Shown here piece after piece: positions 1 through 64,000 of a stretch of DNA of 64,000 nt. Numbering within the stretch: position 1 is the first letter of the stretch; each line of letters opens with the position of its first letter. A model generated the notes under the pieces. It ran no database searches. It had not been told where the DNA came from and saw nothing but the letters and a program-made list of their open reading frames with translations. Made by a program: the position numbers and the translations under genes. The stretch is from an uncultured Bdellovibrionales bacterium (GTDB taxonomy: Bacteria; Bdellovibrionota; Bdellovibrionia; Bdellovibrionales; UBA1609): contig CALLAU010000003.1 in the NCBI GenBank assembly GCA_938002015.1, positions 4,084 through 68,083 on the forward strand, in the 5' to 3' direction.

Positions 1-2094
1 TGCAAAAGGGTGAAGAAGCTGAACAAGCGGTTTAAGGGCTTTAAGTGAATTTGATTTTTCTTTATAAAGGTCATTTACTAAAATCATCATTGCACTAATA
101 GCTGTGTTAAAGCTCATAGCCTCTATATCTAAAGTCACTTTCTTAATGGCTTTATGTAGTGATTTTTCAAGCTTTAAAGATAAATCATCATTTGTAACAA
201 CCGGAGTTTTATTTTCTCCTATACAAAGTCTCCACACTCTTTCTAAAAACCTTCTACTACCTTCAATTCCTTGTGTGTTCCATGGCTTATCTCTTTCAAA
301 AGGTCCCATAAAACACATATAAACTCTTACAGCGTCAGCTCCATGCTCAAGCCTTACATCATCTGGGTTAATCACATTACCTCGAGATTTTGACATCTTC
401 TCACCATCAGGCCCGAGAATCATTCCTTGGTGAGCAAGTTTCATAAAAGGCTCAGGGTGTGTTGCAAGCCCCTTATCAAATAAAAACTTGTTCCAAAACC
501 TAGAATAAAGAAGGTGGCTCACTGTATGCTCAGGTCCTCCAACATAAAGATCTACCGGCAACCAGTAATCTAGTTTTTCCTTACTGCAAATCTCATTTTC
601 ATTTTCAGTATCTGGATACCTTAAGTAATACCAAGCAGAACCTGCAGTTCCTGGCATAGTGTGAGCTGCTCTAAGCCCATCAGAGGTCTTCATCCATTCT
701 TTGTTATTAGATAAGGGAGGTTCTCCATCATCAGTTGGCTCATAATCAGCAACTTCTGGAAGAGTAAGTGGAAGCTCATCTAAATTTAAAGTACGCTCTC
801 CTCCTTCATTTAGATGAATAATTGGTATGGGCTCTCCCCAGTATCTTTGACGGCTAAAGAGCCAATCACGAAGCTTGTACTGAACTTTTTTTTCTCCAAT
901 ATTTTTTTCTTCTAGAAAATTAATTGCTTTTTCAATGGCTTCAGATTTTTTTAAGCCATTTAAAAAATCTGAATTTACAAGTTCTCCTTCTCCCACATAA
1001 GGAAGGTCTCCACCTTCTAAAACCCTTTTAACAGGAAGGTCAAACTTCTTAGCAAATTCAAAATCTCTTTCATCGTGACCGGGAACTGCCATAATTGCAC
1101 CTGTCCCATAATCCATTAAAACATAATCAGAAACCCAAAGCGGAACTTCATCTCCAGAGATTGGGTTTAAACAGTAAGCTCCAGTAAAAACACCCGTCTT
1201 TTCAGTACTTGCTTTTCTTGCTAATTCACTCTTAGATTTTGAAGTTTCAATATAATCTTCTACACTTTTAGACTGCTGACTTGTTGAAAGCTCTAGTGCT
1301 AAAGGGTGCTCTGGAGCAATCACCATAAATGTTGCTCCAAATAAAGTATCAGGCCTTGTTGTAAAAACATTAAATGAATGATCACTCCCTTTTACTTTAA
1401 ACGAAACTTCAGCACCAACGCTTTTACCTATCCAATTTTTCTGCCCCTCTTTAGTTCTTTGGGGCCAATCTATTGTCTCTAAGTCTTTTAAAAGTCTTTC
1501 AGCGTACTCAGTAATTTTAAGCATCCACTGCTTCATTGGAAGACGCTCCACCGGATGCCCTCCTCTTTCACTCTTTCCATCAACCACTTCTTCATTTGCT
1601 AAAACAGTTTTCATCGCCGGGCACCAGTTTACAGGAACTTCTTTTTCATAAGCTAAACCAGCTTCATGAAGTTTTGTAAAAATAAACTGAGTCCATTTTA
1701 AAAATTTTGGATCTGTTGTTGCTAAAGTTTTTGACCAATCAAAAGAAAAACCAAAAGCATCAAGCTGACTTCTAAAATTCTCTATGGCTTTTTGAGTTGT
1801 GATAGCAGGGTGTACACCAGTTTGAATAGCGTATTGTTCAGCTGGAAGACCAAAAGCATCATACCCCATTGGGTGAAGAACGTTAAAACCCTTTGACCTT
1901 TTAAATCTAGATACAACATCTCCTGGGATATAAGAGGCCAGATGGCCTACATGAAGACCTGCCCCAGAAGGATAGGGGAACATATCAAGAGCGTAGTATT
2001 TGGGTTTTGTTGAAGGAAACTTTGCTTCAAATACTTTTTTCTCATTCCACTCTTTTTGCCACTTCTTCTCTAGTTTTAGGTGATCAAAAGCCAT
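1..2094 (-). CDS. leuS: Leucyl-tRNA synthetase, N-terminal ~698 aa (3' end runs off the left edge of the window)
   Basis: Absent from the ORF track because it has no stop in the window. My minus-strand translation from ATG (complement of 2092-2094) gives MAFDHLKLEKKWQKEWNEKKVFEA...DMFPYPSGAGLHVGHLASY (class-I HIGH motif) and ...GPDGEKMSKSRGNVINPDD (KMSKS, complement of ~370-420). The frame stays open to position 1. Confidence 0.9.
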   Translation of the reverse strand, partial: MAFDHLKLEKKWQKEWNEKKVFEAKFPSTKPKYYALDMFPYPSGAGLHVGHLASYIPGDVVSRFKRSKGFNVLHPMGYDAFGLPAEQYAIQTGVHPAITTQKAIENFRSQLDAFGFSFDWSKTLATTDPKFLKWTQFIFTKLHEAGLAYEKEVPVNWCPAMKTVLANEEVVDGKSERGGHPVERLPMKQWMLKITEYAERLLKDLETIDWPQRTKEGQKNWIGKSVGAEVSFKVKGSDHSFNVFTTRPDTLFGATFMVIAPEHPLALELSTSQQSKSVEDYIETSKSKSELARKASTEKTGVFTGAYCLNPISGDEVPLWVSDYVLMDYGTGAIMAVPGHDERDFEFAKKFDLPVKRVLEGGDLPYVGEGELVNSDFLNGLKKSEAIEKAINFLEEKNIGEKKVQYKLRDWLFSRQRYWGEPIPIIHLNEGGERTLNLDELPLTLPEVADYEPTDDGEPPLSNNKEWMKTSDGLRAAHTMPGTAGSAWYYLRYPDTENENEICSKEKLDYWLPVDLYVGGPEHTVSHLLYSRFWNKFLFDKGLATHPEPFMKLAHQGMILGPDGEKMSKSRGNVINPDDVRLEHGADAVRVYMCFMGPFERDKPWNTQGIEGSRRFLERVWRLCIGENKTPVVTNDDLSLKLEKSLHKAIKKVTLDIEAMSFNTAISAMMILVNDLYKEKSNSLKALKPLVQLLHPFA

Positions 2095-2231
2095 ACCTAT
2101 TTACTCCCGTCTTGAAACTGTTGCCAAAGCACTGATTTTAAGCAAAATAACGCCATGACATAAGTCCTGATCTCTATCATGTAATCCGGCTTTTTATAAA
2201 CGTTTTTTAGGCTTTTTCCGATAGAATTAGC

Positions 2232-3203
2232 ATGACTGTACGTAAAAAGAATGACGAATATAGAATACTTATTGCCGATGATGACGCTGAAGTGACTAAG
2301 CTTATGTGGATGATTTTAGAATCTGAAGGCTATAGCGTGGATGCCGCTTTCTCTGGAGCAGAAGCTCTTGAGAAACTAGACCACTGGGAGCCTCATTTAG
2401 TGCTCCTAGATGTAAACATGCCAGAATTAAGCGGTTTAGAAACCATCATTGAAGTAAGAAAAAGAGCTGACTACGTGCCAGTTATTTTTGTCTCAGGAAA
2501 CTCTGAAACAGAAGACGTTATCAAGGGTTTAAGTGCTGGTGGAGACGACTATATTTGTAAACCTTTTAACCCTCATGAACTTATTGCAAGAGTTCAAACT
2601 CAGTTAAGAATCAAAGACCTTACTGATCAGCTTTCTGTGGCTAATAAAAAGCTTCAAGCTCTTATTGAAATTGATGACCTAACAGGCCTTTATAATATGA
2701 GAAACGCTTATCAAAAGATTGATTTAGAGATCAGTAGATGTAAACGATCAAAAACTGGTGTTGGCGCTGTTATGATGGATATGGATAAGTTTAAAAGAGT
2801 AAACGATGACCATGACCACCTTTTTGGAAGCTTTGTTTTAAAAGAAGTTGGTGGAATTATTAAAAATTCAATTAGAGACGTTGATATGGGGGCTAGATAC
2901 GGTGGAGATGAGTTTATGATTATTCTCTCTGCTACCACTTTTGAAGGAGCTCAAGCTTTTTGTGAAAGACTTAGAAAGGCTATTGAATCTTATAAGTTTG
3001 ATAACGGTGATCACCAGATGGATCTTACAACTAGTATTGGTCTAGCTGTGGGATATCCAGATCAATATAATTTAAGTTCAAAACTCTTGCTACAGTGGGC
3101 TGATAAAGCACTTTATGAGTCTAAGGAAACAGGAAGAAATAAAGTAGGAGCAATTGAGCTCACACCTGAACTTTATAGTTCTGATATTAAAAAAGCTGCT
3201 TAA
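2232..3203 (+). CDS. Response-regulator receiver + GGDEF diguanylate cyclase (PleD-like)
   Basis: N-terminal REC (ILIADDD...LLDVNMP...ICKPF). C-terminal GGDEF domain 'GARYGGDEFMIIL' with RxxD I-site 'RDVD' five residues upstream. Confidence 0.85.
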   Translation: MTVRKKNDEYRILIADDDAEVTKLMWMILESEGYSVDAAFSGAEALEKLDHWEPHLVLLDVNMPELSGLETIIEVRKRADYVPVIFVSGNSETEDVIKGLSAGGDDYICKPFNPHELIARVQTQLRIKDLTDQLSVANKKLQALIEIDDLTGLYNMRNAYQKIDLEISRCKRSKTGVGAVMMDMDKFKRVNDDHDHLFGSFVLKEVGGIIKNSIRDVDMGARYGGDEFMIILSATTFEGAQAFCERLRKAIESYKFDNGDHQMDLTTSIGLAVGYPDQYNLSSKLLLQWADKALYESKETGRNKVGAIELTPELYSSDIKKAA

Positions 3204-3292
3204 ACAAATTCAGCGCCTTTTTATCTTTTAATGACTTGATCCATTTCAAATCTATGATCAACTATTCTTTTAAAAAGGAGTTGATCTAAAAT

Positions 3293-4294
3293 ATGCTTAA
3301 AGACAATCTTGAAGTTTATAACCTATCTGAATTCAAAATCTCTACTTTAAAAATCACCAGTTCTGCTCTTAAAGACAACCCTCTTGGAGACTCTATTCAT
3401 AGAAGTAACCCCATGCTCTACCCGTCTCAAACTGGAAGCTATAAAGCTGTCTTATTTTTATCAGGCTTTACTGGCAATGGAGCTAAAAACTTTAACTTTA
3501 GATCTTTTGAGCCAAATCTCATTGAAGAGATTGAGTCTTGGACTAAAAATGAAAGCATTGCTCCTTTAATATATATATTTGTCGATGCATGGACTCTCTG
3601 GGGAGGTTCTCAGTTTATTAATTCAAAAGGCTGTGGAAATTATGAAGACTTTATTATGAAAGAGCTTCTCCCCAAAGCTGAAGAAGAGCTTAAATCAAGA
3701 GATTATAAAGTAAGTGAATGGGCCGTTATGGGCGGATCAAGCGGAGGATATGGAGCTCTTCACCTTTCCTCAAAGTTCCCTGAAACTTTTAAAAATTGCT
3801 TAGCAATTGCTCCAGATTGTCACTTTGATATTTCACTTAAACCAGAAATTTATCACGCCTTTCCAAAGATAGAGTCTTGGGGAGGGATAGATAAGATCCG
3901 CACCGACCTTATCACTAGAGAACTTAAAATCAATAGCCGAGATTTTCACACTGTAATGAACGTTATAGGCATGGCTCACTGCTATTCAAACCTTGGAATA
4001 ACAGGAACTCCACTGCTTCCACTTGATAAAGAAGGAAACTTTGATGAGATTCTTTGGAAATCTTGGCTTGAAAAAGATCCTCTTTATTTTCTTCCAAAAA
4101 GGATAGCGGCCTTAAAGTCTCTTAAAACTCTCTTTTTATCAGTTGGAGAATATGATCAGTTTCTTCTGCAGTTTGGCGCAAGGCAGATTAGACAGCTTTT
4201 CTTAAAAAACGACATACCTTTTACTTATGAAGAGTTTAAGGGAAATCATTTTGATATAAGCACTCGAAGAAAAAAGGCTTTAAGTTTACTCTAA
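3293..4294 (+). CDS. Putative esterase (esterase D / enterochelin-esterase-like alpha/beta hydrolase)
   Basis: Nucleophile elbow 'MGGSSGGYGALHLS' (G-x-S-x-G) and overall resemblance to the putative-esterase family. The family call is from memory. Confidence 0.6.
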   Translation: MLKDNLEVYNLSEFKISTLKITSSALKDNPLGDSIHRSNPMLYPSQTGSYKAVLFLSGFTGNGAKNFNFRSFEPNLIEEIESWTKNESIAPLIYIFVDAWTLWGGSQFINSKGCGNYEDFIMKELLPKAEEELKSRDYKVSEWAVMGGSSGGYGALHLSSKFPETFKNCLAIAPDCHFDISLKPEIYHAFPKIESWGGIDKIRTDLITRELKINSRDFHTVMNVIGMAHCYSNLGITGTPLLPLDKEGNFDEILWKSWLEKDPLYFLPKRIAALKSLKTLFLSVGEYDQFLLQFGARQIRQLFLKNDIPFTYEEFKGNHFDISTRRKKALSLL

Positions 4295-4368
4295 AGTTAA
4301 GAAATTTTTACTAAACAACACCTATGCACTTACCATAAGACTTTAGACTCCATAAGGTAGAGGTATTA

Positions 4369-5097
4369 ATGAAGCTCTTTGATAAATCTAGAAGTGAAAT
4401 GACCATAGCAAAAGATTGCCCTTGGTATGAAGCTCAACAAACCTATGGAGCACCAAACGTAAATTGGTGTGAAAAAACTCAGTGCACCTACATAAATGAG
4501 CCTGCAAACACCTATAGTAACCTTGGTCTTATTTTTATTGCGCTTTTATTGCTAACTAAAATTAAAAATAAACTTGTTCAGCACTTTAGCATTCTTGTAT
4601 TAATAATGGGTATAGCTTCCGGGGTTTATCACGCAACCAATAACTACTTTACTCAATTTATCGATATTATAGGCATGAATTTTGTTAGTAGCTTTTTACT
4701 AACATTTTCACTTATTAGAGTTTTAAAGAAAGAGCACTTAAAGTTTTACACTCTCTATTTCTTTATAACAGCATGTAACACATTATTATTATTTATAATG
4801 GAATCTAATGGAATTGCTTTTCAGATTATTTTCTTTCCACAATTTTTTCTCACACTTATACTTGAAGCCATAATTTACTTTAAAAATCGTAATTTAAAAA
4901 AACACACCTTCTTCTTAATCGCATTAAGCTTCATAGCTGTTGCACAAACTGCAGCACAAATAGATCTTAAAAAAGTTTATTGTAATCCAGGTAATCTTAT
5001 TTTACATGGTCATGTTATCTGGCACCTACTTTCTGCTGTAGGTATGTTTTTTTTCGCTCTACACATCAATCACTTTTCAGATAAAATTAAAGACTAA
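4369..5097 (+). CDS. Multi-pass membrane protein, ceramidase-like (alkaline phytoceramidase family)
   Basis: Several hydrophobic helices and conserved His residues ('GVYHATNN', 'HGHVIWHLLSA') as in ceramidase/PAQR-type membrane hydrolases. The assignment is tentative. Confidence 0.4.
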   Translation: MKLFDKSRSEMTIAKDCPWYEAQQTYGAPNVNWCEKTQCTYINEPANTYSNLGLIFIALLLLTKIKNKLVQHFSILVLIMGIASGVYHATNNYFTQFIDIIGMNFVSSFLLTFSLIRVLKKEHLKFYTLYFFITACNTLLLFIMESNGIAFQIIFFPQFFLTLILEAIIYFKNRNLKKHTFFLIALSFIAVAQTAAQIDLKKVYCNPGNLILHGHVIWHLLSAVGMFFFALHINHFSDKIKD

Positions 5098-5105
5098 AAA
5101 TTATA

Positions 5106-5957
5106 TTAAATATTTTTAAGAGCATGGATAAACCTATCTGAACTCGGTGGATCAATTCTAAAATATAATGAGGGCTCAACTAACTCTAGCTCAATTAACC
5201 TTTGCCCCTCTTTGGTTTTAAGCATATCAACTCTTGCATATAAGAGTTTTTCACCAATGGAGTCTACCACACGCTGAGCCTCATTAAGTTCTTCTTCATT
5301 TGGAGTATATTGACTTAAAGCGCTGCCATACTCTTCTTGAACTCTAAAGTCCCCTTTTTTTGGAACTTTTTTTACAACGTGGCTTAATTCATTGTTAAAG
5401 AAAAGATAAGAAATTTCTCCTTCTAAAACTTCTTCTATAAAAGGCTGTACAAACCAGTCTTCTTTTTTCTCAAGAGATTCAAATTTATCTATCATTTCTG
5501 CTTTACTTAAAATTTCAATTTTCTCAGCACTTGCACCTACAACGGGCTTAATGACCATTTTAACTAAAGGAAGATTTATAAGTTTATCTTTAAAAGATTC
5601 TAAATCTTCATCTTCAAGAAAAATACTTTCAATAACTTTTATACCGCTCTTAGATAAGTCTTTTAAATACGTTTTCCTTGAATTCCACTTTACAATAGAA
5701 CTTGAGTTTAATAGTTTACAGCCACTTTCTTTAATACTCTCTAAAACATTTAAAAATTCTTCTAAACGCTTGGTATAGTCCCAAGTGGTTCTAATCACAG
5801 CATAGTCATAGTCACTCCAATTAACTGACTCATTTGACCATGAGATCACATCAAGACTGTCTTCAGGACAAATTTTCTTAAAAGACTCTAAAGCCAGTTC
5901 ATCATCAACAACATAATCAGAAAGATCATCACAAGTTAAAAAAACGTATTTTTTCAT
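5106..5957 (-). CDS. ATP-grasp domain protein (glutathione synthetase/RimK-like)
   Basis: 283-288 aa ORF with an ATP-grasp-like C-terminal half (...VIKPVVGASAEKI...WFVQPFIEEV..GEISYLFF...ARVDML...LIELELVEPSL). The ATG at 5957 follows GAGG. The ORF-track start is 5972. Confidence 0.55.
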   Translation of the reverse strand: MKKYVFLTCDDLSDYVVDDELALESFKKICPEDSLDVISWSNESVNWSDYDYAVIRTTWDYTKRLEEFLNVLESIKESGCKLLNSSSIVKWNSRKTYLKDLSKSGIKVIESIFLEDEDLESFKDKLINLPLVKMVIKPVVGASAEKIEILSKAEMIDKFESLEKKEDWFVQPFIEEVLEGEISYLFFNNELSHVVKKVPKKGDFRVQEEYGSALSQYTPNEEELNEAQRVVDSIGEKLLYARVDMLKTKEGQRLIELELVEPSLYFRIDPPSSDRFIHALKNI

Positions 5958-6346
5958 AAAAAACCTCATCAAGTAAGAAAATTAATAAAACTTATATATT
6001 ATTGCATATGTACATGGGAAGCTAATTCCTTAGCAGGTAATCAAAAACTGCTCTCTATTAAAACTTCCTTAGGCAAAACAAGCTTTACCCTCAGTATTAG
6101 TAATAAATCACTCACATATGGTTAAATACGTAAAAGACTAATTTTATCTCACTTTTAGACTTTCGACTAAAAAGCTTTCAACTTTTATTTTAAAACTTAA
6201 TCTTATTTCTTTAGAAATAGGTTATTAGTTTACACACTCTTTACATATTTAATATTTACAATAAAATCTAAATTCTTAATCATATTAACAAATGCGACTT
6301 TAGAGTTTATGATTAAAAGTATTAAAACCAACAAAGAGAGCACCCT

Positions 6347-7024
6347 GTGAATCATATCCTGTACTTAGAAGATGACCCTATATTAGGTGAAAGTTTAAAA
6401 CTGAATATGGAACTTGAAGGCTATCAAGTAACCTGGGTTAAATCACTTAAGCAAACAAGAGAACTTGCAAAATATGAAGCATATGACATAGCTATCCTCG
6501 ATTTAGGCCTTCCTGATGGAAGTGGTCTAAATATCTGTAAAGACATTAGAAAAAAAGAAGTCCATATTCCTATAATAATACTTACAGCTCAGCTTGATGA
6601 AGAAGTCGTTGTTGAAAGCTTAAATGCAGGAGCAAATGATTACGTTAAAAAGCCTTTTAGCAACAAAGAGCTCTTTGCTCGCATACGAGTTTCACTCAGA
6701 AAACCTAACCAAGAAAACGAAAAAATAAAATTTAAAGACATCACTCTCATACTAAACCAAAGAAAGTTTATGTATAAAAATAAAGAAATTACTTTAAACA
6801 GAAGAGAGTATGACCTCTTAAAAGTACTTGTTGAAAAAGCTGAAACGGTTGTAACACGCGAGCAGATGATTAGCTTTGCTGGGCTTGGTGAAGACGTTAT
6901 TGATAGAACAGTGGATTCTCATTTAAGCCACATTAGATCAAAACTTAGAAAAGAAGGCGTTGAAAACATTCAAATTAAATCTGAATATGGTCTTGGCTAC
7001 AGAATGGTGTCTCTTGAAAAATAA
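6347..7024 (+). CDS. OmpR-family response regulator
   Basis: REC domain (LYLEDD...ILDLGLPDGSG...VKKPF) plus winged-helix Trans_reg_C (ITLNRREYDLLKVL...VDSHLSHIRSKLRK...GLGYRM). GTG start. Confidence 0.85.
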   Translation: MNHILYLEDDPILGESLKLNMELEGYQVTWVKSLKQTRELAKYEAYDIAILDLGLPDGSGLNICKDIRKKEVHIPIIILTAQLDEEVVVESLNAGANDYVKKPFSNKELFARIRVSLRKPNQENEKIKFKDITLILNQRKFMYKNKEITLNRREYDLLKVLVEKAETVVTREQMISFAGLGEDVIDRTVDSHLSHIRSKLRKEGVENIQIKSEYGLGYRMVSLEK

Positions 7025-8510
7025 ACTAAGCTCTCCTTTTTTGCGATACCTCACGCTAGGAACATCGATTTCTTTCATCGTTATTATTTTATCCATCTTA
7101 AGTCTTCAAATTGTAAAACAAGTTACTCAAGAGGATAGTATTCAAAAGTTTACCAGACCTCCTGAAATCATTTCTTTTTTTATTAAGAACACTCCTAAGG
7201 ATAAAAGAATTCAATTAATTAATGATTTAAACGCTTCTCATAGAGCGAATTACCCATTTAAGGTTTTACTAACAAACTCTATTGGAGACATTCTTGCTCC
7301 AAAAGAAAATGTAGTAAAAAAAATTGATATAGATACTTTCTTACCTCTCTTTGAGTTTCATAATAAAAAAATAAACCATCAAAGAAATCACAAGAAAAGT
7401 AATATGTTTTCACTCCACAACCTCCTTACTCCTCTGAGACCAACTAGACATAGACCACCACCAAGGCATCTTAATGAAGCACCTAATTTTAAGTTTAAAC
7501 TCATAGATTCAAATAACTTCCTTGTTTTCCAAAGAAAAAACTTAAACATTCAAAATAACACAAAGAAAAGATTTTTCTTTAGCCTCCTTGCTCTTATATG
7601 CGCTCTTACACTTGGAATAGGCCTTACAATTACGTTCATGTTTCTCTCATTTAAAAGAAAAACCCTTGTCATTGATAATATCATTGAAAAGCTAAAAAGC
7701 GGAGATTTAAAGGCTCGCATTCCTGTAGGAAGAATTGATGAGTACAGCCAAACTGCCTATAGATTTAATGACATGGCTGAAGAGATTGAGAGCCTCGTTA
7801 ATTCTCTTAGAATCACTGAAAACTCGAGAAAGAATTTAATGAGAGAGTTAGCTCATGATTTAAGAACTCCAATTTCTTCATTAAAAAACTGTATTGAAAT
7901 GGTTAAAGAAAAGTCTAATCAACTCTCTGAAGATAAGAGAAATCAGCTTCTTAGTATCTCTTTAAAAGAAACTGAGTACTTTTCACTTCTAGTTGACGAT
8001 CTCTTATTTTTAGGTCAAGTCAATGAACCACGGTACCAGAAAGACTCTCATGAAATTTTCATTGACGACCTTATTCAAATTGAAGTGCAAAATCTAAAGG
8101 ATAGATACAGTAATATAAATTTCATTTTTAATGGCAAACTAAATCAAACTCCTTTTAAAGGTGATCGAAAATTAATAACTCGCTTGGTTAGAAACGGCTT
8201 AGAAAATGCATGTTCGTTTGCAAAAAATAAAGTTACTATTAGCACAGAAATTATACCTAATAAGAAATTTAGAATAAATATCGAAGATAACGGTCCGGGG
8301 TTTAGTGCAGGCTCCTTGGTTGATTTTGGAAAGAGAAAGTATAGTAGAGAAGTAGCAACTAGAGAATCTAATAGAATCTCTATTGGTCTTGGATCTGTTA
8401 TTATGAAGTCTATAGTAAGTTCTTATCGAGGTGAACTTAACGCTTCTAACGTGCTAGAAGACAACCACGTTAAAGGCGCTCTTCTTACGATCACTCTACC
8501 TTCAGTTTAA
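6987..8510 (+). CDS. Sensor histidine kinase (TM-periplasmic-TM, HAMP, HisKA, HATPase_c)
   Basis: H-box 'ELAHDLRTPISSL', N box 'RNGLENA', G boxes 'EDNGPGF' and 'GLGSVIM'. The ORF-track start 6960 overlaps the regulator. ATG 6987 or TTG 7014 is the more likely start. Confidence 0.8.
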   Translation: MVLATEWCLLKNKLSSPFLRYLTLGTSISFIVIILSILSLQIVKQVTQEDSIQKFTRPPEIISFFIKNTPKDKRIQLINDLNASHRANYPFKVLLTNSIGDILAPKENVVKKIDIDTFLPLFEFHNKKINHQRNHKKSNMFSLHNLLTPLRPTRHRPPPRHLNEAPNFKFKLIDSNNFLVFQRKNLNIQNNTKKRFFFSLLALICALTLGIGLTITFMFLSFKRKTLVIDNIIEKLKSGDLKARIPVGRIDEYSQTAYRFNDMAEEIESLVNSLRITENSRKNLMRELAHDLRTPISSLKNCIEMVKEKSNQLSEDKRNQLLSISLKETEYFSLLVDDLLFLGQVNEPRYQKDSHEIFIDDLIQIEVQNLKDRYSNINFIFNGKLNQTPFKGDRKLITRLVRNGLENACSFAKNKVTISTEIIPNKKFRINIEDNGPGFSAGSLVDFGKRKYSREVATRESNRISIGLGSVIMKSIVSSYRGELNASNVLEDNHVKGALLTITLPSV

Positions 8511-8620
8511 AAATAATTTTTGTATCAAATTGATACGGATCATATTTTTCTTTTTTGTTTCCACACTCCTTAAATATTGTTTTGCTAAATTAGTATAGAG
8601 TCTAATTAAGGAGGACAATT

Positions 8621-8908
8621 ATGATAACAAAAATACTTTTAACACTTACTTTAGTTCCATGTTTTGCTTTTGCAAGAGGACAGAAGCAAGGTCCACCACC
8701 ATTAAATGATGAGGCAAAATCAGCAATTGAAGCTTGTGGATTATCACTTCCAGAACGAGGACAAAGACCAAGCCGTGAAGAACATGAAGCAATTAAATCC
8801 TGCCTTAGTGAAGCTGGCATAGAAAGACCAAGTCGTTCAAAAAGAAGACGCTTTAGCAAAAGTAAAGATCAAAATGAGGAGAGCTACAGTTCAGGAACAC
8901 TTCAATAG
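8621..8908 (+). CDS. Small secreted protein with an internally duplicated Cys-containing motif
   Basis: Strong RBS (AAGGAGG, 8608-8614) and signal peptide MITKILLTLTLVPCFAFA. Two similar segments: EAKSAIEACGLSLPERGQRPSR and EEHEAIKSCLSEAGIERPSRSKR. It lies directly downstream of the two-component pair. Confidence 0.55.
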   Translation: MITKILLTLTLVPCFAFARGQKQGPPPLNDEAKSAIEACGLSLPERGQRPSREEHEAIKSCLSEAGIERPSRSKRRRFSKSKDQNEESYSSGTLQ

Positions 8909-8925
8909 CAATCTTTATTTTTTTT

Positions 8926-8971
8926 TGAAAATATCAACAAGAACTAAAAGTTGTACGTCTTGATATTTTCA
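8926..8971. terminator. Bidirectional hairpin between convergent genes
   Basis: Perfect 12-bp inverted repeat TGAAAATATCAA (8926-8937) / TTGATATTTTCA (8960-8971), with T/A runs on both sides. It sits between the 3' ends of 8621-8908(+) and 8997-9551(-). Confidence 0.5.
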
Positions 8972-8996
8972 ATCTCATAACTATATTAAGTTTAAA

Positions 8997-9551
8997 TTAT
9001 TTCTTAAGAAGGTACTTGTTTACTATTTCAGTATGCTTTTCTCCTGCTATAAGAGGTAAACTTGCAAAAAATTCTACACCACACTTTTCTTCTAAGTCAG
9101 GATCAATAAAAAAATGCATCTTCTTTCGACCTGGAATAACAATTGGCTCACCTGTTTCTGGGTTCACTCCCTTTCTTTCAGCTTGTACATCTAAATATAT
9201 TAAGCCAAAACCACTCATAAGATAAAAACCTTTAGATTTTAAATTCTCTAAAAGTTCTTTATCTAAATCTAATTTTTTCTCTAAAACAGTCTCTGCTTCA
9301 TCAGGATTTTTTTCCAAAAGCCAATCTTTAAAATGCTGGTGACTTCCTGGCTCTAATCTTTTTGGGTGTAGCTGTACTATATTTAAAAAGCTATTTTGTA
9401 TTGAAACCTCTAGACCTGCCATTTTATTAAAACCTATAAAAGCAGGGCTTGAAAAATCCTTTAAAAACTCCGACATCAACTTAATCACTTCATTCATAAA
9501 CTCAAACTCCCATGCTTCTAACAACATATACTTTATTAACTCAGACCACAT
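8997..9551 (-). CDS. Protein with C-terminal HU/IHF-like DNA-binding arm and unknown N-terminal domain
   Basis: The C-terminal 'ERKGVNPETGEPIVIPGRKKMHF' resembles the HU/IHF beta-arm signature (R-N-P-x-T-G-x-x-I-x-I-P). The N-terminal ~110 aa are unrecognised. Confidence 0.4.
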   Translation of the reverse strand: MWSELIKYMLLEAWEFEFMNEVIKLMSEFLKDFSSPAFIGFNKMAGLEVSIQNSFLNIVQLHPKRLEPGSHQHFKDWLLEKNPDEAETVLEKKLDLDKELLENLKSKGFYLMSGFGLIYLDVQAERKGVNPETGEPIVIPGRKKMHFFIDPDLEEKCGVEFFASLPLIAGEKHTEIVNKYLLKK

Positions 9552-9703
9552 GTGTAAAAAACTATCAAAACTTTCTATATAATAGGTTAGTTTTTCTCTA
9601 CCAAGACTAAAAGTAGTCTAATCTTAGCTATTACCTTGTAAGCCAGGGCAGGCTTCATGTATGGTAAATCTGCTTAATATTAAGCTTTTAATATACACAC
9701 AGT

Positions 9704-10056
9704 GGGGGCGCATTTGGTTTCGACGTGGGTGTTGAAGCTTAAGGAGCATGCCGGGGAGCATGAGGACCTCGTAAAAACATGCATTATAGTAATCGGCAAC
9801 GATTCAAACTTTGCTTTAGCTGCCTAGTCAGTTTAGCCGTGAACTCTTTCTGTGGTTTCGAGAGAGAAGTTCATGTCACTTAAGAGACCTCGACTCTAAA
9901 TTGCGCCTCATGGTTTAGAGTTTAAATAAAGTGAAGCAGGAATACAAAAAGGTTGTCTGTGGTCGCTTTGTATTTGTCATAAATCACTGACTAAGCATGT
10001 AGCGCCTTAATGTGAATCGCTTGCGGACGGGGGTTCAACTCCCCCCGCCTCCACCA
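9704..10056 (+). ncRNA. ssrA: tmRNA (transfer-messenger RNA), one-piece
   Basis: The 5' GGGGGCG pairs with the 3' CGCCTCC-ACCA, including the G3:U alanine-identity pair. T-arm GGGGGTTCAACTCCCCC. Internal tag ORF 9795-9827 = GNDSNFALAA*. The 5' 'TTTCGACG' region is typical of tmRNA. Confidence 0.92.
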
Positions 10057-10059
10057 TTA
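10049..10059 (+). repeat. att core copy 1 (attL) inside the 3' end of ssrA
   Basis: CTCCACCATTA. The same 10-11 nt recur at 16429-16438 and 17236-17246. Confidence 0.6.
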
Positions 10060-10243
10060 AAGCAAAAGAATAGCAGTTTTCTGCTAAATAATAAAAATCA
10101 AATAAAAACAATAAGTTAAGAAGAGCTCATAACAGCTTCTAAGTTAACCATTTCCCATAAATTCCTATTAAATCACGGTAGTTGCAAAAATTGTCTTTAC
10201 GGCTGTCTTTACAGCTTTAAATTTTGATTAGTAATTTATGGCT

Positions 10244-10276
10244 CCTCAATAAGAGAAAACTCATCTCTATTTGAGG
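10244..10276 (+). promoter_or_regulatory. Imperfect inverted repeat upstream of the island XRE gene
   Basis: CCTCAATAAGAGA (10244-10256) / TCTCTATTTGAGG (10264-10276). 11 of 13 positions are complementary and the loop is 7 nt. It overlaps a GAGGA that could be the RBS. Confidence 0.3.
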
Positions 10277-10316
10277 ATAGTTGTCATCGAACAAGTTTCT
10301 TTTCCCGAAAGGATTA

Positions 10317-10610
10317 ATGGAAATGAAACTAGATAAAACCATCTCAAAACTTTGTAAGACTGAAGGATTAACTTTATCTGCTTTAGCTAAAAAAGCTAAG
10401 GTTCCTACACAAACACTTCATGCATGGACAACTGGGCGAACATCAATTAACCCCGATCAAGTCAAAGCCGTAGCAAATATTTTAAAAGTCTCAACCCATC
10501 GTCTTCTATTTGATGAACCCGACCCTTACGCCCATCAAGCTGAAGAAGTTCTTGAAGAAATTTTCAAAGGAGACGTTAGAGTGACTTTAGAAAGAATAAA
10601 GAGGAGATAG
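10317..10610 (+). CDS. XRE-family helix-turn-helix regulator (island-encoded)
   Basis: HTH 'LTLSALAKKAKVPTQTLHAWTTGRTSINPDQVKAVANILKVSTHRLLF'. The start is uncertain (TTG 10281, ATG 10317 or 10323). Confidence 0.7.
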   Translation: MEMKLDKTISKLCKTEGLTLSALAKKAKVPTQTLHAWTTGRTSINPDQVKAVANILKVSTHRLLFDEPDPYAHQAEEVLEEIFKGDVRVTLERIKRR

Positions 10611-10614
10611 CTTA

Positions 10615-11031
10615 GTGATATTTTTATTCTCTGTACTGTTTATCAATTTATTCCCCAGACATGCTTTACCTTCGACAGTAATAGAAAAATTATATGATTT
10701 GCCAAAAAATCACTGTATTGAGATTAAACATCTACGTTGGTCTATAGTGCAAAAAGTTTCAGATCATGAATACTTTGCTCAGGGAGATGGAACAGCATCT
10801 TTAGGTTACGCAATAATTAAAACAAAAAAAGCCATTTACAGTGGTACCGGCATTCCTCTTGGAATATCAGTTAGAAAAGTAGGATCAACACTTGTTACTT
10901 TAAGCAACGGCTTTACTAAAAATGCTTCAATATGGAAAGAATGCAACTATGATGTTAACGCCGAGTGTGCAATTACGCCTTATGGCAGAATTGTAAAACC
11001 GAATCGAACCACACAAAAACCATGCAATTAG
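10615..11031 (+). CDS. Hypothetical small secreted protein
   Basis: 138-aa ORF starting 5 nt after the XRE stop, with a hydrophobic N-terminus (IFLFSVLFINLF). No recognisable family. Confidence 0.4.
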   Translation: MIFLFSVLFINLFPRHALPSTVIEKLYDLPKNHCIEIKHLRWSIVQKVSDHEYFAQGDGTASLGYAIIKTKKAIYSGTGIPLGISVRKVGSTLVTLSNGFTKNASIWKECNYDVNAECAITPYGRIVKPNRTTQKPCN

Positions 11032-11047
11032 TCTTTGAGGTTAATAA

Positions 11048-11605
11048 GTGAAAATTTTTTTTATAAGTTTCTTAGTAATATTACGGTATTTTATAATTGG
11101 AATATTAATCATATCTGTTTTTCTTTACATGCTAGGCTGGAATGAAACAACCAGAAAGGCACCTAAACATGAAATAAAGCTTGATAGTGAGTGGTCAACT
11201 TACAACCGAATAGATAAAATACGTAATAATTCATATCAAATTTATTCAATAAAAAGTCTCAACTCTTTTGAGCTTAAATTCCCCTACGATGGCTTGCAAT
11301 ATGCATCTATTGATTTGGTAAAATATCAAGGTGAATGGACATCCGCAGCTTTTATGATTGAAAGAGGAATTTTTGCTTGCAAATATGATTTTACTAAGGA
11401 CAACCCTTGTATATTTAAAGTTAAGTTCGGTAACTCGTCGGTTAAGAATTTTGTAATGCAAAATTCACCTGATAATACAGATCAAATCAAGATTTTTAAA
11501 AACTCTAAAAAATTTATAGACGAGCTTCTGAAAGTTAATGGAGTTATTATTAACGAAGCCGGCGTACATCAATTCGAATTCAAGTGGCAAAATATGCCAA
11601 ATTAA
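11048..11605 (+). CDS. Hypothetical membrane-anchored protein
   Basis: 185-aa ORF starting 17 nt after the previous stop, with an N-terminal TM helix (FFISFLVILRYFIIGILIISVFLYML). No recognisable family. Confidence 0.4.
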   Translation: MKIFFISFLVILRYFIIGILIISVFLYMLGWNETTRKAPKHEIKLDSEWSTYNRIDKIRNNSYQIYSIKSLNSFELKFPYDGLQYASIDLVKYQGEWTSAAFMIERGIFACKYDFTKDNPCIFKVKFGNSSVKNFVMQNSPDNTDQIKIFKNSKKFIDELLKVNGVIINEAGVHQFEFKWQNMPN

Positions 11606-11625
11606 GCTTAGGTTTTTACACAAAG

Positions 11626-12540
11626 CTATCTCTCAAATTGTCTAACTTGATTAACCAGCAATGGACCTATTTGCTGTGTTACACAGCCTTGTTTAAAATT
11701 CTTGAATTTTTCGACCAATTCCTTCAGTTCTTCAGACTCAATACTAGATATAACATACTGTTCAGCTGCTTTAATAACTAGCTGATTTAGTTTTTTTACT
11801 AAAGAAACTGTACATTCTTCAGAAGAGTCTTCTGAACCATTAAAAGAAGCTGAACCTGTAGCGACTAACAGCCCTAATTGAGGTGTTAAAGGGAAATATA
11901 TAATACAATTATGCCCAACCCCTTCATTTATATAACACACAGGGTTGTCAGAAGTTACAAAAGGAGTATCCGAGTTATTCTGCAAAAATACAAATTTTGA
12001 TTGCGAGAACCTCTCTATAGTTTTAGGCAAACCTTTTAAAGCTATCAATTCAACCCAGTCAGTTTCAGTAATCAAAGCCTTTAAATCGACACCTTCAAGC
12101 TCTTTAGGTCGAGGCGGAAACGCACCTTGCTTCTCAAGTATTTTAGCTGTTAAGTCAATTAAGGACTCTGTAGCTAACTTTCTTTGCTGTTTATTAGAAG
12201 GAGTAGCTTGAATAAGAACAGCCAAATATTCAGATATTATTTTTTTCATTTCTAAGTACGCTGCTCGCCTTCTTGTACCCTCTAAGAAAGCTTTTAAGTT
12301 TTCTGTCATTTGAAACCAGTTATTCTCAATAGGAACAAGAACCTCCTCAATTAACCTAGGATTTGACTCAATGAGTTTGTTTGTTGAGCCATTTCGGATA
12401 AAGCAAATCTCACCTCTTCCTTTTAAACGACAACTTAAACTTTGCTTATCATACACCCAGAGTTTTTTCTCTCCTGAAGGTAAGAAAGGCTTCATATATA
12501 CTTTAGAAAGAAAATGATCGTTTGGCTTCTTTTTACCCAT
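11626..12540 (-). CDS. DUF4238-family protein (family reported as a single-gene anti-phage system)
   Basis: N-terminal 'DHFLSKVYMKPF' (the H-x-[LV]-P/S-x-x-Y-[LM]-x-x-F opening of DUF4238) and central 'PFVTSDNPV' signature. Recognition is by motif only. Confidence 0.6.
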   Translation of the reverse strand: MGKKKPNDHFLSKVYMKPFLPSGEKKLWVYDKQSLSCRLKGRGEICFIRNGSTNKLIESNPRLIEEVLVPIENNWFQMTENLKAFLEGTRRRAAYLEMKKIISEYLAVLIQATPSNKQQRKLATESLIDLTAKILEKQGAFPPRPKELEGVDLKALITETDWVELIALKGLPKTIERFSQSKFVFLQNNSDTPFVTSDNPVCYINEGVGHNCIIYFPLTPQLGLLVATGSASFNGSEDSSEECTVSLVKKLNQLVIKAAEQYVISSIESEELKELVEKFKNFKQGCVTQQIGPLLVNQVRQFER

Positions 12541-12622
12541 CGAAGTAATTAATAAAGTAAATATTAAAAAAGTTCAAATAGAAGCACTTTTCATATTATC
12601 TAAAGTAGATAAAAATAGATTC

Positions 12623-12862
12623 ATGGGCAAACCAATAGGATATCCAAAAACAGGTGGTCGCAAGGCCGGCACTCCAAATAAGAAATCTAGGCATTTGATC
12701 CAGTTACTAGAGGAACTCAATATTAACTTAATTGAACAAATAATACTCGAAATACCGAATTTAAAACCTGAAGAGAAAGTAAGAACCTGCCTTCAATTAA
12801 TGCCCTTTGTTTATCCAAAGAAGAAACCTGAAGAGTTTGATTCATTAGATCCACTCTTTTGA
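12623..12862 (+). CDS. Small phage-type basic protein (GGRK-GTPNK motif)
   Basis: 'KTGGRKAGTPNKKS...LLEELNINLIEQ...LMPFVYPKKK' resembles small N-terminally basic proteins common in phages and integrative elements. Its 3' end overlaps the convergent ORF 12811-13683 by 52 nt. Confidence 0.4.
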   Translation: MGKPIGYPKTGGRKAGTPNKKSRHLIQLLEELNINLIEQIILEIPNLKPEEKVRTCLQLMPFVYPKKKPEEFDSLDPLF

Positions 12863-13683
12863 TTATATATTTTGCTAATCACAAAACTTCCTATTTCTTC
12901 TCCAGATTCTATCATCCTATGGAACTCATCAATTGCCTCAGAAAAAGTAATTCTACCAATGCCATCTTGATGCTTTTCATAAATCTCTACAAGACTATTA
13001 AAGTGCTTCTCAGCTTGTGCCTTTATGCTTGAGATATAGCCTTGCTCCCATCTAGCGTTTTCTTCATGAGTAGGAACAGGGAAATTGAAGTCTTCAAATT
13101 TAATTTTTGGACCTATTGCACTGTCTACAAAATGATTATCATAGGAAATTTGCAGCTTTCCACCTGGACGAATAAGCTCTCCAATTTTATTTCGAATTTG
13201 TCTATTTCCAGTTCCTTTGCTGCCTTTATAAAACATTAAATAAGCATACAAATAAAATGCTAATCCACCAAAGAAAGGCCTCCCTCTTCTCTTTCCTTTA
13301 AAGGGATCATAAGGCTCATCATCAATATACTCTACTAATAGATTGTCTTCTACAGTATTGAGAACCTGAGGTAAATGGCTTATCCAATCATCAACTTTAA
13401 GACCCTCATTTAATGTTTCAAATTTGATTTCATCTAATATGCTTCCAGCTTCAAAAGCTTTTAATTTACTAGATAAGCTAATGAGAGAATTATGTAGATC
13501 GTCTACTCTTCTTGCATCTACCTGAGTTGCCGCCTCCGCATAAGCTCCCGTTTCCTCAATAAGCATAACGCTAAGTAAAGAGCTTTCAATATTAACGACT
13601 CTTTTTTCAACTTCAATTTGCGCATAAATAACAGATTTTTCTTTTTTTTCTTTCTGCTTTTTTTCTTTTTCTATATCGAGCAC
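12811..13683 (-). CDS. Hypothetical protein, no recognisable family (290 aa)
   Basis: Long ORF with a GTG start preceded by GGAGAG. Lys/Glu-rich N-terminus and a basic patch 'KGKRRGRPFFGG'. No motif I can assign. Confidence 0.5.
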   Translation of the reverse strand: MLDIEKEKKQKEKKEKSVIYAQIEVEKRVVNIESSLLSVMLIEETGAYAEAATQVDARRVDDLHNSLISLSSKLKAFEAGSILDEIKFETLNEGLKVDDWISHLPQVLNTVEDNLLVEYIDDEPYDPFKGKRRGRPFFGGLAFYLYAYLMFYKGSKGTGNRQIRNKIGELIRPGGKLQISYDNHFVDSAIGPKIKFEDFNFPVPTHEENARWEQGYISSIKAQAEKHFNSLVEIYEKHQDGIGRITFSEAIDEFHRMIESGEEIGSFVISKIYNQKSGSNESNSSGFFFG

Positions 13684-13794
13684 AGTCTCTCCTATATTTC
13701 TTTACCAGTGCTCGAAGGAAAAAGATTTGGTCACATTAAGTTTCCCACAATCTCACAGACACTAATAGAGGAATCAAATTAAATCGTTACTTAA

Positions 13795-13812
13795 CTAATT
13801 ATTAATAATTAG
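13795..13812. promoter_or_regulatory. Perfect 18-bp palindrome in a divergent promoter region
   Basis: CTAATTATTAATAATTAG is its own reverse complement. It lies between the divergent ORFs 12811-13683(-) and 13846-14559(+). Confidence 0.35.
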
Positions 13813-13845
13813 AAGAGTACTGCTTTATTTAAAAGGAGTTATTTA

Positions 13846-14559
13846 ATGCCTAGTAATTTTAGTAATAAAGATAATTTTCATGAAAAATATTTATGTAATA
13901 CATATTATGAAAATAGCCAAATATCAGAAAAAAAGAAAGAATCTAAATTGAGAATTGATTTTATATATTCGACTTATCCAAGATTATTTAACTCAAGAAG
14001 GGCTAAAGTTCCTAAATTAATTCAGCCAAGCTTTAAAACATTAAAGTCAAAGTATTTTGAACTCACTAATAAGCTGAACTCAGCTAACCCAGAAGCTATG
14101 AGGACACGTGCAGAAAGTCGTTTTAAAACCAAGCTGAGACTTCATTCAAAAAAACAACTAAAACAGAGTATTTGGATTGGTTCACACTGCATAGATTTAT
14201 TTATTCCAAATATTAGGTCTCATCATAAATATCCAAAGAAAGTAATGCGAGGTCTTGCTATTGAAATCGATGGGGATTGTCATAAATATGAGCAAAAAGG
14301 AATTAAAGATGAAAGAAAAGGGGCTGAGCTTTTAGATTTAGGTATCGGAACAATTCATATACCTAACTGGGAATTCAATGAAACGACTATAAAAGACATA
14401 TTAAAATCAATATCAAACTTTGAACCATTAGATAGTCGAGAAAGAATAAGGCTTTGGACACGCATTTTTACTTATACATTAGCGACACACCTCACACATA
14501 AGGAATTTTTTCAAATTTTTAAGGTTAAACCTGATCTTATTGGAGATAAAAATGAGTGA
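13846..14559 (+). CDS. DUF559 / Vsr-like (PD-(D/E)xK) endonuclease-domain protein with Lys-rich N-terminal extension
   Basis: 'HCIDLFIP...GLAIEIDGDCH...DERKGAELLDLGIGTIHIPNWEF' matches the DUF559 pattern (D-F/L...IE-x-DG-x-x-H...D-x-x-R/K...L-x-x-x-G). Strong RBS AAGGAG. The 3' end overlaps the excisionase-like gene. Confidence 0.6.
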   Translation: MPSNFSNKDNFHEKYLCNTYYENSQISEKKKESKLRIDFIYSTYPRLFNSRRAKVPKLIQPSFKTLKSKYFELTNKLNSANPEAMRTRAESRFKTKLRLHSKKQLKQSIWIGSHCIDLFIPNIRSHHKYPKKVMRGLAIEIDGDCHKYEQKGIKDERKGAELLDLGIGTIHIPNWEFNETTIKDILKSISNFEPLDSRERIRLWTRIFTYTLATHLTHKEFFQIFKVKPDLIGDKNE

Positions 14560-14770
14560 TGATAAAAATAAAATGCTCGATGCTTGTTCTTTGACAACTG
14601 AATTGAAATGGTTAACTCACCAAGAGGCGGCTGACTACCTTAGAATAAGTAAAAAAGCTTTATATAACCTGTGCTCTCAAGGCAAGATAGAGCCCCATAA
14701 ACTTCTTTCAGATCGTAGAAACCGTTATCTAGTCTCAGAGCTTAATGAGCTCTTCTTTAAGAAATATTAA
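14552..14770 (+). CDS. Excisionase/AlpA-like helix-turn-helix protein (HTH_17 type)
   Basis: 'LTHQEAADYLRISKKALYNLCSQGKIEPHKL'. GGAGA RBS 5 nt before ATG 14552. It sits immediately upstream of the integrase. Confidence 0.7.
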   Translation: MSDDKNKMLDACSLTTELKWLTHQEAADYLRISKKALYNLCSQGKIEPHKLLSDRRNRYLVSELNELFFKKY

Positions 14771-14781
14771 AGGAGAAAGAA

Positions 14782-15897
14782 ATGGGAATAAAATTTCTTA
14801 AAGAGAAAAAAATTTACAGGGTGAGTTACTCAAAAAGAAACCCTAAAACAAGTAAATCTGTTAATAGAATGAGAACTCATTTTAAAAATCAAACAGGACT
14901 AAAAAAAGAGATCAGTACTTTAGCTGAGGCGAAGAGAGTTTATAATAAGTTAGTAATTGAAGTTGAAGAGGCAATCATTAGACAAGACATTCCTAACTGG
15001 AAACAACTGTTAGAAGAATTTGCACCCTATTATTTAAAAACTGGCGTTGAAACAAAAACAGTTGATACTTACATGAGTTGTCTGAATAAACATACGCAGT
15101 GCTGGTATAAAATCGGTGTGGAAAAGATTAATGACTCTATGATTAGAAATTTAATAAATGGACTAAGCTCTAAAAGCAAAAGTCATCAAAAAAACATGCT
15201 CAAATTCATCAGAAGAGTTTTTCAATTTGCTTTAGAAAAAAATTACATCAGTCGTAATCCGACACCAAATATGAAGTTTAAGTTTGGCAGTAAAAACTCT
15301 AAAGTTCTTTCTAGGACAGAGGCTAGTAAACTGTTAACTTTTGCCAAAATAAATAATTCCTCTTGGTACTATCATTGGTTAATGGCTTTATATACAGGAA
15401 TGAGGAATGGTGAACTTTTTGCTTTAAGATGGAAAGATATAAGTTTTGAAGAAAAACAGATTAAAATCCAACAATCTTGGAATAATAAGGACGGCTTTAA
15501 ATCTACCAAATCTGGTGACGAGAGAATAGTTCCTTTAGCATCTGAACTGATACAGGACTTAAAAGAACTTAGACTTACCAGCAAAGACAATGAGTTTGTA
15601 TTACCAAGGCTAAACAAGTGGATAAAAGGCGAGCAAGCTAGAGAACTTAGAAAGTTTCTAGTGGGAGTTGGCCTTCCAGAGATTCGTTTTCATGATTTAA
15701 GAGCAACTTGGGCCACATTACTTCTTTCTGAAGATGTACCACCAGTTAAAGTTATGGCAATGGGTGGATGGAAAGATATTAAAACTATGATGATCTACAT
15801 TCGCAAAGCCGGTATTGATTTACGTGATGCAACTTCTTGTCTTCAATTAGTTGATAAAGCAACTAATACTAAAGTCTTGAATCTGATAACACGTTAA
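14782..15897 (+). CDS. int: Tyrosine-type site-specific integrase
   Basis: Catalytic-domain motifs 'ALYTGMRNGELFALRWKDI' (Arg), 'RFHDLRATWATLLL' (H-x-x-R) and 'GGWKDIKTMMIYIRK' (Tyr). N-terminal SAM-like core-binding region. Confidence 0.88.
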   Translation: MGIKFLKEKKIYRVSYSKRNPKTSKSVNRMRTHFKNQTGLKKEISTLAEAKRVYNKLVIEVEEAIIRQDIPNWKQLLEEFAPYYLKTGVETKTVDTYMSCLNKHTQCWYKIGVEKINDSMIRNLINGLSSKSKSHQKNMLKFIRRVFQFALEKNYISRNPTPNMKFKFGSKNSKVLSRTEASKLLTFAKINNSSWYYHWLMALYTGMRNGELFALRWKDISFEEKQIKIQQSWNNKDGFKSTKSGDERIVPLASELIQDLKELRLTSKDNEFVLPRLNKWIKGEQARELRKFLVGVGLPEIRFHDLRATWATLLLSEDVPPVKVMAMGGWKDIKTMMIYIRKAGIDLRDATSCLQLVDKATNTKVLNLITR

Positions 15898-15928
15898 CAG
15901 ACTGAGCTCTTCGTGTTCAAATACTTAC

Positions 15929-16366
15929 ATGGCAGAGAAAAAGTTCGATAAATGTGACTGTTTTTCCAGTTTAGTTGGCAATCTCGGTAAGTTTTTACTT
16001 GGCTTGGCCGCTGTAATTGGAGCTTGTAAATCGACTCAAATCGCTCAGATCATTTACAACAATCAAACACAGTCACAAAATCAAAGCTGTAGCTTTCACA
16101 TCTCCCCCAATACTTACAAAGAAATTGGTAAGGTTGCTCAAAAACTTACTGAGGTAGAAGATCAAGATGCTAATCCAATCATAATTGAATATTTTCATGA
16201 AAGTGGAGATGATAAAGCTTTAAATATCTCACCCGCTTTCAAAGCTAACCTTTTAAAAGACCTAAAAGCAGCGAAAACAGCAGATTCAAAGGCGGATGTA
16301 CTAGAAGCTTACTACCTCAAAACAAAAATCAGAGATGATAAAATTAAAAAAGCAATTGGTCCGTAA
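15929..16366 (+). CDS. Hypothetical membrane-anchored protein (145 aa)
   Basis: ORF 32 nt after int with one hydrophobic helix (LGKFLLGLAAVIGA), followed by an 8-bp hairpin AGAATAGT/ACTATTCT (16381-16404). No family recognised. Confidence 0.4.
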   Translation: MAEKKFDKCDCFSSLVGNLGKFLLGLAAVIGACKSTQIAQIIYNNQTQSQNQSCSFHISPNTYKEIGKVAQKLTEVEDQDANPIIIEYFHESGDDKALNISPAFKANLLKDLKAAKTADSKADVLEAYYLKTKIRDDKIKKAIGP

Positions 16367-16428
16367 CCAATTGTCTTTATAGAATAGTGAAGTTCAACTA
16401 TTCTATATATTTAGGAAGACATCTTTGT

Positions 16429-16438
16429 CTCCACCATT
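16429..16438 (+). repeat. att core copy 2
   Basis: CTCCACCATT, identical to ssrA 10049-10058. Confidence 0.5.
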
Positions 16439-17245
16439 TAACAAGTTTGAGAACCTTAAATTTGACTGATTAAAGTCTAGAAGTAATAAATATGGATGAA
16501 AACACATTATACTATTTTTTTTCAACGATTGCCCAGTGCTTATCTGCCCTAGTTTCACTACTTGGGGTTTTTGTAGTTTTTAAGCTTCAAGACCTAAACA
16601 GTAGATTAGAGTCTAGAGCTGAAAAAATTTCCAACGCCTTTGTTAAGAAAAATTGGAAGTTTTTAATAAGAGCTGAAGGTGCTGAAAATAGAGTTGAAAA
16701 TCACATAGATGATGTTTCTCGCTGCAAAGAATTATGGGGAATTTTTTCTGATGCGTTAACTGGAAATATTAATAAGTATGAAGGTTTTTTTTACGGTCAG
16801 TTTAACCCTCAACGCAATAGTGGTGAGAGAGAGCGAACCGTAAGGAGTCAAATTCAAAAATTCTTAGGCTGGAAAGCTGAGTTTGATGCTTTATTCAAAG
16901 ATTTCAATAACAAGCCTAAAATTATTAAATCCTTGAAATTTGAAAGCGCCTTCGGATTAAGTCTTATCACATTATGTTTTGTCGCCTTACTTATTCCCGA
17001 GATGTGTCTATCAATTAATATTCTATGGTCAATTGTATTAATTTTTTTCGTCGTCACATCTATTTACATATGTCTGGTATACAGCTTAATTAAGAAGTGT
17101 TTTGAATATAAATAACTTTGGAAAGTTCATTTTCAATATTCAGTTTTTTATGACTTTTACAACAATCAGTGCACAACAATCAGCCTATAATTAAATATAT
17201 AGGGACTTGAATAGGTTCGACATCGAACAGCTCTGCTCCACCATT
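16439..17245. mobile_element. att-flanked ~0.8 kb mini-cassette (remnant or second tandem element)
   Basis: Flanked by att copies 2 and 3. It contains a single ORF and no recombinase. Confidence 0.45.
16492..17115 (+). CDS. Hypothetical 3-TM membrane protein (207 aa)
   Basis: N-terminal TM (YYFFSTIAQCLSALVSLLGVFVVF), a ~110-aa soluble middle and two C-terminal TM helices. No family recognised. Confidence 0.45.
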   Translation: MDENTLYYFFSTIAQCLSALVSLLGVFVVFKLQDLNSRLESRAEKISNAFVKKNWKFLIRAEGAENRVENHIDDVSRCKELWGIFSDALTGNINKYEGFFYGQFNPQRNSGERERTVRSQIQKFLGWKAEFDALFKDFNNKPKIIKSLKFESAFGLSLITLCFVALLIPEMCLSINILWSIVLIFFVVTSIYICLVYSLIKKCFEYK

Positions 17246-17246
17246 A
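17236..17246 (+). repeat. att core copy 3 (distal attR)
   Basis: CTCCACCATTA, identical to ssrA 10049-10059. It is followed by a short hairpin and ~150 nt collinear with the sequence following copy 1. Confidence 0.55.
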
Positions 17247-17452
17247 GACAAAGGTTTTTGCTGCTTTCAGCGAAAATCTAATTTTCAAAAGTAAAAACAA
17301 TAACTTAACCAAGGAAAGGTTCCATACCCCTCTATTCTCAAATCACGTTAAATCACAGTGAATAATGGCATTTGCAACAACTCGTAGTAATCGGCTGTAG
17401 TTAACGAAAAATGGTTACTACAAATCTTCGTATTTTGTGCTATTCACATTTC

Positions 17453-18025
17453 ATGGCAAAGCTTTTAAAGAAAACTAAACGACTTATTCTACGCCCGCTG
17501 GAGACCAAAGACTTTGAAGTGTGGCGAACAGCCAATTCAAAAAAACTCCCCTCTCAAAATAAATGGGATGACGGAAGGCTTCCCGAGAAGGACTTCACCA
17601 AAGCTAAATTTAAAGCATTACTTAAAGAACAAAGTGATCATAGAAAAGCTGATCAATATTATAGACTTGGAGTTTTTAATAAAAAAACAGGTGCTCTAAT
17701 GGGCACTGTCTCAGCAATGAATGTTGTTAGGGGCGTTACACACTCTTGTTATCTAGGCTACTTCATTAACAACAACTACTGGGGGCAAGGCTATGGTAAA
17801 GAAGCAGCGCTAGGTATGATTCACTTCTGCTTTAAAGAGATGAAGCTTCACAGGGTTGAAGCTGGAGTTGAACCAACTAACAGGCGATCTATTATGCTTG
17901 CAAAATCACTGGGACTTAGAAAAGAGGGCCTAAAGAAGCGTATGATTTTTTTAAGAGGAGCCTGGCTAGACTGCACTATGTACAGCGCTACGTGTGAGGA
18001 GTTTGGGTATAAATGGAAAACTTAA
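17453..18025 (+). CDS. GNAT N-acetyltransferase, RimJ/RimL-like
   Basis: 'RLILRPLETKDFEVW...' opening typical of Acetyltransf_3, 'WGQGYGKEAA' acetyl-CoA loop and 'LHRVEAGVEPTNRRSIMLAKSLGLRKEG'. ATG 17453 is preferred over the ORF-track start 17411. Confidence 0.75.
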   Translation: MAKLLKKTKRLILRPLETKDFEVWRTANSKKLPSQNKWDDGRLPEKDFTKAKFKALLKEQSDHRKADQYYRLGVFNKKTGALMGTVSAMNVVRGVTHSCYLGYFINNNYWGQGYGKEAALGMIHFCFKEMKLHRVEAGVEPTNRRSIMLAKSLGLRKEGLKKRMIFLRGAWLDCTMYSATCEEFGYKWKT

Positions 18026-18540
18026 AACAACATGAGGTTATTTATAAAGAAGCCTCAATCAAAGATTGGGATAACTTAGCTAAATTCAGAAGTAGATATT
18101 CTTTTGAGGACTTTAACAAAGCCAAAAATACTTTTGAAATAGATTTTTTAAACAGCGAGAACAATAAAAACAAACTTTTTATTGCAAGCCATCAAGATAA
18201 ATTAATTGGCTATGGTAGAGTTGGCCTACACACTCACAGTGACAGTAATGAGATTTATGGTCAAACTTCAGAAGTTCCTGAAGGTTATTACACAAAAGGC
18301 CTTTTGATCGATGAAGCTTTCAGAGGAAAAGGTATTGGGCGCACTTTAACAATACTTAGAGAAAACTGGGTCAAAGATTTCGATAATAAAATCTACTGCA
18401 TCCTAAGTCTCAAAAATAATAACTCTGTTCAAATGCACCTCAAACTTGGCTTTAAAGAGATTAAGAAAAACCTCTGCTATCCAAGTGATAAACCTAATGA
18501 AATGAGTGGCTGTTTATACATTAAGGAAATAGCAAATTGA
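18013..18540 (+). CDS. GNAT family N-acetyltransferase
   Basis: 'LLIDEAFRGKGIGRTLT' (Q/R-x-x-G-x-G/A motif) and 'NNNSVQMHLKLGFKE'. It overlaps the upstream GNAT by 13 nt. Confidence 0.7.
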   Translation: MENLKQHEVIYKEASIKDWDNLAKFRSRYSFEDFNKAKNTFEIDFLNSENNKNKLFIASHQDKLIGYGRVGLHTHSDSNEIYGQTSEVPEGYYTKGLLIDEAFRGKGIGRTLTILRENWVKDFDNKIYCILSLKNNNSVQMHLKLGFKEIKKNLCYPSDKPNEMSGCLYIKEIAN

Positions 18541-19481
18541 ATTTTGATTTGGAAATAGTTAAATCTTTTTGGAATATTAATGGAGAATTAAACTTTGTCA
18601 GACAAGTTGCCAACTGGGTTTACTTCAGTCCCTCTACAGATAGTTACATTAGAATAACGAATGAAAATCATCGTTCTAAAAAGCAAATAGAATCTGAAAT
18701 ACAATGGATGTCTCATGTAAATAATTTTGAATTAAACACAGTTAGAGTTATACCTTCATCACAAGGCAATCAAATTGAAACTATCGAACACAAAAATAAA
18801 AAGTTCCATCTGATCAATCTTACAAGAGCAAAAGGGACGCGACAGATGTTACGCAATGAAGACTCAGAATTTTTTAAGAAATGGGGAGAAACTACAGCCA
18901 AACTTCACTTAGCAGCTAAAAAGTATAGCCCAAAAAATGTTGAAAGCCGCCCCATTTGGTCTGATGACTCTATCCATAAAGATATCTTAAATATAAGAAA
19001 ACCATCAGACGGTGAAATTTATAAAAAATCTCTTGAAATTGAAAATCTTATAAGCTCGTTACCAAGAGATTCAGAGTCCTTTGGACTTATACATTCAGAC
19101 TTACACACTGGAAACTTTAATGTTGATGAGAAACAAAATATTACTTTATTCGACTTTGATGACTCAGTTTATAGTTGGTTTATTTATGATATTGCAGTTA
19201 TCTTCTGGAGCTTCCAATTCAGTGAAATACAAGAGCATGAGGCCAAAATAGAGTTCTTAAAAGGTTACAGTAGTAAAAATACTCTTAATTCTATTTGGTT
19301 TGAGAGGCTTGAAAACTTTTACGCTTACAGAGTTATTCAAATTTACTATTTTGCTTTAAAAGAAATAGAAAAATCAAACTTTAATGAAAATGTTATTCAA
19401 AAATTTAAACACTCCTTAATATCAACTTATAGTTACTTTAAATTTGAGAGCAGAAACAAGCGTTTTGAGTTAAATTTTTAA
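18537..19481 (+). CDS. Aminoglycoside-phosphotransferase / choline-kinase-fold small-molecule kinase (APH family)
   Basis: Brenner/catalytic motif 'GLIHSDLHTGNFNV' and 'TLFDFDDSVYSWFIYDIA'. The TTG start overlaps the previous stop by 4 nt. Confidence 0.7.
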   Translation: MNFDLEIVKSFWNINGELNFVRQVANWVYFSPSTDSYIRITNENHRSKKQIESEIQWMSHVNNFELNTVRVIPSSQGNQIETIEHKNKKFHLINLTRAKGTRQMLRNEDSEFFKKWGETTAKLHLAAKKYSPKNVESRPIWSDDSIHKDILNIRKPSDGEIYKKSLEIENLISSLPRDSESFGLIHSDLHTGNFNVDEKQNITLFDFDDSVYSWFIYDIAVIFWSFQFSEIQEHEAKIEFLKGYSSKNTLNSIWFERLENFYAYRVIQIYYFALKEIEKSNFNENVIQKFKHSLISTYSYFKFESRNKRFELNF

Positions 19482-19791
19482 CTTGAAAAAAAATCTAAAG
19501 CATAATGATTTATAATAATCGCAAAATAATTACTTAATTGACTTTAAGGCCAAGTTCTTCTTTGATTACTTTATTATGATATTTTTGAATGCAAGAGAAC
19601 ACCAGCTGTGCTTGGCAATATGACCAACCCAACCACTTTATGATAGATAACTTAGTCCAATGAGATAGCTCTTTTTAGTTTGTGTATTAAAAAAGGTATA
19701 AAGCAATCATACATATTATATTTCGTTTAGAAGACAAGAGAACAAATTTAACGGGAAAAATTATTAAGAGCAGATTTTAAAGGAGAAATTT

Positions 19792-20565
19792 ATGAATTCA
19801 AAGAATATATTAATAACAGGCGCCACTGATGGCATTGGTTTAGAAACAGCTAGAAAACTAAAGTCACTAGGACATAACATTATTATTCATGGTCGTAGTG
19901 CTGAGAAACTAGAAAAAGTTGCTGCTGAATTAAATGCAAAATCATTTAAAGCTGATTTATCAAAGCTTTTAGAAGTAGGTGAAATGGCAAAATCTATCTT
20001 AGAAGAATATGAACAAATCGATGTTCTCATCAACAATGCAGGGGTTTTAAAAACATCACATCCTAGAACTGAAGATGGTTATGATGTTCGTTATGTAGTA
20101 AATACGTTTGCTCCTTACTTACTAACAAAGAAATTACTTCCTCTATTAAAAAATGGAAGAGTGATTAACCTCTCATCTGCAGCTCAAGCTTCAGTAGATT
20201 TTAATGCTTTGCTAGGAAAAGTTGAGATGAGTGATTTTGAAGCCTACGCCCAAAGCAAATTAGCTATTACAATGTGGTCAAGATATATGGCAGATCAAGT
20301 CGGCAGTGATGGACCTGTGATTATTGCTGTTAACCCGGCTTCACTACTTGGAACAAAAATGGTTAAAGAAGGATTTAACACTCCTGGAAATGATATTAAT
20401 ATTGGTGTAAATATTCTTACAAGTCTGTCACTAGAGGCTAAGCATGCTGAGCACTCTGGAGAGTATTACGATAATGATAATAAAAGATATGCACCACCTC
20501 AAGCTGACGGGCTTGATGATGAAAAAGCTAAACAAATTGTTGAATTAATTGAGGGGATTATATGA
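19792..20565 (+). CDS. Short-chain dehydrogenase/reductase (SDR)
   Basis: '[16 protein letters not shown]' (TGxxxGxG), 'NNAG' and 'YAQSK' (YxxxK). Confidence 0.8.
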
Positions 20566-21332
20566 AATATTTTTTATTCATCTTCTTAACTTTTAACCTT
20601 CTTATAGGGTGCGCTCACACACCACAAAAAGAAGATTCTGCTAAAATCCTTTCAATTACAGATGTAAAGTGGGAGAAATTAAATCCAGCTAGAGGCAGCC
20701 AAAGCCCCCAGGCAGCAACTCTATGGGGAGATCGAAAAGGTAGCACTGCTACTGGTTTTTTAGCAAAGTTTGTAGACGGGTTTTCCTCTCCTCCTCATAT
20801 TCATAACGTCTCATACAAAGCAATAGTTATTAAGGGACTTATTCATAATGATGATCCAAAGGCTGAAAAGATGTGGATGCCAAAAAGTTCTTATTGGACT
20901 CAACCTGCAGGAGAAGCACATATTACATCTGCAAAAGGACAAACTAACATTGCCTTAGTAGAAATTGATCATGGACCATACTTAGTCAAATCAACAAAAG
21001 AAAATTTTGATAATAACGAAAGACCTTTTAACATCCATAGCTCAAATATAATTTGGAAAGTCTTTAAGGGAGTAAAAGTTGCAGATATGTGGAAGAATAA
21101 GGAAGGTCGAGTAACCGGCTCCATGGTGAAGTTTAAAAACTCTCTTAAACTTGATAGTGAAAACACATACTTAGTGTTAATTGCTGGCAGTATGATATTT
21201 CAAAAACAAAGCCTTATGCCAGGGAGTTTAATAAAAATTGATAAAAAAACTCGCTCTTATTTTTCTTGTACTCAAGAAAGTGAATGTATTTTATATATAA
21301 AATCAGATAAAAACTTTAAGCTACAAAGATAG
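20562..21332 (+). CDS. Lipoprotein with cupin-like (DUF4437-type) domain
   Basis: Lipobox 'LLIGC' and '[29 protein letters not shown]' resembling DUF4437/ChrR-like cupins. ATGA overlap with the SDR gene. Confidence 0.45.
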
Positions 21333-21537
21333 GCGTCTTAGAGTTTTTCTTTACTAATTATTCTTCGTTTAGAGTATTTATTCATCATTTAGAACTTAGA
21401 ATTTAAGCAGCACTTAAAAAAAATCAAGCAGCCTTATCTTGCGCACTTCAGCAGCTCCTAAAACTAAGATCTTATTCGTGACAGTCTGCTAAATTTTAGA
21501 TTCAATACGTACCTAGCTTAAACAAAGGGATGCTTCT

Positions 21538-22521
21538 GTGCCTAAAATGAAACTTAGTGATATTAAAACAAATAATGAATACTTAAGATTAGACTCAAAT
21601 ATTGATATGCTTGCAAAAAGCATTGAGCAGGTCGGACTTATTCATCCACTTAGTGTAAATGAAAAAAATGAACTCCTTGCTGGAGGAAGAAGGTACTGCG
21701 CATTACAAAAGCTTGGTTTTAAAGAGGCAGAAGTCACTGTTATTAAAAAATCAGATCTAGAACAAGAGCTTATCTCAATTGATGAAAATTTAGTTCGCAA
21801 ATCCTTAAGTAAACTTCAATTTGAAAAATGTCTTAACAGAGGGCGCTCTATTTATGAGGAACTTAACCCTGATGCTGTAAGAGTATCTATGGATACGAAA
21901 AAATTAACTGCTGCTGAAAAAACTGAAAGAAAAGAGCAAGAACTTTTAGATGATTCATCTTTTGCTGCTGTTAGCTCTGAAAAATTAGGGCTTTCTAAAT
22001 CTGTGATTAGTGGAGCCATTAAAAGAGATGCCTTATCTTCAAGTAAAGTTAAGGAAGCTAGAAATCAAGGTGAAATTAATGCCGGGCAAGCCAATGAGCT
22101 TATTAGAATGTCTAAAAAAGACCAAGATAAAGTTCTTCCACATCTTAAAAAACACTCCATTAAAGAAATTAGGCAGTTTGTTGATACTGCATCTGAAACA
22201 AGTATTGAAGAAGCGTTAGAAGCTGATAAGAAAATTGCCAAACTTCCAAAAGAGTATGTTCAAGTTATTAACCTTAGTAAGCGCTTAAATAAAGTGCTAG
22301 CAAAAATACTAATTGAACAAATGACCTACTCAGGTACTGAAACTAATAAAATTAGTAACGAAGCACTAAAGTTAACTGATCATTTATCAGATTTTTTAGA
22401 CCTTCAAAAAAATGGTCCTCTTAAGAAGAACTCCACAAGCAAAGATTCAAACATTGATGAAGATCGTATTATTAGTTTAAATTCAGATAATACTAATAAC
22501 GGACTTCATGCAGATCTTTGA
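21538..22521 (+). CDS. Orphan ParB-like nuclease-domain (ParB/Srx fold) protein with long charged helical C-terminus
   Basis: 'GLIHPLSVNEKNELLAGGRRYCALQKLGFKEAEVTVI' matches the ParB N-terminal GxxR box region. There is no adjacent parA. Confidence 0.6.
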   Translation: MPKMKLSDIKTNNEYLRLDSNIDMLAKSIEQVGLIHPLSVNEKNELLAGGRRYCALQKLGFKEAEVTVIKKSDLEQELISIDENLVRKSLSKLQFEKCLNRGRSIYEELNPDAVRVSMDTKKLTAAEKTERKEQELLDDSSFAAVSSEKLGLSKSVISGAIKRDALSSSKVKEARNQGEINAGQANELIRMSKKDQDKVLPHLKKHSIKEIRQFVDTASETSIEEALEADKKIAKLPKEYVQVINLSKRLNKVLAKILIEQMTYSGTETNKISNEALKLTDHLSDFLDLQKNGPLKKNSTSKDSNIDEDRIISLNSDNTNNGLHADL

Positions 22522-22533
22522 TACTTTGAGCTT

Positions 22534-22577
22534 AAAAAGAGCGACTCTATGAGTTGACAGGAAAGCTCTTTTTTTGC
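22534..22577 (+). terminator. Putative terminator after the ParB-like gene
   Basis: AAAAAGAGC (22534-22542) / GCTCTTTTT (22565-22573) stem followed by a T-run. The loop is long (22 nt), so confidence is modest. Confidence 0.35.
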
Positions 22578-22580
22578 ACT

Positions 22581-22617
22581 ATATACATATTAGAACTATA
22601 ACTTCTAATATGTATAT
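22581..22617. promoter_or_regulatory. Perfect 15-bp inverted repeat upstream of the AAA/DUF4143 gene
   Basis: ATATACATATTAGAA (22581-22595) / TTCTAATATGTATAT (22603-22617) with a 7-nt spacer. It ends 19 nt before ATG 22636. Confidence 0.35.
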
Positions 22618-22635
22618 TAACTCTAAGGTATTGAA

Positions 22636-23775
22636 ATGATTAAAAGAAATCTGTCTTCTGTATTAGAAAAGCAAGCTCAAAGCTACCCTGTTGTCACTTT
22701 AACTGGCCCACGCCAGTCGGGTAAAACAACTCTTTGTAAGCATGTTTTTCAAAATTTTGAATACAAAAACCTTGAAGATCCAGAAACCCTTCTCATTGCT
22801 CAGTCTGACCCTAAAGCATTTCTCAAAACAAAGAAAGAAGGACTTATTATTGACGAGTTTCAAAGGTTTCCTAAACTAGCTTCCTATATACAAGTTATAG
22901 TCGATGAGAATAAGTCAGCAGGGCAGTTTATTTTAAGTGGAAGCCAGCAACTTGAACTCAGCCAAACCGTAAGTCAATCTCTGGCTGGGAGAACCTCTAT
23001 TCTAAAACTACTCCCTTTAAGTTATAAAGAGCTGTACAAAGAAAAAAAAGTTTCTCTAGAGGACCTTCTCTACAAAGGGTTCTTTCCACGAGTACACGAC
23101 TCAAAACTAAACCCAACTGAAGCCTTTTCATCTTATGTCAGTACTTATGTGGAGCGTGACATTCGTCAAATATCAGAAGTTCATAACTTGAGAAGTTTCA
23201 ATCTTTTTCTCAAAGTTTGCGCCTCTCAAATAGGCCAAACAGTTAACTTTTCAAAAATCAGTAATGATTTAGGAGTAAGTTATAAAACCATACAGTCTTG
23301 GCTTTCTTTACTTGAAGCCAGTTTCTTAGTTTTCACCCTTCCCTCTTATTTTAAAAATTTAAAGAAAAGAGTCATTAAATCACCAAAAATTTATTTTTAT
23401 GATATCGGTCTTGCTGCATACCTGCTTGGAGCAAAAAGCCCTGAGCATATATCCGTACTTCCTAATAAAGGCAGTCTTTTTGAAAATTTTATTGTCGCTG
23501 ATTTTTACAAACGCTCTTACAATGCCGGTATCAACCCAGAGTTTTATTTCTATAGAGACAATAGTGGTTTAGAAATAGACCTTATTGAGGACCACCCTGA
23601 AGGTCCAAATTTGTATGAAATAAAAATGGGATCTACCTATACTTCAGATTTCTCAAAGAATATAAATTCCTACATCAAAAACAATAATACAGTTCAGAAA
23701 AAATCTATTATCTATTCTGGAGATGGAGATAAAATGGTTAATAGTATTCAGCTAGTCGCTTACAATCAAATGTAA
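22636..23775 (+). CDS. AAA ATPase (AAA_14) fused to DUF4143 (PD-(D/E)xK-like) domain
   Basis: Walker A 'GPRQSGKTTL', Walker B 'LIIDEFQ' and C-terminal 'LFENFIVADF...FYFYRDNSGLEIDLIE...LYEIKMG' typical of DUF4143. Confidence 0.75.
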   Translation: MIKRNLSSVLEKQAQSYPVVTLTGPRQSGKTTLCKHVFQNFEYKNLEDPETLLIAQSDPKAFLKTKKEGLIIDEFQRFPKLASYIQVIVDENKSAGQFILSGSQQLELSQTVSQSLAGRTSILKLLPLSYKELYKEKKVSLEDLLYKGFFPRVHDSKLNPTEAFSSYVSTYVERDIRQISEVHNLRSFNLFLKVCASQIGQTVNFSKISNDLGVSYKTIQSWLSLLEASFLVFTLPSYFKNLKKRVIKSPKIYFYDIGLAAYLLGAKSPEHISVLPNKGSLFENFIVADFYKRSYNAGINPEFYFYRDNSGLEIDLIEDHPEGPNLYEIKMGSTYTSDFSKNINSYIKNNNTVQKKSIIYSGDGDKMVNSIQLVAYNQM

Positions 23776-23790
23776 GAAAAGGACACATAA

Positions 23791-24006
23791 ATGAGAGATC
23801 CTTTAGAAGGCAAAACATTAGAATCAATACTTACAGAGCTTGTTTCTGAGTTTGGCTTTGAAGAGCTAGGTCGAGTGATAGACATTAACTGCTTTAACAC
23901 TAACCCAAGTATTAAATCTAGTTTAAAATTCTTAAGGAAAACTCCCTGGGCAAGAGCTAAAGTTGAAAAACTCTACATCTATGAAATTTTAGAAAATCCA
24001 GAGTAA
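23791..24006 (+). CDS. VF530/DUF2132 family small protein
   Basis: '[25 protein letters not shown]' is the conserved core of the DUF2132 family. Confidence 0.7.
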
Positions 24007-24051
24007 GTAAAAATAACGAGAAAAAAACAACAACTTCATTTAGGAAATACG

Positions 24052-24951
24052 ATGACTTATAAAAAGAGCCCTTGGGGAGAAAAAGAAAAGAAAGACTGGT
24101 TAGATGAACAGGTTATTAAACGCTCCTATTTAAATGAGGTGGTTTCTAAAATAGACTCCTTAAAAAATATGTTTGATGTAAAAAAATACGAATCTCTTTC
24201 ATATGCTCCAGAGAAGTATCCACTTTTTATTATTAAAAATTTAAACTTTGATCCACTAAAAAAGAATATATTAATAACTGGTGGCGTACACGGCTATGAA
24301 ACAAGTGGTGTTCATGGAGCATTAAGCTTCCTAGAAAAAGAAGCAAACAACTACACTAACAAGTTTAATATTATTGTCGCACCTTGCATTAGTCCATGGG
24401 GGTATGAAACCATCAACCGCTGGAATCCAGATACTATTGACCCTAATCGTTCTTTCTTTAAAGATAGCCCTTCTCAAGAGTGCAGCCTGTTAATGCAGGA
24501 GATTGCATCTATGGAAATTGAGATTTTTGCACATATTGATTTACACGAAACTACTGATACTGATAATTCAGTTTTTAGACCTGCACTAGAGAAAAGAGAT
24601 GGCATTAAACAAGAAGTTTGGGATATCCCGGATGGTTTTTATCTAGTTGGAGATTCAAAAAATCCAACTCATGATTTTCAAAAAGCAATGATTGATTCAG
24701 TTAGAGAAATAACACACATTGCTCAGGCTGATGAAAATAAAAAGCTTATAGGAAAAGAAATCACTCAAGAAGGTGTTATCAACTACCCTGTAAAAGAGCT
24801 AAAACTCTGCACTGGGTTTTCGAATGCTACATACTGCAGTACAACGGAAGTCTATCCTGACAGCCCAAGACTTAATAATGATGATTGCATAAATGCACAG
24901 GTAGCGGCAGTTCTTGGAGGATTAAATTATTTATTACGCACTTCACTTTAA
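24052..24951 (+). CDS. M14-type zinc carboxypeptidase / succinylglutamate desuccinylase-aspartoacylase-like protein
   Basis: Zn-ligand motifs 'GGVHGYETSG' (H-x-x-E) and 'AHIDLHET'. Confidence 0.6.
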   Translation: MTYKKSPWGEKEKKDWLDEQVIKRSYLNEVVSKIDSLKNMFDVKKYESLSYAPEKYPLFIIKNLNFDPLKKNILITGGVHGYETSGVHGALSFLEKEANNYTNKFNIIVAPCISPWGYETINRWNPDTIDPNRSFFKDSPSQECSLLMQEIASMEIEIFAHIDLHETTDTDNSVFRPALEKRDGIKQEVWDIPDGFYLVGDSKNPTHDFQKAMIDSVREITHIAQADENKKLIGKEITQEGVINYPVKELKLCTGFSNATYCSTTEVYPDSPRLNNDDCINAQVAAVLGGLNYLLRTSL

Positions 24952-25118
24952 ACTATTTTGGCTTAAACAACACCTTAGTCTTATAAAGAGGAAGTAAGCA
25001 CCTAATATAACTCACTTTTTTTACCTAGCTCTTTAAGAGAAACGATCAAGAGTCTTTTCTTTTTAATACTAAAATAGAGGCTGTTTAATTCCGATATGTT
25101 TAATTAATGAGAAGCTGT

Positions 25119-26282
25119 ATGAAAACCATATTTTTTTTAAATCAAAAATACAGCCGATTTTTCTTAATTCTTTTAATCTTTGTTTTAAATAGCTGTAGTA
25201 GTGATTCTAAAAATGAGAACACTAACCCATCTGTAACAAGGCGATCATTTAATATGGGTTTTACACCCTGGCCATTTGCAGCAACTCTAGCTGCACAAAA
25301 TGAGATCTATAGCTTTATCGATGACAACGCTGATCTCATTGCAATACATCTAGATGGCGGAGTTCCCTGGCCAGAAGCATTAACACCAAATAATTTTGAT
25401 AACTATGGATCAGGAGTTAAAAATGAAATTAATGGCATCACTTCAAGACTTACATCACTTACAAACAAAGAAATATATTTAGGAGTAAGCCCTTTTAATG
25501 GACTAAGAGATGATAAGGCTCTTTACTGGAACACTTCAACGAATGAGTCAAATCCAAGCCCCTGGGATACCTATGATTTTGATAATAATTTTCTAGTTAG
25601 TGCTTACGCAAACTACGTTGATGAAGTCATAAAAAAAATTAATCCAAAGTATGTTAATTATGCAATTGAGATAAATGAATATTATCATAATGTTCCTGCT
25701 GACAGAACTAAACTTCAGTATTTTTATATTAATGTTTATACTATTTTAAAAAATAAATACCCAGACATTATCTTTATGACTTCTTTTACTATGTCTTCTC
25801 CGGGCTCAGTTAAAATGCAAGAAACTGCTGATTTATTTCTTCATTTAAAAGATTATCTAGATATGACCGGAATAAGTATTTATCCATATGCTTTTTTTTC
25901 TCATAGCGATAAAGGTGATCCAGCAAACCTTCCAAATAACTGGCTTTCACAAATTAGTAGTATCGCTCCAGGAAAGCCTTACTTCATAGCCGAAACAGGT
26001 TTTGTAGGCGAGTCACTTTCAATACCAGCTTTTGGATTAAATGTTACAAGTGATGAAAACAAGCAAAGAGCATATTTACTCAAACTTTTTCAAGAAGCCA
26101 ACAACTTAGATGTAGAAGGTATTGTATGGTTTAGCCCATACGATTTTGATGATTTATGGTCGAGTTCATTAAACGATGATTTATCTCTAGTTTGGAGAGA
26201 CACAGGATTAAAAGATGGCAACCAAGTTTCAAGAGCTGCTCTACAACTATGGAATGAATGGCTTAGCTACATTTTCTTATAA
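25119..26282 (+). CDS. Lipoprotein, clan GH-A-like (TIM-barrel) glycoside hydrolase
   Basis: Lipobox 'VLNSC', candidate acid/base 'AIEINEY' (N-E) and nucleophile 'FIAETGF'. The ORF-track start is 25107. The family is not resolved. Confidence 0.45.
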   Translation: MKTIFFLNQKYSRFFLILLIFVLNSCSSDSKNENTNPSVTRRSFNMGFTPWPFAATLAAQNEIYSFIDDNADLIAIHLDGGVPWPEALTPNNFDNYGSGVKNEINGITSRLTSLTNKEIYLGVSPFNGLRDDKALYWNTSTNESNPSPWDTYDFDNNFLVSAYANYVDEVIKKINPKYVNYAIEINEYYHNVPADRTKLQYFYINVYTILKNKYPDIIFMTSFTMSSPGSVKMQETADLFLHLKDYLDMTGISIYPYAFFSHSDKGDPANLPNNWLSQISSIAPGKPYFIAETGFVGESLSIPAFGLNVTSDENKQRAYLLKLFQEANNLDVEGIVWFSPYDFDDLWSSSLNDDLSLVWRDTGLKDGNQVSRAALQLWNEWLSYIFL

Positions 26283-26558
26283 TCTACTTTTTAAATTCTT
26301 AACATGAAACATAAGCTCATTTGATACTCTTTCTATCTCATTAAGTTTTTCGGTGATCACTTCTGGCTCTAAACCAAAAAGATCAGAGATACTCACTCCA
26401 AATAATTTTGCTAATTTGGGATAAGGCTCACCAGTGATTGCTCTTCCATTTTCCCATTCACGATAAGTACTTAAACTTACTTCTAAAAACTCAGCACATT
26501 CACTTACTTTCATTTTTCTTTGAAGTCTTAATTTTTTTAACCTCTCTCCTATAGACAT
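26277..26558 (-). CDS. XRE-family HTH transcriptional regulator
   Basis: 'IGERLKKLRLQRKMKVSECAEFLEVSLSTYREWENGR...LAKLFGVSISDLFG'. Confidence 0.8.
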   Translation of the reverse strand: MSIGERLKKLRLQRKMKVSECAEFLEVSLSTYREWENGRAITGEPYPKLAKLFGVSISDLFGLEPEVITEKLNEIERVSNELMFHVKNLKSRL

Positions 26559-26706
26559 AACCCACTCACCCCGTAATCTAAATAAGGGTAAACGCTAAAA
26601 GTATTGAGTGTAAAATTAATACTCAGACCTACTATCATAGTTAAAATTTATATAAGTCTGAGCTTGTTAATACTTAATTATTTCTTTGTTAAGTGCCTTA
26701 AATTAC

Positions 26707-27513
26707 TTACTTAAGTGCGCAAGCCTGTGTTTGAGCCCCACCAATCCAAGAAAAAGTAACTACAATTGATTCACTCACCCACTGTTGATCAAAGTTAACT
26801 GTTGGGCCTGAACTTACTGCAGCTGCTGGAGCTAGACCTGCACGCTCTGCCGCATAAGGAACATTACTCACTAAGCCTACTGAACTAATATCAACCATAT
26901 CCCACTCATAGATACATGCATTCTCAGCATAAACTGCCATTTTTCTTTGAGCGTCTAGAATTGCTTTTTCTGAAGCTTCTAAAGTAAGACTTTCTCTAGT
27001 TTCAAGGCTCCACTGTGGAGATGGTTGTCCCATAACTGCATAAGTTGCTGGATCTTTCGCATCAGAAGTTGGTTTTTGAAATTCATCAGAGTAAATTCCT
27101 TCTTGTATTACAGCAAAACGACTAGCAAAACCTGAAACATCAGAAGTCTTAAGAGTTAAAGTTGTGCTAGCTTGAAATGTGTTTACACAAACTGTCTTTG
27201 CTTGCCTTTGACCACCTTCATTTACATATACTGTTTTTGAAAACTCAGTTGCAAAACCGCCATTAGTAAAAACCCCATCATTTGAATCTTGAGATTTTGC
27301 CGTAAGAAGTAAATCATTTACTTTCTTAGCCAGTTCGTTTGCACTTCTTACAGCTTCACTTGGTTTAGCAAAACACTCAGCTTGAACTCGAACAACCAGT
27401 TGAATAAAATCACTTGGAGCTGTAACCCTTCCCGTACCACTAATTGTTGACTCTCCAGCGTAAGCAAGAAGAGATGCCGTTGATAAAATTAAAAACATAA
27501 GATTTTTTTTCAT
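26707..27513 (-). CDS. SIMPL/DUF541-like secreted protein
   Basis: Signal peptide followed by 'TISGTGRVTAPSDFIQLVVRVQAE', typical of the SIMPL-domain N-terminus. Confidence 0.55.
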   Translation of the reverse strand: MKKNLMFLILSTASLLAYAGESTISGTGRVTAPSDFIQLVVRVQAECFAKPSEAVRSANELAKKVNDLLLTAKSQDSNDGVFTNGGFATEFSKTVYVNEGGQRQAKTVCVNTFQASTTLTLKTSDVSGFASRFAVIQEGIYSDEFQKPTSDAKDPATYAVMGQPSPQWSLETRESLTLEASEKAILDAQRKMAVYAENACIYEWDMVDISSVGLVSNVPYAAERAGLAPAAAVSSGPTVNFDQQWVSESIVVTFSWIGGAQTQACALK

Positions 27514-27684
27514 ATTATTTCCTCCTAAGAAATTTATTAATTACTAGAATCTTAAACAGGATTTTTGATATAATATGATTTTTTCTTTGTGTTACTTAAA
27601 AGCTTGCATTTCACTATATAAAAGCAACCTACAAGTTTTTTAGTGTATTTTTTACTGGCAAAAGAGCCAATCTGTTATGAATTT

Positions 27685-29538
27685 TTAAATTTGATTAACA
27701 AAATCTAAAAATACTTTTTTATGAAGCTCAATATTCATATCAGGAGACATAGATACTCGGACAATATAATCTTTATCTCCTTCTTTCGTTGTACCTTGAG
27801 TAGATGTTGCTGGTATTGTCCAGTAGCAACCTTTTAACTGTCCATAGCTTACACAGTGCTTACTCTCATCTGGAATCTCATCAATCATAAGATTAATAAG
27901 CTTATAATTTAACTCTCTCTTATACATTTCTTTTTCTTCATGATCTCTTCCTTTGGTTGGAAGATCTAGAGAAAACACTGAAGGAGTAAAACCATTTTCA
28001 GCTAAATCATTTGAAACAAAATTAACTTTTGCAGCCGGCAAAGACTCTTTAATAAAGTTTACAAACTCACGCGTGTTTTTGTAAGCATCTAAAATTCGTT
28101 TATTCATCGATGGAATTTGCTTTGATAAAACTTCTACTTGAAAATCAGTAGCCTCATTATCACAAAGTTTTAAATGCTCTTTAATATTTTCCATTAAATT
28201 TTCAGATTTCTTATTTGCAACACAATAACCTGCTGTACACAAACCACCACTAGGAAACTTTGAACCACTCACATAAGAAATAGTTTTAACTTCTGAAAGA
28301 ATCTCTCCATCACCTAAAAATTCTACATTCGGGCAAAACGTTTGATCCAGTATAAAAACAGGTTCAACAGCAACTTCACCGCTTCTAGTTTCACGTTTTT
28401 TTGTAAGCACATCTTTTAACTTAGTTAAATCTGGAACCTCGACTCTTGGGTTAGTAGGGATTTCTGCAACTATGTAAGGAACTGCGTCTTCATATGAAAT
28501 TTTAGAAAGTAGAGTTTCAATACTTTCAACCATATCATTTCCACTATCAACAGGTAAATCCACAACTTCAACACCCTCAATTAAGGCTGCCACCCTTCTT
28601 GCTTGGTCATTAGTTCCACCATAACAATTTGGGGGAACAATAATTTTAATACCTTTACCTGCATGCTCTTCTTTGGCTGTATGAATCAATCCCATTAAAA
28701 TAGCATACTGTATAGAAAGGCCGCTTGAACTAAGTAGGGCCCGAGTATCTGCACCCGTAATCTTGTTAATTGAATTTAAAACAAGTTCTTTATTTTTCTT
28801 ATTCTCATCTTCATTCTCATTAAAAGGTAATATTCGGCCTTCAATTAGTTGATTTAACATCATAAGGCAATTTTGAGGCGTCATTGCAATCGTCTCTCTT
28901 CGTCTCACATGCTGAATTTCATTAATATAAGATTCATTTCTCTTATGATTAACTAAAGCAAGGCTTCCAAGCTGTGAATGCAAACTAACATAAAAATCTA
29001 TGTTTTCATTTAAAGAAAAGTTTTTAAATTCATTTTGTTCAATAATAGCAATTATACTTCCATCAAAGCCTTGAACCTCTCTTAAATCATCTACCTTTAC
29101 TAATTCAAATTTAAATCCGTAAACATCTTTTAAGATTTGAGATTTAAAAAAGCTTGGAAGCTCATTCATATAAATAATTTTTGTACTCTTATTATCTAGT
29201 AAGTTCTTTCTTAAAATGGCTAAAACAGGCATCATCTTAGAAGAAAAGCTAATGACATTCTTTGGCTCTAAGTTACTTAAACTTGCTACCGCCCACTCTA
29301 GTAAACATGACAGTGGGTGTCCTAGTCTAATATAATCAAAAGCCGTTGGAAGCTTCTCTAGAGCCGGTTCTTTAAAGTTATTTTCATTAAAAAGATTCTC
29401 TAATTTTTCTAAAAATTGAAACTTTGCTAAACTTTCATCATAGATATCAAGTCTATGGGTCGTCTTATTAAGCCAACCTTCTGGCATATTCTTTAATACG
29501 TTTTTTACATATTCTAATACTTCACTATCATTTTTCAT
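27685..29538 (-). CDS. PLP-dependent enzyme, Cys/Met-metabolism (trans-sulfuration) fold, with long N-terminal extension
   Basis: Candidate PLP-lysine motif 'YVSGSKFPSGG' (cf. S-x-T/S-K-x-x-x-G) and 'EIPTNPRVEVPDL' (cf. E-x-P-x-N-P). The likely start is ATG 29538 rather than GTG 29559. Confidence 0.5.
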   Translation of the reverse strand: MKNDSEVLEYVKNVLKNMPEGWLNKTTHRLDIYDESLAKFQFLEKLENLFNENNFKEPALEKLPTAFDYIRLGHPLSCLLEWAVASLSNLEPKNVISFSSKMMPVLAILRKNLLDNKSTKIIYMNELPSFFKSQILKDVYGFKFELVKVDDLREVQGFDGSIIAIIEQNEFKNFSLNENIDFYVSLHSQLGSLALVNHKRNESYINEIQHVRRRETIAMTPQNCLMMLNQLIEGRILPFNENEDENKKNKELVLNSINKITGADTRALLSSSGLSIQYAILMGLIHTAKEEHAGKGIKIIVPPNCYGGTNDQARRVAALIEGVEVVDLPVDSGNDMVESIETLLSKISYEDAVPYIVAEIPTNPRVEVPDLTKLKDVLTKKRETRSGEVAVEPVFILDQTFCPNVEFLGDGEILSEVKTISYVSGSKFPSGGLCTAGYCVANKKSENLMENIKEHLKLCDNEATDFQVEVLSKQIPSMNKRILDAYKNTREFVNFIKESLPAAKVNFVSNDLAENGFTPSVFSLDLPTKGRDHEEKEMYKRELNYKLINLMIDEIPDESKHCVSYGQLKGCYWTIPATSTQGTTKEGDKDYIVRVSMSPDMNIELHKKVFLDFVNQI

Positions 29539-29620
29539 AAAAATACACCCTTCACTCACTCAATTACGCATGCAGATTAAATGTTTTTATCTAATTTAAT
29601 ATGGCCTTCTTAATCAAAAT

Positions 29621-31066
29621 TTACTTCTCACTCGCTTTAAGCATCCTTGTAATCATCACTGAAGATAAAAGGGCTACACCAACCATAACAACAGCCCAGA
29701 TAGTAAGAGTACCAAAATAACCACCGTATACATTTTTAACAACTTCTTGAGTTACTGCCTCGCCTTTTTCTAAAGCTATTGAAGTAGAAAGTACTGCTCC
29801 AACTATTCCACTTAAAGCAATTGCAACTGAAAAAAGACTTACAGAGAAGTTTTCAATAGCTTTTGGTGTTACAGACAGAATAAATGCTTGTACAAGTGAG
29901 CCTACTATAACTTCAGCAAAAGCTTGGAAAAAGTGAATGGTTAAGAAAACCTCAGGTCGTATAACTATATCACTTCCAATTCCTTTTACTGCTAAAGTTA
30001 GAATGGCAAAAGCAATTGCAGTAAGTACAAATGAAAAAGAAACTTTTGTAGCCGTTGTAAGATTAATATTTCTCTTTTCTAGGCTTGAAAAGATTAATGC
30101 TAGTACTGGTCCTGCCACCATACACCAAAGTGGGTTCATTGCCATAGAAGATTCCGGAGCTATTGGTATAAAGCCAAAAAGATCTCCACGCATGGTATTA
30201 ATAGCTACAATAGTCATAGAGGTCATCATTTGTCCGTAATAAACAAAAAATGCAGTGGTTAAAACAACCATTATTAAGATCGTTCCCATCTTTAACTTTT
30301 CAGAACGACTTACTTTAAACATCAAACCAATAAAGTAAAGAATCGCTCCAGCTCCAATTGCATAAACTATATTTTTCCCAATATCCATATTTGAGAACAT
30401 ATAAAAAACAAGGCCTATCATTGCTAAAGAAATTGATCCAAAAAAGGCCCAGTTTCTAGCACTTACCGGCTCTTGATCAATTTTAGCTCCAATCTCAAAA
30501 AATGGCCTTTGTGTAAAAACAAGTATTGCAAAAGCAAGAGTAGCCATAGAGCTAGAAATTAAAAAGCCACCATTAAAACCGATAGCTAGAACAAACATAG
30601 GGAATAAATACTGACCTAAAAATGCCCCGATGTTATTAACAGAATAATTAACCGGCATTCCTTTTTCAAAATCTTCTTGGCTACTAAAGGTTCGTTTAAA
30701 TAAGCTTGGATAACTTGGAGACATGAGGCCACGTGCATAACTTGCCAGTGCAATACCCACCATACTAATTGGAACACTAGTAATACTGGCTCCAACTACT
30801 AACAAAAAGTAGCCCAATCCAAAAGTTCCAAAGGCTATCGTTAAAGAGCGGTACGATCCTAGAAATTTATCGGCAATAAAACCACCCGCTATTGCAAATA
30901 GTGGCCCTATAGAAGAAAAAGCCCCCACAATCATCATGGTATCAGCTTCACTATAGTTTAAATCTTCTAAGAAAAAGCGAGTTAAAATCGCCATGACTCC
31001 ATAAAAAGAAAGACCAAAAGCCATTTGGCATACCATCATAGACTTATTGAGTTTATTCCACATTAA
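29621..31066 (-). CDS. POT/PTR2-family di-/tripeptide:proton symporter (MFS)
   Basis: 'FGLSFYGVMAILTRFF...GPLFAIAGGFIADKFLGSYRSLTIA' matches the PTR2 signature region, with about 12-14 TM helices. The ORF track extends to 31144 and an internal ATG at 31066 is more likely. Confidence 0.7.
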   Translation of the reverse strand, partial: LMWNKLNKSMMVCQMAFGLSFYGVMAILTRFFLEDLNYSEADTMMIVGAFSSIGPLFAIAGGFIADKFLGSYRSLTIAFGTFGLGYFLLVVGASITSVPISMVGIALASYARGLMSPSYPSLFKRTFSSQEDFEKGMPVNYSVNNIGAFLGQYLFPMFVLAIGFNGGFLISSSMATLAFAILVFTQRPFFEIGAKIDQEPVSARNWAFFGSISLAMIGLVFYMFSNMDIGKNIVYAIGAGAILYFIGLMFKVSRSEKLKMGTILIMVVLTTAFFVYYGQMMTSMTIVAINTMRGDLFGFIPIAPESSMAMNPLWCMVAGPVLALIFSSLEKRNINLTTATKVSFSFVLTAIAFAILTLAVKGIGSDIVIRPEVFLTIHFFQAFAEVIVGSLVQAFILSVTPKAIENFSVSLFSVAIALSGIVGAVLSTSIALEKGEAVTQEVVKNVYGGYFGTLTIWAVVMVGVALLSSVMITRMLKASEK

Positions 31067-31293
31067 AGACCCCCTCTTATATAGCTTACTTAGCCTGAAT
31101 AAGGCCAAACCTAGCATGAAGAAACTCAATAATCCAAGCCCCAAGCCCTTACCTTAAATACACCGCCAAATAAGGCCTTTATCTCTTCAAGCCTGAGCAA
31201 AATGCCTATAAAAAGTTCTTTAGAAGCAGTCTTGTTGCTTAAATCTTAAGTTTTTACTCCACATTCTCTAAAAAAAAAGTTACTAAAACCCAT

Positions 31294-32199
31294 ATGTCAC
31301 ACGATAGATCTGTTAGGCTAAATAAATATATCGCCCAAAGTGGTATCTGTTCTCGAAGAGAAGCTGATAATTTTATTGAAAATGGGCGAGTTAAAATCAA
31401 CCGTAGAAAAGCAACCTTATCTGATAGAGTAAAACCAGGTGATGTTGTTATGGTTAATGGTCAAACTATTGAAGCTGAAGAGGTTCAACCCTTCGTATTT
31501 ATCGCCCTTAACAAACCCCGTGGTATTGTTTCAACTACAGAAGGAAGTGAAAAAGATAATATAGTTAGTTTTACGAATTACCCTAGTCGAATATTTCCGA
31601 TTGGACGCTTAGATAAAGAATCTACCGGCTTGATCTTTATGACTAATGATGGAGACATAGTAAATAAAGTTTTAAGAGCTGGTAACAATCATGAAAAAGA
31701 ATATGTGGTTGCTGTAAATAAGCCCATCACAGATGAGTTTATAACTGGCATGGCAAGTGGTGTTCCTATTCTTGGAGAGATAACCAAGAAATGTAGAGTT
31801 GAAAAGATCTCAACTTATGAGTTTAGAATTATTTTAGTACAAGGCTTAAATCGCCAGATTCGTCGCATGAGTGAATACTTTGGTTATGAAGTTGAAAGAC
31901 TTCATAGAATTCGCATCATGCACATTAAAATAGATGGAATACCTGAGGGTGAGTTTCGCGATCTTAATGAAGAAGAGCTAAAAGAACTTTTTAAACTCAT
32001 CTCAAATTCGTCTTCAGAAGCTAAAAGTAAATCTCAAAATAAGTCTAAGTCTAAAGCCAAAGTTAAACCTAAATTTAAGACTAAAAGTAAGTCTAAAATG
32101 AAATCAAAACCCGAAGATGAATGGGCTCCTAAATCTAAAAAATTTCCACCTTCTAAAAAAAATTCTCGTAGAAGCACTAAGAAAACACGTAGGCGCTAG
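31294..32199 (+). CDS. RsuA/RluF-family rRNA pseudouridine synthase with Lys/Ser-rich C-terminal tail
   Basis: S4 domain '[29 protein letters not shown]', catalytic '[17 protein letters not shown]' and 'GLNRQIRRM'. Tail: [31 protein letters not shown]. Confidence 0.85.
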
Positions 32200-32290
32200 T
32201 TTAAAAATCTTAAAAAAAATTATTACACCTACAAAGTCTGGTCTAGGTCATTACTTAACAAATCAGCTTTATATACAGTAAGCTACCTAT

Positions 32291-33421
32291 ATGTCTCAAT
32301 TAGAAAAATTGCTCAGTGATTGGGTTTTAAACGATTTAATAACAAAAGAACAAGCCAAGAAAATATCTCATCATGAAGAAAACAAACCAAGTAATTCATG
32401 GGTGTTATATGGTTTTTTAATTCTAGGAGCCCTTGTTATTGGAATTGGAATCATATCTTTAATAGCAGCTAACTGGGAAAATATTCCTGATACTGTAAAA
32501 CTCATCATAGACTTTCTCTTACTGATTGCACTAGCAACTGGTTCTTATATCTCTTGGAAGAAAAAAGAGCACATTCTTTTTGAAGTACTCCTCATTTCAT
32601 TTATGGTTCTTTGCCTTGCTTCTATAGGCCTCATCTCTCAGATTTATCATACTGGAGGCAAACTTTATCAGGCACTATTGATGTGGTCAGTGATCACTTC
32701 TGCAGTAGCAGCTAGTTCAAAACGATCCCTTACTCCATTTATTTGGGCTGCAGGCTTTTTTTCTAGCATAACTTTTACAGCATTAGATTCAGCAACATTT
32801 CAACCTATTTTTGCTCGACATGAAAATTCAGTCCTTATGGCCATTCCTCTTCTTAGCGCTTTATTAGCAATAATTTGCAAAAAAATAAGTGGTGAAAGTG
32901 GTCAAACAAAATCTTTTAGATCATGGGCAATTATAGGAGGAATGATCGCCTTATCAGCTGCAGAAACACACCTCTTAAGATATAGATCAATGGACCTTAA
33001 TATCATCACTTTTATCCCTGGCTATGTTTTTACAATACTCATAGTTGGTGGCATTTTAATAAGTTCTGAATATAAGAAAGTACAAAAAATATTACTACTA
33101 TTAGCTCTAGCTTTTTACTTAATACCCTTCCACCTTCCTATGGTGCCTATTCAATCAAAATCGGTATATGCAGCTTTTAGTATTTTTACGTTAAGTACGA
33201 TGGCAATTTTTTTAGCAAGTCTTGGGCTTAGAGGGCTGTTTCAAATATTTTTAATTATCTTAGGGATGAGGTTTTTAGTTTTATATTTTCAGGCCTTAGG
33301 AGGTCTAGCAACAACAGGCTTTGGCTTAATTATTTCAGGAGTTATTATCATAAGTATGGTTATAACATGGAATAAGTACCGTCTTAAAATAACTAACTGG
33401 GCAGAGGGGTTAATCGAATGA
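32291..33421 (+). CDS. DUF2157-type polytopic membrane protein
   Basis: N-terminal soluble 'LEKLLSDWVLNDLITKEQAKKI' followed by ~10 TM helices. ATGA-coupled to a GDYXXLXY protein, the usual partner. Confidence 0.55.
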   Translation: MSQLEKLLSDWVLNDLITKEQAKKISHHEENKPSNSWVLYGFLILGALVIGIGIISLIAANWENIPDTVKLIIDFLLLIALATGSYISWKKKEHILFEVLLISFMVLCLASIGLISQIYHTGGKLYQALLMWSVITSAVAASSKRSLTPFIWAAGFFSSITFTALDSATFQPIFARHENSVLMAIPLLSALLAIICKKISGESGQTKSFRSWAIIGGMIALSAAETHLLRYRSMDLNIITFIPGYVFTILIVGGILISSEYKKVQKILLLLALAFYLIPFHLPMVPIQSKSVYAAFSIFTLSTMAIFLASLGLRGLFQIFLIILGMRFLVLYFQALGGLATTGFGLIISGVIIISMVITWNKYRLKITNWAEGLIE

Positions 33422-33900
33422 TTAAATCAAATAAAGGTCTACTTATCTCTCTTATCATTCCAATTGTGGCTCTAGCCTTACTCGTTGTTTATAAAAAGCA
33501 TGTTTTATCTATTGGTAAAGAAGTTATTCTTCCTATCACTGGATATGATCCAAGAGATCTGCTTTCAGGACATTACCTCATATATACCATCAATTATGGA
33601 GTGAATAGTGTTTGCAGAGGAAGTTCACTTAAAACAAAAAGACCTGGTTATATTTGTTTAGATTATAAAACATTTAGTTTTAGTCGTCCAAAAAACTGTA
33701 AGCTCTATATCACAGGGACTTGTAATAGAAATAGATTTGAGGCTGGTGTTGAGCGCTATTACATACCAGAAAAAGAAGCCAAGAATCTTGAAGATCTAGT
33801 AAATTCCAACGAAGCAAGCATAGTTTTATCTGTTCCAAAAAACGGCAAAGCACAGATAAAAGATCTACTAATTGACGGCGCCTCTTGGAAAAATAGATAA
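33418..33900 (+). CDS. GDYXXLXY-domain protein
   Basis: N-terminal TM then 'TGYDPRDLLSGHYLIY' (variant of the G-D-Y-x-x-L-x-Y region) and 'ERYYIPE'. Confidence 0.6.
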   Translation: MIKSNKGLLISLIIPIVALALLVVYKKHVLSIGKEVILPITGYDPRDLLSGHYLIYTINYGVNSVCRGSSLKTKRPGYICLDYKTFSFSRPKNCKLYITGTCNRNRFEAGVERYYIPEKEAKNLEDLVNSNEASIVLSVPKNGKAQIKDLLIDGASWKNR

Positions 33901-33952
33901 GCCCCTTTTTACCGCTTATCATAAAGCCTAAGATAGTGTAGATACTTTTTAT

Positions 33953-34717
33953 ATGGAATCTTACTACACGAATTTAAAAAATAAGACAGCTTTAGTAACT
34001 GGTGCTAGTAGCGGAATTGGGTATAAAACCGCATCTTTTCTTGCCGAGCAAGGATGTAGAGTCTTTGCTGTAGCAAGAAGACAAGAAAGACTTTTAGAGC
34101 TTAAAACAAAATTTCAAAATTTAACTCCCATTACAGGGGATTTAAATAAAGAAAGTACCTTAAAAGAAATTGAAGCGGCAAAAGCTTTTAATGTTGATAT
34201 TTTAATAAACAATGCCGGCCTTGCTCTTGGAAAAGACCTTCTCCATGAAGCGCAAGATGAGGATATAGATACTGTTATTCAAACAAACCTTATAACAGCT
34301 TTAAAAATTGCTAAACGCTGTCTTTTTCATATGAAGAAAAATGGAACTGGAGATATCGTTAATATCACATCCATTGCCTCACATGAAGCTTATAAAGGAG
34401 GAGTCACTTATACAGCTTCAAAGCACGGGCTTCTTGCTGTAAGTAAAGCATTAAGAGAAGAGACATATGGAGAGAACATTAGAGTTATGAGTATTTCACC
34501 TGGGATGGTGGAAACTGAATTCAGTGAAGTTAGATTTAAAGGGGATAAGGAAAAAGCTAAAAAAACTTATGAAGGCTTTACGCCTTTAAAAAGTGAGGAC
34601 ATAGCCGTTCAAATCATTAATGCACTTAGATGTCCTAGACATGTTAACCTTGATGAAATCATTATTCTGGCAACAGATCAGGCCGGAGCTACTAAAATTA
34701 ACAAAATATCTCTCTAA
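33953..34717 (+). CDS. SDR oxidoreductase (YdfG/serine 3-dehydrogenase-like)
   Basis: 'VTGASSGIGYKTA', 'NNAG' and 'YTASK'. Confidence 0.8.
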   Translation: MESYYTNLKNKTALVTGASSGIGYKTASFLAEQGCRVFAVARRQERLLELKTKFQNLTPITGDLNKESTLKEIEAAKAFNVDILINNAGLALGKDLLHEAQDEDIDTVIQTNLITALKIAKRCLFHMKKNGTGDIVNITSIASHEAYKGGVTYTASKHGLLAVSKALREETYGENIRVMSISPGMVETEFSEVRFKGDKEKAKKTYEGFTPLKSEDIAVQIINALRCPRHVNLDEIIILATDQAGATKINKISL

Positions 34718-34789
34718 AGAGAAAAAAAGCATGCTCAATTATAATCAAGCATGCCTTAGTATTTAATTATTATTAATTAATAAAAAATT

Positions 34790-35983
34790 TTATTCATAAG
34801 CTGGTGCTATCTCACTAAACTTTTCCTGTATCATTTTACTTTCTAAATAAAGTTCTTGTGCTTTTTCAATTACCACTTCAGTTAAACTCTCAGGTGTGGA
34901 AAGCTCTTCTTTAAATTCTATTGCTTTTTGTCTTAATCCTTTTAAAGCGTTTACTATCTCCTCTTTTTCTCGCTCAACCTCAACCGCATTAAAGAATTGA
35001 AACTGCAAACTCTCGTTAGCAAACAGATCAAGAAAAGAATATATTGTAGCATCAATCATACCAAACTTGTTATGAAGTCTTGAAAAGGATTTATCATAAC
35101 CATATTGCTTTAAATACTCTTTTTCCTCTTCATCTATAGCATTTACGTATTGCAAGTGGTTTCGAATATCTTCTTGCATAAGACTAAAACCATTTAAAAC
35201 ACCTAAGAGTTGAAAACTTAACACTCTCGCTAAATTACTTCTCTCGCCCTTAATAAGTTCTGGATAAACCCTTACAGCACTTTCTTCAACTTGCTTTGCT
35301 GCAGCTTCACCAGCTCCAGTCATGTGCGCAAGTTCATGCATCCATAAACCAAGTACATGGGCATTTAAAGATTGTTTTGGTATTCTTGTTAAATTCTCCA
35401 AGCTAAAACAAATTGTCGCATCAAAACTAAACTCTGTAACGCTTGCATCAGCATGATCTTTGTCGGGCGCTGGACAAGAGCCTTCATCTTGATAAACTAC
35501 GGGTATTTTAAACACATAGTCTGCCAGTTTATATTTCTCAAAAGGCTCTAAATGCTTAATTGATTTTGATAAATCAATTATTTGATCTGTTAAGTCTAGC
35601 AGTTCATCTGTAGCAACTCCCTCTACACCAGAACTCACCAAACTATCAATGTCAGCTTGCAAGGCTTCTCTTTTCTTAACTAAAATTTCTCTTTCTTCTT
35701 TATGAAAATCTGGATTATAAATATTATTAAGAGCTTTCTGTGCTTCAGCATTTGTATTCTCAGATAATTTAAGGCCCTCATAAATTTTATAATTAATATA
35801 TTTTTCAGATTGAGTAAGAGTTTTAAGTGTGTCTTGAACAGCTACTCTAACCTCTTCTTTAGTGCTACCCTCTACTTGGCCACCACCGCCATCTGAAGTA
35901 CCTTTAAAGTCACCACATGCCACCATACTCATAAACACAAGTGTTAACACCATTAATTTTATTATAGTTTTCGAAAGTTTCAT
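34790..35983 (-). CDS. Lipoprotein with HExxH zinc-metalloprotease motif
   Basis: Lipobox 'SMVAC' and 'GLWMHELAHMTG'. The rest is helical and charged with no family recognised. Confidence 0.45.
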   Translation of the reverse strand: MKLSKTIIKLMVLTLVFMSMVACGDFKGTSDGGGGQVEGSTKEEVRVAVQDTLKTLTQSEKYINYKIYEGLKLSENTNAEAQKALNNIYNPDFHKEEREILVKKREALQADIDSLVSSGVEGVATDELLDLTDQIIDLSKSIKHLEPFEKYKLADYVFKIPVVYQDEGSCPAPDKDHADASVTEFSFDATICFSLENLTRIPKQSLNAHVLGLWMHELAHMTGAGEAAAKQVEESAVRVYPELIKGERSNLARVLSFQLLGVLNGFSLMQEDIRNHLQYVNAIDEEEKEYLKQYGYDKSFSRLHNKFGMIDATIYSFLDLFANESLQFQFFNAVEVEREKEEIVNALKGLRQKAIEFKEELSTPESLTEVVIEKAQELYLESKMIQEKFSEIAPAYE

Positions 35984-36209
35984 TTTTTTAAATCTCCTTG
36001 TTTAAATTAGTTTCTTCTTTTCCCTCAGGCAAAAAATACCCACCGTATGAGAAATTTTTCATAAAGATTCATGGCTGCAGCTCACAAACCCTCAGTAACA
36101 TAGATATTATTTACAGAGCTTAAAAAAAAGGTTTATTTAATTAAAATAACCTCATAATATTTACTTTTATGTAAATATTAACCTCTAAAGCACTGTTTTT
36201 ATTAAAATT

Positions 36210-37013
36210 ATGACTATTTTTGATCATTCCAATTATAAAGAATATATTAAGAAACTCATCGCTCAAATGCCACGAAAAGGGCGAGGACAGCTTAGTAAGC
36301 TTGCACAAGAACTCACAGTAAACTCAACTGTTATTAGTCAGATATTTAAAGGAGACCGTCACCTCTCGCCCGAGCAAGGATTGAAAGTTTCAAAGTACTT
36401 TGGCTTTAATGAACTTGAAGAAAAGTATTTCATAACTCTGATTCACAAAGAAAGAGCTGGAACAAAAAACTTATCTGATTTTTATAAAAAAGAAGAGAAA
36501 AAGCTTTTACTCAAAGCACAACAAGTAAAAACTCGAATTCAAAAACACAAAGTAATTTCTGAAGAACATAAAGCTCAGTTTTACTCGGAGTGGTATTATA
36601 GTGGCATTCGCATGCTTTCAGCACTGCCAACTCACAACACCATAGATGATTTTGCAGATTATTTTAACCTAAACAGAGGCCTGGTCACCAAAGTATTAGA
36701 TCTCCTCATTTCAACAGGGCTTTGCATTGAAGAAAATGGACGTATATCCGTAGGTCCACAAAACACACATATAGATAACAAGTCTCTTTTCGTAAATTCT
36801 CACAGACGCAACTGGAAATTAAAATCCCTACAAGCTATGAATAACAATAATGATTCAGACCTGTTCTACTCATCCCCTATGAGTTTATCTAAAGAAGATC
36901 GCTTAAAAATAAGAGAAGAGCTGCTGCAAGCGATTGATAAAGTTCTTAAAAAAGTTCACAAATCTAAAGAAGAAGAACTCGTTTGCCTTAATATTGATTG
37001 GTTTAAATTTTAA
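36210..37013 (+). CDS. TIGR02147-family (DUF4423) putative HTH protein
   Basis: 'YKEYIKKLIAQMPRKGRGQLSKLAQELTVNSTVISQIFKGDRHLS' matches the N-terminus of the paralogous family known from Fibrobacter and Bdellovibrio. Confidence 0.65.
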   Translation: MTIFDHSNYKEYIKKLIAQMPRKGRGQLSKLAQELTVNSTVISQIFKGDRHLSPEQGLKVSKYFGFNELEEKYFITLIHKERAGTKNLSDFYKKEEKKLLLKAQQVKTRIQKHKVISEEHKAQFYSEWYYSGIRMLSALPTHNTIDDFADYFNLNRGLVTKVLDLLISTGLCIEENGRISVGPQNTHIDNKSLFVNSHRRNWKLKSLQAMNNNNDSDLFYSSPMSLSKEDRLKIREELLQAIDKVLKKVHKSKEEELVCLNIDWFKF

Positions 37014-37059
37014 ACTTCCCCACTTCTGTAGTCAAAGCAGTACCCCAAAGCTTCTAGTT

Positions 37060-37818
37060 TTACTTATCAAGCCTCCAAACCACAGATGATTCATGCTTAG
37101 AAGTTTTAATATGATCAAAATTTTTATCATAGTGCTCAAAGCGCATTCTAATTTTAGAATATGCATTATACATATTTTGAAACTCAGCTAAGTCAGGGAA
37201 GACATCTCTCATATCACTTAGAAAACGCTTTATATTGGGTCGTCTAACTATAATTTCAACAAGTTCAGCATGCTTTGGAGATAATGGTATCCACTCACCT
37301 TTATAAAAAGTTTTCGTATAGTCTTTACTTATTTTTACATCGTTAAAGATAAAATACTCATCGGAATCATATTCAAACACTGGCTTATCTATGAATCTGT
37401 ATGCCCTATAACCTAATATGCTATAGAAAAAAGGAGAATTAGGATCGACATCTTTAAATTTCTTCCTGAGTCTTGTTATAAATATTCTGGCCCAATCTTC
37501 ATGAAGTATAAAATTATCATCATCAGTTACTTCTTCACCATGTACCACTTCATACATTTCTATGACTGAGTATGCTCTATATGGGTTGGTATACATATCC
37601 TTAACTAATTTATATTGATTATGAGAAAGCTTAATTCTACGACCCCGGTAGTTAACCATGCCATTTTTATCAAAAGACAAAATATCAGTAATCTTCTTAG
37701 ATCTCTCAGCCAAAACACCTGAGCAGCTCACAAAGGCCTGAACCTGTCCATAAAAGCAGGTAAAAACCACCAAATACAATAAAAATGACTTTAAATCGAT
37801 CTGAACTTTAGAAAACAT
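37060..37818 (-). CDS. Signal-peptide/anchor protein with two OmpR-type winged-helix (Trans_reg_C-like) modules
   Basis: Hydrophobic N-terminus 'FLLYLVVFTCFYGQVQA'. Module 1: 'IKLSHNQYKLVKDMY...ARIFITRLRKKFKD...GYRAYRF'. Module 2 (degenerate): 'IPLSPKHAELVEIIV...AYSKIRMRFEH...VVWRL'. Confidence 0.5.
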   Translation of the reverse strand: MFSKVQIDLKSFLLYLVVFTCFYGQVQAFVSCSGVLAERSKKITDILSFDKNGMVNYRGRRIKLSHNQYKLVKDMYTNPYRAYSVIEMYEVVHGEEVTDDDNFILHEDWARIFITRLRKKFKDVDPNSPFFYSILGYRAYRFIDKPVFEYDSDEYFIFNDVKISKDYTKTFYKGEWIPLSPKHAELVEIIVRRPNIKRFLSDMRDVFPDLAEFQNMYNAYSKIRMRFEHYDKNFDHIKTSKHESSVVWRLDK

Positions 37819-37869
37819 AGAATACCGTAAGCAATATGCGTGCCTAATTCAAAATTTAAGATTTATAAA

Positions 37870-38445
37870 TTAACTCAAAGCCTTCTTAATATACCTTTGA
37901 AATACAGGAAGTGTCTTCTCCTTAAACCAATCATTCTTCTTAAGCCAGATATTATTTCTAGGAGATGGGTGAGGAAGAACAAAATATTTGGGTAAATACG
38001 ATTCCCAGTTTTTAACAGTTTCTGTAAGATTTTTTTTTGTACTCTTTCTTAAAAAGTACCTCTGTGAGTACTGTCCTATTAATACAATATGACTCTTTTT
38101 TTCTATTGAATTTAAAACTCTATTCATCCATAACTTTGCACATTCTGGGCGCGGCGGTAAGTCTCCACTTTTACCTTTGCCCGGGTAGCAAAAACCCATT
38201 GGAATAATTCCAAAGTTATTTGTATTGTAAAACACCTCTGCGGAGACCCCCAGCCATTCTCGCAATCTCACCCCACTTGCATCATCCCAAGGAACTCCTG
38301 ATTTATGAACTTTTAAGCCTGGAGCCTGGCCAATGATCAATACTTTAGAAGATGCTGAAAAGCTTACTACTGGCCGAGGCTCATGCGATAAAACCTCAGA
38401 GCAATAAGTACATGCCTGAATCTCTTTAATCAGATTATTATTCAC
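37870..38445 (-). CDS. Uracil-DNA glycosylase superfamily protein
   Basis: 'IIGQAPGLKVHKSGVPWDDASG' (motif A, GxAPG type) and 'LPHPSPRNN' (motif B, HPSP). Confidence 0.75.
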   Translation of the reverse strand: MNNNLIKEIQACTYCSEVLSHEPRPVVSFSASSKVLIIGQAPGLKVHKSGVPWDDASGVRLREWLGVSAEVFYNTNNFGIIPMGFCYPGKGKSGDLPPRPECAKLWMNRVLNSIEKKSHIVLIGQYSQRYFLRKSTKKNLTETVKNWESYLPKYFVLPHPSPRNNIWLKKNDWFKEKTLPVFQRYIKKALS

Positions 38446-38562
38446 TCTAACACCTTAAATCCATTAACAAATCATAACCTGTGGTTTATTTAACGTAAAC
38501 ACTTGATTCTTGCCGTTTTCTAGACAAACTCATATATTCATACACTCAAAGGATCTAAATCA

Positions 38563-39102
38563 ATGGCTCTAGGCGCTCAAATCTTTAAAGCAAATATCAA
38601 CCTTGCTAACTTAAATGCAAATTACTATGAAGATTTATCATTAACTATAGCTCTACACCCCTCAGAAACTAAAGAGCGAATGATGTTTAGACTTATAGCC
38701 CTTCTTGTCTCACACCAAGAGTACTTAGAGTTTACAAACGGTTTAGACAATCCAGATTTACCAGATATTTGGCAAAAAGATTTATGTGGTGACATTGAGC
38801 ACTGGATTGAACTAGGTCAACCAGATGAAAAGAAAATTAAAAAAGCTTGTGGGCGCTCTAAGAAAGTTAGTATTTTTACTTATGATGAATTTAAAGCTGA
38901 ACCATGGCTGGAAAAAAATCAGGAGAAATTAAAATCTAATAAAAAAATTAATATTTATAATTTAAGAAAAGTTGAAGAAAGCAACTTATTAATTGATCTA
39001 GTAAAAAGAAGTATGAATTTAACTTGTATGATTGAAGAGAATAATATTTTTTTAAGTAATGACGACTTAAGGGTTCAAGTTACCATACAACACATTTTTT
39101 AG
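38563..39102 (+). CDS. yaeQ: YaeQ family protein
   Basis: 'MALGAQIFKANINLANLNANYYEDLSLTIALHPSETKERMMFRLIA' is closely parallel to the YaeQ N-terminus. Confidence 0.8.
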   Translation: MALGAQIFKANINLANLNANYYEDLSLTIALHPSETKERMMFRLIALLVSHQEYLEFTNGLDNPDLPDIWQKDLCGDIEHWIELGQPDEKKIKKACGRSKKVSIFTYDEFKAEPWLEKNQEKLKSNKKINIYNLRKVEESNLLIDLVKRSMNLTCMIEENNIFLSNDDLRVQVTIQHIF

Positions 39103-39149
39103 CTTAATAACAGATTTAAAAAAATCTCATTATAATTTGGAGTATTAGT

Positions 39150-41408
39150 TTGAGAAATTTAAAAACATTAACATTATTACTATTCATTCTAACAAATTGT
39201 TCTAAAAGCAATAATAATTTTTTTCAAAAGCTTCCACTTAAAAGATTAAGTGAGTCACCCAGTCTTCGTGGTAGCTTACCAAGAAATGTTAAGATTTCAC
39301 CCAATGGAAAATTAGTGAGTTTTTTAAAAGCTAAAAAAAATGATTTTCTTACTCAAGACTTATGGGTTTATGATCTAAATGGTGAAAAGCCCAGATTACT
39401 AGTAGATTCTGCAGTCTTAACTCAAGGGGCAACAGAAAAAATGTCTGAAGAAGAAGCCGCAAGGAGAGAAAGAAAGCGCATCTCATCTAGTGGAATTGTT
39501 GAATATTTCTGGTCAGAACAAAGTGATCAAATTCTTTTTCCAATAAATGGCGATCTTTACCTTTATGGAATTGACTCAAAGAACCCCGTTACTCGCCTGA
39601 CAAAAACCAATGATTATGAAATAGACCCAAGGTTTTCACCAAAAGGAAACTTTGTAAGCTTTATACGAAACTACAATGTATTTATAATTAACCTTAAAAC
39701 AGGAATTGAATCACAAGTTACATTTTCAGGTACAAAAGAAAAGCCAATGGGAGCAGCAGAGTTCATAGCTCAAGAAGAGATGAGAAGATATAGAGGGTAT
39801 TTTTGGTCTCCAAATGAGAAATTTTTAGCAATAACAAAAGTGGACAATACTCAAGTAAAAGAAACCGAAAGATTTGAAATATATACAGATCAAGTTAAGC
39901 TAATTAAACAAAGATACCCTTATGCAGGAACACATAACGCAACAGTTGATCTACTCATCTTTAAGACTTCATCTGCCGGTGCAAAACAATCACCTGATAT
40001 AGTTCCAACGATTGATAAAAAAGATTTTTATATTCCACAGATAAAATGGTTACCTGACACAAAAAAATCTCAGCTCTCCTATACTTTGCAAAAAAGAAAT
40101 CAAAAACAGTTAGATTTTATGATCTATGATGTAAAATCCTTAAAAAGCAGAAAACTTTTTACAGAAAATGATTCTGCATGGGTGAATATTAGACATGACT
40201 ACAAGTTCTTAAAGAAAGAGGAAGCCTTACTTTGGGTTAGTGAAAAGTCTGGATCAAGTCACATTTACTACTACGATTTAAAAACAGGAAAAGACAGACC
40301 ATTAACAAGTGGTAATTGGAATGTGCGCAGCCTTTTAGCTACTGATGAAAATAAAAAGAAAGTCTACTATACTTCAACTAAAGACTCTGTTTTAGAAAAC
40401 CATCTCTACAGCGCATCTTTGGATGAGAAAAATCAAATTAAAAAAATCAGCTCAAAAGTAGGTTACCATAACTTTGTTGTTGCAGATAACCCAAATTTTT
40501 ATTTAGACTATTTCTCTAAGGAACTTAAACCAACAGCATTATCCTTTTATAATATAGATGGCGCTTTTAAGTTTTATGTTGAAGAAAATAAGCTTAATGC
40601 TGACCACCCTGCTTATAAGTACTCAATGGGTTTTTCTAAGTGGGAGTTTCATGAGCTTAAACAAAAAAATAAGCCTTCTTTGTTTTATAAAATACTCAAA
40701 CCTAAAAACTTTAATCCAGCAAAGAAATATCCTCTTATTCAGTATGTATACGGCGGCCCAGGCGTTCAACTAGTTGCTAAATATGGCGGGACTAATTACT
40801 TTCATCAAATCCTTACACAAAATGACTTTATTGTACTTGTAGCTGATAATAGAGGTACGCCAAATAGAGGTCGAGATTTTGAACGAACTTTTTATAAAAA
40901 TTTTGGTAAAATTGAAGTCGAAGATCAATCTCTGGTAGTCAAACACCTGCTCAAAAAACATAGTTTCATTGATTCAAATAATATAGGGGTTTATGGACAT
41001 AGCTATGGTGGCTACTTAAGTTTAATGCTTTTAATGCAAAAACCTGACATTTATAAAGTAGCAATAGCAGGTGCTCCTGTAGTGGATTGGTCACTGTATG
41101 ACACTCATTACACTGAAAGATACATCGGAACTCCTGCGGAAAATCCGGAAGCTTATAAATACGCTAATGTTTTAAGTCATATCGACAAGTTAGAAGGGAA
41201 TTTATTAATAGCACACGGCATGGCTGACGATAATGTTTTGTATAAAAATAGCCTTCTACTTTATAGTAAATTACAAGATGAGGCCAAGCTTTTTGATGTC
41301 ATGCCCTACCCAGGAGCAAAGCATGGTATAAATAGAAAGAAGAGCTGGAGGCATCATTATAAAAAAACAATTCTAAATTACTTTCAAATGCATTTAAAAT
41401 CTAAATAA
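39150..41408 (+). CDS. Dipeptidyl-peptidase IV (S9B serine peptidase) lipoprotein
   Basis: Lipobox 'LTNC', DPP-IV beta-propeller region (AEFIAQEEMRRYRGYFWSP) and catalytic 'GHSYGGY', 'GMADDNV', 'GAKHG'. TTG start. Confidence 0.85.
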   Translation: MRNLKTLTLLLFILTNCSKSNNNFFQKLPLKRLSESPSLRGSLPRNVKISPNGKLVSFLKAKKNDFLTQDLWVYDLNGEKPRLLVDSAVLTQGATEKMSEEEAARRERKRISSSGIVEYFWSEQSDQILFPINGDLYLYGIDSKNPVTRLTKTNDYEIDPRFSPKGNFVSFIRNYNVFIINLKTGIESQVTFSGTKEKPMGAAEFIAQEEMRRYRGYFWSPNEKFLAITKVDNTQVKETERFEIYTDQVKLIKQRYPYAGTHNATVDLLIFKTSSAGAKQSPDIVPTIDKKDFYIPQIKWLPDTKKSQLSYTLQKRNQKQLDFMIYDVKSLKSRKLFTENDSAWVNIRHDYKFLKKEEALLWVSEKSGSSHIYYYDLKTGKDRPLTSGNWNVRSLLATDENKKKVYYTSTKDSVLENHLYSASLDEKNQIKKISSKVGYHNFVVADNPNFYLDYFSKELKPTALSFYNIDGAFKFYVEENKLNADHPAYKYSMGFSKWEFHELKQKNKPSLFYKILKPKNFNPAKKYPLIQYVYGGPGVQLVAKYGGTNYFHQILTQNDFIVLVADNRGTPNRGRDFERTFYKNFGKIEVEDQSLVVKHLLKKHSFIDSNNIGVYGHSYGGYLSLMLLMQKPDIYKVAIAGAPVVDWSLYDTHYTERYIGTPAENPEAYKYANVLSHIDKLEGNLLIAHGMADDNVLYKNSLLLYSKLQDEAKLFDVMPYPGAKHGINRKKSWRHHYKKTILNYFQMHLKSK

Positions 41409-41611
41409 CTTCCATTAGACATTTTAGAAGAATACGGCTCTTTATATTTATATTAAATTTACAATTAAGATATTGGTCATAGTGAATGTAAAAAATATTT
41501 TAACTATTCATATTTTATTTTCTTATTTTACAAAAAAGCTAAAAATAAATTCGTTGTTTCCGATTAATTACTACAGAATAAAATAGCAACTATAAACAAA
41601 GGTGCCGATAT

Positions 41612-42019
41612 ATGATAAACTACAAGCTCAATAAGAAATCAATATTAGTTGTTGATGATGAATATGGAATCAGAGATATTTTAGGTTTTTACTTTAAAGA
41701 CGAAGGATGGGAAGTAACAACAGCTTCTGATGGAAATGAAGCTTATAAATTTATCAGTGAATCTGCTTTTGATATTGTCTTATCAGATATTCAAATGCCT
41801 GGTTGTGATGGAGTAGAATTGCTTCAAAAAATCAAATCGGAAACTCCGTTAGCATCAGTCATACTTATGACAGGTTTTTCTGATTATGATCAAGCTGAGC
41901 TTATTGATATGGGAGCTGAAAAAGTTTTTAAAAAACCCTTTTCTTTAGAGCAACTTACTGAAGAAATTTTTAAGGTTTATAAAGACAAAGTACATTTACT
42001 TCAAAAAGATGCAGCTTAA
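41612..42019 (+). CDS. Single-domain CheY-like response regulator
   Basis: 'ILVVDDE...VLSDIQMPGCDG...FKKPF'. Confidence 0.85.
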   Translation: MINYKLNKKSILVVDDEYGIRDILGFYFKDEGWEVTTASDGNEAYKFISESAFDIVLSDIQMPGCDGVELLQKIKSETPLASVILMTGFSDYDQAELIDMGAEKVFKKPFSLEQLTEEIFKVYKDKVHLLQKDAA

Positions 42020-42074
42020 TGTTTTTCACCAAAGTAAATAACTCGTGTTAGTATAGTTTCGCAGGCTTTAAAGT

Positions 42075-44147
42075 ATGAAAGCAAAAGAACATTTAGCAAA
42101 ACGTATTCTTCGCTCTATATCAGTTAGAGTAACTGTAATTGTATTTATTAGTTCAATTTTTAGCTACATTCATTTTTATTCAACAATAAAAAAAGGCTCA
42201 ATTCAAACTCTGGATAAATATGTAAATGAAAGAACTCAGCTAGAAAGCTTTTTATTTACTCAAGCAGAGGAAAACCACATCTACTTAAAATCCCTTATTA
42301 CAAATTTTCTTGAATCAAATAAAAACATTCAAGAAAACTCTTTGGCATTTAATAATTTCTTTGAACAAAAAGAAGACAAAACTTATAGAAATAAAATAGG
42401 TTTTGATGGAACTAAAATGGCTGGGGTCTTTATTCCACCAGAGTACCCTCTAGACAAGACTCGCAAGGGTCTTGTCGTATATTTAAAAAAACTGGCAGAA
42501 GCAACTGGGCCAATTTTTAGAAGTAATTTCCAAGACACTTATTTTACAACACCAGACAATATTATGGTGATCTACTGGCCTGAGGTTCCCAACTGGACGC
42601 TTGAGATGGCCTCAGATTTTCAAATGACCGACGAGGAATATGTTTGGATTGCTGATAAGCTTCATAACCCTCAACGAAAAATGGTTTGGACAGGGCTATT
42701 TTACGATAAAGTTGGTAAAACATGGATGACCTCTGCTGAAACACCTGTATATAAAAATGATAAGCATGTTTTGACAATTGGCCATGATGTCATGCTTAGT
42801 GAACTATTAGATAGAGCTCAAAACGAAAGTCTGCCAGGAGCTTATAATATAATATTTAGAGAAGATGGGCGCCTTATTGTACATCCTCAAAAAATCGAAG
42901 AGCTCAAAAAAAGTGGTGGATATTTTGATATTAATAAAAGTGGCGATGAGGATCTTAAGAATATTAAGGCTGCTATTTTAAATGCTCCAAAAGGTCAGAA
43001 AGTCATTGAATCTGAATCTGGTAATGAATTACTCGCATTTGGCAAGATAAAGGGGCCTGGCTGGTACTTTGTTACTGTATATCCAAAAGCTCTTATTACT
43101 TCAACAGCTTTAAAGAGTATCATATTCGTTATTATACTAGCTTTCTTATCTTTGGTTTTAGAAGTTATTTTACTTTGGTTTGTTATAAAGAATGAAATTA
43201 GTGACCCTATTAAAAGTTTATTAAACGCAGCCGAAAGAATGAAAGGCGGAGAGTTTAACACGGTTGTTGAGGTGAACAGAGAAGATGAACTCGGCTCCTT
43301 TGCCACAACATTTAATTCAATGGCAAAAGCCATTCTAGAAAGAGACCAAGAGATTCACACTTATGCTGAATCTCTAGAAAAGAAAGTACTTGAGCGAACT
43401 AAAGAGCTTGATCGTCAAAAGTGTCTTGCTATTGAATCAGCAAAGATGGCCTCATTAGGAGAAATGGCAGGTGGTATCGCCCATGAAATCAATAACCCTC
43501 TTACAATCCTTTCTGGCTCTATCGCACTTATTGATAAATCCGTTAAGAATAATTCCTTAAGTGAAGACAAGATCAGTATGATCTCTAATACAATAAACTC
43601 TACAATTCAAAGGATTGAGAGCATCATAAGTGGCTTAAGAACATTTGCTCGATCAGGAGAGCAAGATAATTTCCAAGAAGAGTCTGCTAATCAAATCGTC
43701 TTAGAAACCCTAGCTCTTTGTAGGCATAAATTAAAGATGTTAAACATAGATTTGCAATTTGATTATAGAGAGGAAAAAGATGTACTCTTTGAGTGCCAGC
43801 GAGTTCAAATATCTCAAGTTCTATTGAATTTAGTTTCTAATGCTGCAGACTCAATTAAAGAAAATTCAAATAAAAAGTGGGTTAAAATTAGCCTTCTTGA
43901 CCAAGAAGATAAGTTTCAATTAAGAGTTGAAGATTCTGGAGCAGGAATCCCACTTAAAGTACAAGAAAAAATGTTTCAGCCTTTTTTTACTACTAAAGAT
44001 TTTGGCTCTGGCACTGGCTTAGGTTTAAGTATCTCTTCAGGTATAATGAAGCATCATTCAGGACAACTCTTTGTTGACAACGATTTAAAGCACACTTGCA
44101 TTGTTATGGAGTTTTCTAAAAATGTAAACTTAAAACAAGTAAGTTAA
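42075..44147 (+). CDS. Sensor histidine kinase with large extracytoplasmic (Cache-like) domain, HAMP, HisKA, HATPase_c
   Basis: Two TM helices flank a ~300-aa domain. H-box 'GIAHEINNPL', N box 'VSNAADS', G boxes 'EDSGAGI' and 'GTGLGLS'. Confidence 0.85.
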   Translation: MKAKEHLAKRILRSISVRVTVIVFISSIFSYIHFYSTIKKGSIQTLDKYVNERTQLESFLFTQAEENHIYLKSLITNFLESNKNIQENSLAFNNFFEQKEDKTYRNKIGFDGTKMAGVFIPPEYPLDKTRKGLVVYLKKLAEATGPIFRSNFQDTYFTTPDNIMVIYWPEVPNWTLEMASDFQMTDEEYVWIADKLHNPQRKMVWTGLFYDKVGKTWMTSAETPVYKNDKHVLTIGHDVMLSELLDRAQNESLPGAYNIIFREDGRLIVHPQKIEELKKSGGYFDINKSGDEDLKNIKAAILNAPKGQKVIESESGNELLAFGKIKGPGWYFVTVYPKALITSTALKSIIFVIILAFLSLVLEVILLWFVIKNEISDPIKSLLNAAERMKGGEFNTVVEVNREDELGSFATTFNSMAKAILERDQEIHTYAESLEKKVLERTKELDRQKCLAIESAKMASLGEMAGGIAHEINNPLTILSGSIALIDKSVKNNSLSEDKISMISNTINSTIQRIESIISGLRTFARSGEQDNFQEESANQIVLETLALCRHKLKMLNIDLQFDYREEKDVLFECQRVQISQVLLNLVSNAADSIKENSNKKWVKISLLDQEDKFQLRVEDSGAGIPLKVQEKMFQPFFTTKDFGSGTGLGLSISSGIMKHHSGQLFVDNDLKHTCIVMEFSKNVNLKQVS

Positions 44148-44929
44148 GATTTTTGCACTTCCTGCATTGCTTTTATCTGTTTCATTAAAATAGTTTTCGG
44201 AGAAAAAGGTATCGCCTTAAGCATTAACTTCTGCATAAACGAAACTCCAGAAATAACATCTAACTTACCTGACAGCATGGCATTATATCCATCTTCTGCA
44301 ACATCTCTAGCTGGAAATGAGTTTTTAAAAAGACCTGCATCTTCCATATTAGCAGTTTTTGCAAAACCTGTTTCTGTTGCTCCAGGCATTAAATTTGTAA
44401 CACTAATATTAGTACCCTTAAGCTCTTCATTGACTGCATTACTAAATGACGTCACATAAGCTTTTGTTGCAAAGTAGACAGCCTGAAGTGGACCAGGCAT
44501 CAAACTTGCTGTTGAAGAAACATTTAAAATCTTTCCTTCATTATTTTTAGTAAAGTCATCCAGAAACAATCTTGTAAGAGCAGTTAAGGAGACTATGTTA
44601 AGCTGTATCATGGCCAAGTCTACAGCTAGTTCTCTTTCATGAAAGTTCCCAACACCACCAAATCCAGCATTATTTATTAAATAATCAACTTTTAGTCCTA
44701 GATCTCTAACTGTTTTATAAACTTCTTCTGGAGCCTCTGAAAGGCTAAGGTCCTTTTTAATAATATGAACAGAATTAGAATATCTCTCTTCAATATCTTT
44801 TTTAATAACTTTTAACTTATCATAACTGCGAGCTACTAAAATAAGATCTCCCTTATTCTCAGCATGGATATAGGCAAGCTCTTTTCCAATGCCGCTAGAA
44901 GCTCCTGTTATAAGTGCAATTTTATTCAT
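44144..44929 (-). CDS. SDR oxidoreductase
   Basis: 'ITGASSGIGKELA', 'NNAG' and 'YFATK'. Confidence 0.8.
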   Translation of the reverse strand: MNKIALITGASSGIGKELAYIHAENKGDLILVARSYDKLKVIKKDIEERYSNSVHIIKKDLSLSEAPEEVYKTVRDLGLKVDYLINNAGFGGVGNFHERELAVDLAMIQLNIVSLTALTRLFLDDFTKNNEGKILNVSSTASLMPGPLQAVYFATKAYVTSFSNAVNEELKGTNISVTNLMPGATETGFAKTANMEDAGLFKNSFPARDVAEDGYNAMLSGKLDVISGVSFMQKLMLKAIPFSPKTILMKQIKAMQEVQKS

Positions 44930-44952
44930 GGCTAACTTCCTTCATAAGGTTT

Positions 44953-45453
44953 TTAATTAAGAAATTTCTTACTTTTATAAACAGCAAATGGAGACACCCC
45001 CGCTGAAAATCTTTTAATAACTCCTTTTGAATTAACATAAGCTATACTCGGAGTCACCATAACATTAAAATCACTAAATGACTTATTAGAAACTAATAAT
45101 TTAAACGGGTACTGTTTTTCTTTTTGAAAGCTTTTAACTAATTTATATGGTTCATTTAAAGTTATGGCAAAAATTCTGCCACCATCAAGCTCCCCTTCTT
45201 CAACTGCAGACTTAAATAAATCCATTTGAATATGGCATGGAGTGCACCAAGTTGCCCAAAATAAGTAAATAGCTGCTTTATTTTTTAGTGGCACTTTAAA
45301 AGGTTGCCCATCAAGATTGACGGTATTTACTTCCGGAAAAACTTTATTCTCTTGATCAAAAGAGTTCTTCCAAGTGGGCACCATTTTAAAAAGTACAGCA
45401 CAAAAAGATATAAAAAATATGATATTCCATATGTGCTTTTTTAAAAAATACAC
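44953..45453 (-). CDS. TlpA-like membrane-anchored thiol:disulfide oxidoreductase
   Basis: N-terminal TM helix and thioredoxin active site 'WATWCTPC'. Confidence 0.75.
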   Translation of the reverse strand: MYFLKKHIWNIIFFISFCAVLFKMVPTWKNSFDQENKVFPEVNTVNLDGQPFKVPLKNKAAIYLFWATWCTPCHIQMDLFKSAVEEGELDGGRIFAITLNEPYKLVKSFQKEKQYPFKLLVSNKSFSDFNVMVTPSIAYVNSKGVIKRFSAGVSPFAVYKSKKFLN

Positions 45454-45468
45454 CCCTTTCTCCTTACG

Positions 45469-45903
45469 CTATATCTCTAGCTTATCTTTAATAGCTTTAT
45501 TCATTGAGTTTAGCATAGGGGGAACCCCCTTATCCATTTGAGAGCACATCATTTTAAACATTATACCTTTAAAAAGCTCTTTATGTATAAGCTTTGTTCT
45601 ATTTACCCCTACTTCTTCTAATTCTATTACCTTATCATTTGTAAATATAAAACCAGCTAACATTTTCGCTCTCCACCGAAACTTACTGTGATCTTCTAAA
45701 TCGGTAATAATTGGAGAATAAGCCGGTCCATTTTTACCGTCTTTACCAACCATTATTAGACTGATTTTTTCACCTTTTTCTAATTTTCCAGATGCTGACT
45801 TAATAATGGGATTCCACTCTTGCCACTTCTCAATATCTATAAGTAAATTCCAGATTTGATCTTTTGATGCATTAATCTCAATTTCAGTACTTATCTCATA
45901 CAT
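45469..45903 (-). CDS. SRPBCC-superfamily (polyketide-cyclase/START-like) protein
   Basis: 'INASKDQIWNLLIDIEKWQEWNP', typical of SRPBCC N-termini. Confidence 0.65.
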   Translation of the reverse strand: MYEISTEIEINASKDQIWNLLIDIEKWQEWNPIIKSASGKLEKGEKISLIMVGKDGKNGPAYSPIITDLEDHSKFRWRAKMLAGFIFTNDKVIELEEVGVNRTKLIHKELFKGIMFKMMCSQMDKGVPPMLNSMNKAIKDKLEI

Positions 45904-46068
45904 TTTATCACTCCATACTTATAGTTGAAAAGTTTAAGACTATTTCTTCTACTCTTTTAAGGCAATCTTACTAAGACCTATCATTAAAAGTTTAAGTCTA
46001 TAGAATTTGATTAACTAACTAAAGTTTAGTTAAATATATTTGTAATTCAGTTTTTAGGAGTAAGAAAT

Positions 46069-46491
46069 ATGGAAAAAACTAAAGCTTCAACTGGCTCATG
46101 CCTTTGTAAGAAAATTAAAGTAAGTGTAACTCAACTCAATACTGACTTAGGAGTCTGCCACTGCTCAATGTGTAGAAAATGGAGTGCAGGCCCCTTTTTA
46201 GGTGTAGACTGCGGTAGTGATGTTACTATAGAAGGCAAAGAGCACTTGGGTGTTTTTAACTCTTCAGATTGGGCCGAAAGAGCATTTTGTAAAAATTGTG
46301 GCACAAACATGTTCTATCGCTTAAAAGACAGTCAGCAGCATATTTTTTCTTCAGAAGTTTTTAATGAGACAGAATTAAATTTTGATCATCAAATTTTTGT
46401 TGAGGAAAAGCCCAGCTATTATGACTTCTCTAATGAAACAAAAAAAATGACAGGAGCTGAAGTCTTTGCCGCTTACGCACCAAAAGAATAG
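46069..46491 (+). CDS. GFA (glutathione-dependent formaldehyde-activating / CENP-V) family protein
   Basis: Cys ligand pattern 'GSCLCKKI...CHCSMCRKWSAGPF...FCKNCGT'. Confidence 0.75.
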   Translation: MEKTKASTGSCLCKKIKVSVTQLNTDLGVCHCSMCRKWSAGPFLGVDCGSDVTIEGKEHLGVFNSSDWAERAFCKNCGTNMFYRLKDSQQHIFSSEVFNETELNFDHQIFVEEKPSYYDFSNETKKMTGAEVFAAYAPKE

Positions 46492-46650
46492 ATAGATCAG
46501 TAAAAAGTTATAAAAAACAGCATAAAAGAGGGTCCTTAGTTCTTATAATGACCATTTATGTCTCTCATTTAGAAACTTTGGTAGTAAGTTTTAAAATTAG
46601 CGAGTAGTCTTAAACCTCTATACCATCTCAACAGAAAGGAAATTCACTCA

Positions 46651-46980
46651 ATGGCAGAAGAAAAAGGTTTAAAAAAACCAGTAAAATTAAAATCAGATCT
46701 TGCAAATATGTTAGGCGAAACTGAGCTCCCGAGAACAGAAATCACTAAAAAACTTTGGGACTATATTAAAGCTAATAAGCTTCAGACAAAGACTGAAAAC
46801 GGCGCTCCAGAAAACGCTGGCAAGTACATTGTAGCTGATTCTACACTTCTAGCTGTCTTTAAAAATACTAAATCTACTAGTAAATCAGGTAAGTTAACTG
46901 ACCTAACTGGCATGAAAGAAGGCGAAACTATTAATATGATGCAAATGGCTGCTGTTGTAGGCGCAAATATTGAGTCATAA
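46651..46980 (+). CDS. SWIB/MDM2-domain protein
   Basis: 'LANMLGETELPRTEITKKLWDYIKANKLQ' matches the SWIB-domain core. Confidence 0.7.
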   Translation: MAEEKGLKKPVKLKSDLANMLGETELPRTEITKKLWDYIKANKLQTKTENGAPENAGKYIVADSTLLAVFKNTKSTSKSGKLTDLTGMKEGETINMMQMAAVVGANIES

Positions 46981-47052
46981 AAATTAGAAAATAAAAGGAT
47001 TAAGCTTCTTAATCCTTTTAAATATGCACTTTTTGGACTAATAGTTTAAAAG

Positions 47053-48084
47053 GTGAGGTCCTTTTACCAATTAAGCCATACAGATTTAACAGACCTTCTA
47101 AAGAAAGAAGGCTTTAGCACTTCAGCAACCAATAGGCTTTTTAATTGGCATTATAAGAGAAAAGAAATAAGCCCTTGCGATCTAAAGGTCTCAGACAAAA
47201 CTAAAGATTTCTTAAAAAAGCACTTTCATTTTGATCTTCCTAAAATTGATACAGTTATTAAAGCTAAAGATAAAACGGTTAAATTTTTATTTAAGCTGCA
47301 TGATGGTCGTAAAGTAGAAACTGTACTTATACCTTTTCACCAAAAGTACTCCATTTGTGTTTCTTCGCAAGTAGGCTGTGCAATGAAGTGCTCCTTTTGT
47401 TTTACAGGCACTCAAGGGTTAAAACGAAATCTCACAACTTCTGAAATTGTTGGTCAGTATCTTAAGGCCTGGCTTTGGTTAAATGAAAATAGACCTAATG
47501 AAGCAAGAATCTCTAATATTGTTTTTATGGGACAAGGTGAGCCTTTACATAACTTTGACGCAGTAAAAAAAGCTTGTGAAATTTTTCTTTCTCAAAGCGG
47601 ACTCTCTATTGGGGCACAAAAAATTACAATTTCAACTTCAGGTTTTCTACCAGGTCTTAAAAGATGGAGCGAGGAAATGCCCGGAGTAAACCTAGCTCTG
47701 TCACTTCACTCGCCTTTTACTAAAAAAAGAGATGAACTTATTCCAATCAATAAAGCTTTCCCATTAAAAGAGGTTCTTAAGTATATTGACGAAATCCCTT
47801 TAGCTAAGAAACAGTTTGTAACCTATGAGTATCTTTTGATTAAAAATTTTAATGATCAGAGTGAAGACGCCCATACACTTGGTAAAATGCTATGTGGAAA
47901 AAGAGCTTATATAAACCTGATACCTTTTAACCCCTTTCCTGGAAGTACATACAAAAGACCTTCTCAAAATGAAGTAGAAGGCTTTAAAGCCATACTTGAT
48001 ACTTATAAAATACCCACATTAATTAGAACCACTAAAGGTGATGATGTTTTAGCTGCCTGCGGGCAATTAAACACAGCTTTATAA
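47053..48084 (+). CDS. rlmN: 23S rRNA/tRNA adenine-C2 methyltransferase RlmN (radical SAM)
   Basis: Radical-SAM cluster 'CAMKCSFCFTG', 'NIVFMGQGEPL' and C-terminal catalytic Cys 'AACGQL'. GTG start. Confidence 0.88.
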   Translation: MRSFYQLSHTDLTDLLKKEGFSTSATNRLFNWHYKRKEISPCDLKVSDKTKDFLKKHFHFDLPKIDTVIKAKDKTVKFLFKLHDGRKVETVLIPFHQKYSICVSSQVGCAMKCSFCFTGTQGLKRNLTTSEIVGQYLKAWLWLNENRPNEARISNIVFMGQGEPLHNFDAVKKACEIFLSQSGLSIGAQKITISTSGFLPGLKRWSEEMPGVNLALSLHSPFTKKRDELIPINKAFPLKEVLKYIDEIPLAKKQFVTYEYLLIKNFNDQSEDAHTLGKMLCGKRAYINLIPFNPFPGSTYKRPSQNEVEGFKAILDTYKIPTLIRTTKGDDVLAACGQLNTAL

Positions 48085-48149
48085 AATTTTTTCTCATATC
48101 TTTTTTTAAATTTGATTTTTTAGATGAACTCAAGATATCTCTAAATAAC

Positions 48150-49529
48150 ATGAGCTTAAGTCTTCTTCTTATATATTTAGTGAGCCAGTTTGGAATTTGT
48201 ATCTATGTCTCCAAAAAGATTCAAAATCAAGAAGATTTTCTTATCGCCGGCAGATCGCTTGGTACTCCACTTATTTCACTCTCACTTTTTGCAACCTGGT
48301 TTGGAGCTGAAACCTGTATTGGCTCCTCAGCTGAAGTCTTTAAGTCTGGTTTATCAGGAAGCCGCGCTGACCCTTTTGGGTATTGCATCTGCTTAATCTT
48401 AATTGGTTTATTCATAGCTCCAAAGATTTGGAACAAAGAATACCTCACACTGGCAGATCTCTATGCAGCAAAGTTTGGTAAAAACACAGAAAAACTTGCC
48501 GTATGTATTCTCTCACTTTCAGCATTGATTTGGGCGGCAGCTCAACTACGAGCTTTTGGACAAGTAGTTTCTTCAACTACTCATATTCCGGTTGATTTAG
48601 CTATGTTCTTATCTTTTGTCTTTGTAGTTGGTTATGTTATTTATGGCGGATTACTTGGAGATATTATTACTGATGGCATTCAAGCCATAGTTATTTCGCT
48701 TGGCTTAATGACCTTGTTTTACTTTATTTTTAAAAGCACTCCTGATTTTTTGACTCTGTTATCTGAGCAAACCACAGATAGACTCAGCTTTATTTCAAAA
48801 GAAGAAAGTCTCTTTGAACGTATGGACCGCTGGTCTATTCCTATTTTTGGGTCCTTAGTCACTCAGGAACTTATAAGTAGAATTCTAGCATCAAAAAGCT
48901 CGAAAGTCGCTGTACGCTCATCTTATATTGCTGCCCTTATTTATATTTTAATAGGAAGTCTTCCCGTTATACTAGGTCTTATTGGACCTGAAATTATTAG
49001 TATTAAAGATGGGAGCGAGGAACAGTTTATTATCTTACTCTCTAAAAAATACTTACCAGCGGTTTTAATGCCCATTTTCTCAGGAGCTTTAATTTCTGCA
49101 CTCTTAGCAACAATTGACAGTATTTTAATTGCTGTATCAGGGCTTCTTTCACACAACTTTCTTATTCCTAAACTAGGGATTAAAAATGAGAAAGCAAAGG
49201 TTTTAACTAGTAGAGTTGTCGTTATAGCGGCTGCTACAGTAGCATACTTACTTGCTATTTTCTCTGATAGCATCTATTCGCTATTAGAAATTGCTTCAGC
49301 CTACGGAACCTCAGGTATATTAGTGGTTACTCTTTTTGGTTTATGGACGAAGCCTCATAAAGATTCGATCGGGCTAGCCACTCTTATTGTTGGCGTTATA
49401 TGCACACCTTTATACGAGTATGTTTTTAAATTTGAAGCTCCTTTTTTATGCTCTGTAATAACATGTTTGATTTTCTTCCTAGTTCGCTTAATAACAGAAA
49501 ATCACAGGCAAACTTCTCATCCTGTTTGA
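48150..49529 (+). CDS. Sodium:solute symporter (SSS) family transporter
   Basis: ~12-13 TM helices and 'FLIAGRSLG...SLFATWFGAETCIGSS', typical of the SSS N-terminal region. Confidence 0.75.
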   Translation: MSLSLLLIYLVSQFGICIYVSKKIQNQEDFLIAGRSLGTPLISLSLFATWFGAETCIGSSAEVFKSGLSGSRADPFGYCICLILIGLFIAPKIWNKEYLTLADLYAAKFGKNTEKLAVCILSLSALIWAAAQLRAFGQVVSSTTHIPVDLAMFLSFVFVVGYVIYGGLLGDIITDGIQAIVISLGLMTLFYFIFKSTPDFLTLLSEQTTDRLSFISKEESLFERMDRWSIPIFGSLVTQELISRILASKSSKVAVRSSYIAALIYILIGSLPVILGLIGPEIISIKDGSEEQFIILLSKKYLPAVLMPIFSGALISALLATIDSILIAVSGLLSHNFLIPKLGIKNEKAKVLTSRVVVIAAATVAYLLAIFSDSIYSLLEIASAYGTSGILVVTLFGLWTKPHKDSIGLATLIVGVICTPLYEYVFKFEAPFLCSVITCLIFFLVRLITENHRQTSHPV

Positions 49530-49558
49530 ACAAATAAATTTTCATAGAAATAAAAAAC

Positions 49559-50188
49559 TTATAAATTAAAGTAGTCTTTAATACCAAACAGAACTGAGTT
49601 AGCAGCAATTGAAGCTAGAATAAGTCCCATTACTTTACTAATAACAATCGCTCCAGTTTTTCCAATTCTTTTATTAATAGGCTTAGAAAAATACATCAGA
49701 AGAAAATTGATTGCTAAAATAAAAGCCATAATTAAAGCTGTCGTTGCCTGGTCAACTAATGAGTGTCTTGAATTATCTGTTAAAAACACAACTGCTAAAA
49801 TTGCTCCGGGGCCTGCTATTGATGGAATGGCAAGAGGGAAAATCGCAGTTTCAGAGGCATCCTTTACCATATTGATTTCTTCCTCTGGTTTACTGTCTCC
49901 AAAAATCATATTTAATGCGAATAAGAATAGAATAATACCACCAGAAATTTGAAATGCAGAGAGAGGAACTCCGACATAGCGGAGCAAGATTTCACCAACA
50001 ACCAAGAAAAACAACAAAATAAAGAAGGCCGTAATACTCGCAGACTTTGCAATTTTAACTTTATCTAAATCACTATAGCCCTTAGTAACTGCAAGAAAGA
50101 CTGGCAGAGTTCCTACTGGGTCTATAGCGGCCCAAAGAACAACAAAACTACTTACTATTGTATCTATATCAATAGCTACTATATTCAT
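49559..50188 (-). CDS. MarC-family (UPF0056) integral membrane protein
   Basis: Six TM helices with 'AIDPVGTLPVFLAVT' and 'FPLAIPSIAGPGAI' signatures. Confidence 0.8.
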   Translation of the reverse strand: MNIVAIDIDTIVSSFVVLWAAIDPVGTLPVFLAVTKGYSDLDKVKIAKSASITAFFILLFFLVVGEILLRYVGVPLSAFQISGGIILFLFALNMIFGDSKPEEEINMVKDASETAIFPLAIPSIAGPGAILAVVFLTDNSRHSLVDQATTALIMAFILAINFLLMYFSKPINKRIGKTGAIVISKVMGLILASIAANSVLFGIKDYFNL

Positions 50189-50265
50189 TTAAAAAACTTC
50201 CTTACAATCTTAATGTATTAAGACTAGAGTGTATCAAAACATAAATCAAACAGAGGACTTTAAAA

Positions 50266-50805
50266 TTGAAAGACGACGTATCCATAGCCCAGTCAGTAGC
50301 AGTACTCATAGACGGTAATAATATCGAAAGAAGCCTACATGAGGTTTATAAAACAAAGTCAGCAATGCTAAACTTTGACACTCTGATTCCAAGGCTTATT
50401 CAAAAAAGAGGCTTAAATAGACTTATATACTTTAGAGAAGGGAAGAATATTTCATCAAAACTTGCTGAAAGACTTCATGAAAATTTTTATGGAGCAGTTA
50501 GACCATGTCACAAATCTGCCGACATACCTCTTTCAATTAAAGCCACACAGTTATCTAGTAAAGTGGATACTATCATCATCTTATCAGGAGACTCAGACTA
50601 TATTGAAACTGTTAGGCACTTAAAAGCAGAAGGGGTTCGCGTTGAGATTTGTGCAGTAAAAGAGACTACTGCAAAAATTCTAGAAGAAGAATGTGATTAC
50701 TTTCACCCTATTTTAAAAGAAGATTGCTTTATCTACAGTACAGGAAAAAAGAAAAAAACTACGTCTAAAGCTAAAACTCAGAAGAAAAGAGCTACAAAAC
50801 AGTAG
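50266..50805 (+). CDS. NYN-domain (LabA-like) putative RNase with Lys-rich tail
   Basis: 'VAVLIDGNNI' and 'IIILSGDSDYIETVRHLKAEGVRVEI' (acidic NYN/PIN-like residues). TTG start. Confidence 0.65.
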   Translation: MKDDVSIAQSVAVLIDGNNIERSLHEVYKTKSAMLNFDTLIPRLIQKRGLNRLIYFREGKNISSKLAERLHENFYGAVRPCHKSADIPLSIKATQLSSKVDTIIILSGDSDYIETVRHLKAEGVRVEICAVKETTAKILEEECDYFHPILKEDCFIYSTGKKKKTTSKAKTQKKRATKQ

Positions 50806-50905
50806 TCATTTAACCATTAATCACTAAGCCTTAGTTCTATTTGAAATAAGGTTTATAAAGATTTCATTCATACAACAAAGATATCACTGATGAGAAATCA
50901 CTGAT

Positions 50906-52297
50906 ATGACTTTAAATATGGAATCTCAATTTTCAAAATTATCTTTAATAAATGAGCTCTTAGAGAGTCTATCAAACCTTGGCTATATGGACATGACTCC
51001 TATACAAGAAAAAAGCCTCCCTCTCATAATCAAAGGCAATGACGTTATTGCTCAAGCTAAAACTGGCTCTGGTAAAACTGCTGCTTTTGGCCTTGGAATT
51101 CTCAACTCTTTAAACACTTCCTCTAATAACCTTCATAGCCTCATACTCTGCCCAACTCGAGAACTTGCAGAACAGGTGGCTAGTGAGCTTCGTAAATTAT
51201 CAAGAGCACTTCCTAACGTTAAAATTCTGACTCTATGTGGTGGATCCCCTGAAAACTTACAAGATAGGTCTTTAAAATCAGGTGTACATATTGCTATAGG
51301 AACACCTGGAAGAGTGCTTCAACACCTTAAAAAAGGTAGCTTAAATTTAGACAGTCTAAACATTTTCACTCTTGATGAAGCTGATAGAATGCTTGATATG
51401 GGTTTTGAAGAAGAGCTTAATGAAATTATAAGCCATCTTCCAAAAAAGAAGCAAAGCCTTCTCTTCTCTGCCACTTACCCTGAAAATATAGCCTCTTTAA
51501 GTGAGCGATTTCAAAAAGATGCTCTTAAAGTTCAAATAGACACCACTCACGAAGAAAGTAATATTGAAGAAATTTTCTATGAAGTCTCACCAACTCAAGA
51601 TAAAAACAATATTCTTTATAAAATATTAAGTTCTTCTAAACCAAAAAGAGTTATTGTGTTTTGTAGAACAAAAAAAGAAACCGCTGATGTTGCAGATTTT
51701 CTTTTAAACAGAAACATCAAAGCTAAGTGTATTAACGGAGATTTAGAGCAAAACGAAAGAAATGAGGTTTTAGCTAAATTTTCAAATCGCAGTCTCTCTA
51801 TTTTAGTTGCTACAGATGTAGCAGCTCGCGGTCTAGACATAAAAGACTTAGAAGCTGTAATTAATTATAATATGCCTTCTGGTGCTGATGCTTATATTCA
51901 TAGAATTGGAAGAACAGGAAGAGCTGGTAAAAAAGGCCTTGCATTTAGTTTTTTTAATCCAGCTGAAGAGTTCAGACTTAATGAAATTAAAGATCTAACA
52001 AAAAAAGACTGTATTATAGAAGATCCTAAAAAACTTTCCTATAAAGAAAAATATAACCTCATACCACCAATGAAGACTATGTATATCAGTGGTGGCAAGA
52101 AGGATAAAATCAGAAAAGGTGATATCTTAGGAGCCTTAACAGGAGAGGCAAAGATGAAGTTTGAAGACATAGGAGAAATCCATATCTTTAATGCTTTTAG
52201 TTTTGTAGCTATTAAGAGAAAGAATATCGACCTTGCTATTAAAAGACTTAGTCAAGGCCGCATAAAAAAGAAGAAATTTAAAGTCGGACTAGCTTAG
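50906..52297 (+). CDS. dbpA: DEAD-box ATP-dependent RNA helicase DbpA-type
   Basis: Q motif, 'AKTGSGKT', 'LDEADRMLDMGF', 'SAT', 'HRIGRTGRAG' and a C-terminal DbpA RNA-binding domain 'MYISGGKKDKIRKGDILGALTG'. Confidence 0.8.
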   Translation: MTLNMESQFSKLSLINELLESLSNLGYMDMTPIQEKSLPLIIKGNDVIAQAKTGSGKTAAFGLGILNSLNTSSNNLHSLILCPTRELAEQVASELRKLSRALPNVKILTLCGGSPENLQDRSLKSGVHIAIGTPGRVLQHLKKGSLNLDSLNIFTLDEADRMLDMGFEEELNEIISHLPKKKQSLLFSATYPENIASLSERFQKDALKVQIDTTHEESNIEEIFYEVSPTQDKNNILYKILSSSKPKRVIVFCRTKKETADVADFLLNRNIKAKCINGDLEQNERNEVLAKFSNRSLSILVATDVAARGLDIKDLEAVINYNMPSGADAYIHRIGRTGRAGKKGLAFSFFNPAEEFRLNEIKDLTKKDCIIEDPKKLSYKEKYNLIPPMKTMYISGGKKDKIRKGDILGALTGEAKMKFEDIGEIHIFNAFSFVAIKRKNIDLAIKRLSQGRIKKKKFKVGLA

Positions 52298-52896
52298 TTT
52301 AGTGCTTTAATAATATCTTCTACTTGAGCTCTCACTTTATAATTTTCATTTACATATGAAAATGTGATCTTCCCCTGTTTATCAATGATAAATACTGCAG
52401 GAACAGCAATAATATGGTGTTGTTTTCCAGATGATTTTTCTAAATCAATTTTATAACTTTTCTTATATTTTTTAACCAAGTCTTCTGGGACTTTATAAGC
52501 AACATTGTATTTTTTAATGAGCTTAGCTTGAGAGTCGCTAACTACTCTCATTCCTAAGTCTTCCTTCTTTTGAGTTTTTAAAGCCTCATCTACTTTATCT
52601 ACACTTACTACTACTAACTGAGCTTTTTTCACTTTCACTACTGGAAGTACTTCAGCTTGTAGACTTCTAAGCTGAATATTACAGTATGGACACCAACCAC
52701 CACGGTAAAATACTAGTACAACCTCTCCTTTTTTAATCTCATCTTCTAGTTTAAAGGCTTCACCCTTAATATCCTTAACACTAAAGGCAGGAGCCTGATT
52801 ACCTATAGAAATACCTAGTGATTTTTGCTTAGCTAAAGCCAGATTTGATGAAAAGAAACTAAAAGAAAGTATCGTGAAAGTTAAAAACTGAATCAT
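52294..52896 (-). CDS. Secreted AhpC/TSA-type peroxiredoxin-like thioredoxin-fold protein
   Basis: Signal peptide and 'VLVFYRGGWCPYCN'. Confidence 0.7.
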   Translation of the reverse strand: MIQFLTFTILSFSFFSSNLALAKQKSLGISIGNQAPAFSVKDIKGEAFKLEDEIKKGEVVLVFYRGGWCPYCNIQLRSLQAEVLPVVKVKKAQLVVVSVDKVDEALKTQKKEDLGMRVVSDSQAKLIKKYNVAYKVPEDLVKKYKKSYKIDLEKSSGKQHHIIAVPAVFIIDKQGKITFSYVNENYKVRAQVEDIIKALN

Positions 52897-53234
52897 TTAA
52901 AAAAATCTCCATCTATTTTTCATATAATCAAAAGATGAGTCTAACTCTAAAAACTCTGTATTCAAAAATGGTATAAATTTACACACCATTTTGGCATTAA
53001 TATACAACAGATTATATGTCTTCTGTTTAATCACTCAGGTCTATGGTCATATTTTTATAAATTTATTATCCAGCATACACTTAAGAGTTGATTAATAGAC
53101 TGGCCATGCTAATTCCTTAAATACTCAACTAGTGGTTTCTCTAAGAAAGAATAAGCTTAGCTCTGTATTTGTTATTACTCATTTTCCTTTTTTGGCCTAC
53201 AAGCCAGAAAAAGCTTAGTTTTTAAAGGGTTTCT

Positions 53235-54848
53235 ATGGAATCAGGTGTTCAACTCGTATCAAAATCTCAAGGTAGTGTCCAAAACGATGTTTTCTCAGGC
53301 ATAACAGTTGCCTTAGCACTTGTCCCTGAAGCTGTTGCTTTTGCTTTTGTTGCTGGCGTTTCCCCAATTGTAGGTCTTTACGGAGCATTTATGATGTGTC
53401 TTCTCACTGCTGTCTTAGGTGGGAGGCCCGGCATGATTTCTGGCGCCACAGGAGCAATGGCCGTTGTTATGGTACACTTAGTGTCTGAAGGTAACTCCTT
53501 AGGGGGAGGCTCTTCATCTGGTGTTGAGTACCTTTTTATAACTCTCTTACTCGTTGGGTTTTTGCAAATATTAGCTGGAGTTTTTCGTTGGGGTAAGTTT
53601 ATTAGACTTGTTCCTCAACCTGTAATGATGGGCTTTGTAAATGGCCTTGCTATTGTCATATTCTTATCTCAAATGGGAATGTTTAAAGTTCAAGGGGTCT
53701 GGATCTCGGGAAATGATCTTTATACAATGCTTGGGCTTGTAGGTTTTACACTTTCTCTACTTTTCCTTATTCCGTTTGTTCATAAAAAAGCTCCTGGAGC
53801 ACTAATATCTATTATGGTCGTTACAGGAATTGTAGTTTATTTTAAAATCGATACAGCAACTGTACTTTCTTTTATTCAAAGCAATGGCGGGAGCGGAATT
53901 AAAGGAACACTCCCCCACTTCTCACTCCCTTCAGTCCCCTTTAACCTAGAAACGCTTTATTTTATTACTCCATACGCTTTTATTCTAGCAGCTATTGGCC
54001 TTATTGAATCCCTTATGACTCTTAACCTTATTGATGAGCTTACAGGGACTAGAGGCAATGGAAATAAAGAATGTATGGCTCAAGGCTTTGCAAACTTTGT
54101 TAATGGTCTTTTTGGCGGTATGGGTGGCTGTGCTATGATTGGCCAAAGTATTATCAACATCACCTCTGGAGGAAGAGGAAGGCTTTCTGGAATAGTAGCC
54201 TCTCTAGCTCTTCTTATTTTTATTCTCTTTACATCAACTTATATTGAGGCCGTACCTATAGCAGCGCTTGTTGGAGTAATGTTCTTTGTGGTTTTTAAAA
54301 CTTTTGCTTGGAATACTTTTAATATTATAAACAAAGCTCCTAAATGGGATATTGCAGTTATAGTCATTGTAACAGCTTTAACAGTAATTTTTGATTTAGC
54401 TATAGCAGTAATTGCTGGAGTTATTATTTCAGCTCTTCTTTTTTCTTGGGAAAACGCCTTAAGAATTAGAGTAAGAAAATCTGTTGATGAAAAAGGAATT
54501 AAACATTACGAAGTTTTTGGCCCTCTCTTTTTTGGCTCTACAAGTCTTTTCCTAACTAAGTTTGAAATTGATAAAGATCCCAAAGAAGTGATTATAGACT
54601 TTAAAGAGTCTAGAATTATGGATCTTTCAGCAATTGAAGCAATTAATAAAATTGCTGAAATGTATCAACTTCAAGGCAAAAACATTCACCTTAGACACTT
54701 AAGCAAAGATTGCACCAAGCTCATTAAAAAGGCTGAAAAAATATGCGATGTAAATGTTTTAGAGGACCCTGACTATTTTATTAGTGTGGATGACTACAGG
54801 GAACTTAAAGATAGTCTAAAAGTTAAGGGTAACGGCAAAAGCTCTTAA
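53235..54848 (+). CDS. SulP-family anion permease with C-terminal STAS domain
   Basis: 'DVFSGITVALALVPEAVAFAFVAGV', 'NKECMAQGFANFVNGLFGG' and STAS region 'YEVFGPLFFGST...DFKESRIMDLSAIEAI'. Confidence 0.85.
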   Translation: MESGVQLVSKSQGSVQNDVFSGITVALALVPEAVAFAFVAGVSPIVGLYGAFMMCLLTAVLGGRPGMISGATGAMAVVMVHLVSEGNSLGGGSSSGVEYLFITLLLVGFLQILAGVFRWGKFIRLVPQPVMMGFVNGLAIVIFLSQMGMFKVQGVWISGNDLYTMLGLVGFTLSLLFLIPFVHKKAPGALISIMVVTGIVVYFKIDTATVLSFIQSNGGSGIKGTLPHFSLPSVPFNLETLYFITPYAFILAAIGLIESLMTLNLIDELTGTRGNGNKECMAQGFANFVNGLFGGMGGCAMIGQSIINITSGGRGRLSGIVASLALLIFILFTSTYIEAVPIAALVGVMFFVVFKTFAWNTFNIINKAPKWDIAVIVIVTALTVIFDLAIAVIAGVIISALLFSWENALRIRVRKSVDEKGIKHYEVFGPLFFGSTSLFLTKFEIDKDPKEVIIDFKESRIMDLSAIEAINKIAEMYQLQGKNIHLRHLSKDCTKLIKKAEKICDVNVLEDPDYFISVDDYRELKDSLKVKGNGKSS

Positions 54849-54930
54849 AAAAAAACCTTATTTACTTTCGTTAAGATCAAATCTCCTTTAATATACTTCT
54901 TTATAATTAAAAAAAGGATATTAAAAAGGC

Positions 54931-55791
54931 GTGAGAAGTATTTATTTAGATGAAATTAAAAAAACCTCTGTAAAAATCTCTTGCCTTCATATACTTAGTA
55001 CAGGCTTTACTAAAATTTTCCCTCGCTTAAGTAGTAAGTTCTTTTTAAAACTCCTTTGCTCTCCAAGAAGCAGAAGAGAGTATGAGCTTAGAACTAAAAA
55101 AAACCCCAAAATTCATAAAGTTAAAACAAAAATGGGAGAGGTTTGTCTTTATCGCTTTGGAAATGGACCAAAAAATATATTTTTAACTCACGGCTGGGCT
55201 GATAGCACAAGACGCTTTACAAGCCTGATTGATAAGCTTCTTCTTAATGACAATCTAAGTGTTTGGTCTCTTGATCATATTGGACATGGGAAGTCTGATG
55301 GAAACCTTGCTCACTTATTTGGGTTCATTGATGGCTTAGATAAAAGTATTAAATTTATTAATTCTAAAGGTTTTAAGGTAGACACCTTTATTTCTCATTC
55401 AATGGGAGGTTTAGCTCTTCTTAATCTAGAAGAAGAAAAACTTAAAAGCTCAAATAAAATTATTATTTCTTCTCCTTCTAAGTTTTTTGAATTTATGTTT
55501 AAAAGAATCTCCTCTATTGGCGTCTCCCCTTACACATTAAATAATTTATTAACTAAAATTTCATTTCAATACGGTACAGACTGGAACTCTCTATCTCCTG
55601 ATCAAAATACCCATAAAATAAACTCTAGCTTTTTATTTATTCACGATGAAGATGATGAAGTTTGCTCTATTAAAAACCTTAAAAATCTTATTAAAAATAA
55701 AGAACATCGTTTTTTTTCAACTAAAGGACTTGGACATTTAAAGATATTAAAAGATGAGAGTGTTTTAGATAGAATCTTTAAAGAGGTTTAA
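54931..55791 (+). CDS. Alpha/beta hydrolase
   Basis: 'FLTHGWADS' and nucleophile elbow 'ISHSMGG'. C-terminal 'GLGHL'. GTG start. Confidence 0.65.
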   Translation: MRSIYLDEIKKTSVKISCLHILSTGFTKIFPRLSSKFFLKLLCSPRSRREYELRTKKNPKIHKVKTKMGEVCLYRFGNGPKNIFLTHGWADSTRRFTSLIDKLLLNDNLSVWSLDHIGHGKSDGNLAHLFGFIDGLDKSIKFINSKGFKVDTFISHSMGGLALLNLEEEKLKSSNKIIISSPSKFFEFMFKRISSIGVSPYTLNNLLTKISFQYGTDWNSLSPDQNTHKINSSFLFIHDEDDEVCSIKNLKNLIKNKEHRFFSTKGLGHLKILKDESVLDRIFKEV

Positions 55792-55799
55792 AAAAGTTT

Positions 55800-56333
55800 G
55801 TGATTGATTATAAAGGTATGAAAATATTAAAATCTACTCTTCAAAAAAATATTGATTCACTTGAGAATAAATCAATTTTAAAAAGAATTGCAACGCGTGC
55901 GATAATATTAAATGAAAACAAAATCTTACTTCTTTATACTAAAAGATATGATGACTACAGTTTACCTGGAGGCGGTGTAGATAAAGGTGAAAGTATTCAA
56001 GAAGGTCTCATAAGAGAAGTACACGAAGAAACCGGGGCCAAGAACATTAGAAATATTAAACCTTTTGGCATATATGAAGAGTATCGCTCTTGGTATAAAC
56101 CAGAACATGATATCTTACATATGCTCTCATACTGTTTTACTTGTGATATTGATTCTAAACTTGGCGAAACAAAGTATGAAAGCTATGAAGTAAATAACGG
56201 AATGAAGCCTGTTTGGGTAGATATTAATAAAGCTATTAAGCATAATGAAAATATAATTACTTCAAGTGAAAAAAAGGGGCTTTCTATTGAACGAGAAACT
56301 TTTTTACTCAAACTTATTAAAGCTCAAGTCTAG
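55800..56333 (+). CDS. NUDIX hydrolase
   Basis: Nudix box 'GGGVDKGESIQEGLIREVHEETGA'. Confidence 0.85.
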   Translation: MIDYKGMKILKSTLQKNIDSLENKSILKRIATRAIILNENKILLLYTKRYDDYSLPGGGVDKGESIQEGLIREVHEETGAKNIRNIKPFGIYEEYRSWYKPEHDILHMLSYCFTCDIDSKLGETKYESYEVNNGMKPVWVDINKAIKHNENIITSSEKKGLSIERETFLLKLIKAQV

Positions 56334-57438
56334 CTCCCTCTGTTATTTGAAATAACTTTTCGTTTATAAACACAAGCGCTTCTCTGTCAGGAACTATTCC
56401 GAATTCATCTTGATATTCAGCTGAAACTATTTCTAGTAATTGATTTTTAAATTCCGATGAAAAACTCTGACTTAAATCAGTGCCATAGCTTGTATTAATT
56501 AGATCCGCTAGCTCTGGCCACACGTTAATAAATAAAGCCGCTCCTACAACATAAGGAAAAATACGATTTATCCATCTATTATAATGCTCGAATTTAAACA
56601 CTAAACTAAATTGCTTGCTAAGCTCTTCTTGATCACCAACTTCAAGAATATTTCCTTCAAAAAATCTATCAAAGTTCTTTTTAACTTTTGGATAATCAAA
56701 TAAGCTAAATCTAGGGTAAAAACCAGGAAAATAGATCGCTCTAATATTTAAAAAATTTACTCCTAAAACAGATGCCCAGTAAAAGTATCTTCTTGCCTTA
56801 AAAAGACCCGAAACCCCACCTTCAGATATATAAGCTTTTAAAGACTTTCCATAAAGCTGGCCCTCCCATCTTAGTCTTGCAAGTTTTTTAAGACCTGATA
56901 AGTTCTCACCACTGTTAATACTTACGGACTGTCCATTTAAGTAGATTAAGTCCATAACTTTTAAGTATGCGTCTTTATTTAAAACTTCCCCTTTTGGCCA
57001 CCTACTCACAGCTTGAATAAGAGCTTTTGTTCTTTTTTTCCTAAGAAATTTAATGTAGCCAGCATCAGACATGTCAGTTCTATACTCTCTTAATAAAATT
57101 TCTCTAGCCTCTAGGTAGGAGATTCTATCTTCATTTGTTTGAAGCTCATCAAGAAGCCCTCCCTCACTTATCTCTTTATTTTTTAACCGAGTAACAAAAT
57201 CCTCTACTTTAGAATCAATTAAGTTTTGATCTACTCCGCCAACTAGTCTTGGAATAGGGTCAAAAAAGAACTTTGGAAGCTTAGAGCGTGTGTTTTGATA
57301 TCTATTCAACACAAGGCTTAACGCAGATTTTTTATGAACACTTAATACACTTTTACAGGTTATTTGAGTCGCTGAAGCCCCTGGCAAATAGCCAAAACCT
57401 AAAAGTAAACAAAAAATAAGTGTTTTTCTAAACATCAA
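56317..57438 (-). CDS. Hypothetical secreted protein (373 aa)
   Basis: Signal peptide 'LIFCLLLGFGYLPGASA'. No recognisable family. The 3' end overlaps the NUDIX gene by 17 nt (convergent). Confidence 0.45.
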   Translation of the reverse strand: MMFRKTLIFCLLLGFGYLPGASATQITCKSVLSVHKKSALSLVLNRYQNTRSKLPKFFFDPIPRLVGGVDQNLIDSKVEDFVTRLKNKEISEGGLLDELQTNEDRISYLEAREILLREYRTDMSDAGYIKFLRKKRTKALIQAVSRWPKGEVLNKDAYLKVMDLIYLNGQSVSINSGENLSGLKKLARLRWEGQLYGKSLKAYISEGGVSGLFKARRYFYWASVLGVNFLNIRAIYFPGFYPRFSLFDYPKVKKNFDRFFEGNILEVGDQEELSKQFSLVFKFEHYNRWINRIFPYVVGAALFINVWPELADLINTSYGTDLSQSFSSEFKNQLLEIVSAEYQDEFGIVPDREALVFINEKLFQITEGARLEL

Positions 57439-57557
57439 CTTAACAGTTATGAGGAGCTTCTTAAAAGCTCGGGCTCTTCCTTTCTTCAGAAAGAATACTG
57501 CAAATTTAGAGCCAAATTGGTTTCTAAATTAATCTCTATAAGCTTTTTTAATAACTT

Positions 57558-58421
57558 TTAAAAAATCTTAAACTTGATTTTAGCTACTGCCGCCAATGCA
57601 CTCATTAAAAGAACAACACTCTCTGGAACAGGTGTTTTAGCTATATCTTCATCAGGATCTGTCGGATCGTCTTTAGGGTCTTTTACAATAATAACAATAG
57701 GGTCTTCAGGGTCATCAGTAACAATTATTATTGGAGGAAGGGGATCGTCTGTCGTAGTAAATATCGTTATTGGAGGGTTTGTTATAACCCCAGTGGTTGG
57801 ATTACCTGGGTTATTTGGGTGGTAAGGGTTAGCCGGAGTGCTTGGAGAACCAGGCCCTACAGGATTTGTAGGCGTTCCACCACCAGAAGAACCTGGAGGG
57901 GCTGGTGCTGGCGGCACAGGAAAATCTTCAAGGTCTTCTTCTGGAGCCCAAAACGATGGGCAAAATTCAGAGTTTTCAAGAAGGTAATCTAACTCATCTT
58001 TAGGGAGAAGAAGCTCATCTATATCAACCATGGTCTCATCATCAAGAACTCTAGGACTGTTCTCACAAACATAATAGTTTCCATCTGGAGAGGCTCCTAT
58101 TTTGCTTACAGGTATAAACTCATCAAGTATTCCAACATAATAGCCGTTTTTATCTGCCACCATTTCATTGTTATCTCTATCAGGGTAAGTAGCTCCTTGG
58201 TCAACTTTAAGAATATGACCTCCAAGAAAATCATCTTCTGTAAGTAACCTGCACTCTACAGCTTCTTTACATCTTGTCGGAATAGGTTCAAAAGGATCGA
58301 TAACATCATCTGTACCTTTATTTACTGTTGCCGCTAGTGAGAAACTACTTATAAAAATGCTTGAAGCAATGACTAATTTTGACAAGTTTAAAGGTCTTAG
58401 TGACAATTTTAGTAAAAACAC
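57558..58421 (-). CDS. Secreted Pro/Asp-rich protein with C-terminal VPxS-hydrophobic-basic sorting-like tail
   Basis: Signal peptide, a Pro-rich low-complexity block (PVPPAPAPPGSSGGGTPTNPVGPGSPSTPANPYHPNNPGNP), and C-terminus 'PVPESVVLLMSALAAVAKIKFKIF'. Confidence 0.5.
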   Translation of the reverse strand: MFLLKLSLRPLNLSKLVIASSIFISSFSLAATVNKGTDDVIDPFEPIPTRCKEAVECRLLTEDDFLGGHILKVDQGATYPDRDNNEMVADKNGYYVGILDEFIPVSKIGASPDGNYYVCENSPRVLDDETMVDIDELLLPKDELDYLLENSEFCPSFWAPEEDLEDFPVPPAPAPPGSSGGGTPTNPVGPGSPSTPANPYHPNNPGNPTTGVITNPPITIFTTTDDPLPPIIIVTDDPEDPIVIIVKDPKDDPTDPDEDIAKTPVPESVVLLMSALAAVAKIKFKIF

Positions 58422-58596
58422 GTGTGTAAACTCCTTTAGAGGGTAAATCCAGATACTATTTTTTAAGTCTACTTATACAAATACCATACCCATTTCTTCG
58501 TCAATTTCAGGCACCTCCTTAGGAAGATTTTACACCTTTAAATGCAGTCTAGAGCATATAAGGGGAATTTATGCTATTTTTAAGATCTAAATACCT

Positions 58597-60177
58597 ATGA
58601 AATTTTCACTTAGCTTAGTCCTCTTTTTTAGCCTGATTAGTTTTAGCACTTTTGCTAGCCAACTTAGTTATGTTGATATCAGAGATCATATCAAATACTC
58701 ACCTCTTGAGTATTCAAAAGTATCTAGACTTTTATTTGATCATGTCTCCAGTAACATTTGTGATTTTGTTTCTCCGCTAAATGAAAATATGCAAAGTTTT
58801 AATAAAAATCTTTGTAATCAAAAAATGAAGTACACTAAAGAAGGTGCTCTAGGACCTCTAGGAAATATTTCAGACGATAAATTCTTAGTAAGTGATTCTA
58901 GAGAAGAAACTCGAACCAACCTTATCTTCTCAGTTGAAATAGAAGAAGATGCTCAAATTAAAGGTTTAAATTTAAAAAGCTTAAAGGTTATTTTATTTAT
59001 CCATGATGAAACACAGTATAATGATTCTAATAATTTTTTCTTTAGAAGGTTTAACGTCACAGTAGATACAGAATCTGGAGAATTTTTTATAGATGATTTT
59101 CTTGAAGACATTCCTTTAAATCAAACTCAGTTCTCATTTTTTTCTGATGTGCTTGAAAGAAAAACAATACTTATCGATAAGCTAAATAGAATCACTAAAG
59201 TCTTTCCTATTGCTACAGGAGCTTTTGATATTCGAACACTTCCAGGAATGGACGGTCATGTTGCAAGCATGACTGAAGATTTAAAAGATGATGCAAGGAT
59301 TTATCCTAGTCAACCTGCTGGCTTATATGAAGAAAGACGTAACAAAGCCATCTATAGAAACAGACCTTTTTTAGGTATTGTTGATAATTCTGGAACAACT
59401 TATAAAGAAATTGGCTGGCATTATAAGATGACTGAAGGTGATCTTCTTAGAGCTTTTTCTACACATGGATGCATGAGAACAGATGATAAAGATCTTTATC
59501 AAATGTCAGCAATAGTTTTTTACAGCAAGCAAAACTTTATACCTATTAAAGTTGTGCAATCTTTTACCTTTGATGATGAGCTAACTCCACTTATTAACCT
59601 TAACCACCCTATGCCTTTAGAGAATAATTTCTATACTTATATTAATTACTACAATGCTGATTACTCCTCTAGAGAAAATCAAAGCAAAGTTTTAAATTCC
59701 AAAGTTTACAGACAACCAAGAAGCACGCCACTTTCAGAAGTTGAGCGTCTTCTTTGGTGCAGACATCATGGTGAGGCTCAACCAATTAGATCTTATGGAA
59801 CCTGGAGTAGTGCTTTAGACAGTCTCTGCCTTACTAAGACAAGAAGAAAAGAAGAGAGTGCTCTGCCTATAATTAACTATATTCTTAATCCTAAAGTGAA
59901 TGATAGACCATATTTTAGCCAAAGCTTTCCTAAGAAGCCGAAAATGATGAATGGACTTTGCACAGGCAGTTTAACCGCTGCATTTAATGAGTATAAAAGG
60001 CGTACTAATAATGAACTTCTACCTGAGGATAATTTATTAAATTTCCCAACCTATATTGCAAACTGCGGCTGTAATAGATTTGAAGAGGTTTTAAGACCAG
60101 CACTCATTAGATTTCAAGGCAAAATCCTCCTACAATCTGATAAAAACGATATCCTTGCTAAGTACTGCAGCAGATAA
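58597..60177 (+). CDS. Secreted protein containing a YkuD-like L,D-transpeptidase catalytic motif
   Basis: Signal peptide. 'GWHYKM...RAFSTHGCMRTDDKDLYQM' resembles the YkuD H-x(n)-S/T-H-G-C-[IVM]-R motif. Confidence 0.45.
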   Translation: MKFSLSLVLFFSLISFSTFASQLSYVDIRDHIKYSPLEYSKVSRLLFDHVSSNICDFVSPLNENMQSFNKNLCNQKMKYTKEGALGPLGNISDDKFLVSDSREETRTNLIFSVEIEEDAQIKGLNLKSLKVILFIHDETQYNDSNNFFFRRFNVTVDTESGEFFIDDFLEDIPLNQTQFSFFSDVLERKTILIDKLNRITKVFPIATGAFDIRTLPGMDGHVASMTEDLKDDARIYPSQPAGLYEERRNKAIYRNRPFLGIVDNSGTTYKEIGWHYKMTEGDLLRAFSTHGCMRTDDKDLYQMSAIVFYSKQNFIPIKVVQSFTFDDELTPLINLNHPMPLENNFYTYINYYNADYSSRENQSKVLNSKVYRQPRSTPLSEVERLLWCRHHGEAQPIRSYGTWSSALDSLCLTKTRRKEESALPIINYILNPKVNDRPYFSQSFPKKPKMMNGLCTGSLTAAFNEYKRRTNNELLPEDNLLNFPTYIANCGCNRFEEVLRPALIRFQGKILLQSDKNDILAKYCSR

Positions 60178-60244
60178 GGCTCCATCTCTTTCTTGACTTA
60201 AAGAGCCCATAAACTAAGTTTGGTTCTTACTACTAGGGGGATTT

Positions 60245-60694
60245 ATGCGCTTATTCACAATTTTAAGTTTTTTCTTTATCATCACAGGACAAAACGCTTT
60301 TGCAAGTTCATCACTACTTTGCTCAATGGTAGATAAACCTGAAACATCCCAAATGAAAATAGATTATGAAGGCATCATACCTCATAAAATTTTCTTTAAA
60401 ATACCTGAGCCTGAAGGCTTTAAAGAATTAAATGTTGAAATAGAGCCTGTGTTTGAAAGAAACGAAAAACAAGAAGAGTCTTTTAGTGTAAAGCCTATAT
60501 ATGACAAAGAAATCGACTGGGATAAAGAGCCTGAGTGTTATAAAGAGATTGGAACACAGTGGTACTTTGTTTTTCGTCACCTTCAAGATGATTTTTTAGT
60601 ACAGTTTACTCCATACTTTAAAACAGCTTACACCCTTTGTTACCTACCAAGGTTTCAGCCACAAACTCACAGACTAGATTGTAAAGAAATTTAA
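60245..60694 (+). CDS. Hypothetical secreted protein (149 aa)
   Basis: Signal peptide '[17 protein letters not shown]'. No family recognised. Confidence 0.4.
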
Positions 60695-60701
60695 GAAAAA
60701 A

Positions 60702-61073
60702 ATGTCAGATTCATCATCAGAAGAAATTACATTGCCACCATGCCCAGAATGTAATTCTAAATACTCCTACATTGATAGAGATTTCTTTGCTTGTCCTGAA
60801 TGTGGACATGAGTGGTCAAAAGACATTTCTTTAAAAAGCTTAGAAAACATAGATGAAAAAGTTTTTAAAGATGTAAATGGTAATACTTTAGAAAATGGTG
60901 ACACTGTAACTGTTATTAAAGATCTAAAAGTAAAAGGCTCTTCAACGGTTGTTAAAGTCGGAACCAAAGTTAAAAACATCAGGCTTGTTGATGGAGATCA
61001 TGACATTGATTGCAAGATTCCAGGTATTGGATCAATGCAACTTAAAACTCAATTTGTTAAAAAAGTAAAATAA
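60702..61073 (+). CDS. phnA: PhnA/YjdM zinc-ribbon protein
   Basis: '[10 protein letters not shown]...[10 protein letters not shown]' zinc ribbon and '[34 protein letters not shown]...LKTQFVKK'. Confidence 0.85.
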
Positions 61074-61145
61074 GCCTAGCTCTTTTATGAGTTTTCCTTT
61101 TAAGAACGCGACAAGCTTTACATAAGTGATATAATTTAATCACTT

Positions 61146-62174
61146 ATGCCAAAGAAAACTAAAAACTATTCATGGACTAGACTAAAGGACTCTGAACTTT
61201 TAGAACTTAGATTTTGTGATCTTGAATTAGAAGTAAAAGGAAGCAGAATCACCCCTCATATCAACCAACTCTATAAAGAATTAAAACAAAGAAAAATTGA
61301 ATTTAATCCACATGTTTGGATTGCTCAAGACTGGTTTGCAATGGATGGAATCCCTGGAATAGCAGTGCCTTTTTATATTATGCATGAAAGACTTGCTAAA
61401 TTAAGCAGAAAGCTTATTACAGATGTTGAAGGTTTTAATAACAGAGACTGCATAAAACTTTTAAGACATGAAGCCGGACATGCAATTGATAATGCCTATA
61501 AACTTAGACTTTCTAGAAAAAGGCAAAAGCTCTTTGGCCTTTCTTCTCAGGATTACCCAGAGCGCTACTCCCCGCGGGCCTACTCAAAAAAATACGTTGT
61601 CCATTTAAACTCATGGTACGCTCAAGCTCATCCTGACGAAGACTGGGCTGAAACTTTTGCTGTGTGGCTTAATCCAAAATCAAACTGGAAACAAAGATAT
61701 AAAAACTGGCCAGCTTTAAATAAGTTAAAACTAGTAAATGAACTTATGAATGAGATTAAAGATGTACCACCATTTGTTACACGAACAGAGCAGCCTGGTG
61801 ATATTACAAAAAGTAGAAAAAAATTAAAAACTTTTTTTAATGAAAAAAGAGAAGCTATGGGTTTAGAAAAACCCTTCTACCTTGAACCGTTACTCGTTAG
61901 GCTTTTCTCCTCTGAGCCTGAATTTAAAAAAAGAAAAAGAGCTGCAAATTTTATTCGTGATGAAAGACCCTTAATAAGAGAAAAAGTTGCTAGATGGACT
62001 GGGCAGTATAAGTACACAATTGATTTAATGCTTAATGAAGTTATCCAGTCTTGTAAGGAAAAAAATATGCACCTTACAAAATCAGAGAGAGAAACAAGAC
62101 TTGATCTAGTTGGCATGCTTACAGCTCAAACACTTAATTACATCAACTCTGGACATCATAAAATAGCCATGTAG
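61146..62174 (+). CDS. Putative zinc-binding metallopeptidase (Peptidase_Mx-like)
   Basis: 'LLRHEAGHAIDNAY' (HExxH) and downstream 'HPDEDWAETFAVWL'. The family call is from memory. Confidence 0.5.
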   Translation: MPKKTKNYSWTRLKDSELLELRFCDLELEVKGSRITPHINQLYKELKQRKIEFNPHVWIAQDWFAMDGIPGIAVPFYIMHERLAKLSRKLITDVEGFNNRDCIKLLRHEAGHAIDNAYKLRLSRKRQKLFGLSSQDYPERYSPRAYSKKYVVHLNSWYAQAHPDEDWAETFAVWLNPKSNWKQRYKNWPALNKLKLVNELMNEIKDVPPFVTRTEQPGDITKSRKKLKTFFNEKREAMGLEKPFYLEPLLVRLFSSEPEFKKRKRAANFIRDERPLIREKVARWTGQYKYTIDLMLNEVIQSCKEKNMHLTKSERETRLDLVGMLTAQTLNYINSGHHKIAM

Positions 62175-62204
62175 CTATTTTAAAAAACAAGAGGTTAAAA
62201 GAAA

Positions 62205-63218
62205 ATGAAAATACTTCTTCTTATTCACTCAGATCTAATACCACCAGAAAATATTAAAGATGTTAACTTAGAAGAAGTGCCGTGGAGGACTGAGTATGAT
62301 GTTAAAAATGCACTTTTAAAATTAGGTCATAAAGTTGAAGTGCTTGGAGTAACAGAAAGTCTTTTAAAAATTAGAGATGCTATTAAAAATATTAAACCTC
62401 ATATTGTATTTAACTTACTAGAAGAGTTTAAAGGGGAAGCTATTTTTGATCAAAATATCGTAAGCTACCTTGAACTCTTAGGAACAGCTTACACTGGATC
62501 AAATCCAAAAGGAATGATTATTGGAAGAGATAAAGCATTATCAAAGAAAATACTTTCATATCACAAGATTCCTACACCAAAGTTTCAAGTATTTCCTAGG
62601 AATAAACCACGAAAGAAACTCACACTCAAAAGCTTTCCACTTATTGTAAAATGCTTAAATGAAGAAGCTTCTAGGGGTATTTCTCAAGCCTCCATAGTTA
62701 ATAATGAAGAAAAGCTTTTAGAAAGAGTTAGATTTATTCACACAAAATACAGGACTGACGCTATTGTTGAGCAATTCATTGAAGGAAAAGAATATTTTGT
62801 TGGAGTTATGGGAAACTATAGACTTGAAACACTCCCTGCATGGGAACTAAAGTTTAAAGACGTAGAGCACCCTGAAAAAGAGTTTTATACAGAACAAGCA
62901 AAATTCAATACAGAGTACAGAAAAAGAAAAGGAATTTCTACAGGTAAAGCAGATATTAAAGCTGATATGGAAGAAGCTTTACAAAGGTTTGCAAAAAGAT
63001 CTTATAAAGCTCTTGGGCTAAGTGGTTATGCACGAATGGATATGAGAGTAGATAAACTTGGAAAGATTTATTTACTTGAAGCTAATCCAAATCCAGATAT
63101 ATCTGAATCAGATGACTTTGCTCAAAGTGCTAAGAAAAGAGGTTATACATATAAAATTCTCTTAGAGAAAATTATTCGCCTTGGAAGACAGTGGAGCCCA
63201 ACAGATCAACATTCTTAA
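62205..63218 (+). CDS. D-alanine--D-alanine-ligase-like ATP-grasp enzyme
   Basis: 'GRDKALSKKIL...P', 'PLIVKCLNEEASRGIS', 'IVEQFIEGKEYFVGVMGN' and 'GYARMDMRVDKLGKIYLLEANPNP', typical of Ddl-family ATP-grasp proteins. Confidence 0.65.
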   Translation: MKILLLIHSDLIPPENIKDVNLEEVPWRTEYDVKNALLKLGHKVEVLGVTESLLKIRDAIKNIKPHIVFNLLEEFKGEAIFDQNIVSYLELLGTAYTGSNPKGMIIGRDKALSKKILSYHKIPTPKFQVFPRNKPRKKLTLKSFPLIVKCLNEEASRGISQASIVNNEEKLLERVRFIHTKYRTDAIVEQFIEGKEYFVGVMGNYRLETLPAWELKFKDVEHPEKEFYTEQAKFNTEYRKRKGISTGKADIKADMEEALQRFAKRSYKALGLSGYARMDMRVDKLGKIYLLEANPNPDISESDDFAQSAKKRGYTYKILLEKIIRLGRQWSPTDQHS

Positions 63219-63383
63219 TAACTAAATACATAAGCCACAAAACAGCCTAAACCTTTTGAATGCATTTCTATTTCTCTGCCTAAAATTATCGCTTAATTAT
63301 CACGGGGTATAATGGATTAAGTCTCCTCGCGTGTTAGTTAATTGCTTTATATTTAATCTTTAAATTAAGGCCAACAGCACATT

Positions 63384-64000
63384 ATGCTTAAAAAAATCAA
63401 TTCTTTTACAGACCCTAAGGTCTTTTGGATATCAAATCTTGCTATTTTCATACTCATTGGCCTTACACTAACTTATGGAAACAAACTCGTTCTTCAAACT
63501 GCTCAACTTAAAGCACTTATATTAGAAAATTTTGCCTGGGCTTATATTCTGCCTATAATTTGGATTATCTATTTTATCTCAAGAATTTGCTATAAATACG
63601 GCGATGTAAAACTTGGTGGAGCAGATGCCAAGCCTGAGTTTTCAAAGTTTAGCTGGGTTTCTATGCTCTTTAGTGCAGGGCTTGGTATTGGTCTTTTCTA
63701 CTCAGGTGTTTATGAGCCTATGTCACATTATTTTATAGCTCCTCACATTTCGCATTTAGATGGATTTGAAAGGTTTATAGGAGCACTAGATGTAACTTAC
63801 TTTCACTGGGGTTTACCGGCTTGGATTTTATATAGCGCTACAGGGCTGATGTTTGCATACGTAAGTTATAACTTAAAAAAACCTTTTATATATGCCGCTT
63901 TTATCCCAGAAAAATATGTACGGACTCGAGTGCTTATAAATGTGTTTGCAATTTTATGTATTCTTATTGGTCTTATCATTGCTTTTGCAATGGGTGTTGA
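63384..64000 (+). CDS. BCCT-family (betaine/carnitine/choline) transporter, N-terminal part (runs off the right edge)
   Basis: My translation from ATG 63384 gives MLKKINSFTDPKVFW...YGDVKLGGADAKPEFSKFSWVSMLFSAGLGIGLFYSGVYEPMSHY, matching the conserved BCCT N-terminal region. There is no stop before 64000. Confidence 0.75.
   Translation, partial: MLKKINSFTDPKVFWISNLAIFILIGLTLTYGNKLVLQTAQLKALILENFAWAYILPIIWIIYFISRICYKYGDVKLGGADAKPEFSKFSWVSMLFSAGLGIGLFYSGVYEPMSHYFIAPHISHLDGFERFIGALDVTYFHWGLPAWILYSATGLMFAYVSYNLKKPFIYAAFIPEKYVRTRVLINVFAILCILIGLIIAFAMGV

Follow-up and report, generated by a model that had tools for sequence, protein, structure and literature searches.

The stretch of DNA analysed here (64 kb, hereafter the window) comes from a predatory-type bacterium of the Bdellovibrionota. 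ARAGORN predicted a single tmRNA gene, ssrA (tag GNDSNFALAA), and the Rfam model matched it over its full length (model positions 1–374, 202.6 bits) without truncation (Table 1). The 10-mer CTCCACCATT was found exactly three times in the window (10049–10058, 16429–16438, and 17236–17245), always on the ssrA strand, the three cores falling within the 7.2 kb that follow ssrA. In copies 1 and 3 the match reaches 11 nt (CTCCACCATTA). The repeat consists of the final 8 nt of the tmRNA gene (CTCCACCA, with the CCA end at 10056) and 2–3 nt of downstream sequence. The first-pass annotation had reported that the 3′ end of ssrA recurs twice downstream, and this was borne out by counting: 0.06 copies were expected per window, and three were reached in none of 100 dinucleotide shuffles. 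Promoter and terminator scans gave nothing exceeding shuffles. The core is only 10 nt long, which is the one point in favour of regarding the repeats as chance occurrences in an ordinary chromosomal region; this reading has a negligible probability, being refuted by the expected count and, as described below, by exact branches in an assembly graph, the absence of the region in a relative, and a family-wide pattern.

Table 1. Features of the ssrA locus (window coordinates).
Feature	Position	Strand	Description
ssrA (tmRNA gene)	9704–10056	+	Intact; integration target; ARAGORN and Rfam RF00023
att core copy 1 (attL of E1)	10049–10059	+	CTCCACCATTA; 8 terminal nt of ssrA + TTA
E1	10059–16438 (6,380 bp)		Own integrase; Bdellovibrionota-wide small-island family
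E1 left-end (P′ arm) module	10099–10237	+	Degenerate family copy; R1 54.4 bits, E 8.9e-15
Cro/CI-type HTH_3 regulator	10281–10610	+	Pfam PF01381, 1e-8; PHROG transcriptional regulators/repressors
orf138	10615–11031	+	Cargo; no family assigned
orf185	11048–11605	+	Cargo; no family assigned; single homologue, in L007
DUF4238 gene	11626–12540	-	Cargo; Pfam PF14022, 4.3e-23
orf79	12623–12862	+	Homologues in 5 family loci
orf290	12811–13683	-	Cargo ORF
orf237	13846–14559	+	Semi-conserved; immediately 5′ of xis
HTH_17 excisionase-like gene (xis)	14540–14770	+	Pfam PF12728, 1.2e-12; PHROG excisionases
Tyrosine integrase	14782–15897	+	Pfam PF00589, 2.9e-25; three lambda-Int-like domains
orf145	15929–16366	+	Orphan ORF between integrase and attR
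P-arm motif	16369–16379	+	AATTGTCTTTA; precedes core copy 2 by 50 nt
att core copy 2 (attR of E1; left boundary of E2)	16429–16438	+	CTCCACCATT
E2	16439–17245 (~0.8 kb)	+	att-bounded; one ORFan, no recombinase
orf207 (E2 ORFan)	16492–17115 (207 aa)	+	N- and C-termini with hydrophobic stretches, read from sequence
att core copy 3	17236–17246	+	CTCCACCATTA; displaced ssrA 3′ end
E3 left-end module	17288–17427	+	R1 87.2 bits, E 5.3e-25
GNAT (RimJ/RimL-type) acetyltransferase	17411–18025	+	Pfam PF13302, 1.8e-23; first gene right of array

Between copies 1 and 2 lies E1, a complete integrative island and the sole demonstrable integrative element among the intervals. A Cro/CI-type regulator is followed by variable cargo, then by an HTH_17 excisionase-like gene, a lambda-like tyrosine integrase, and lastly orf145. 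The excisionase-like gene and the integrase, which the first-pass annotation had already placed here, are indeed both oriented toward copy 2; xis also matched TIGR01764 (4.2e-6), although this match falls short of the curated cut-off. The catalytic set of the integrase is intact (R208, H304, R307, W330, and Y339, invariant in 30 homologues). Its AlphaFold model (pLDDT 84.6), which has an N-terminal beta-sheet plus helix, aligned with full-length lambda Int (1z1b, 1z1g, and 5j0n) over 367–372 columns, and the predicted fold is three-domain and lambda-type.

The HTH_3 regulator is the conserved left-end gene of the island family, and 11 family loci have a homologue close to that end; the one in L075 (54% identity) lies directly past a tRNA-Asn gene. 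Homologues of orf237, which had no match in Pfam or PDB, were located 288–494 nt upstream of the integrase in four loci (L011, L005, L020, and L016). No match was obtained for orf138 and orf185 in Pfam, PHROG, PADLOC, or NCBIfam, for orf79 and orf290 among the families in the libraries searched, or for orf145 in any library searched or in the family loci. The DUF4238 gene, not found in the 80 family loci listed, matched the PADLOC DUF4238-Pers model weakly (E 1.9e-4) and is at best a weak candidate for a defence gene. Of the orphan and defence-type cargo described earlier, the orphans therefore stand, and the defence assignment holds only weakly. A prophage was ruled out, since no phage structural genes were found in the E1 region with PHROG and the integrase had no close relative in IMG/VR.

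The integrase search yielded 1,566 homologues and, among species-representative genomes, 266 matches. Almost all of the 80 matches listed (of the 266) belonged to Bdellovibrionota-type MAGs, the remainder being a few binned under other names and one Bdellovibrio bacteriovorus chromosome. A xis homologue was present directly 5′ of the integrase in 68 of the 80 family loci listed, at a spacing of 9–95 nt in the best 60 of these 68. In 18 family loci, the t(m)RNA gene closest to the integrase was upstream on the same strand, and downstream in none; the 3′ end of the target gene (at least 8 nt) was found again within 200 nt past the integrase stop in 12 of the 18, compared with 2.9% of control windows. 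Among homologues on long contigs, the two most similar ones (57 and 55% identity) were both located at ssrA, with cores 63–66 nt past the integrase stop. The lambda-like int–att geometry was proposed in the first-pass annotation, and the order xis–int–att is the rule in this integrase family.

The family also has a left-end module, which was scored with a model designated R1. The 29 module matches were all on the integrase strand and were placed either 43–67 nt past the target gene's CCA end or behind an attR core. The E1 copy, which is more degenerate than any other in the set (54 bits vs. 87 for that of E3, right of core copy 3), contains AAATTCC/AAATCAC repeats and two copies of TGTCTTTA (10192 and 10204); it is homologous to 17259–17403 (z = 8.1), and alignments A3 and A4 cover both the E1 and E3 modules. 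The 11-mer AATTGTCTTTA occurs in both arms of E1, at 10189–10199 in the left-end module and again before copy 2, at the core distance where family P arms have TGTAGT-type repeats. One arm-motif variant is likewise common to both arms of L045 and L072; the arms of L051 differ in motif, and such co-variation is therefore not universal.

An independent (Logan) assembly of run ERR9287626, from the same sample, was compared with the window. Contig _422424 ends at window position 10058, contig _1281821 corresponds to 10029–16458 at 100% identity, and contig _38175 (47.9 kb) begins at 16429 and continues through core copy 3. At copies 1 and 2 the contigs end exactly 30 nt (k-1) beyond the repeat; Logan graphs use k = 31, hence the 30-nt overlaps. 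The branch points of the graph, 10058/10059 at copy 1 and 16428/16429 at copy 2, are the exact bases where attL and attR part from the junction ssrA...CTCCACCATT/TAACAAG, and both overlap 30-mers are unique in the window. These breaks are what a second allele joining ssrA to the right of copy 2 without E1 would produce, in agreement with the restored attB that the first-pass annotation had envisaged. This allele (expected junction ssrA...CTCCACCATT/TAACAAGTTTGAG) is deduced from contig ends and not read directly, and the same pattern could conceivably arise if another island occupied these two cores.

The branch points also bear on whether 10059–17245 is instead a single 7.2-kb island ending at copy 3, with copy 2 a chance or secondary internal site and orf145 and orf207 ordinary cargo. 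Such an arrangement would fit the terminal repeats that lie far from the integrase in L067 (+1688), L011 (+2969), and L015 (+6209), the relative L086, which lacks all 7.2 kb at once, and copy 3, which showed neither a graph branch nor polymorphism in ERR9287626. However, the graph branches exactly at copy 2 and not at copy 3, the E1 variant of the arm motif precedes copy 2 at the typical family P-arm distance, and a third exact 10-mer is hardly expected by chance (~0.06 per 64 kb). We consider a single island improbable and take copy 2 as the right end of E1.

The circular attP junction anticipated in the first-pass annotation was not detected: the graph implies none, and because contig _1281821 is unbroken at 10049 and 16438, ongoing excision of E1 is not established by it. 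The E1-free allele could be that of a co-existing strain. Between the downstream contig and the window, five positions differ (SNPs at 20539–24477), which shows some microdiversity, with more than one genotype, in the sample. It is a real possibility, although we lean against it, that E1 is now immobile and that the E1-free allele is the ancestral state in such a strain. The missing attP branch, the five SNPs, and the degenerate left-end module are all in keeping with immobility, whereas the intact int and xis with conserved catalytic residues, the complete identity of the E1 contig in both assemblies, and an alternative junction exact to a single base argue for an element that may still be excised.

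The interval between copies 2 and 3, E2, holds a single ORF and no recombinase, as had been noted from the first. Searching this ORF against 5.8 billion proteins returned only itself. The direct repeat CAACAATCAG occurs twice (17160 and 17174), 53–76 nt before copy 3; no left-end module was found with R1, and E2 showed no homology to other arms. With no family hallmarks at its ends and no branch at copy 3, its status as an element is deduced from the flanking cores alone, and it would be a fragment left by decay or else an element of the non-autonomous (CIME-like) kind. The latter, a CIME-like or miniature element moved in trans by an E1-type integrase, seems unlikely. Its two exact cores, the paired 10-nt repeats in the place of family P-arm repeats, and a lone ORFan as expected for mobile cargo would suit it, and integrase-less att-bounded units in ssrA arrays have already been proposed (PMC3146451), but E2 lacks the module and homology to any family arm, no second copy of it or of its gene was found in the protein search or the family loci, and copy 3 showed no polymorphism in ERR9287626. 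The earlier call of tandem integrative elements therefore holds demonstrably for the first interval, whereas the second is an integrase-less 0.8-kb segment.

In the related metagenome contig L086, a tmRNA gene with 71% identity to that of the window is followed directly by the counterpart of the window sequence beyond copy 3, with the GNAT gene (74% identity) next; both E1 and E2 are missing. The ssrA 3′ flank of L086 is a homologue of 17282–17403 (77% identity, z = 23.6), and rightward from copy 3 the window is collinear with it. The first-pass annotation had suggested looking in relatives for an unoccupied ssrA/GNAT junction; L086 does lack the insertion, but it has the family module and an HTH_3 gene and is thus not a virgin attB. 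Nor is the flank right of copy 3 plain chromosome: 45 nt past the CCA of copy 3, a left-end module begins that had been missed and that overlaps the beginning of the GNAT gene. Among the matches to the family module it ranks second, just below that of L086 (88.3 bits), and it resembles left ends from islands inserted in tRNA-Asn, tRNA-Met, and tRNA-Ser genes (z = 12–14.5). Because these 140 nt constitute a family left-end module, the array apparently has a third, older member, E3, or its relic or start, right of copy 3. GNAT homologues numbered 134 at E ≤ 1e-20, the named ones being Bdellovibrionota; the gene adjoins ssrA in L086 and not in L085, L087, or L212, and, depending on the extent inferred for E3, it may be chromosomal or E3 cargo.

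Overall, the 3′ end of ssrA very probably carries a stacked, tandem array of integrative elements, and the interpretation offered in the first-pass annotation is supported by the checks it suggested. In the mechanism we propose, Int would recombine the E1 attP with the final 8 nt of ssrA and 2 nt of flank (core CTCCACCATT). Three parts would make up this attP: the P arm and its TGTAGT-type repeats, the core, and a ~190-nt P′ arm including the 140-nt left-end module with its AAATCAC and TGTAGT-type repeats. Since the island brings the core itself, ssrA would be regenerated intact, leaving E1 flanked by ssrA on one side and by a displaced 10-nt copy of the ssrA end on the other, with the HTH_3 regulator ssrA-proximal and xis–int distal and oriented toward attR. 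Excision would require Int and the HTH_17 protein. Newcomers would take the regenerated ssrA-proximal core and displace older elements outward, so that E3 would be the oldest, its module being common to L086, and E1 the youngest, since its presence still varies within the sampled population.

The tmRNA gene is the most enriched island target (PMC4383910), and Mageeney et al. 2020 (PMC7192596) describe a core restored at both island ends, which permits tandem arrays. As in the islands of these studies, one end is marked by an intact tmRNA gene and the other by a displaced, directly oriented 3′ fragment, a tyrosine integrase is carried, and the target is regenerated. In contrast to Islander-type islands, the integrase here is ssrA-distal and points outward, and the identity block spans only 10 nt at the very 3′ end (8 nt within the gene and 2 nt beyond it), which is probably shorter than the Islander fragment search can pick up; as E2 and E3 have no integrase, the array also falls outside the strict Islander definition of a tandem. 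The Dehalococcoides ssrA islands (McMurdie et al. 2011, PMC3146451, where the ICESt1/CIME accretion concept is cited) are similar in that several small islands without conjugation genes follow ssrA in tandem, with short direct repeats of the ssrA 3′ end as their borders, and some units, proposed to be cis-mobilizable, lack an integration module. They differ in using a CcrB-like serine recombinase, DsiB, encoded in a module beside attL, and a 20-bp repeat with insertion in the T-loop, as opposed to a tyrosine integrase beside attR and a 10-nt repeat with crossover in the last 8 nt and flank.

With bacteriophage lambda, E1 shares a three-domain integrase whose predicted structure aligns with lambda Int over its full length, a xis directly 5′ of int with both toward att, and an attP of ~300 nt with motif repeats in both arms that co-vary within the element. 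Unlike lambda, E1 has no phage genes and targets a tmRNA gene end, its integrase shows just 16–17% identity, and its excisionase candidate is of the HTH_17/MerR type. In ICESt1/CIME accretion in Streptococcus thermophilus, an integrase-bearing element reportedly lies beside an att-bounded recombinase-less unit with a core site in common. Although the conjugation module is absent here and mobilisation of E2 was not observed, E1 with its integrase likewise adjoins the recombinase-less, att-bounded E2 at a common core. Tandem island arrays of this kind are ordinary, and E1 joins an already known type, with good support at this locus.

A single tmRNA gene (ssrA) was found in the window by ARAGORN, with the tag GNDSNFALAA, and it matched the Rfam tmRNA model from end to end (202.6 bits) without truncation, so that an intact gene stands at one end of the integrase-bearing island (E1). 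The sequence CTCCACCATT, which comprises the last 8 nt of ssrA, including its CCA end, followed by TT, occurred exactly three times in the 64-kb window, always on the ssrA strand, as the first-pass annotation had claimed. Only 0.06 copies were expected from dinucleotide-preserving shuffles, and none of the 100 shuffles reached three; chance thus does not explain the three copies on the scale of the window. One extra base (A) is common to copies 1 and 3. Of the gene itself, the ssrA fragment displaced to copies 2 and 3 retains just 8 nt, in direct orientation. A GGTTCGA...CGAAC hairpin ahead of copy 3 hinted at a longer, degenerate remnant of the tmRNA 3' end there, but this was rejected, as upstream-side alignments of the copies did not exceed shuffles. 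The window is AT-rich (~33% G+C), with no compositional step at the repeats.

Features of the locus and of the contigs compared with it (window positions unless another contig is named)
Feature	Position	Strand	Detail
TCCACCACCATTA	8692-8704	+	1 kb upstream of ssrA
Orphan 95-aa ORF	8621-8908		contains TCCACCACCATTA
HU-like gene	8997-9551	-	184 aa; PF00216 at residues 86-156
ssrA	9704-10056	+	CCA end at 10056
Copy 1 of the core	10049	+	ssrA 3' end
E1	10059-16438		integrase-bearing island
E1 left-end module	10099-10237		54 bits (R1)
AATTGTCTTTA, left arm of E1	10189-10199
Second TGTCTTTA, left arm of E1	10204
HTH_3 regulator (Cro/CI type)	10281-10610		first E1 gene after copy 1
Two orphan ORFs	E1		after the HTH_3 regulator
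DUF4238 gene	E1	-	Pfam 4.3e-23; PADLOC DUF4238-Pers E 1.9e-4
Three further ORFs	E1		between the DUF4238 and HTH_17 genes; no assigned function
orf237	13846-14559		one of these three ORFs; contains GLAIEIDGDCHKYEQKGIKDERKGAELLDLG
HTH_17 excisionase-like gene	14540-14770
Tyrosine integrase gene	14782-15897		PF00589, 2.9e-25
Orphan 145-aa ORF	E1		after the integrase
AATTGTCTTTA, right arm of E1	16369-16379		50 nt before copy 2
Copy 2 of the core	16429	+	displaced ssrA fragment
E2	copy 2 to copy 3		807 bp; one 207-aa ORF
CAACAATCAG	17160 and 17174		before copy 3
Copy 3 of the core	17236	+	displaced ssrA fragment
Module after copy 3	17288-17427		87 bits (R1); begins 45 nt past the copy 3 CCA
Two GNAT genes, APH-type kinase, SDR, DUF4437 gene	right of copy 3
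ParB_N-like gene	~21547-22521
M14-peptidase-like gene	~24052-24951
Degenerate 42/18-nt direct repeats	32018-32121		rich in AAGTCTAAA
Logan contig _422424	1-10058		identical to the window; ends there
Logan contig _1281821	10029-16458		6,430 bp; 100% identity
Logan contig _38175	from 16429		47.9 kb; passes through copy 3
tmRNA gene of L086	5538-5893 (L086)		tag GNDYALAA; 71% nucleotide identity to the window ssrA

Several observations concern the surroundings of ssrA. The two-mismatch relative of the ssrA end plus core found upstream of the gene (TCCACCACCATTA) is probably a chance resemblance, with 0.76 such matches expected. The gene divergently adjoining ssrA encodes a protein with a C-terminal HU/IHF-type domain and a long N-terminal extension, and none of its 120 pattern matches in 185,579 species-representative genomes was a relative. 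In metagenomes, the ssrA T-arm/acceptor 32-mer matched many unrelated, mostly high-GC taxa, in which only the last 36–71 nt resembled the window ssrA, and no family integrase was found near these matches.

The exact E1 integrase protein is also encoded in the independent Logan assembly of run ERR9287626, in which the locus is covered by three contigs with overlaps of exactly 30 nt, a length that corresponds to k − 1 in the k = 31 Logan graph. As contigs end where the graph branches, branches are located at 10058/10059 and 16428/16429, and these are the precise bases where E1's attL and attR depart from the junction ssrA...CTCCACCATT/TAACAAG. Here, the E1-free junction is GGGGGTTCAACTCCCCCCGCCTCCACCATT/TAACAAGTTTGAGAACCTTAA, and the attP junction of E1 is ...CATCTTTGTCTCCACCATT/AAAGCAAAAG. 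Both 30-mers at the overlaps are unique within the window. The T-arm sequence of ssrA is common to many taxa; because _422424 is unbroken over 10 kb upstream, the second graph path is attributed to another allele of the locus. Most simply, the contig ends would reflect a co-existing allele that precisely lacks E1, and a different island occupying the same two cores is a possible alternative reading of the same branches. No contig broke at 10049 or 16438, indicating that attP k-mers were absent above the assembler threshold; at that level, the search for circular attP junctions proposed from the sequence alone came back empty, and no excised circle is implied by the Logan contigs. There was likewise no contig break at copy 3. 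An E1-free allele may stem from a co-existing strain rather than from ongoing excision, given the strain microdiversity in the sample, to which five single-base differences between the window and a Logan contig (20539, 21458, 21469, 21742, and 24477) point. The contig upstream of ssrA and the E1 contig were both 100% identical to the window. The Logan contig end at L209, an ssrA locus with a homologous integrase, was considered as a second case of a graph branch, but it lay off the predicted position, and nothing was concluded from it.

Within E1, the excisionase-like HTH_17 gene and the tyrosine integrase reading toward copy 2 were both recovered as first annotated. The defence-type cargo proposed for the same interval held in part: the DUF4238 domain itself is clear, whereas the match to the defence model is weak. 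Phage structural, replication, and conjugation genes were all absent from E1. PHROGs returned regulators and the excisionase only, with no structural or packaging match, unlike what defines a prophage or phage satellite, and no relaxase, coupling-protein, or type IV secretion Pfam domain of the kind defining an ICE or IME was detected in the E1 and E2 proteins. Scores of Xer and integron models on the E1 integrase were far under the cut-offs. By eye only, GLAIEIDGDCHKYEQKGIKDERKGAELLDLG in orf237 recalls DUF559/Vsr-like endonuclease motifs, with no supporting Pfam, NCBIfam, or PDB sequence match; orf237 homologues adjoin xis in four family loci. Primase is absent from E1 but present in its relative L208 (ENA SATO17-1 scaffold_1998; integrase identity 61%, the closest homologue on a contig >10 kb), whose element encodes a 716-aa primase-like protein (DUF7146/Toprim_3/DUF5906) at 4945–7095. 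Judging from this gene, some family members may replicate or behave like satellites.

The E1 integrase had 1,566 homologues (best non-self identity 70%, most ~50%), and a profile scan of species-representative genomes yielded 266 relatives. Eighty of these 266 loci, not including the window's genome, were fetched; nearly all derived from Bdellovibrionota-type MAGs (Bacteriovoracaceae, Bdellovibrionales, Oligoflexia, and Pseudobdellovibrionaceae), along with a few binned under other names and one Bdellovibrio bacteriovorus chromosome. Judging from these neighbours, the window would come from a low-GC member of the same phylum. When ARAGORN was run on the 80 loci together with three contexts of the closest homologues, 18 loci had a tRNA or tmRNA gene (six tmRNA; the others tRNA-Met, -Asn, -Ser, -Gln, and -Gly), and in all 18 the gene nearest the integrase lay upstream on the integrase strand, with no case of a downstream gene among the 80 loci and three contexts. 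When at least 8 nt of the target 3' end within 200 nt of the integrase stop was scored as positive, 12 of the 18 loci were positive, compared with 2.9% of 1,468 control windows. In nine loci, the 3' end was repeated +63 to +144 nt after the integrase; in L024 it recurred at +371, +597, and +823, in L067 at +1688, and in L011 and L015 at greater distances. L209 and L210, the closest two homologues on long contigs (57 and 55% identity, respectively), are located at ssrA, with the repeats CCGTCTCCACCATTT at +66 and CTCCACCA at +63, respectively. On the basis of the family loci, including these two, a short repeat of the extreme 3' end and an integrase reading outward to attR are regarded as family traits.

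Of the 80 loci, 68 matched the HTH_17 gene, and in the 60 best of these a homologue preceded the integrase by 9–95 nt. Homologues of the HTH_3 regulator occurred near the left end in 11 loci; the remaining genes were mostly locus-specific and thus represent variable cargo. In an alignment of 30 family members, R208, H304, R307, W330, and Y339 were invariant. In the AlphaFold model of the integrase (pLDDT 84.6), residues 3–69 (pLDDT ~83–93) form an N-terminal domain of beta-sheet plus helix, and the model matches full-length lambda Int entries (1z1b, 1z1g, and 5j0n) over 367–372 columns, an alignment that therefore includes the arm-binding domain of lambda Int. No close relative of the integrase was found in IMG/VR, where the best matches were 24–34% identical.

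Most family loci carry a direct TGTAGTA-like repeat pair 45–60 nt upstream of the attR core, and in several cases the same variant of the motif appears in both arms of one element (TGTTGT in L045, GTCGTT in L072, and TGTAA in L209), L051 being an exception. AATTGTCTTTA is present in both arms of E1, which puts the E1 P arm just ahead of copy 2, as the graph branch also indicates. The co-variation and the lambda-like N-terminal domain of the modelled integrase together suggest that these motifs may be arm-type binding sites. Before copy 3, the sole notable feature is the pair of CAACAATCAG sequences, the only two in the window (0.19 expected). Common ancestry of the P arms at copies 2 and 3, or of the E2 left end with any arm, was not supported (z of about −0.4 to −1.1), and promoter and terminator scans gave nothing above shuffles.

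Past the core, the sequence following copy 1 resembles that following copy 3 (z = 8.1; 0 of 300 shuffles) and also the flank of L086. This similarity reflects a ~140-nt non-coding module that follows the target gene whatever that gene is (tRNA-Ser in L045, tRNA-Met in L029, tRNA-Asn in L075 and L072, tmRNA in L011, and others), with z values up to 14.5 and of 26.7 between L086 and L045. Its consensus consists of AAAAACAATAACTTA, ~30 nt, two to three (A)AATCAC repeats spaced 10–11 nt apart, TTG, and then TGTAGT N7 TGTAGTT N12 AACTACA. When 1.26 Mb were searched with R1, a model built from the module sequence alone, 29 copies came up, every one on the strand of the integrase. One class lies 43–67 nt past the CCA end of the target gene and takes in loci outside the R1 training set (L209, L210, L051, and L057). 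The other lies past the attR core, 118–188 nt after the integrase stop as read directly in L027, L042, L036, and L047, and at a greater distance in L005, L021, and L026; the preceding attR core is of the tmRNA type (CCTCCACCA) in both L042 and L036. The module after copy 3 outscores that of E1 and is surpassed only by that of L086 (88.3 bits). Right of copy 3, the flank is thus not native sequence but belongs to a third member of the family (E3), whose left end it forms.

L086 (JGI contig Ga0400246_001848), which encodes the GNAT homologue P0126 (68% identity), shows this flank directly 3' of its tmRNA gene, as a homologue of window 17282–17403 (77% identity; z = 23.6 against shuffles), followed by an HTH_3 gene and the GNAT gene (74% identity). 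Collinearity with copy 3 begins at the first base past CCA (CTCCACCATCAGAAAC in L086 and CTCCACCATTAGACAAAG at copy 3), and 10059–17245 was therefore inserted into an older arrangement that both have in common. The unoccupied ssrA/GNAT junction sought in relatives was accordingly found to the extent that L086 lacks the 7.2 kb, but it carries the family module rather than a plain flank. The GNAT homologues of L085 (86% identity), L087, L211, and L212 are not beside ssrA, leaving L086 as the only informative locus. The HTH_3 proteins of E1 and of L086 after the module have no detectable similarity.

Because its left end is common to L086, E3 is older than E1 and E2. Searching the 64 kb by tblastn with family Int and Xis returned the E1 genes only, and no TGTAGT-type repeat pair with a core that could form the right end of E3 was detected anywhere in it; E3 is therefore a relic or has lost its right end. 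The GNAT gene is possibly E3 cargo. In L085, homologues of the ParB_N-like and M14-peptidase-like genes are directly upstream of GNAT (81, 73, and 79% nucleotide identity; window 21434–24920), and the region right of the array has therefore been rearranged between relatives. An HTH_3 gene and an AAA_14/DUF4143 ATPase also lie in this region, which could itself represent old island DNA. The direct repeats at 32018–32121 probably encode a Lys/Ser-rich low-complexity stretch. It is conceivable, though we consider it unlikely, that relic left-arm modules beside the target (that after copy 3 and those of L086, L036, and L042) act as landing pads whose arm sites favour capture or replacement of new family members, in a phylum-wide family whose lambda-like integrases kept one arm-site architecture while core specificity was re-targeted among at least six tDNA types (ssrA and tRNA-Met, -Asn, -Ser, -Gln, and -Gly), and with E2-like units mobilised in trans.

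Between copies 2 and 3, the single ORF and the lack of a recombinase noted at first were borne out: the family Int/Xis search found the E1 genes alone. The 207-aa product has hydrophobic ends and no Pfam domain and matched only itself among 5.8 billion proteins; E2 also has no left-end module and no similarity to other arms or loci. E2 could be the decayed remains of an unrelated element. Alternatively, being bounded by two exact cores and recombinase-less, the first property of a CIME, it may be a non-autonomous, CIME-like unit. E2 stays in place in the E1-free allele, and _38175 is unbroken at copy 3, where low-frequency excision would be below the view of contigs.

Additional cores after the integrase occur elsewhere in the family (three in L011 and two in L015), L208 has two attR-like copies (GCCTCCACCAATTTTGGCACCAGGAAT) 407 nt apart, and L024 has a 226-nt tandem duplication bearing three cores; such arrays are therefore common. 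L024 indicates that some arise via duplication rather than serial integration, and serial integration is favoured in the window because the intervals are unrelated to each other. The unit duplicated in L024 (region 11250–11890) contains a pseudo tRNA-Gln 3' fragment (22 nt) with a T-arm remnant, which gives three identical att-like copies and a shorter fourth. L005/L012 (JAUHWH010000005.1, 183635–217962), with two family integrases 13 kb apart on one contig and left-end modules at 1429–1541 and 12484–12612 of L005, resembles two complete family elements in tandem; no tRNA gene was found within 10 kb upstream.

Following the lambda and tDNA-island paradigm, Int bound to arm and core sites would carry out strand exchange between attP and the end of ssrA, inside CTCCACCATT, and ssrA would stay intact because the island brings the same 10 nt; the HTH_17 protein would direct excision, and the HTH_3 protein would regulate the element. 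With each newcomer entering at the regenerated core next to ssrA, E3 would be the oldest element, followed by E2, and E1 the youngest. Reuse of the regenerated core is the accepted origin of tandem arrays (PMC7192596).

Islands and tandem arrays at ssrA are textbook mobile-element biology, and the locus itself is ordinary and of local value. It provides a 6.4-kb island delimited to the base and probably still mobile in an uncultured predatory-type bacterium, and its 10-nt repeat marks real att sites although it is probably too short for the Islander tDNA-fragment search. Recognisable attP architecture and variable cargo define a large and apparently previously undescribed Bdellovibrionota island family; genome papers on Halobacteriovorax/Bacteriovorax mention integrases and do not describe it. 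The family combines one arm architecture with several tDNA targets and could thus be a natural data set on integrase target change. Its description is a modest addition, covering conserved attP arms, a distal outward integrase, a core of very short length, relic modules next to the target, and the use of more than one tDNA as target.

There is ample documentation of islands in tDNA, of the special enrichment of ssrA among their targets, and of tandem arrays, with 125 tandems of two or more in Islander (PMC4383910), and TIGER likewise treats tandem arrays (PMC7192596). Long ssrA arrays in Dehalococcoides include integrase-less units proposed as CIMEs (PMC3146451); in those islands, the recombinase is of the serine type, encoded in a CcrB-like DsiB module beside attL, and the repeat measures 20 bp (PMC3146451), whereas E1 has a tyrosine integrase at the attR end and a 10-nt repeat. 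The E1 integrase model matches lambda Int over its full length, and repeats are present in both attP arms of E1, which may make it a lambda-type heterobivalent system. Under the Islander definition of a tandem array, E1 fits, whereas E2 and E3 lack an integrase; of the two intervals first proposed as integrative elements, only E1 is demonstrably one. E1 corresponds to an Islander-type island in its intact tmRNA gene, displaced fragment, tyrosine integrase, and sporadic occurrence, the last seen in the exact graph branches at copies 1 and 2 and in L086 without the 7.2 kb.

Follow-up and report, generated by a model that had tools for sequence, protein, structure and literature searches.

A divergent DUF4238 gene as candidate cargo of a putative 6.4-kb ssrA-integrating element

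Background

A gene resembling the DUF4238 family lies between a tmRNA gene (ssrA) and an integrase gene in the window, i.e. the whole stretch of 64,000 nucleotides that was analysed. The question raised by this locus is whether the gene is phage defence cargo of a mobile element, and whether the element as a whole can be called a defence island.

From the P2 hotspot of E. coli TA007, Rousset et al. (2022) obtained a one-gene clone, pFR101, whose DUF4238 protein conferred strong resistance to T7; its molecular function was reported as unknown (PMC9122126). The initial annotation of the locus described DUF4238 as validated as a stand-alone anti-phage gene in P2/P4 hotspots; the validation holds against T7 and for P2, but not for P4 (PMC9122126). 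It also gave the catalogue name as Rst_DUF4238, and the E. coli P2-hotspot protein is listed under this name with the mechanism unclassified. A literature search for a mechanistic study of DUF4238 returned none.

Results

The DUF4238 gene and its family

The gene under study is the following:

11626..12540, - strand: DUF4238 protein, cargo gene (304 aa, ATG start, intact ORF)

In the ORF list the translation opens with MGKKKPNDHFLSKVYMKPF and contains PFVTSDNPV, which had been read from the letters as the two signature blocks of DUF4238. This reading was confirmed by the Pfam HMM search, where PF14022 (DUF4238) matches the ORF with 82.6 bits and E = 4.3e-23 against a gathering cutoff of 27. 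The score is far over the cutoff and therefore far beyond chance, and the match is full length, spanning residues 7-266 of the ORF and positions 1-278 of the 281 in the profile.

Alignments and the structure model were made without the initiator methionine, which means that H8 and D197 correspond to H9 and D198 in ORF numbering. In a family alignment of 69 sequences, numbered without Met1, the best-conserved blocks are an N-terminal D/H plus F18, and T195-S196-D197-x-P199. The window protein retains all seven invariant columns of this alignment. Of the 59 positions conserved at 85% or more in its 68 relatives, 28 are retained in the window protein and 21 in the E. coli protein. A single-sequence search with the window protein found five relatives only, having 22-34% identity. 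The family itself comprises 5111 representative clusters at E <= 1e-3 (216 at E <= 1e-30), and members of so large a family need not all be defensive. On the basis of these comparisons we regard the window gene as a real, very divergent DUF4238 member.

The AF2 model of the protein is confident (pLDDT 89.6, pTM 0.88), and a search for a solved structure or known fold matching it found none. BFVD yields a single structural match, to a Stenotrophomonas phage Smp131 protein (E 6.5e-10). When viral contigs were scanned with the integrase, the DUF4238 protein and orf290 (the gene upstream of it), relatives of none of the three were found. A search for a promoter and a Shine-Dalgarno sequence at the locus gave nothing convincing, and the promoter/terminator scan was uninformative, as promoter-like sites were fewer than in shuffled sequence.

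Comparison with the validated protein

The sequence of the validated protein (pFR101) was taken from Table S2 of PMC9122126. By BLASTP the window protein is 22% identical to it over 298 aa, with a pairwise E = 4e-8, and hhalign of a 69-sequence profile of the window protein's relatives against the validated protein gave a probability of 97.7% and E = 2e-12 over 264 columns. The two proteins belong to the same family (PF14022), are similar in length (309 aa in E. coli, 304 aa in the window) and are homologous over their full length. They share an N-terminal H-[F/Y]-L-S..Y..F block and the TSDNP block, and the residues common to both are H8, F18, E64, L67, E71, P113, T195-S196-D197, P199 and N251.

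The system-specific PADLOC model DUF4238-Pers behaves differently on the two. It scores 718 bits on the validated protein, covering 309 of 309 positions, and 19 bits (E 1.9e-4) on the window protein, covering residues 8-119 only; other members of the family score 0-22 bits. The PADLOC comparison suggested along with the initial annotation thus ended under calling strength, and a tool of this type would not call the window gene. Judged from these scores, the window protein is a true homologue, yet outside the reach of DUF4238-Pers.

Like the validated gene, the window gene would be a single gene in the variable region of an integrated mobile element. The carriers differ, that of Rst_DUF4238 being a P2 prophage and that of the window gene a 6.4-kb ssrA element without phage structural genes, and the hosts are of different phyla.

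Boundaries and att sites of the element

The features defining the element are:

9704..10056, + strand: ssrA (tmRNA), the integration target (ARAGORN; Rfam RF00023, 202.6 bits; tag peptide GNDSNFALAA)
10049..10058, + strand: attL core CTCCACCATT, the last 8 nt of ssrA plus TT (exact 10-bp repeat)
16429..16438, + strand: attR core CTCCACCATT (exact 10-bp repeat)
16439..17245, + strand: remnant segment of 807 bp, ending in a third copy of the core CTCCACCATT at 17236..17245

The att repeat is only 10 bp long and was located through contig ends in the Logan assembly of run ERR9287626. Here the locus forms a separate contig of 6430 bp, identical (100%) to window 10029..16458. Logan graphs are built with k = 31, and branch nodes link contigs (PMC12424806). 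The contig starts exactly 30 nt (k-1) before the end of the first core at 10058, and its right end lies exactly 30 nt beyond the position where the second core starts (16429); a neighbouring contig of 47.9 kb from the same run begins exactly at 16429. A 10-bp repeat alone cannot break a graph with k = 31, and the sample must therefore also contain the join ssrA-CTCCACCATT-TAACAAG, i.e. the empty site. From this geometry of the assembly graph we infer, precisely but indirectly, an empty-site allele, with presence and absence of exactly 10049..16438, and we regard the segment as a discrete element, either polymorphic or in the course of excision. The expected empty attB junction is ssrA, CTCCACCATT and then TAACAAGTTTGAG, and the expected circular attP junction is ...CATCTTTGT, CTCCACCATT and then AAAGCAAAAG.

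Over 16429..30565 (14.1 kb) the Logan assembly of this run differs from the window at five positions (20539, 21458, 21469, 21742 and 24477). This hints at strain heterogeneity in the sample, so that the empty site could stem from a second variant living alongside and need not mark an excision.

A long copy of the ssrA 3' end acting as attR was searched for at 23 nt with 3 mismatches and at 13 nt with 2 mismatches, and was found at neither setting. Base composition gives no island signal, the GC content being about 32-36% throughout. The integrase was also considered as part of a second element to the right; this was rejected, as the independent contig that bears int ends at the second core copy.

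Beyond the second core, the sequence 3' of the third core (after 17245) resembles that 3' of ssrA, hairpin included. Segment 16439..17245 is probably the relic of an earlier insertion in a tandem arrangement, with the original host flank starting from 17246. The remnant holds an ORF for a membrane protein of 207 aa (16492..17115). On the other side, directly upstream of ssrA, lies a protein of 184 aa (8997..9551, - strand) in which a Bac_DNA_binding (HU/IHF-type) match covers residues 86-156 only, leaving an unusual N-terminal extension of about 85 aa.

The initial annotation had placed the gene inside an integrase-bearing element at ssrA, and this placement stands: the tmRNA gene at 9704..10056, the integrase at 14782..15897 and the core repeats are all found. 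Taken as an ssrA-integrating element, the locus has a tyrosine integrase with an excisionase, a direct repeat of the ssrA 3' end and the presence/absence geometry. It resembles known tmRNA-targeting islands in the insertion at the ssrA 3' end, the short direct repeat at the far end and the xis-int pair adjoining one att site, and differs from them by the very short core of 10 bp and by an int gene that is distal to ssrA and reads outward. No replication module (primase/helicase) was found within the element by Pfam and family searches, and no capsid redirection or packaging genes by PHROG and Pfam. In both respects it differs from P4-like and PICI-like satellites.

Gene content of the element

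Besides DUF4238, the element contains the following genes:

10281..10610, + strand: XRE-type HTH_3 regulator, backbone (Pfam HTH_3, 35.5 bits)
10615..11031, + strand: orphan o138, hydrophobic N-terminus, possible cargo (no Pfam, PADLOC or PHROG match)
11048..11605, + strand: orphan o185, N-terminal hydrophobic segment, possible cargo (no significant family match)
12623..12862, + strand: o79, an ORF of 79 aa with a basic Gly/Lys-rich N-terminus GYPKTGGRKAGTPNKKS (ORF list; gene call in the Logan contig)
12811..13683, - strand: orf290, diverged backbone gene, immediately upstream of DUF4238 on the same strand
13846..14559, + strand: orf13846, 237 aa, conserved backbone gene (homologues upstream of xis-int in sister elements)
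14540..14770, + strand: excisionase/AlpA-like HTH_17 protein (Pfam HTH_17, 48.3 bits)
14782..15897, + strand: tyrosine integrase (Pfam Phage_integrase, 89.5 bits)
15929..16366, + strand: orphan o145, between int and attR (ORF list; gene call in the Logan contig; no family match)

The XRE regulator is 32% identical to the HTH gene of the sister element L130, and an HTH_3 gene is found at the equivalent position in two further sisters, L131 and L132. The gene orf290 lies 270 nt from DUF4238; it weakly resembles its positional counterparts in L132 (E 7e-7, 24% over 196 aa) and L131 (E 2.5e-4). Homologues of orf13846 lie directly upstream of xis-int in L131 (45% identity) and L132 (41%), and more distant ones (32-33%) occur in L136, L139 and L140. 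As these homologues give sub-threshold matches to MTES_1575, DUF2726 and DUF559, orf13846 probably has a PD-(D/E)XK fold of the Vsr/DUF559/MTES_1575-like kind. An HTH_17 excisionase upstream of int is conserved in 45 related loci.

No homologue of o138 was found in the sister loci and no family match for o79, and homologues of o138, o185, o79 and o145 appeared in none of the searches made. The o79 ORF is divergent from DUF4238 over a gap of 83 bp, and shares 52 nt with the 3' end of orf290.

Sister elements and the variable region

At E <= 1e-10 the integrase has 1269 relatives, the closest being 47-70% identical. Three sister elements only were compared in detail. L131 and L132 are bounded by the tmRNA gene on one side and by int and the core repeat on the other. 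The int gene of L131 is 57% identical, with a 15-bp repeat CCGTCTCCACCATTT situated 68 nt after it; that of L132 is 55% identical and is followed after 60 nt by GTCTCCACCATTT, which is the attR context of the window element and is common to L131 and L132. Beside the orf13846 homologue both have a leftward gene (277 aa in L131, 248 aa in L132) weakly similar to orf290. According to this comparison the backbone is an HTH_3 regulator and, further on, a leftward gene of the orf290 family, followed by a gene of the orf13846 family, xis and int in rightward order.

The cargo is different in each case. In L132 a Zeta toxin gene lies directly downstream of the orf290 homologue, which is the position of DUF4238 in the window, and the variable part of L131 has a DUF2971 protein matching the PADLOC candidate PDC-S31 with 134.5 bits. 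DUF4238 was found in none of 83 related loci. Since the backbone is shared by sisters having different cargo, DUF4238 sits in the variable cargo region. A two-gene system formed by orf290 and DUF4238 was also considered, and was rejected as the main reading because positional and weakly similar counterparts of orf290 occur in sisters without DUF4238.

A rough survey also covered 27 loci with undefined element boundaries, taking in 145 ORFs upstream of xis-int. Among the recognisable ORFs replication genes predominate (Prim-Pol 5, DUF3987 5, AAA_25 3, Toprim_3/DUF5906 2), and the defence matches are a type I and a type IV restriction enzyme, PbeA and PDC-S31, one of each. Related elements (L130 at 4945..7095, L144, L148, L154, L172, L192 and L205) have an ORF of ~470-900 aa in place of orf13846. 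The large ORF of L130 is a primase-helicase (DUF7146/Toprim_3/DUF5906), and Prim-Pol/DUF3987 types are found elsewhere among the surveyed loci. The family seems to exist in two forms, one replicative and one minimal. As far as the gene comparisons go, the window element is a short-backbone variant without primase, and this variant recurs in L131, L132, L136 and L139/L140.

In five further loci (L162, L182, L185, L201 and L208; int 42-45% identical) the distance from the tmRNA 3' end to int is at most ~0.7 kb, with int pointing away from the tmRNA gene, so that the placement of attP relative to xis-int is opposite to that in the window element.

As in P2/P4 hotspots, a conserved backbone flanks a region varying between sisters (DUF4238, Zeta toxin, PDC-S31). 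The window-type elements differ from P2/P4 in being much smaller (5.5-7 kb), and no capsid, packaging or helper-exploitation genes were seen in them.

Defence genes in and around the element

The initial annotation called the ssrA island a defence island on account of DUF4238. This was overstated, as there is no second known defence gene in 10049..16438, where PADLOC gave only generic HTH matches and the weak DUF4238 match; a defence island taken as at least two recognised adjacent defence systems is therefore not found within these limits. Nor can all the neighbours be treated as defence candidates through guilt by association, as had been proposed. The argument carries little weight for HTH_3, orf290, orf13846, xis and int because these are backbone genes that recur, by sequence or position, beside different cargo, while o138, o185, o79 and o145 remain true orphans.

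Over the window as a whole, one ORF matches PADLOC's PDC-S01, an unvalidated candidate, with E 2.7e-93. This candidate is said to combine an ATPase with a fused PD-(D/E)XK domain, and the description fits the second of the following genes:

21538..22521: ParB_N-domain protein
22636..23775: AAA_14/DUF4143 ATPase

The match is therefore probably this AAA_14/DUF4143 gene, about 6 kb outside the element. In addition, one ORF of the window has helicase-type PADLOC matches (BrxHI, DpdF, Cas3, DrmD and DinG, E 1e-12 to 1e-22), which probably reflect generic superfamily-2 helicase similarity and not a defence system.

The contexts of six DUF4238 relatives were also inspected, a small and qualitative sample. 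One relative (P0003) is flanked by a BsoBI-type R-M pair, a reverse transcriptase gene and AbiEi/AbiEii, one (P0008) is among GmrSD_N, HEPN and HEPN-RES genes, and one (P0025) adjoins GmrSD_N; recognised defence genes thus adjoin three of the six. A fourth (P0062) is near a BglII endonuclease and transposases, and a fifth (P0004) is in a Dam/RadC/radical-SAM region resembling a mobile element. The closest relative (P0002, 34% identity) is in a chromosomal setting among housekeeping genes, between P-type ATPase/MgtC and cytochrome bd. At this last locus (L122) there is a DUF4238 paralogue 8 kb apart, the two genes being at 1378..2223 and 10001..10933. No conserved partner gene was seen across the six loci; in the window the gene 270 nt upstream is the backbone gene orf290. 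The sampled contexts favour a defence association for the wider DUF4238 family, though not necessarily a universal one.

Host

Named relatives of the integrase are few; they belong to Bdellovibrionota, Bacteriovorax and Bacteriovoracaceae. For the tmRNA, the best of the matches listed are Bdellovibrionales MAGs. A 28-mer of the ssrA T-arm/acceptor is conserved across many phyla, with no synteny among the matches listed. The exact lineage-specific ssrA 34-mer had no match in metagenome contigs. The sequence relationships indicate that the host is probably a low-GC, predatory member of Bdellovibrionota. The earlier suggestion of a predatory host is in keeping with the integrase and tmRNA relatives, which point to Bdellovibrionota, and falls short of proof.

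Discussion

With moderate confidence we read the locus as a 6.4-kb ssrA-integrating element carrying a divergent DUF4238 gene as exchangeable cargo, which is likely to encode a single-protein anti-phage or toxin-like effector. On this reading, segment 10049..16438 is an integrative mobile element at the 3' end of ssrA, recombining via the 10-bp core CTCCACCATT. DUF4238 is its cargo, situated directly downstream of orf290 in the variable region bounded by this gene and the XRE regulator. The data themselves establish the family, the homology to the validated protein along its whole length, the limits of the element with their indirect presence/absence signature, and the variable architecture; the defence phenotype and the biochemical mechanism are proposed from these. 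By homology to Rst_DUF4238, the protein would act as a single-polypeptide effector against phages or competitors, from which element and host alike would profit. A conserved polar site may be formed by the N-terminal [D/H]-H-[F/Y] block, E65, E72, the T-S-D-N-P block and N252 (ORF numbering). Through it the protein would exert an enzymatic activity towards a target of phage or host origin, probably in an abortive-infection or toxin-like manner, and recognition would fall to the central helical insertion (residues ~62-180). As the fold searches found no match, the proposed site and mechanism are conjectures drawn solely from conservation. A defence role of the window gene is plausible in view of its homology and context.

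The gene may instead serve the element itself, as a toxin for addiction or stabilisation or as a factor for exclusion rather than as a dedicated anti-phage gene, acting by post-segregational killing or by exclusion of competing elements at ssrA. L132 has a Zeta toxin, from a classical toxin-antitoxin family, at the equivalent position, and an element apparently able to leave its site would find a stabilising function useful. Yet an antitoxin-like partner is not apparent, since the small neighbouring ORF at 12623..12862 runs divergently and is not co-oriented, and the sole experimental datum for the family is phage resistance given by a single gene in E. coli. Addiction and abortive-infection defence are, moreover, compatible with each other. 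We consider this explanation unlikely as an alternative to a dedicated effector.

We likewise give a low probability to a non-defence cellular function, in which the gene would be carried by chance and the P2 protein would be a specialised offshoot of a heterogeneous family. This would agree with the position of the closest relative between P-type ATPase/MgtC and cytochrome bd genes, with the 5111 representative clusters at E <= 1e-3 and with a defence-specific HMM that barely detects the window protein or its relatives. It fits less well with a gene that occupies the variable part of a mobile element, with the recognised defence genes adjoining three of six sampled relatives and with the core motifs common to the window and validated proteins. 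Far less probable still is a third reading, with DUF4238 as non-functional cargo in decay and the element as a degenerate one whose replication module is gone. Many relatives in the integrase family do carry a primase-helicase upstream of xis-int while the window element has none, and a remnant segment follows attR. The ORF, however, is full length (profile positions 1-278 of 281) with all invariant residues kept, the presence/absence junction signature is found in an independent assembly, and the recurrence of the short backbone in L131, L132, L136 and L139/L140 marks a type and not a wreck. The reading that we prefer remains that of an exchangeable effector gene on a small ssrA element.

Conclusion

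That defence genes are found in variable slots of integrated mobile elements is already well established, and this principle is unchanged; the element family with its variable cargo region is a modest new observation under it. More tentatively, and as a possibility that we hold to be open to considerable doubt, the elements may form an undescribed family of minimal (5.5-7 kb) Bdellovibrionota ssrA elements with a slot like that of the P2/P4 hotspots, in which DUF4238 would be an active anti-phage effector in a predator and the orphans o138, o185, o79 and o145 would include new cargo functions. If this is true, the slot beside the orf290-family gene would exchange single-gene modules such as DUF4238, Zeta toxin and PDC-S31. 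The element family provides a compact natural cargo slot in which further single-gene defence modules may be sought, and it offers clean att sites for mobility tests.

If the window gene is active, the validated defence range of DUF4238 would extend to about 22% identity, and the current defence-finder models for DUF4238 would be too narrow. DUF4238 defence would then also reach a lineage of predatory bacteria in which phage defence has been little studied.
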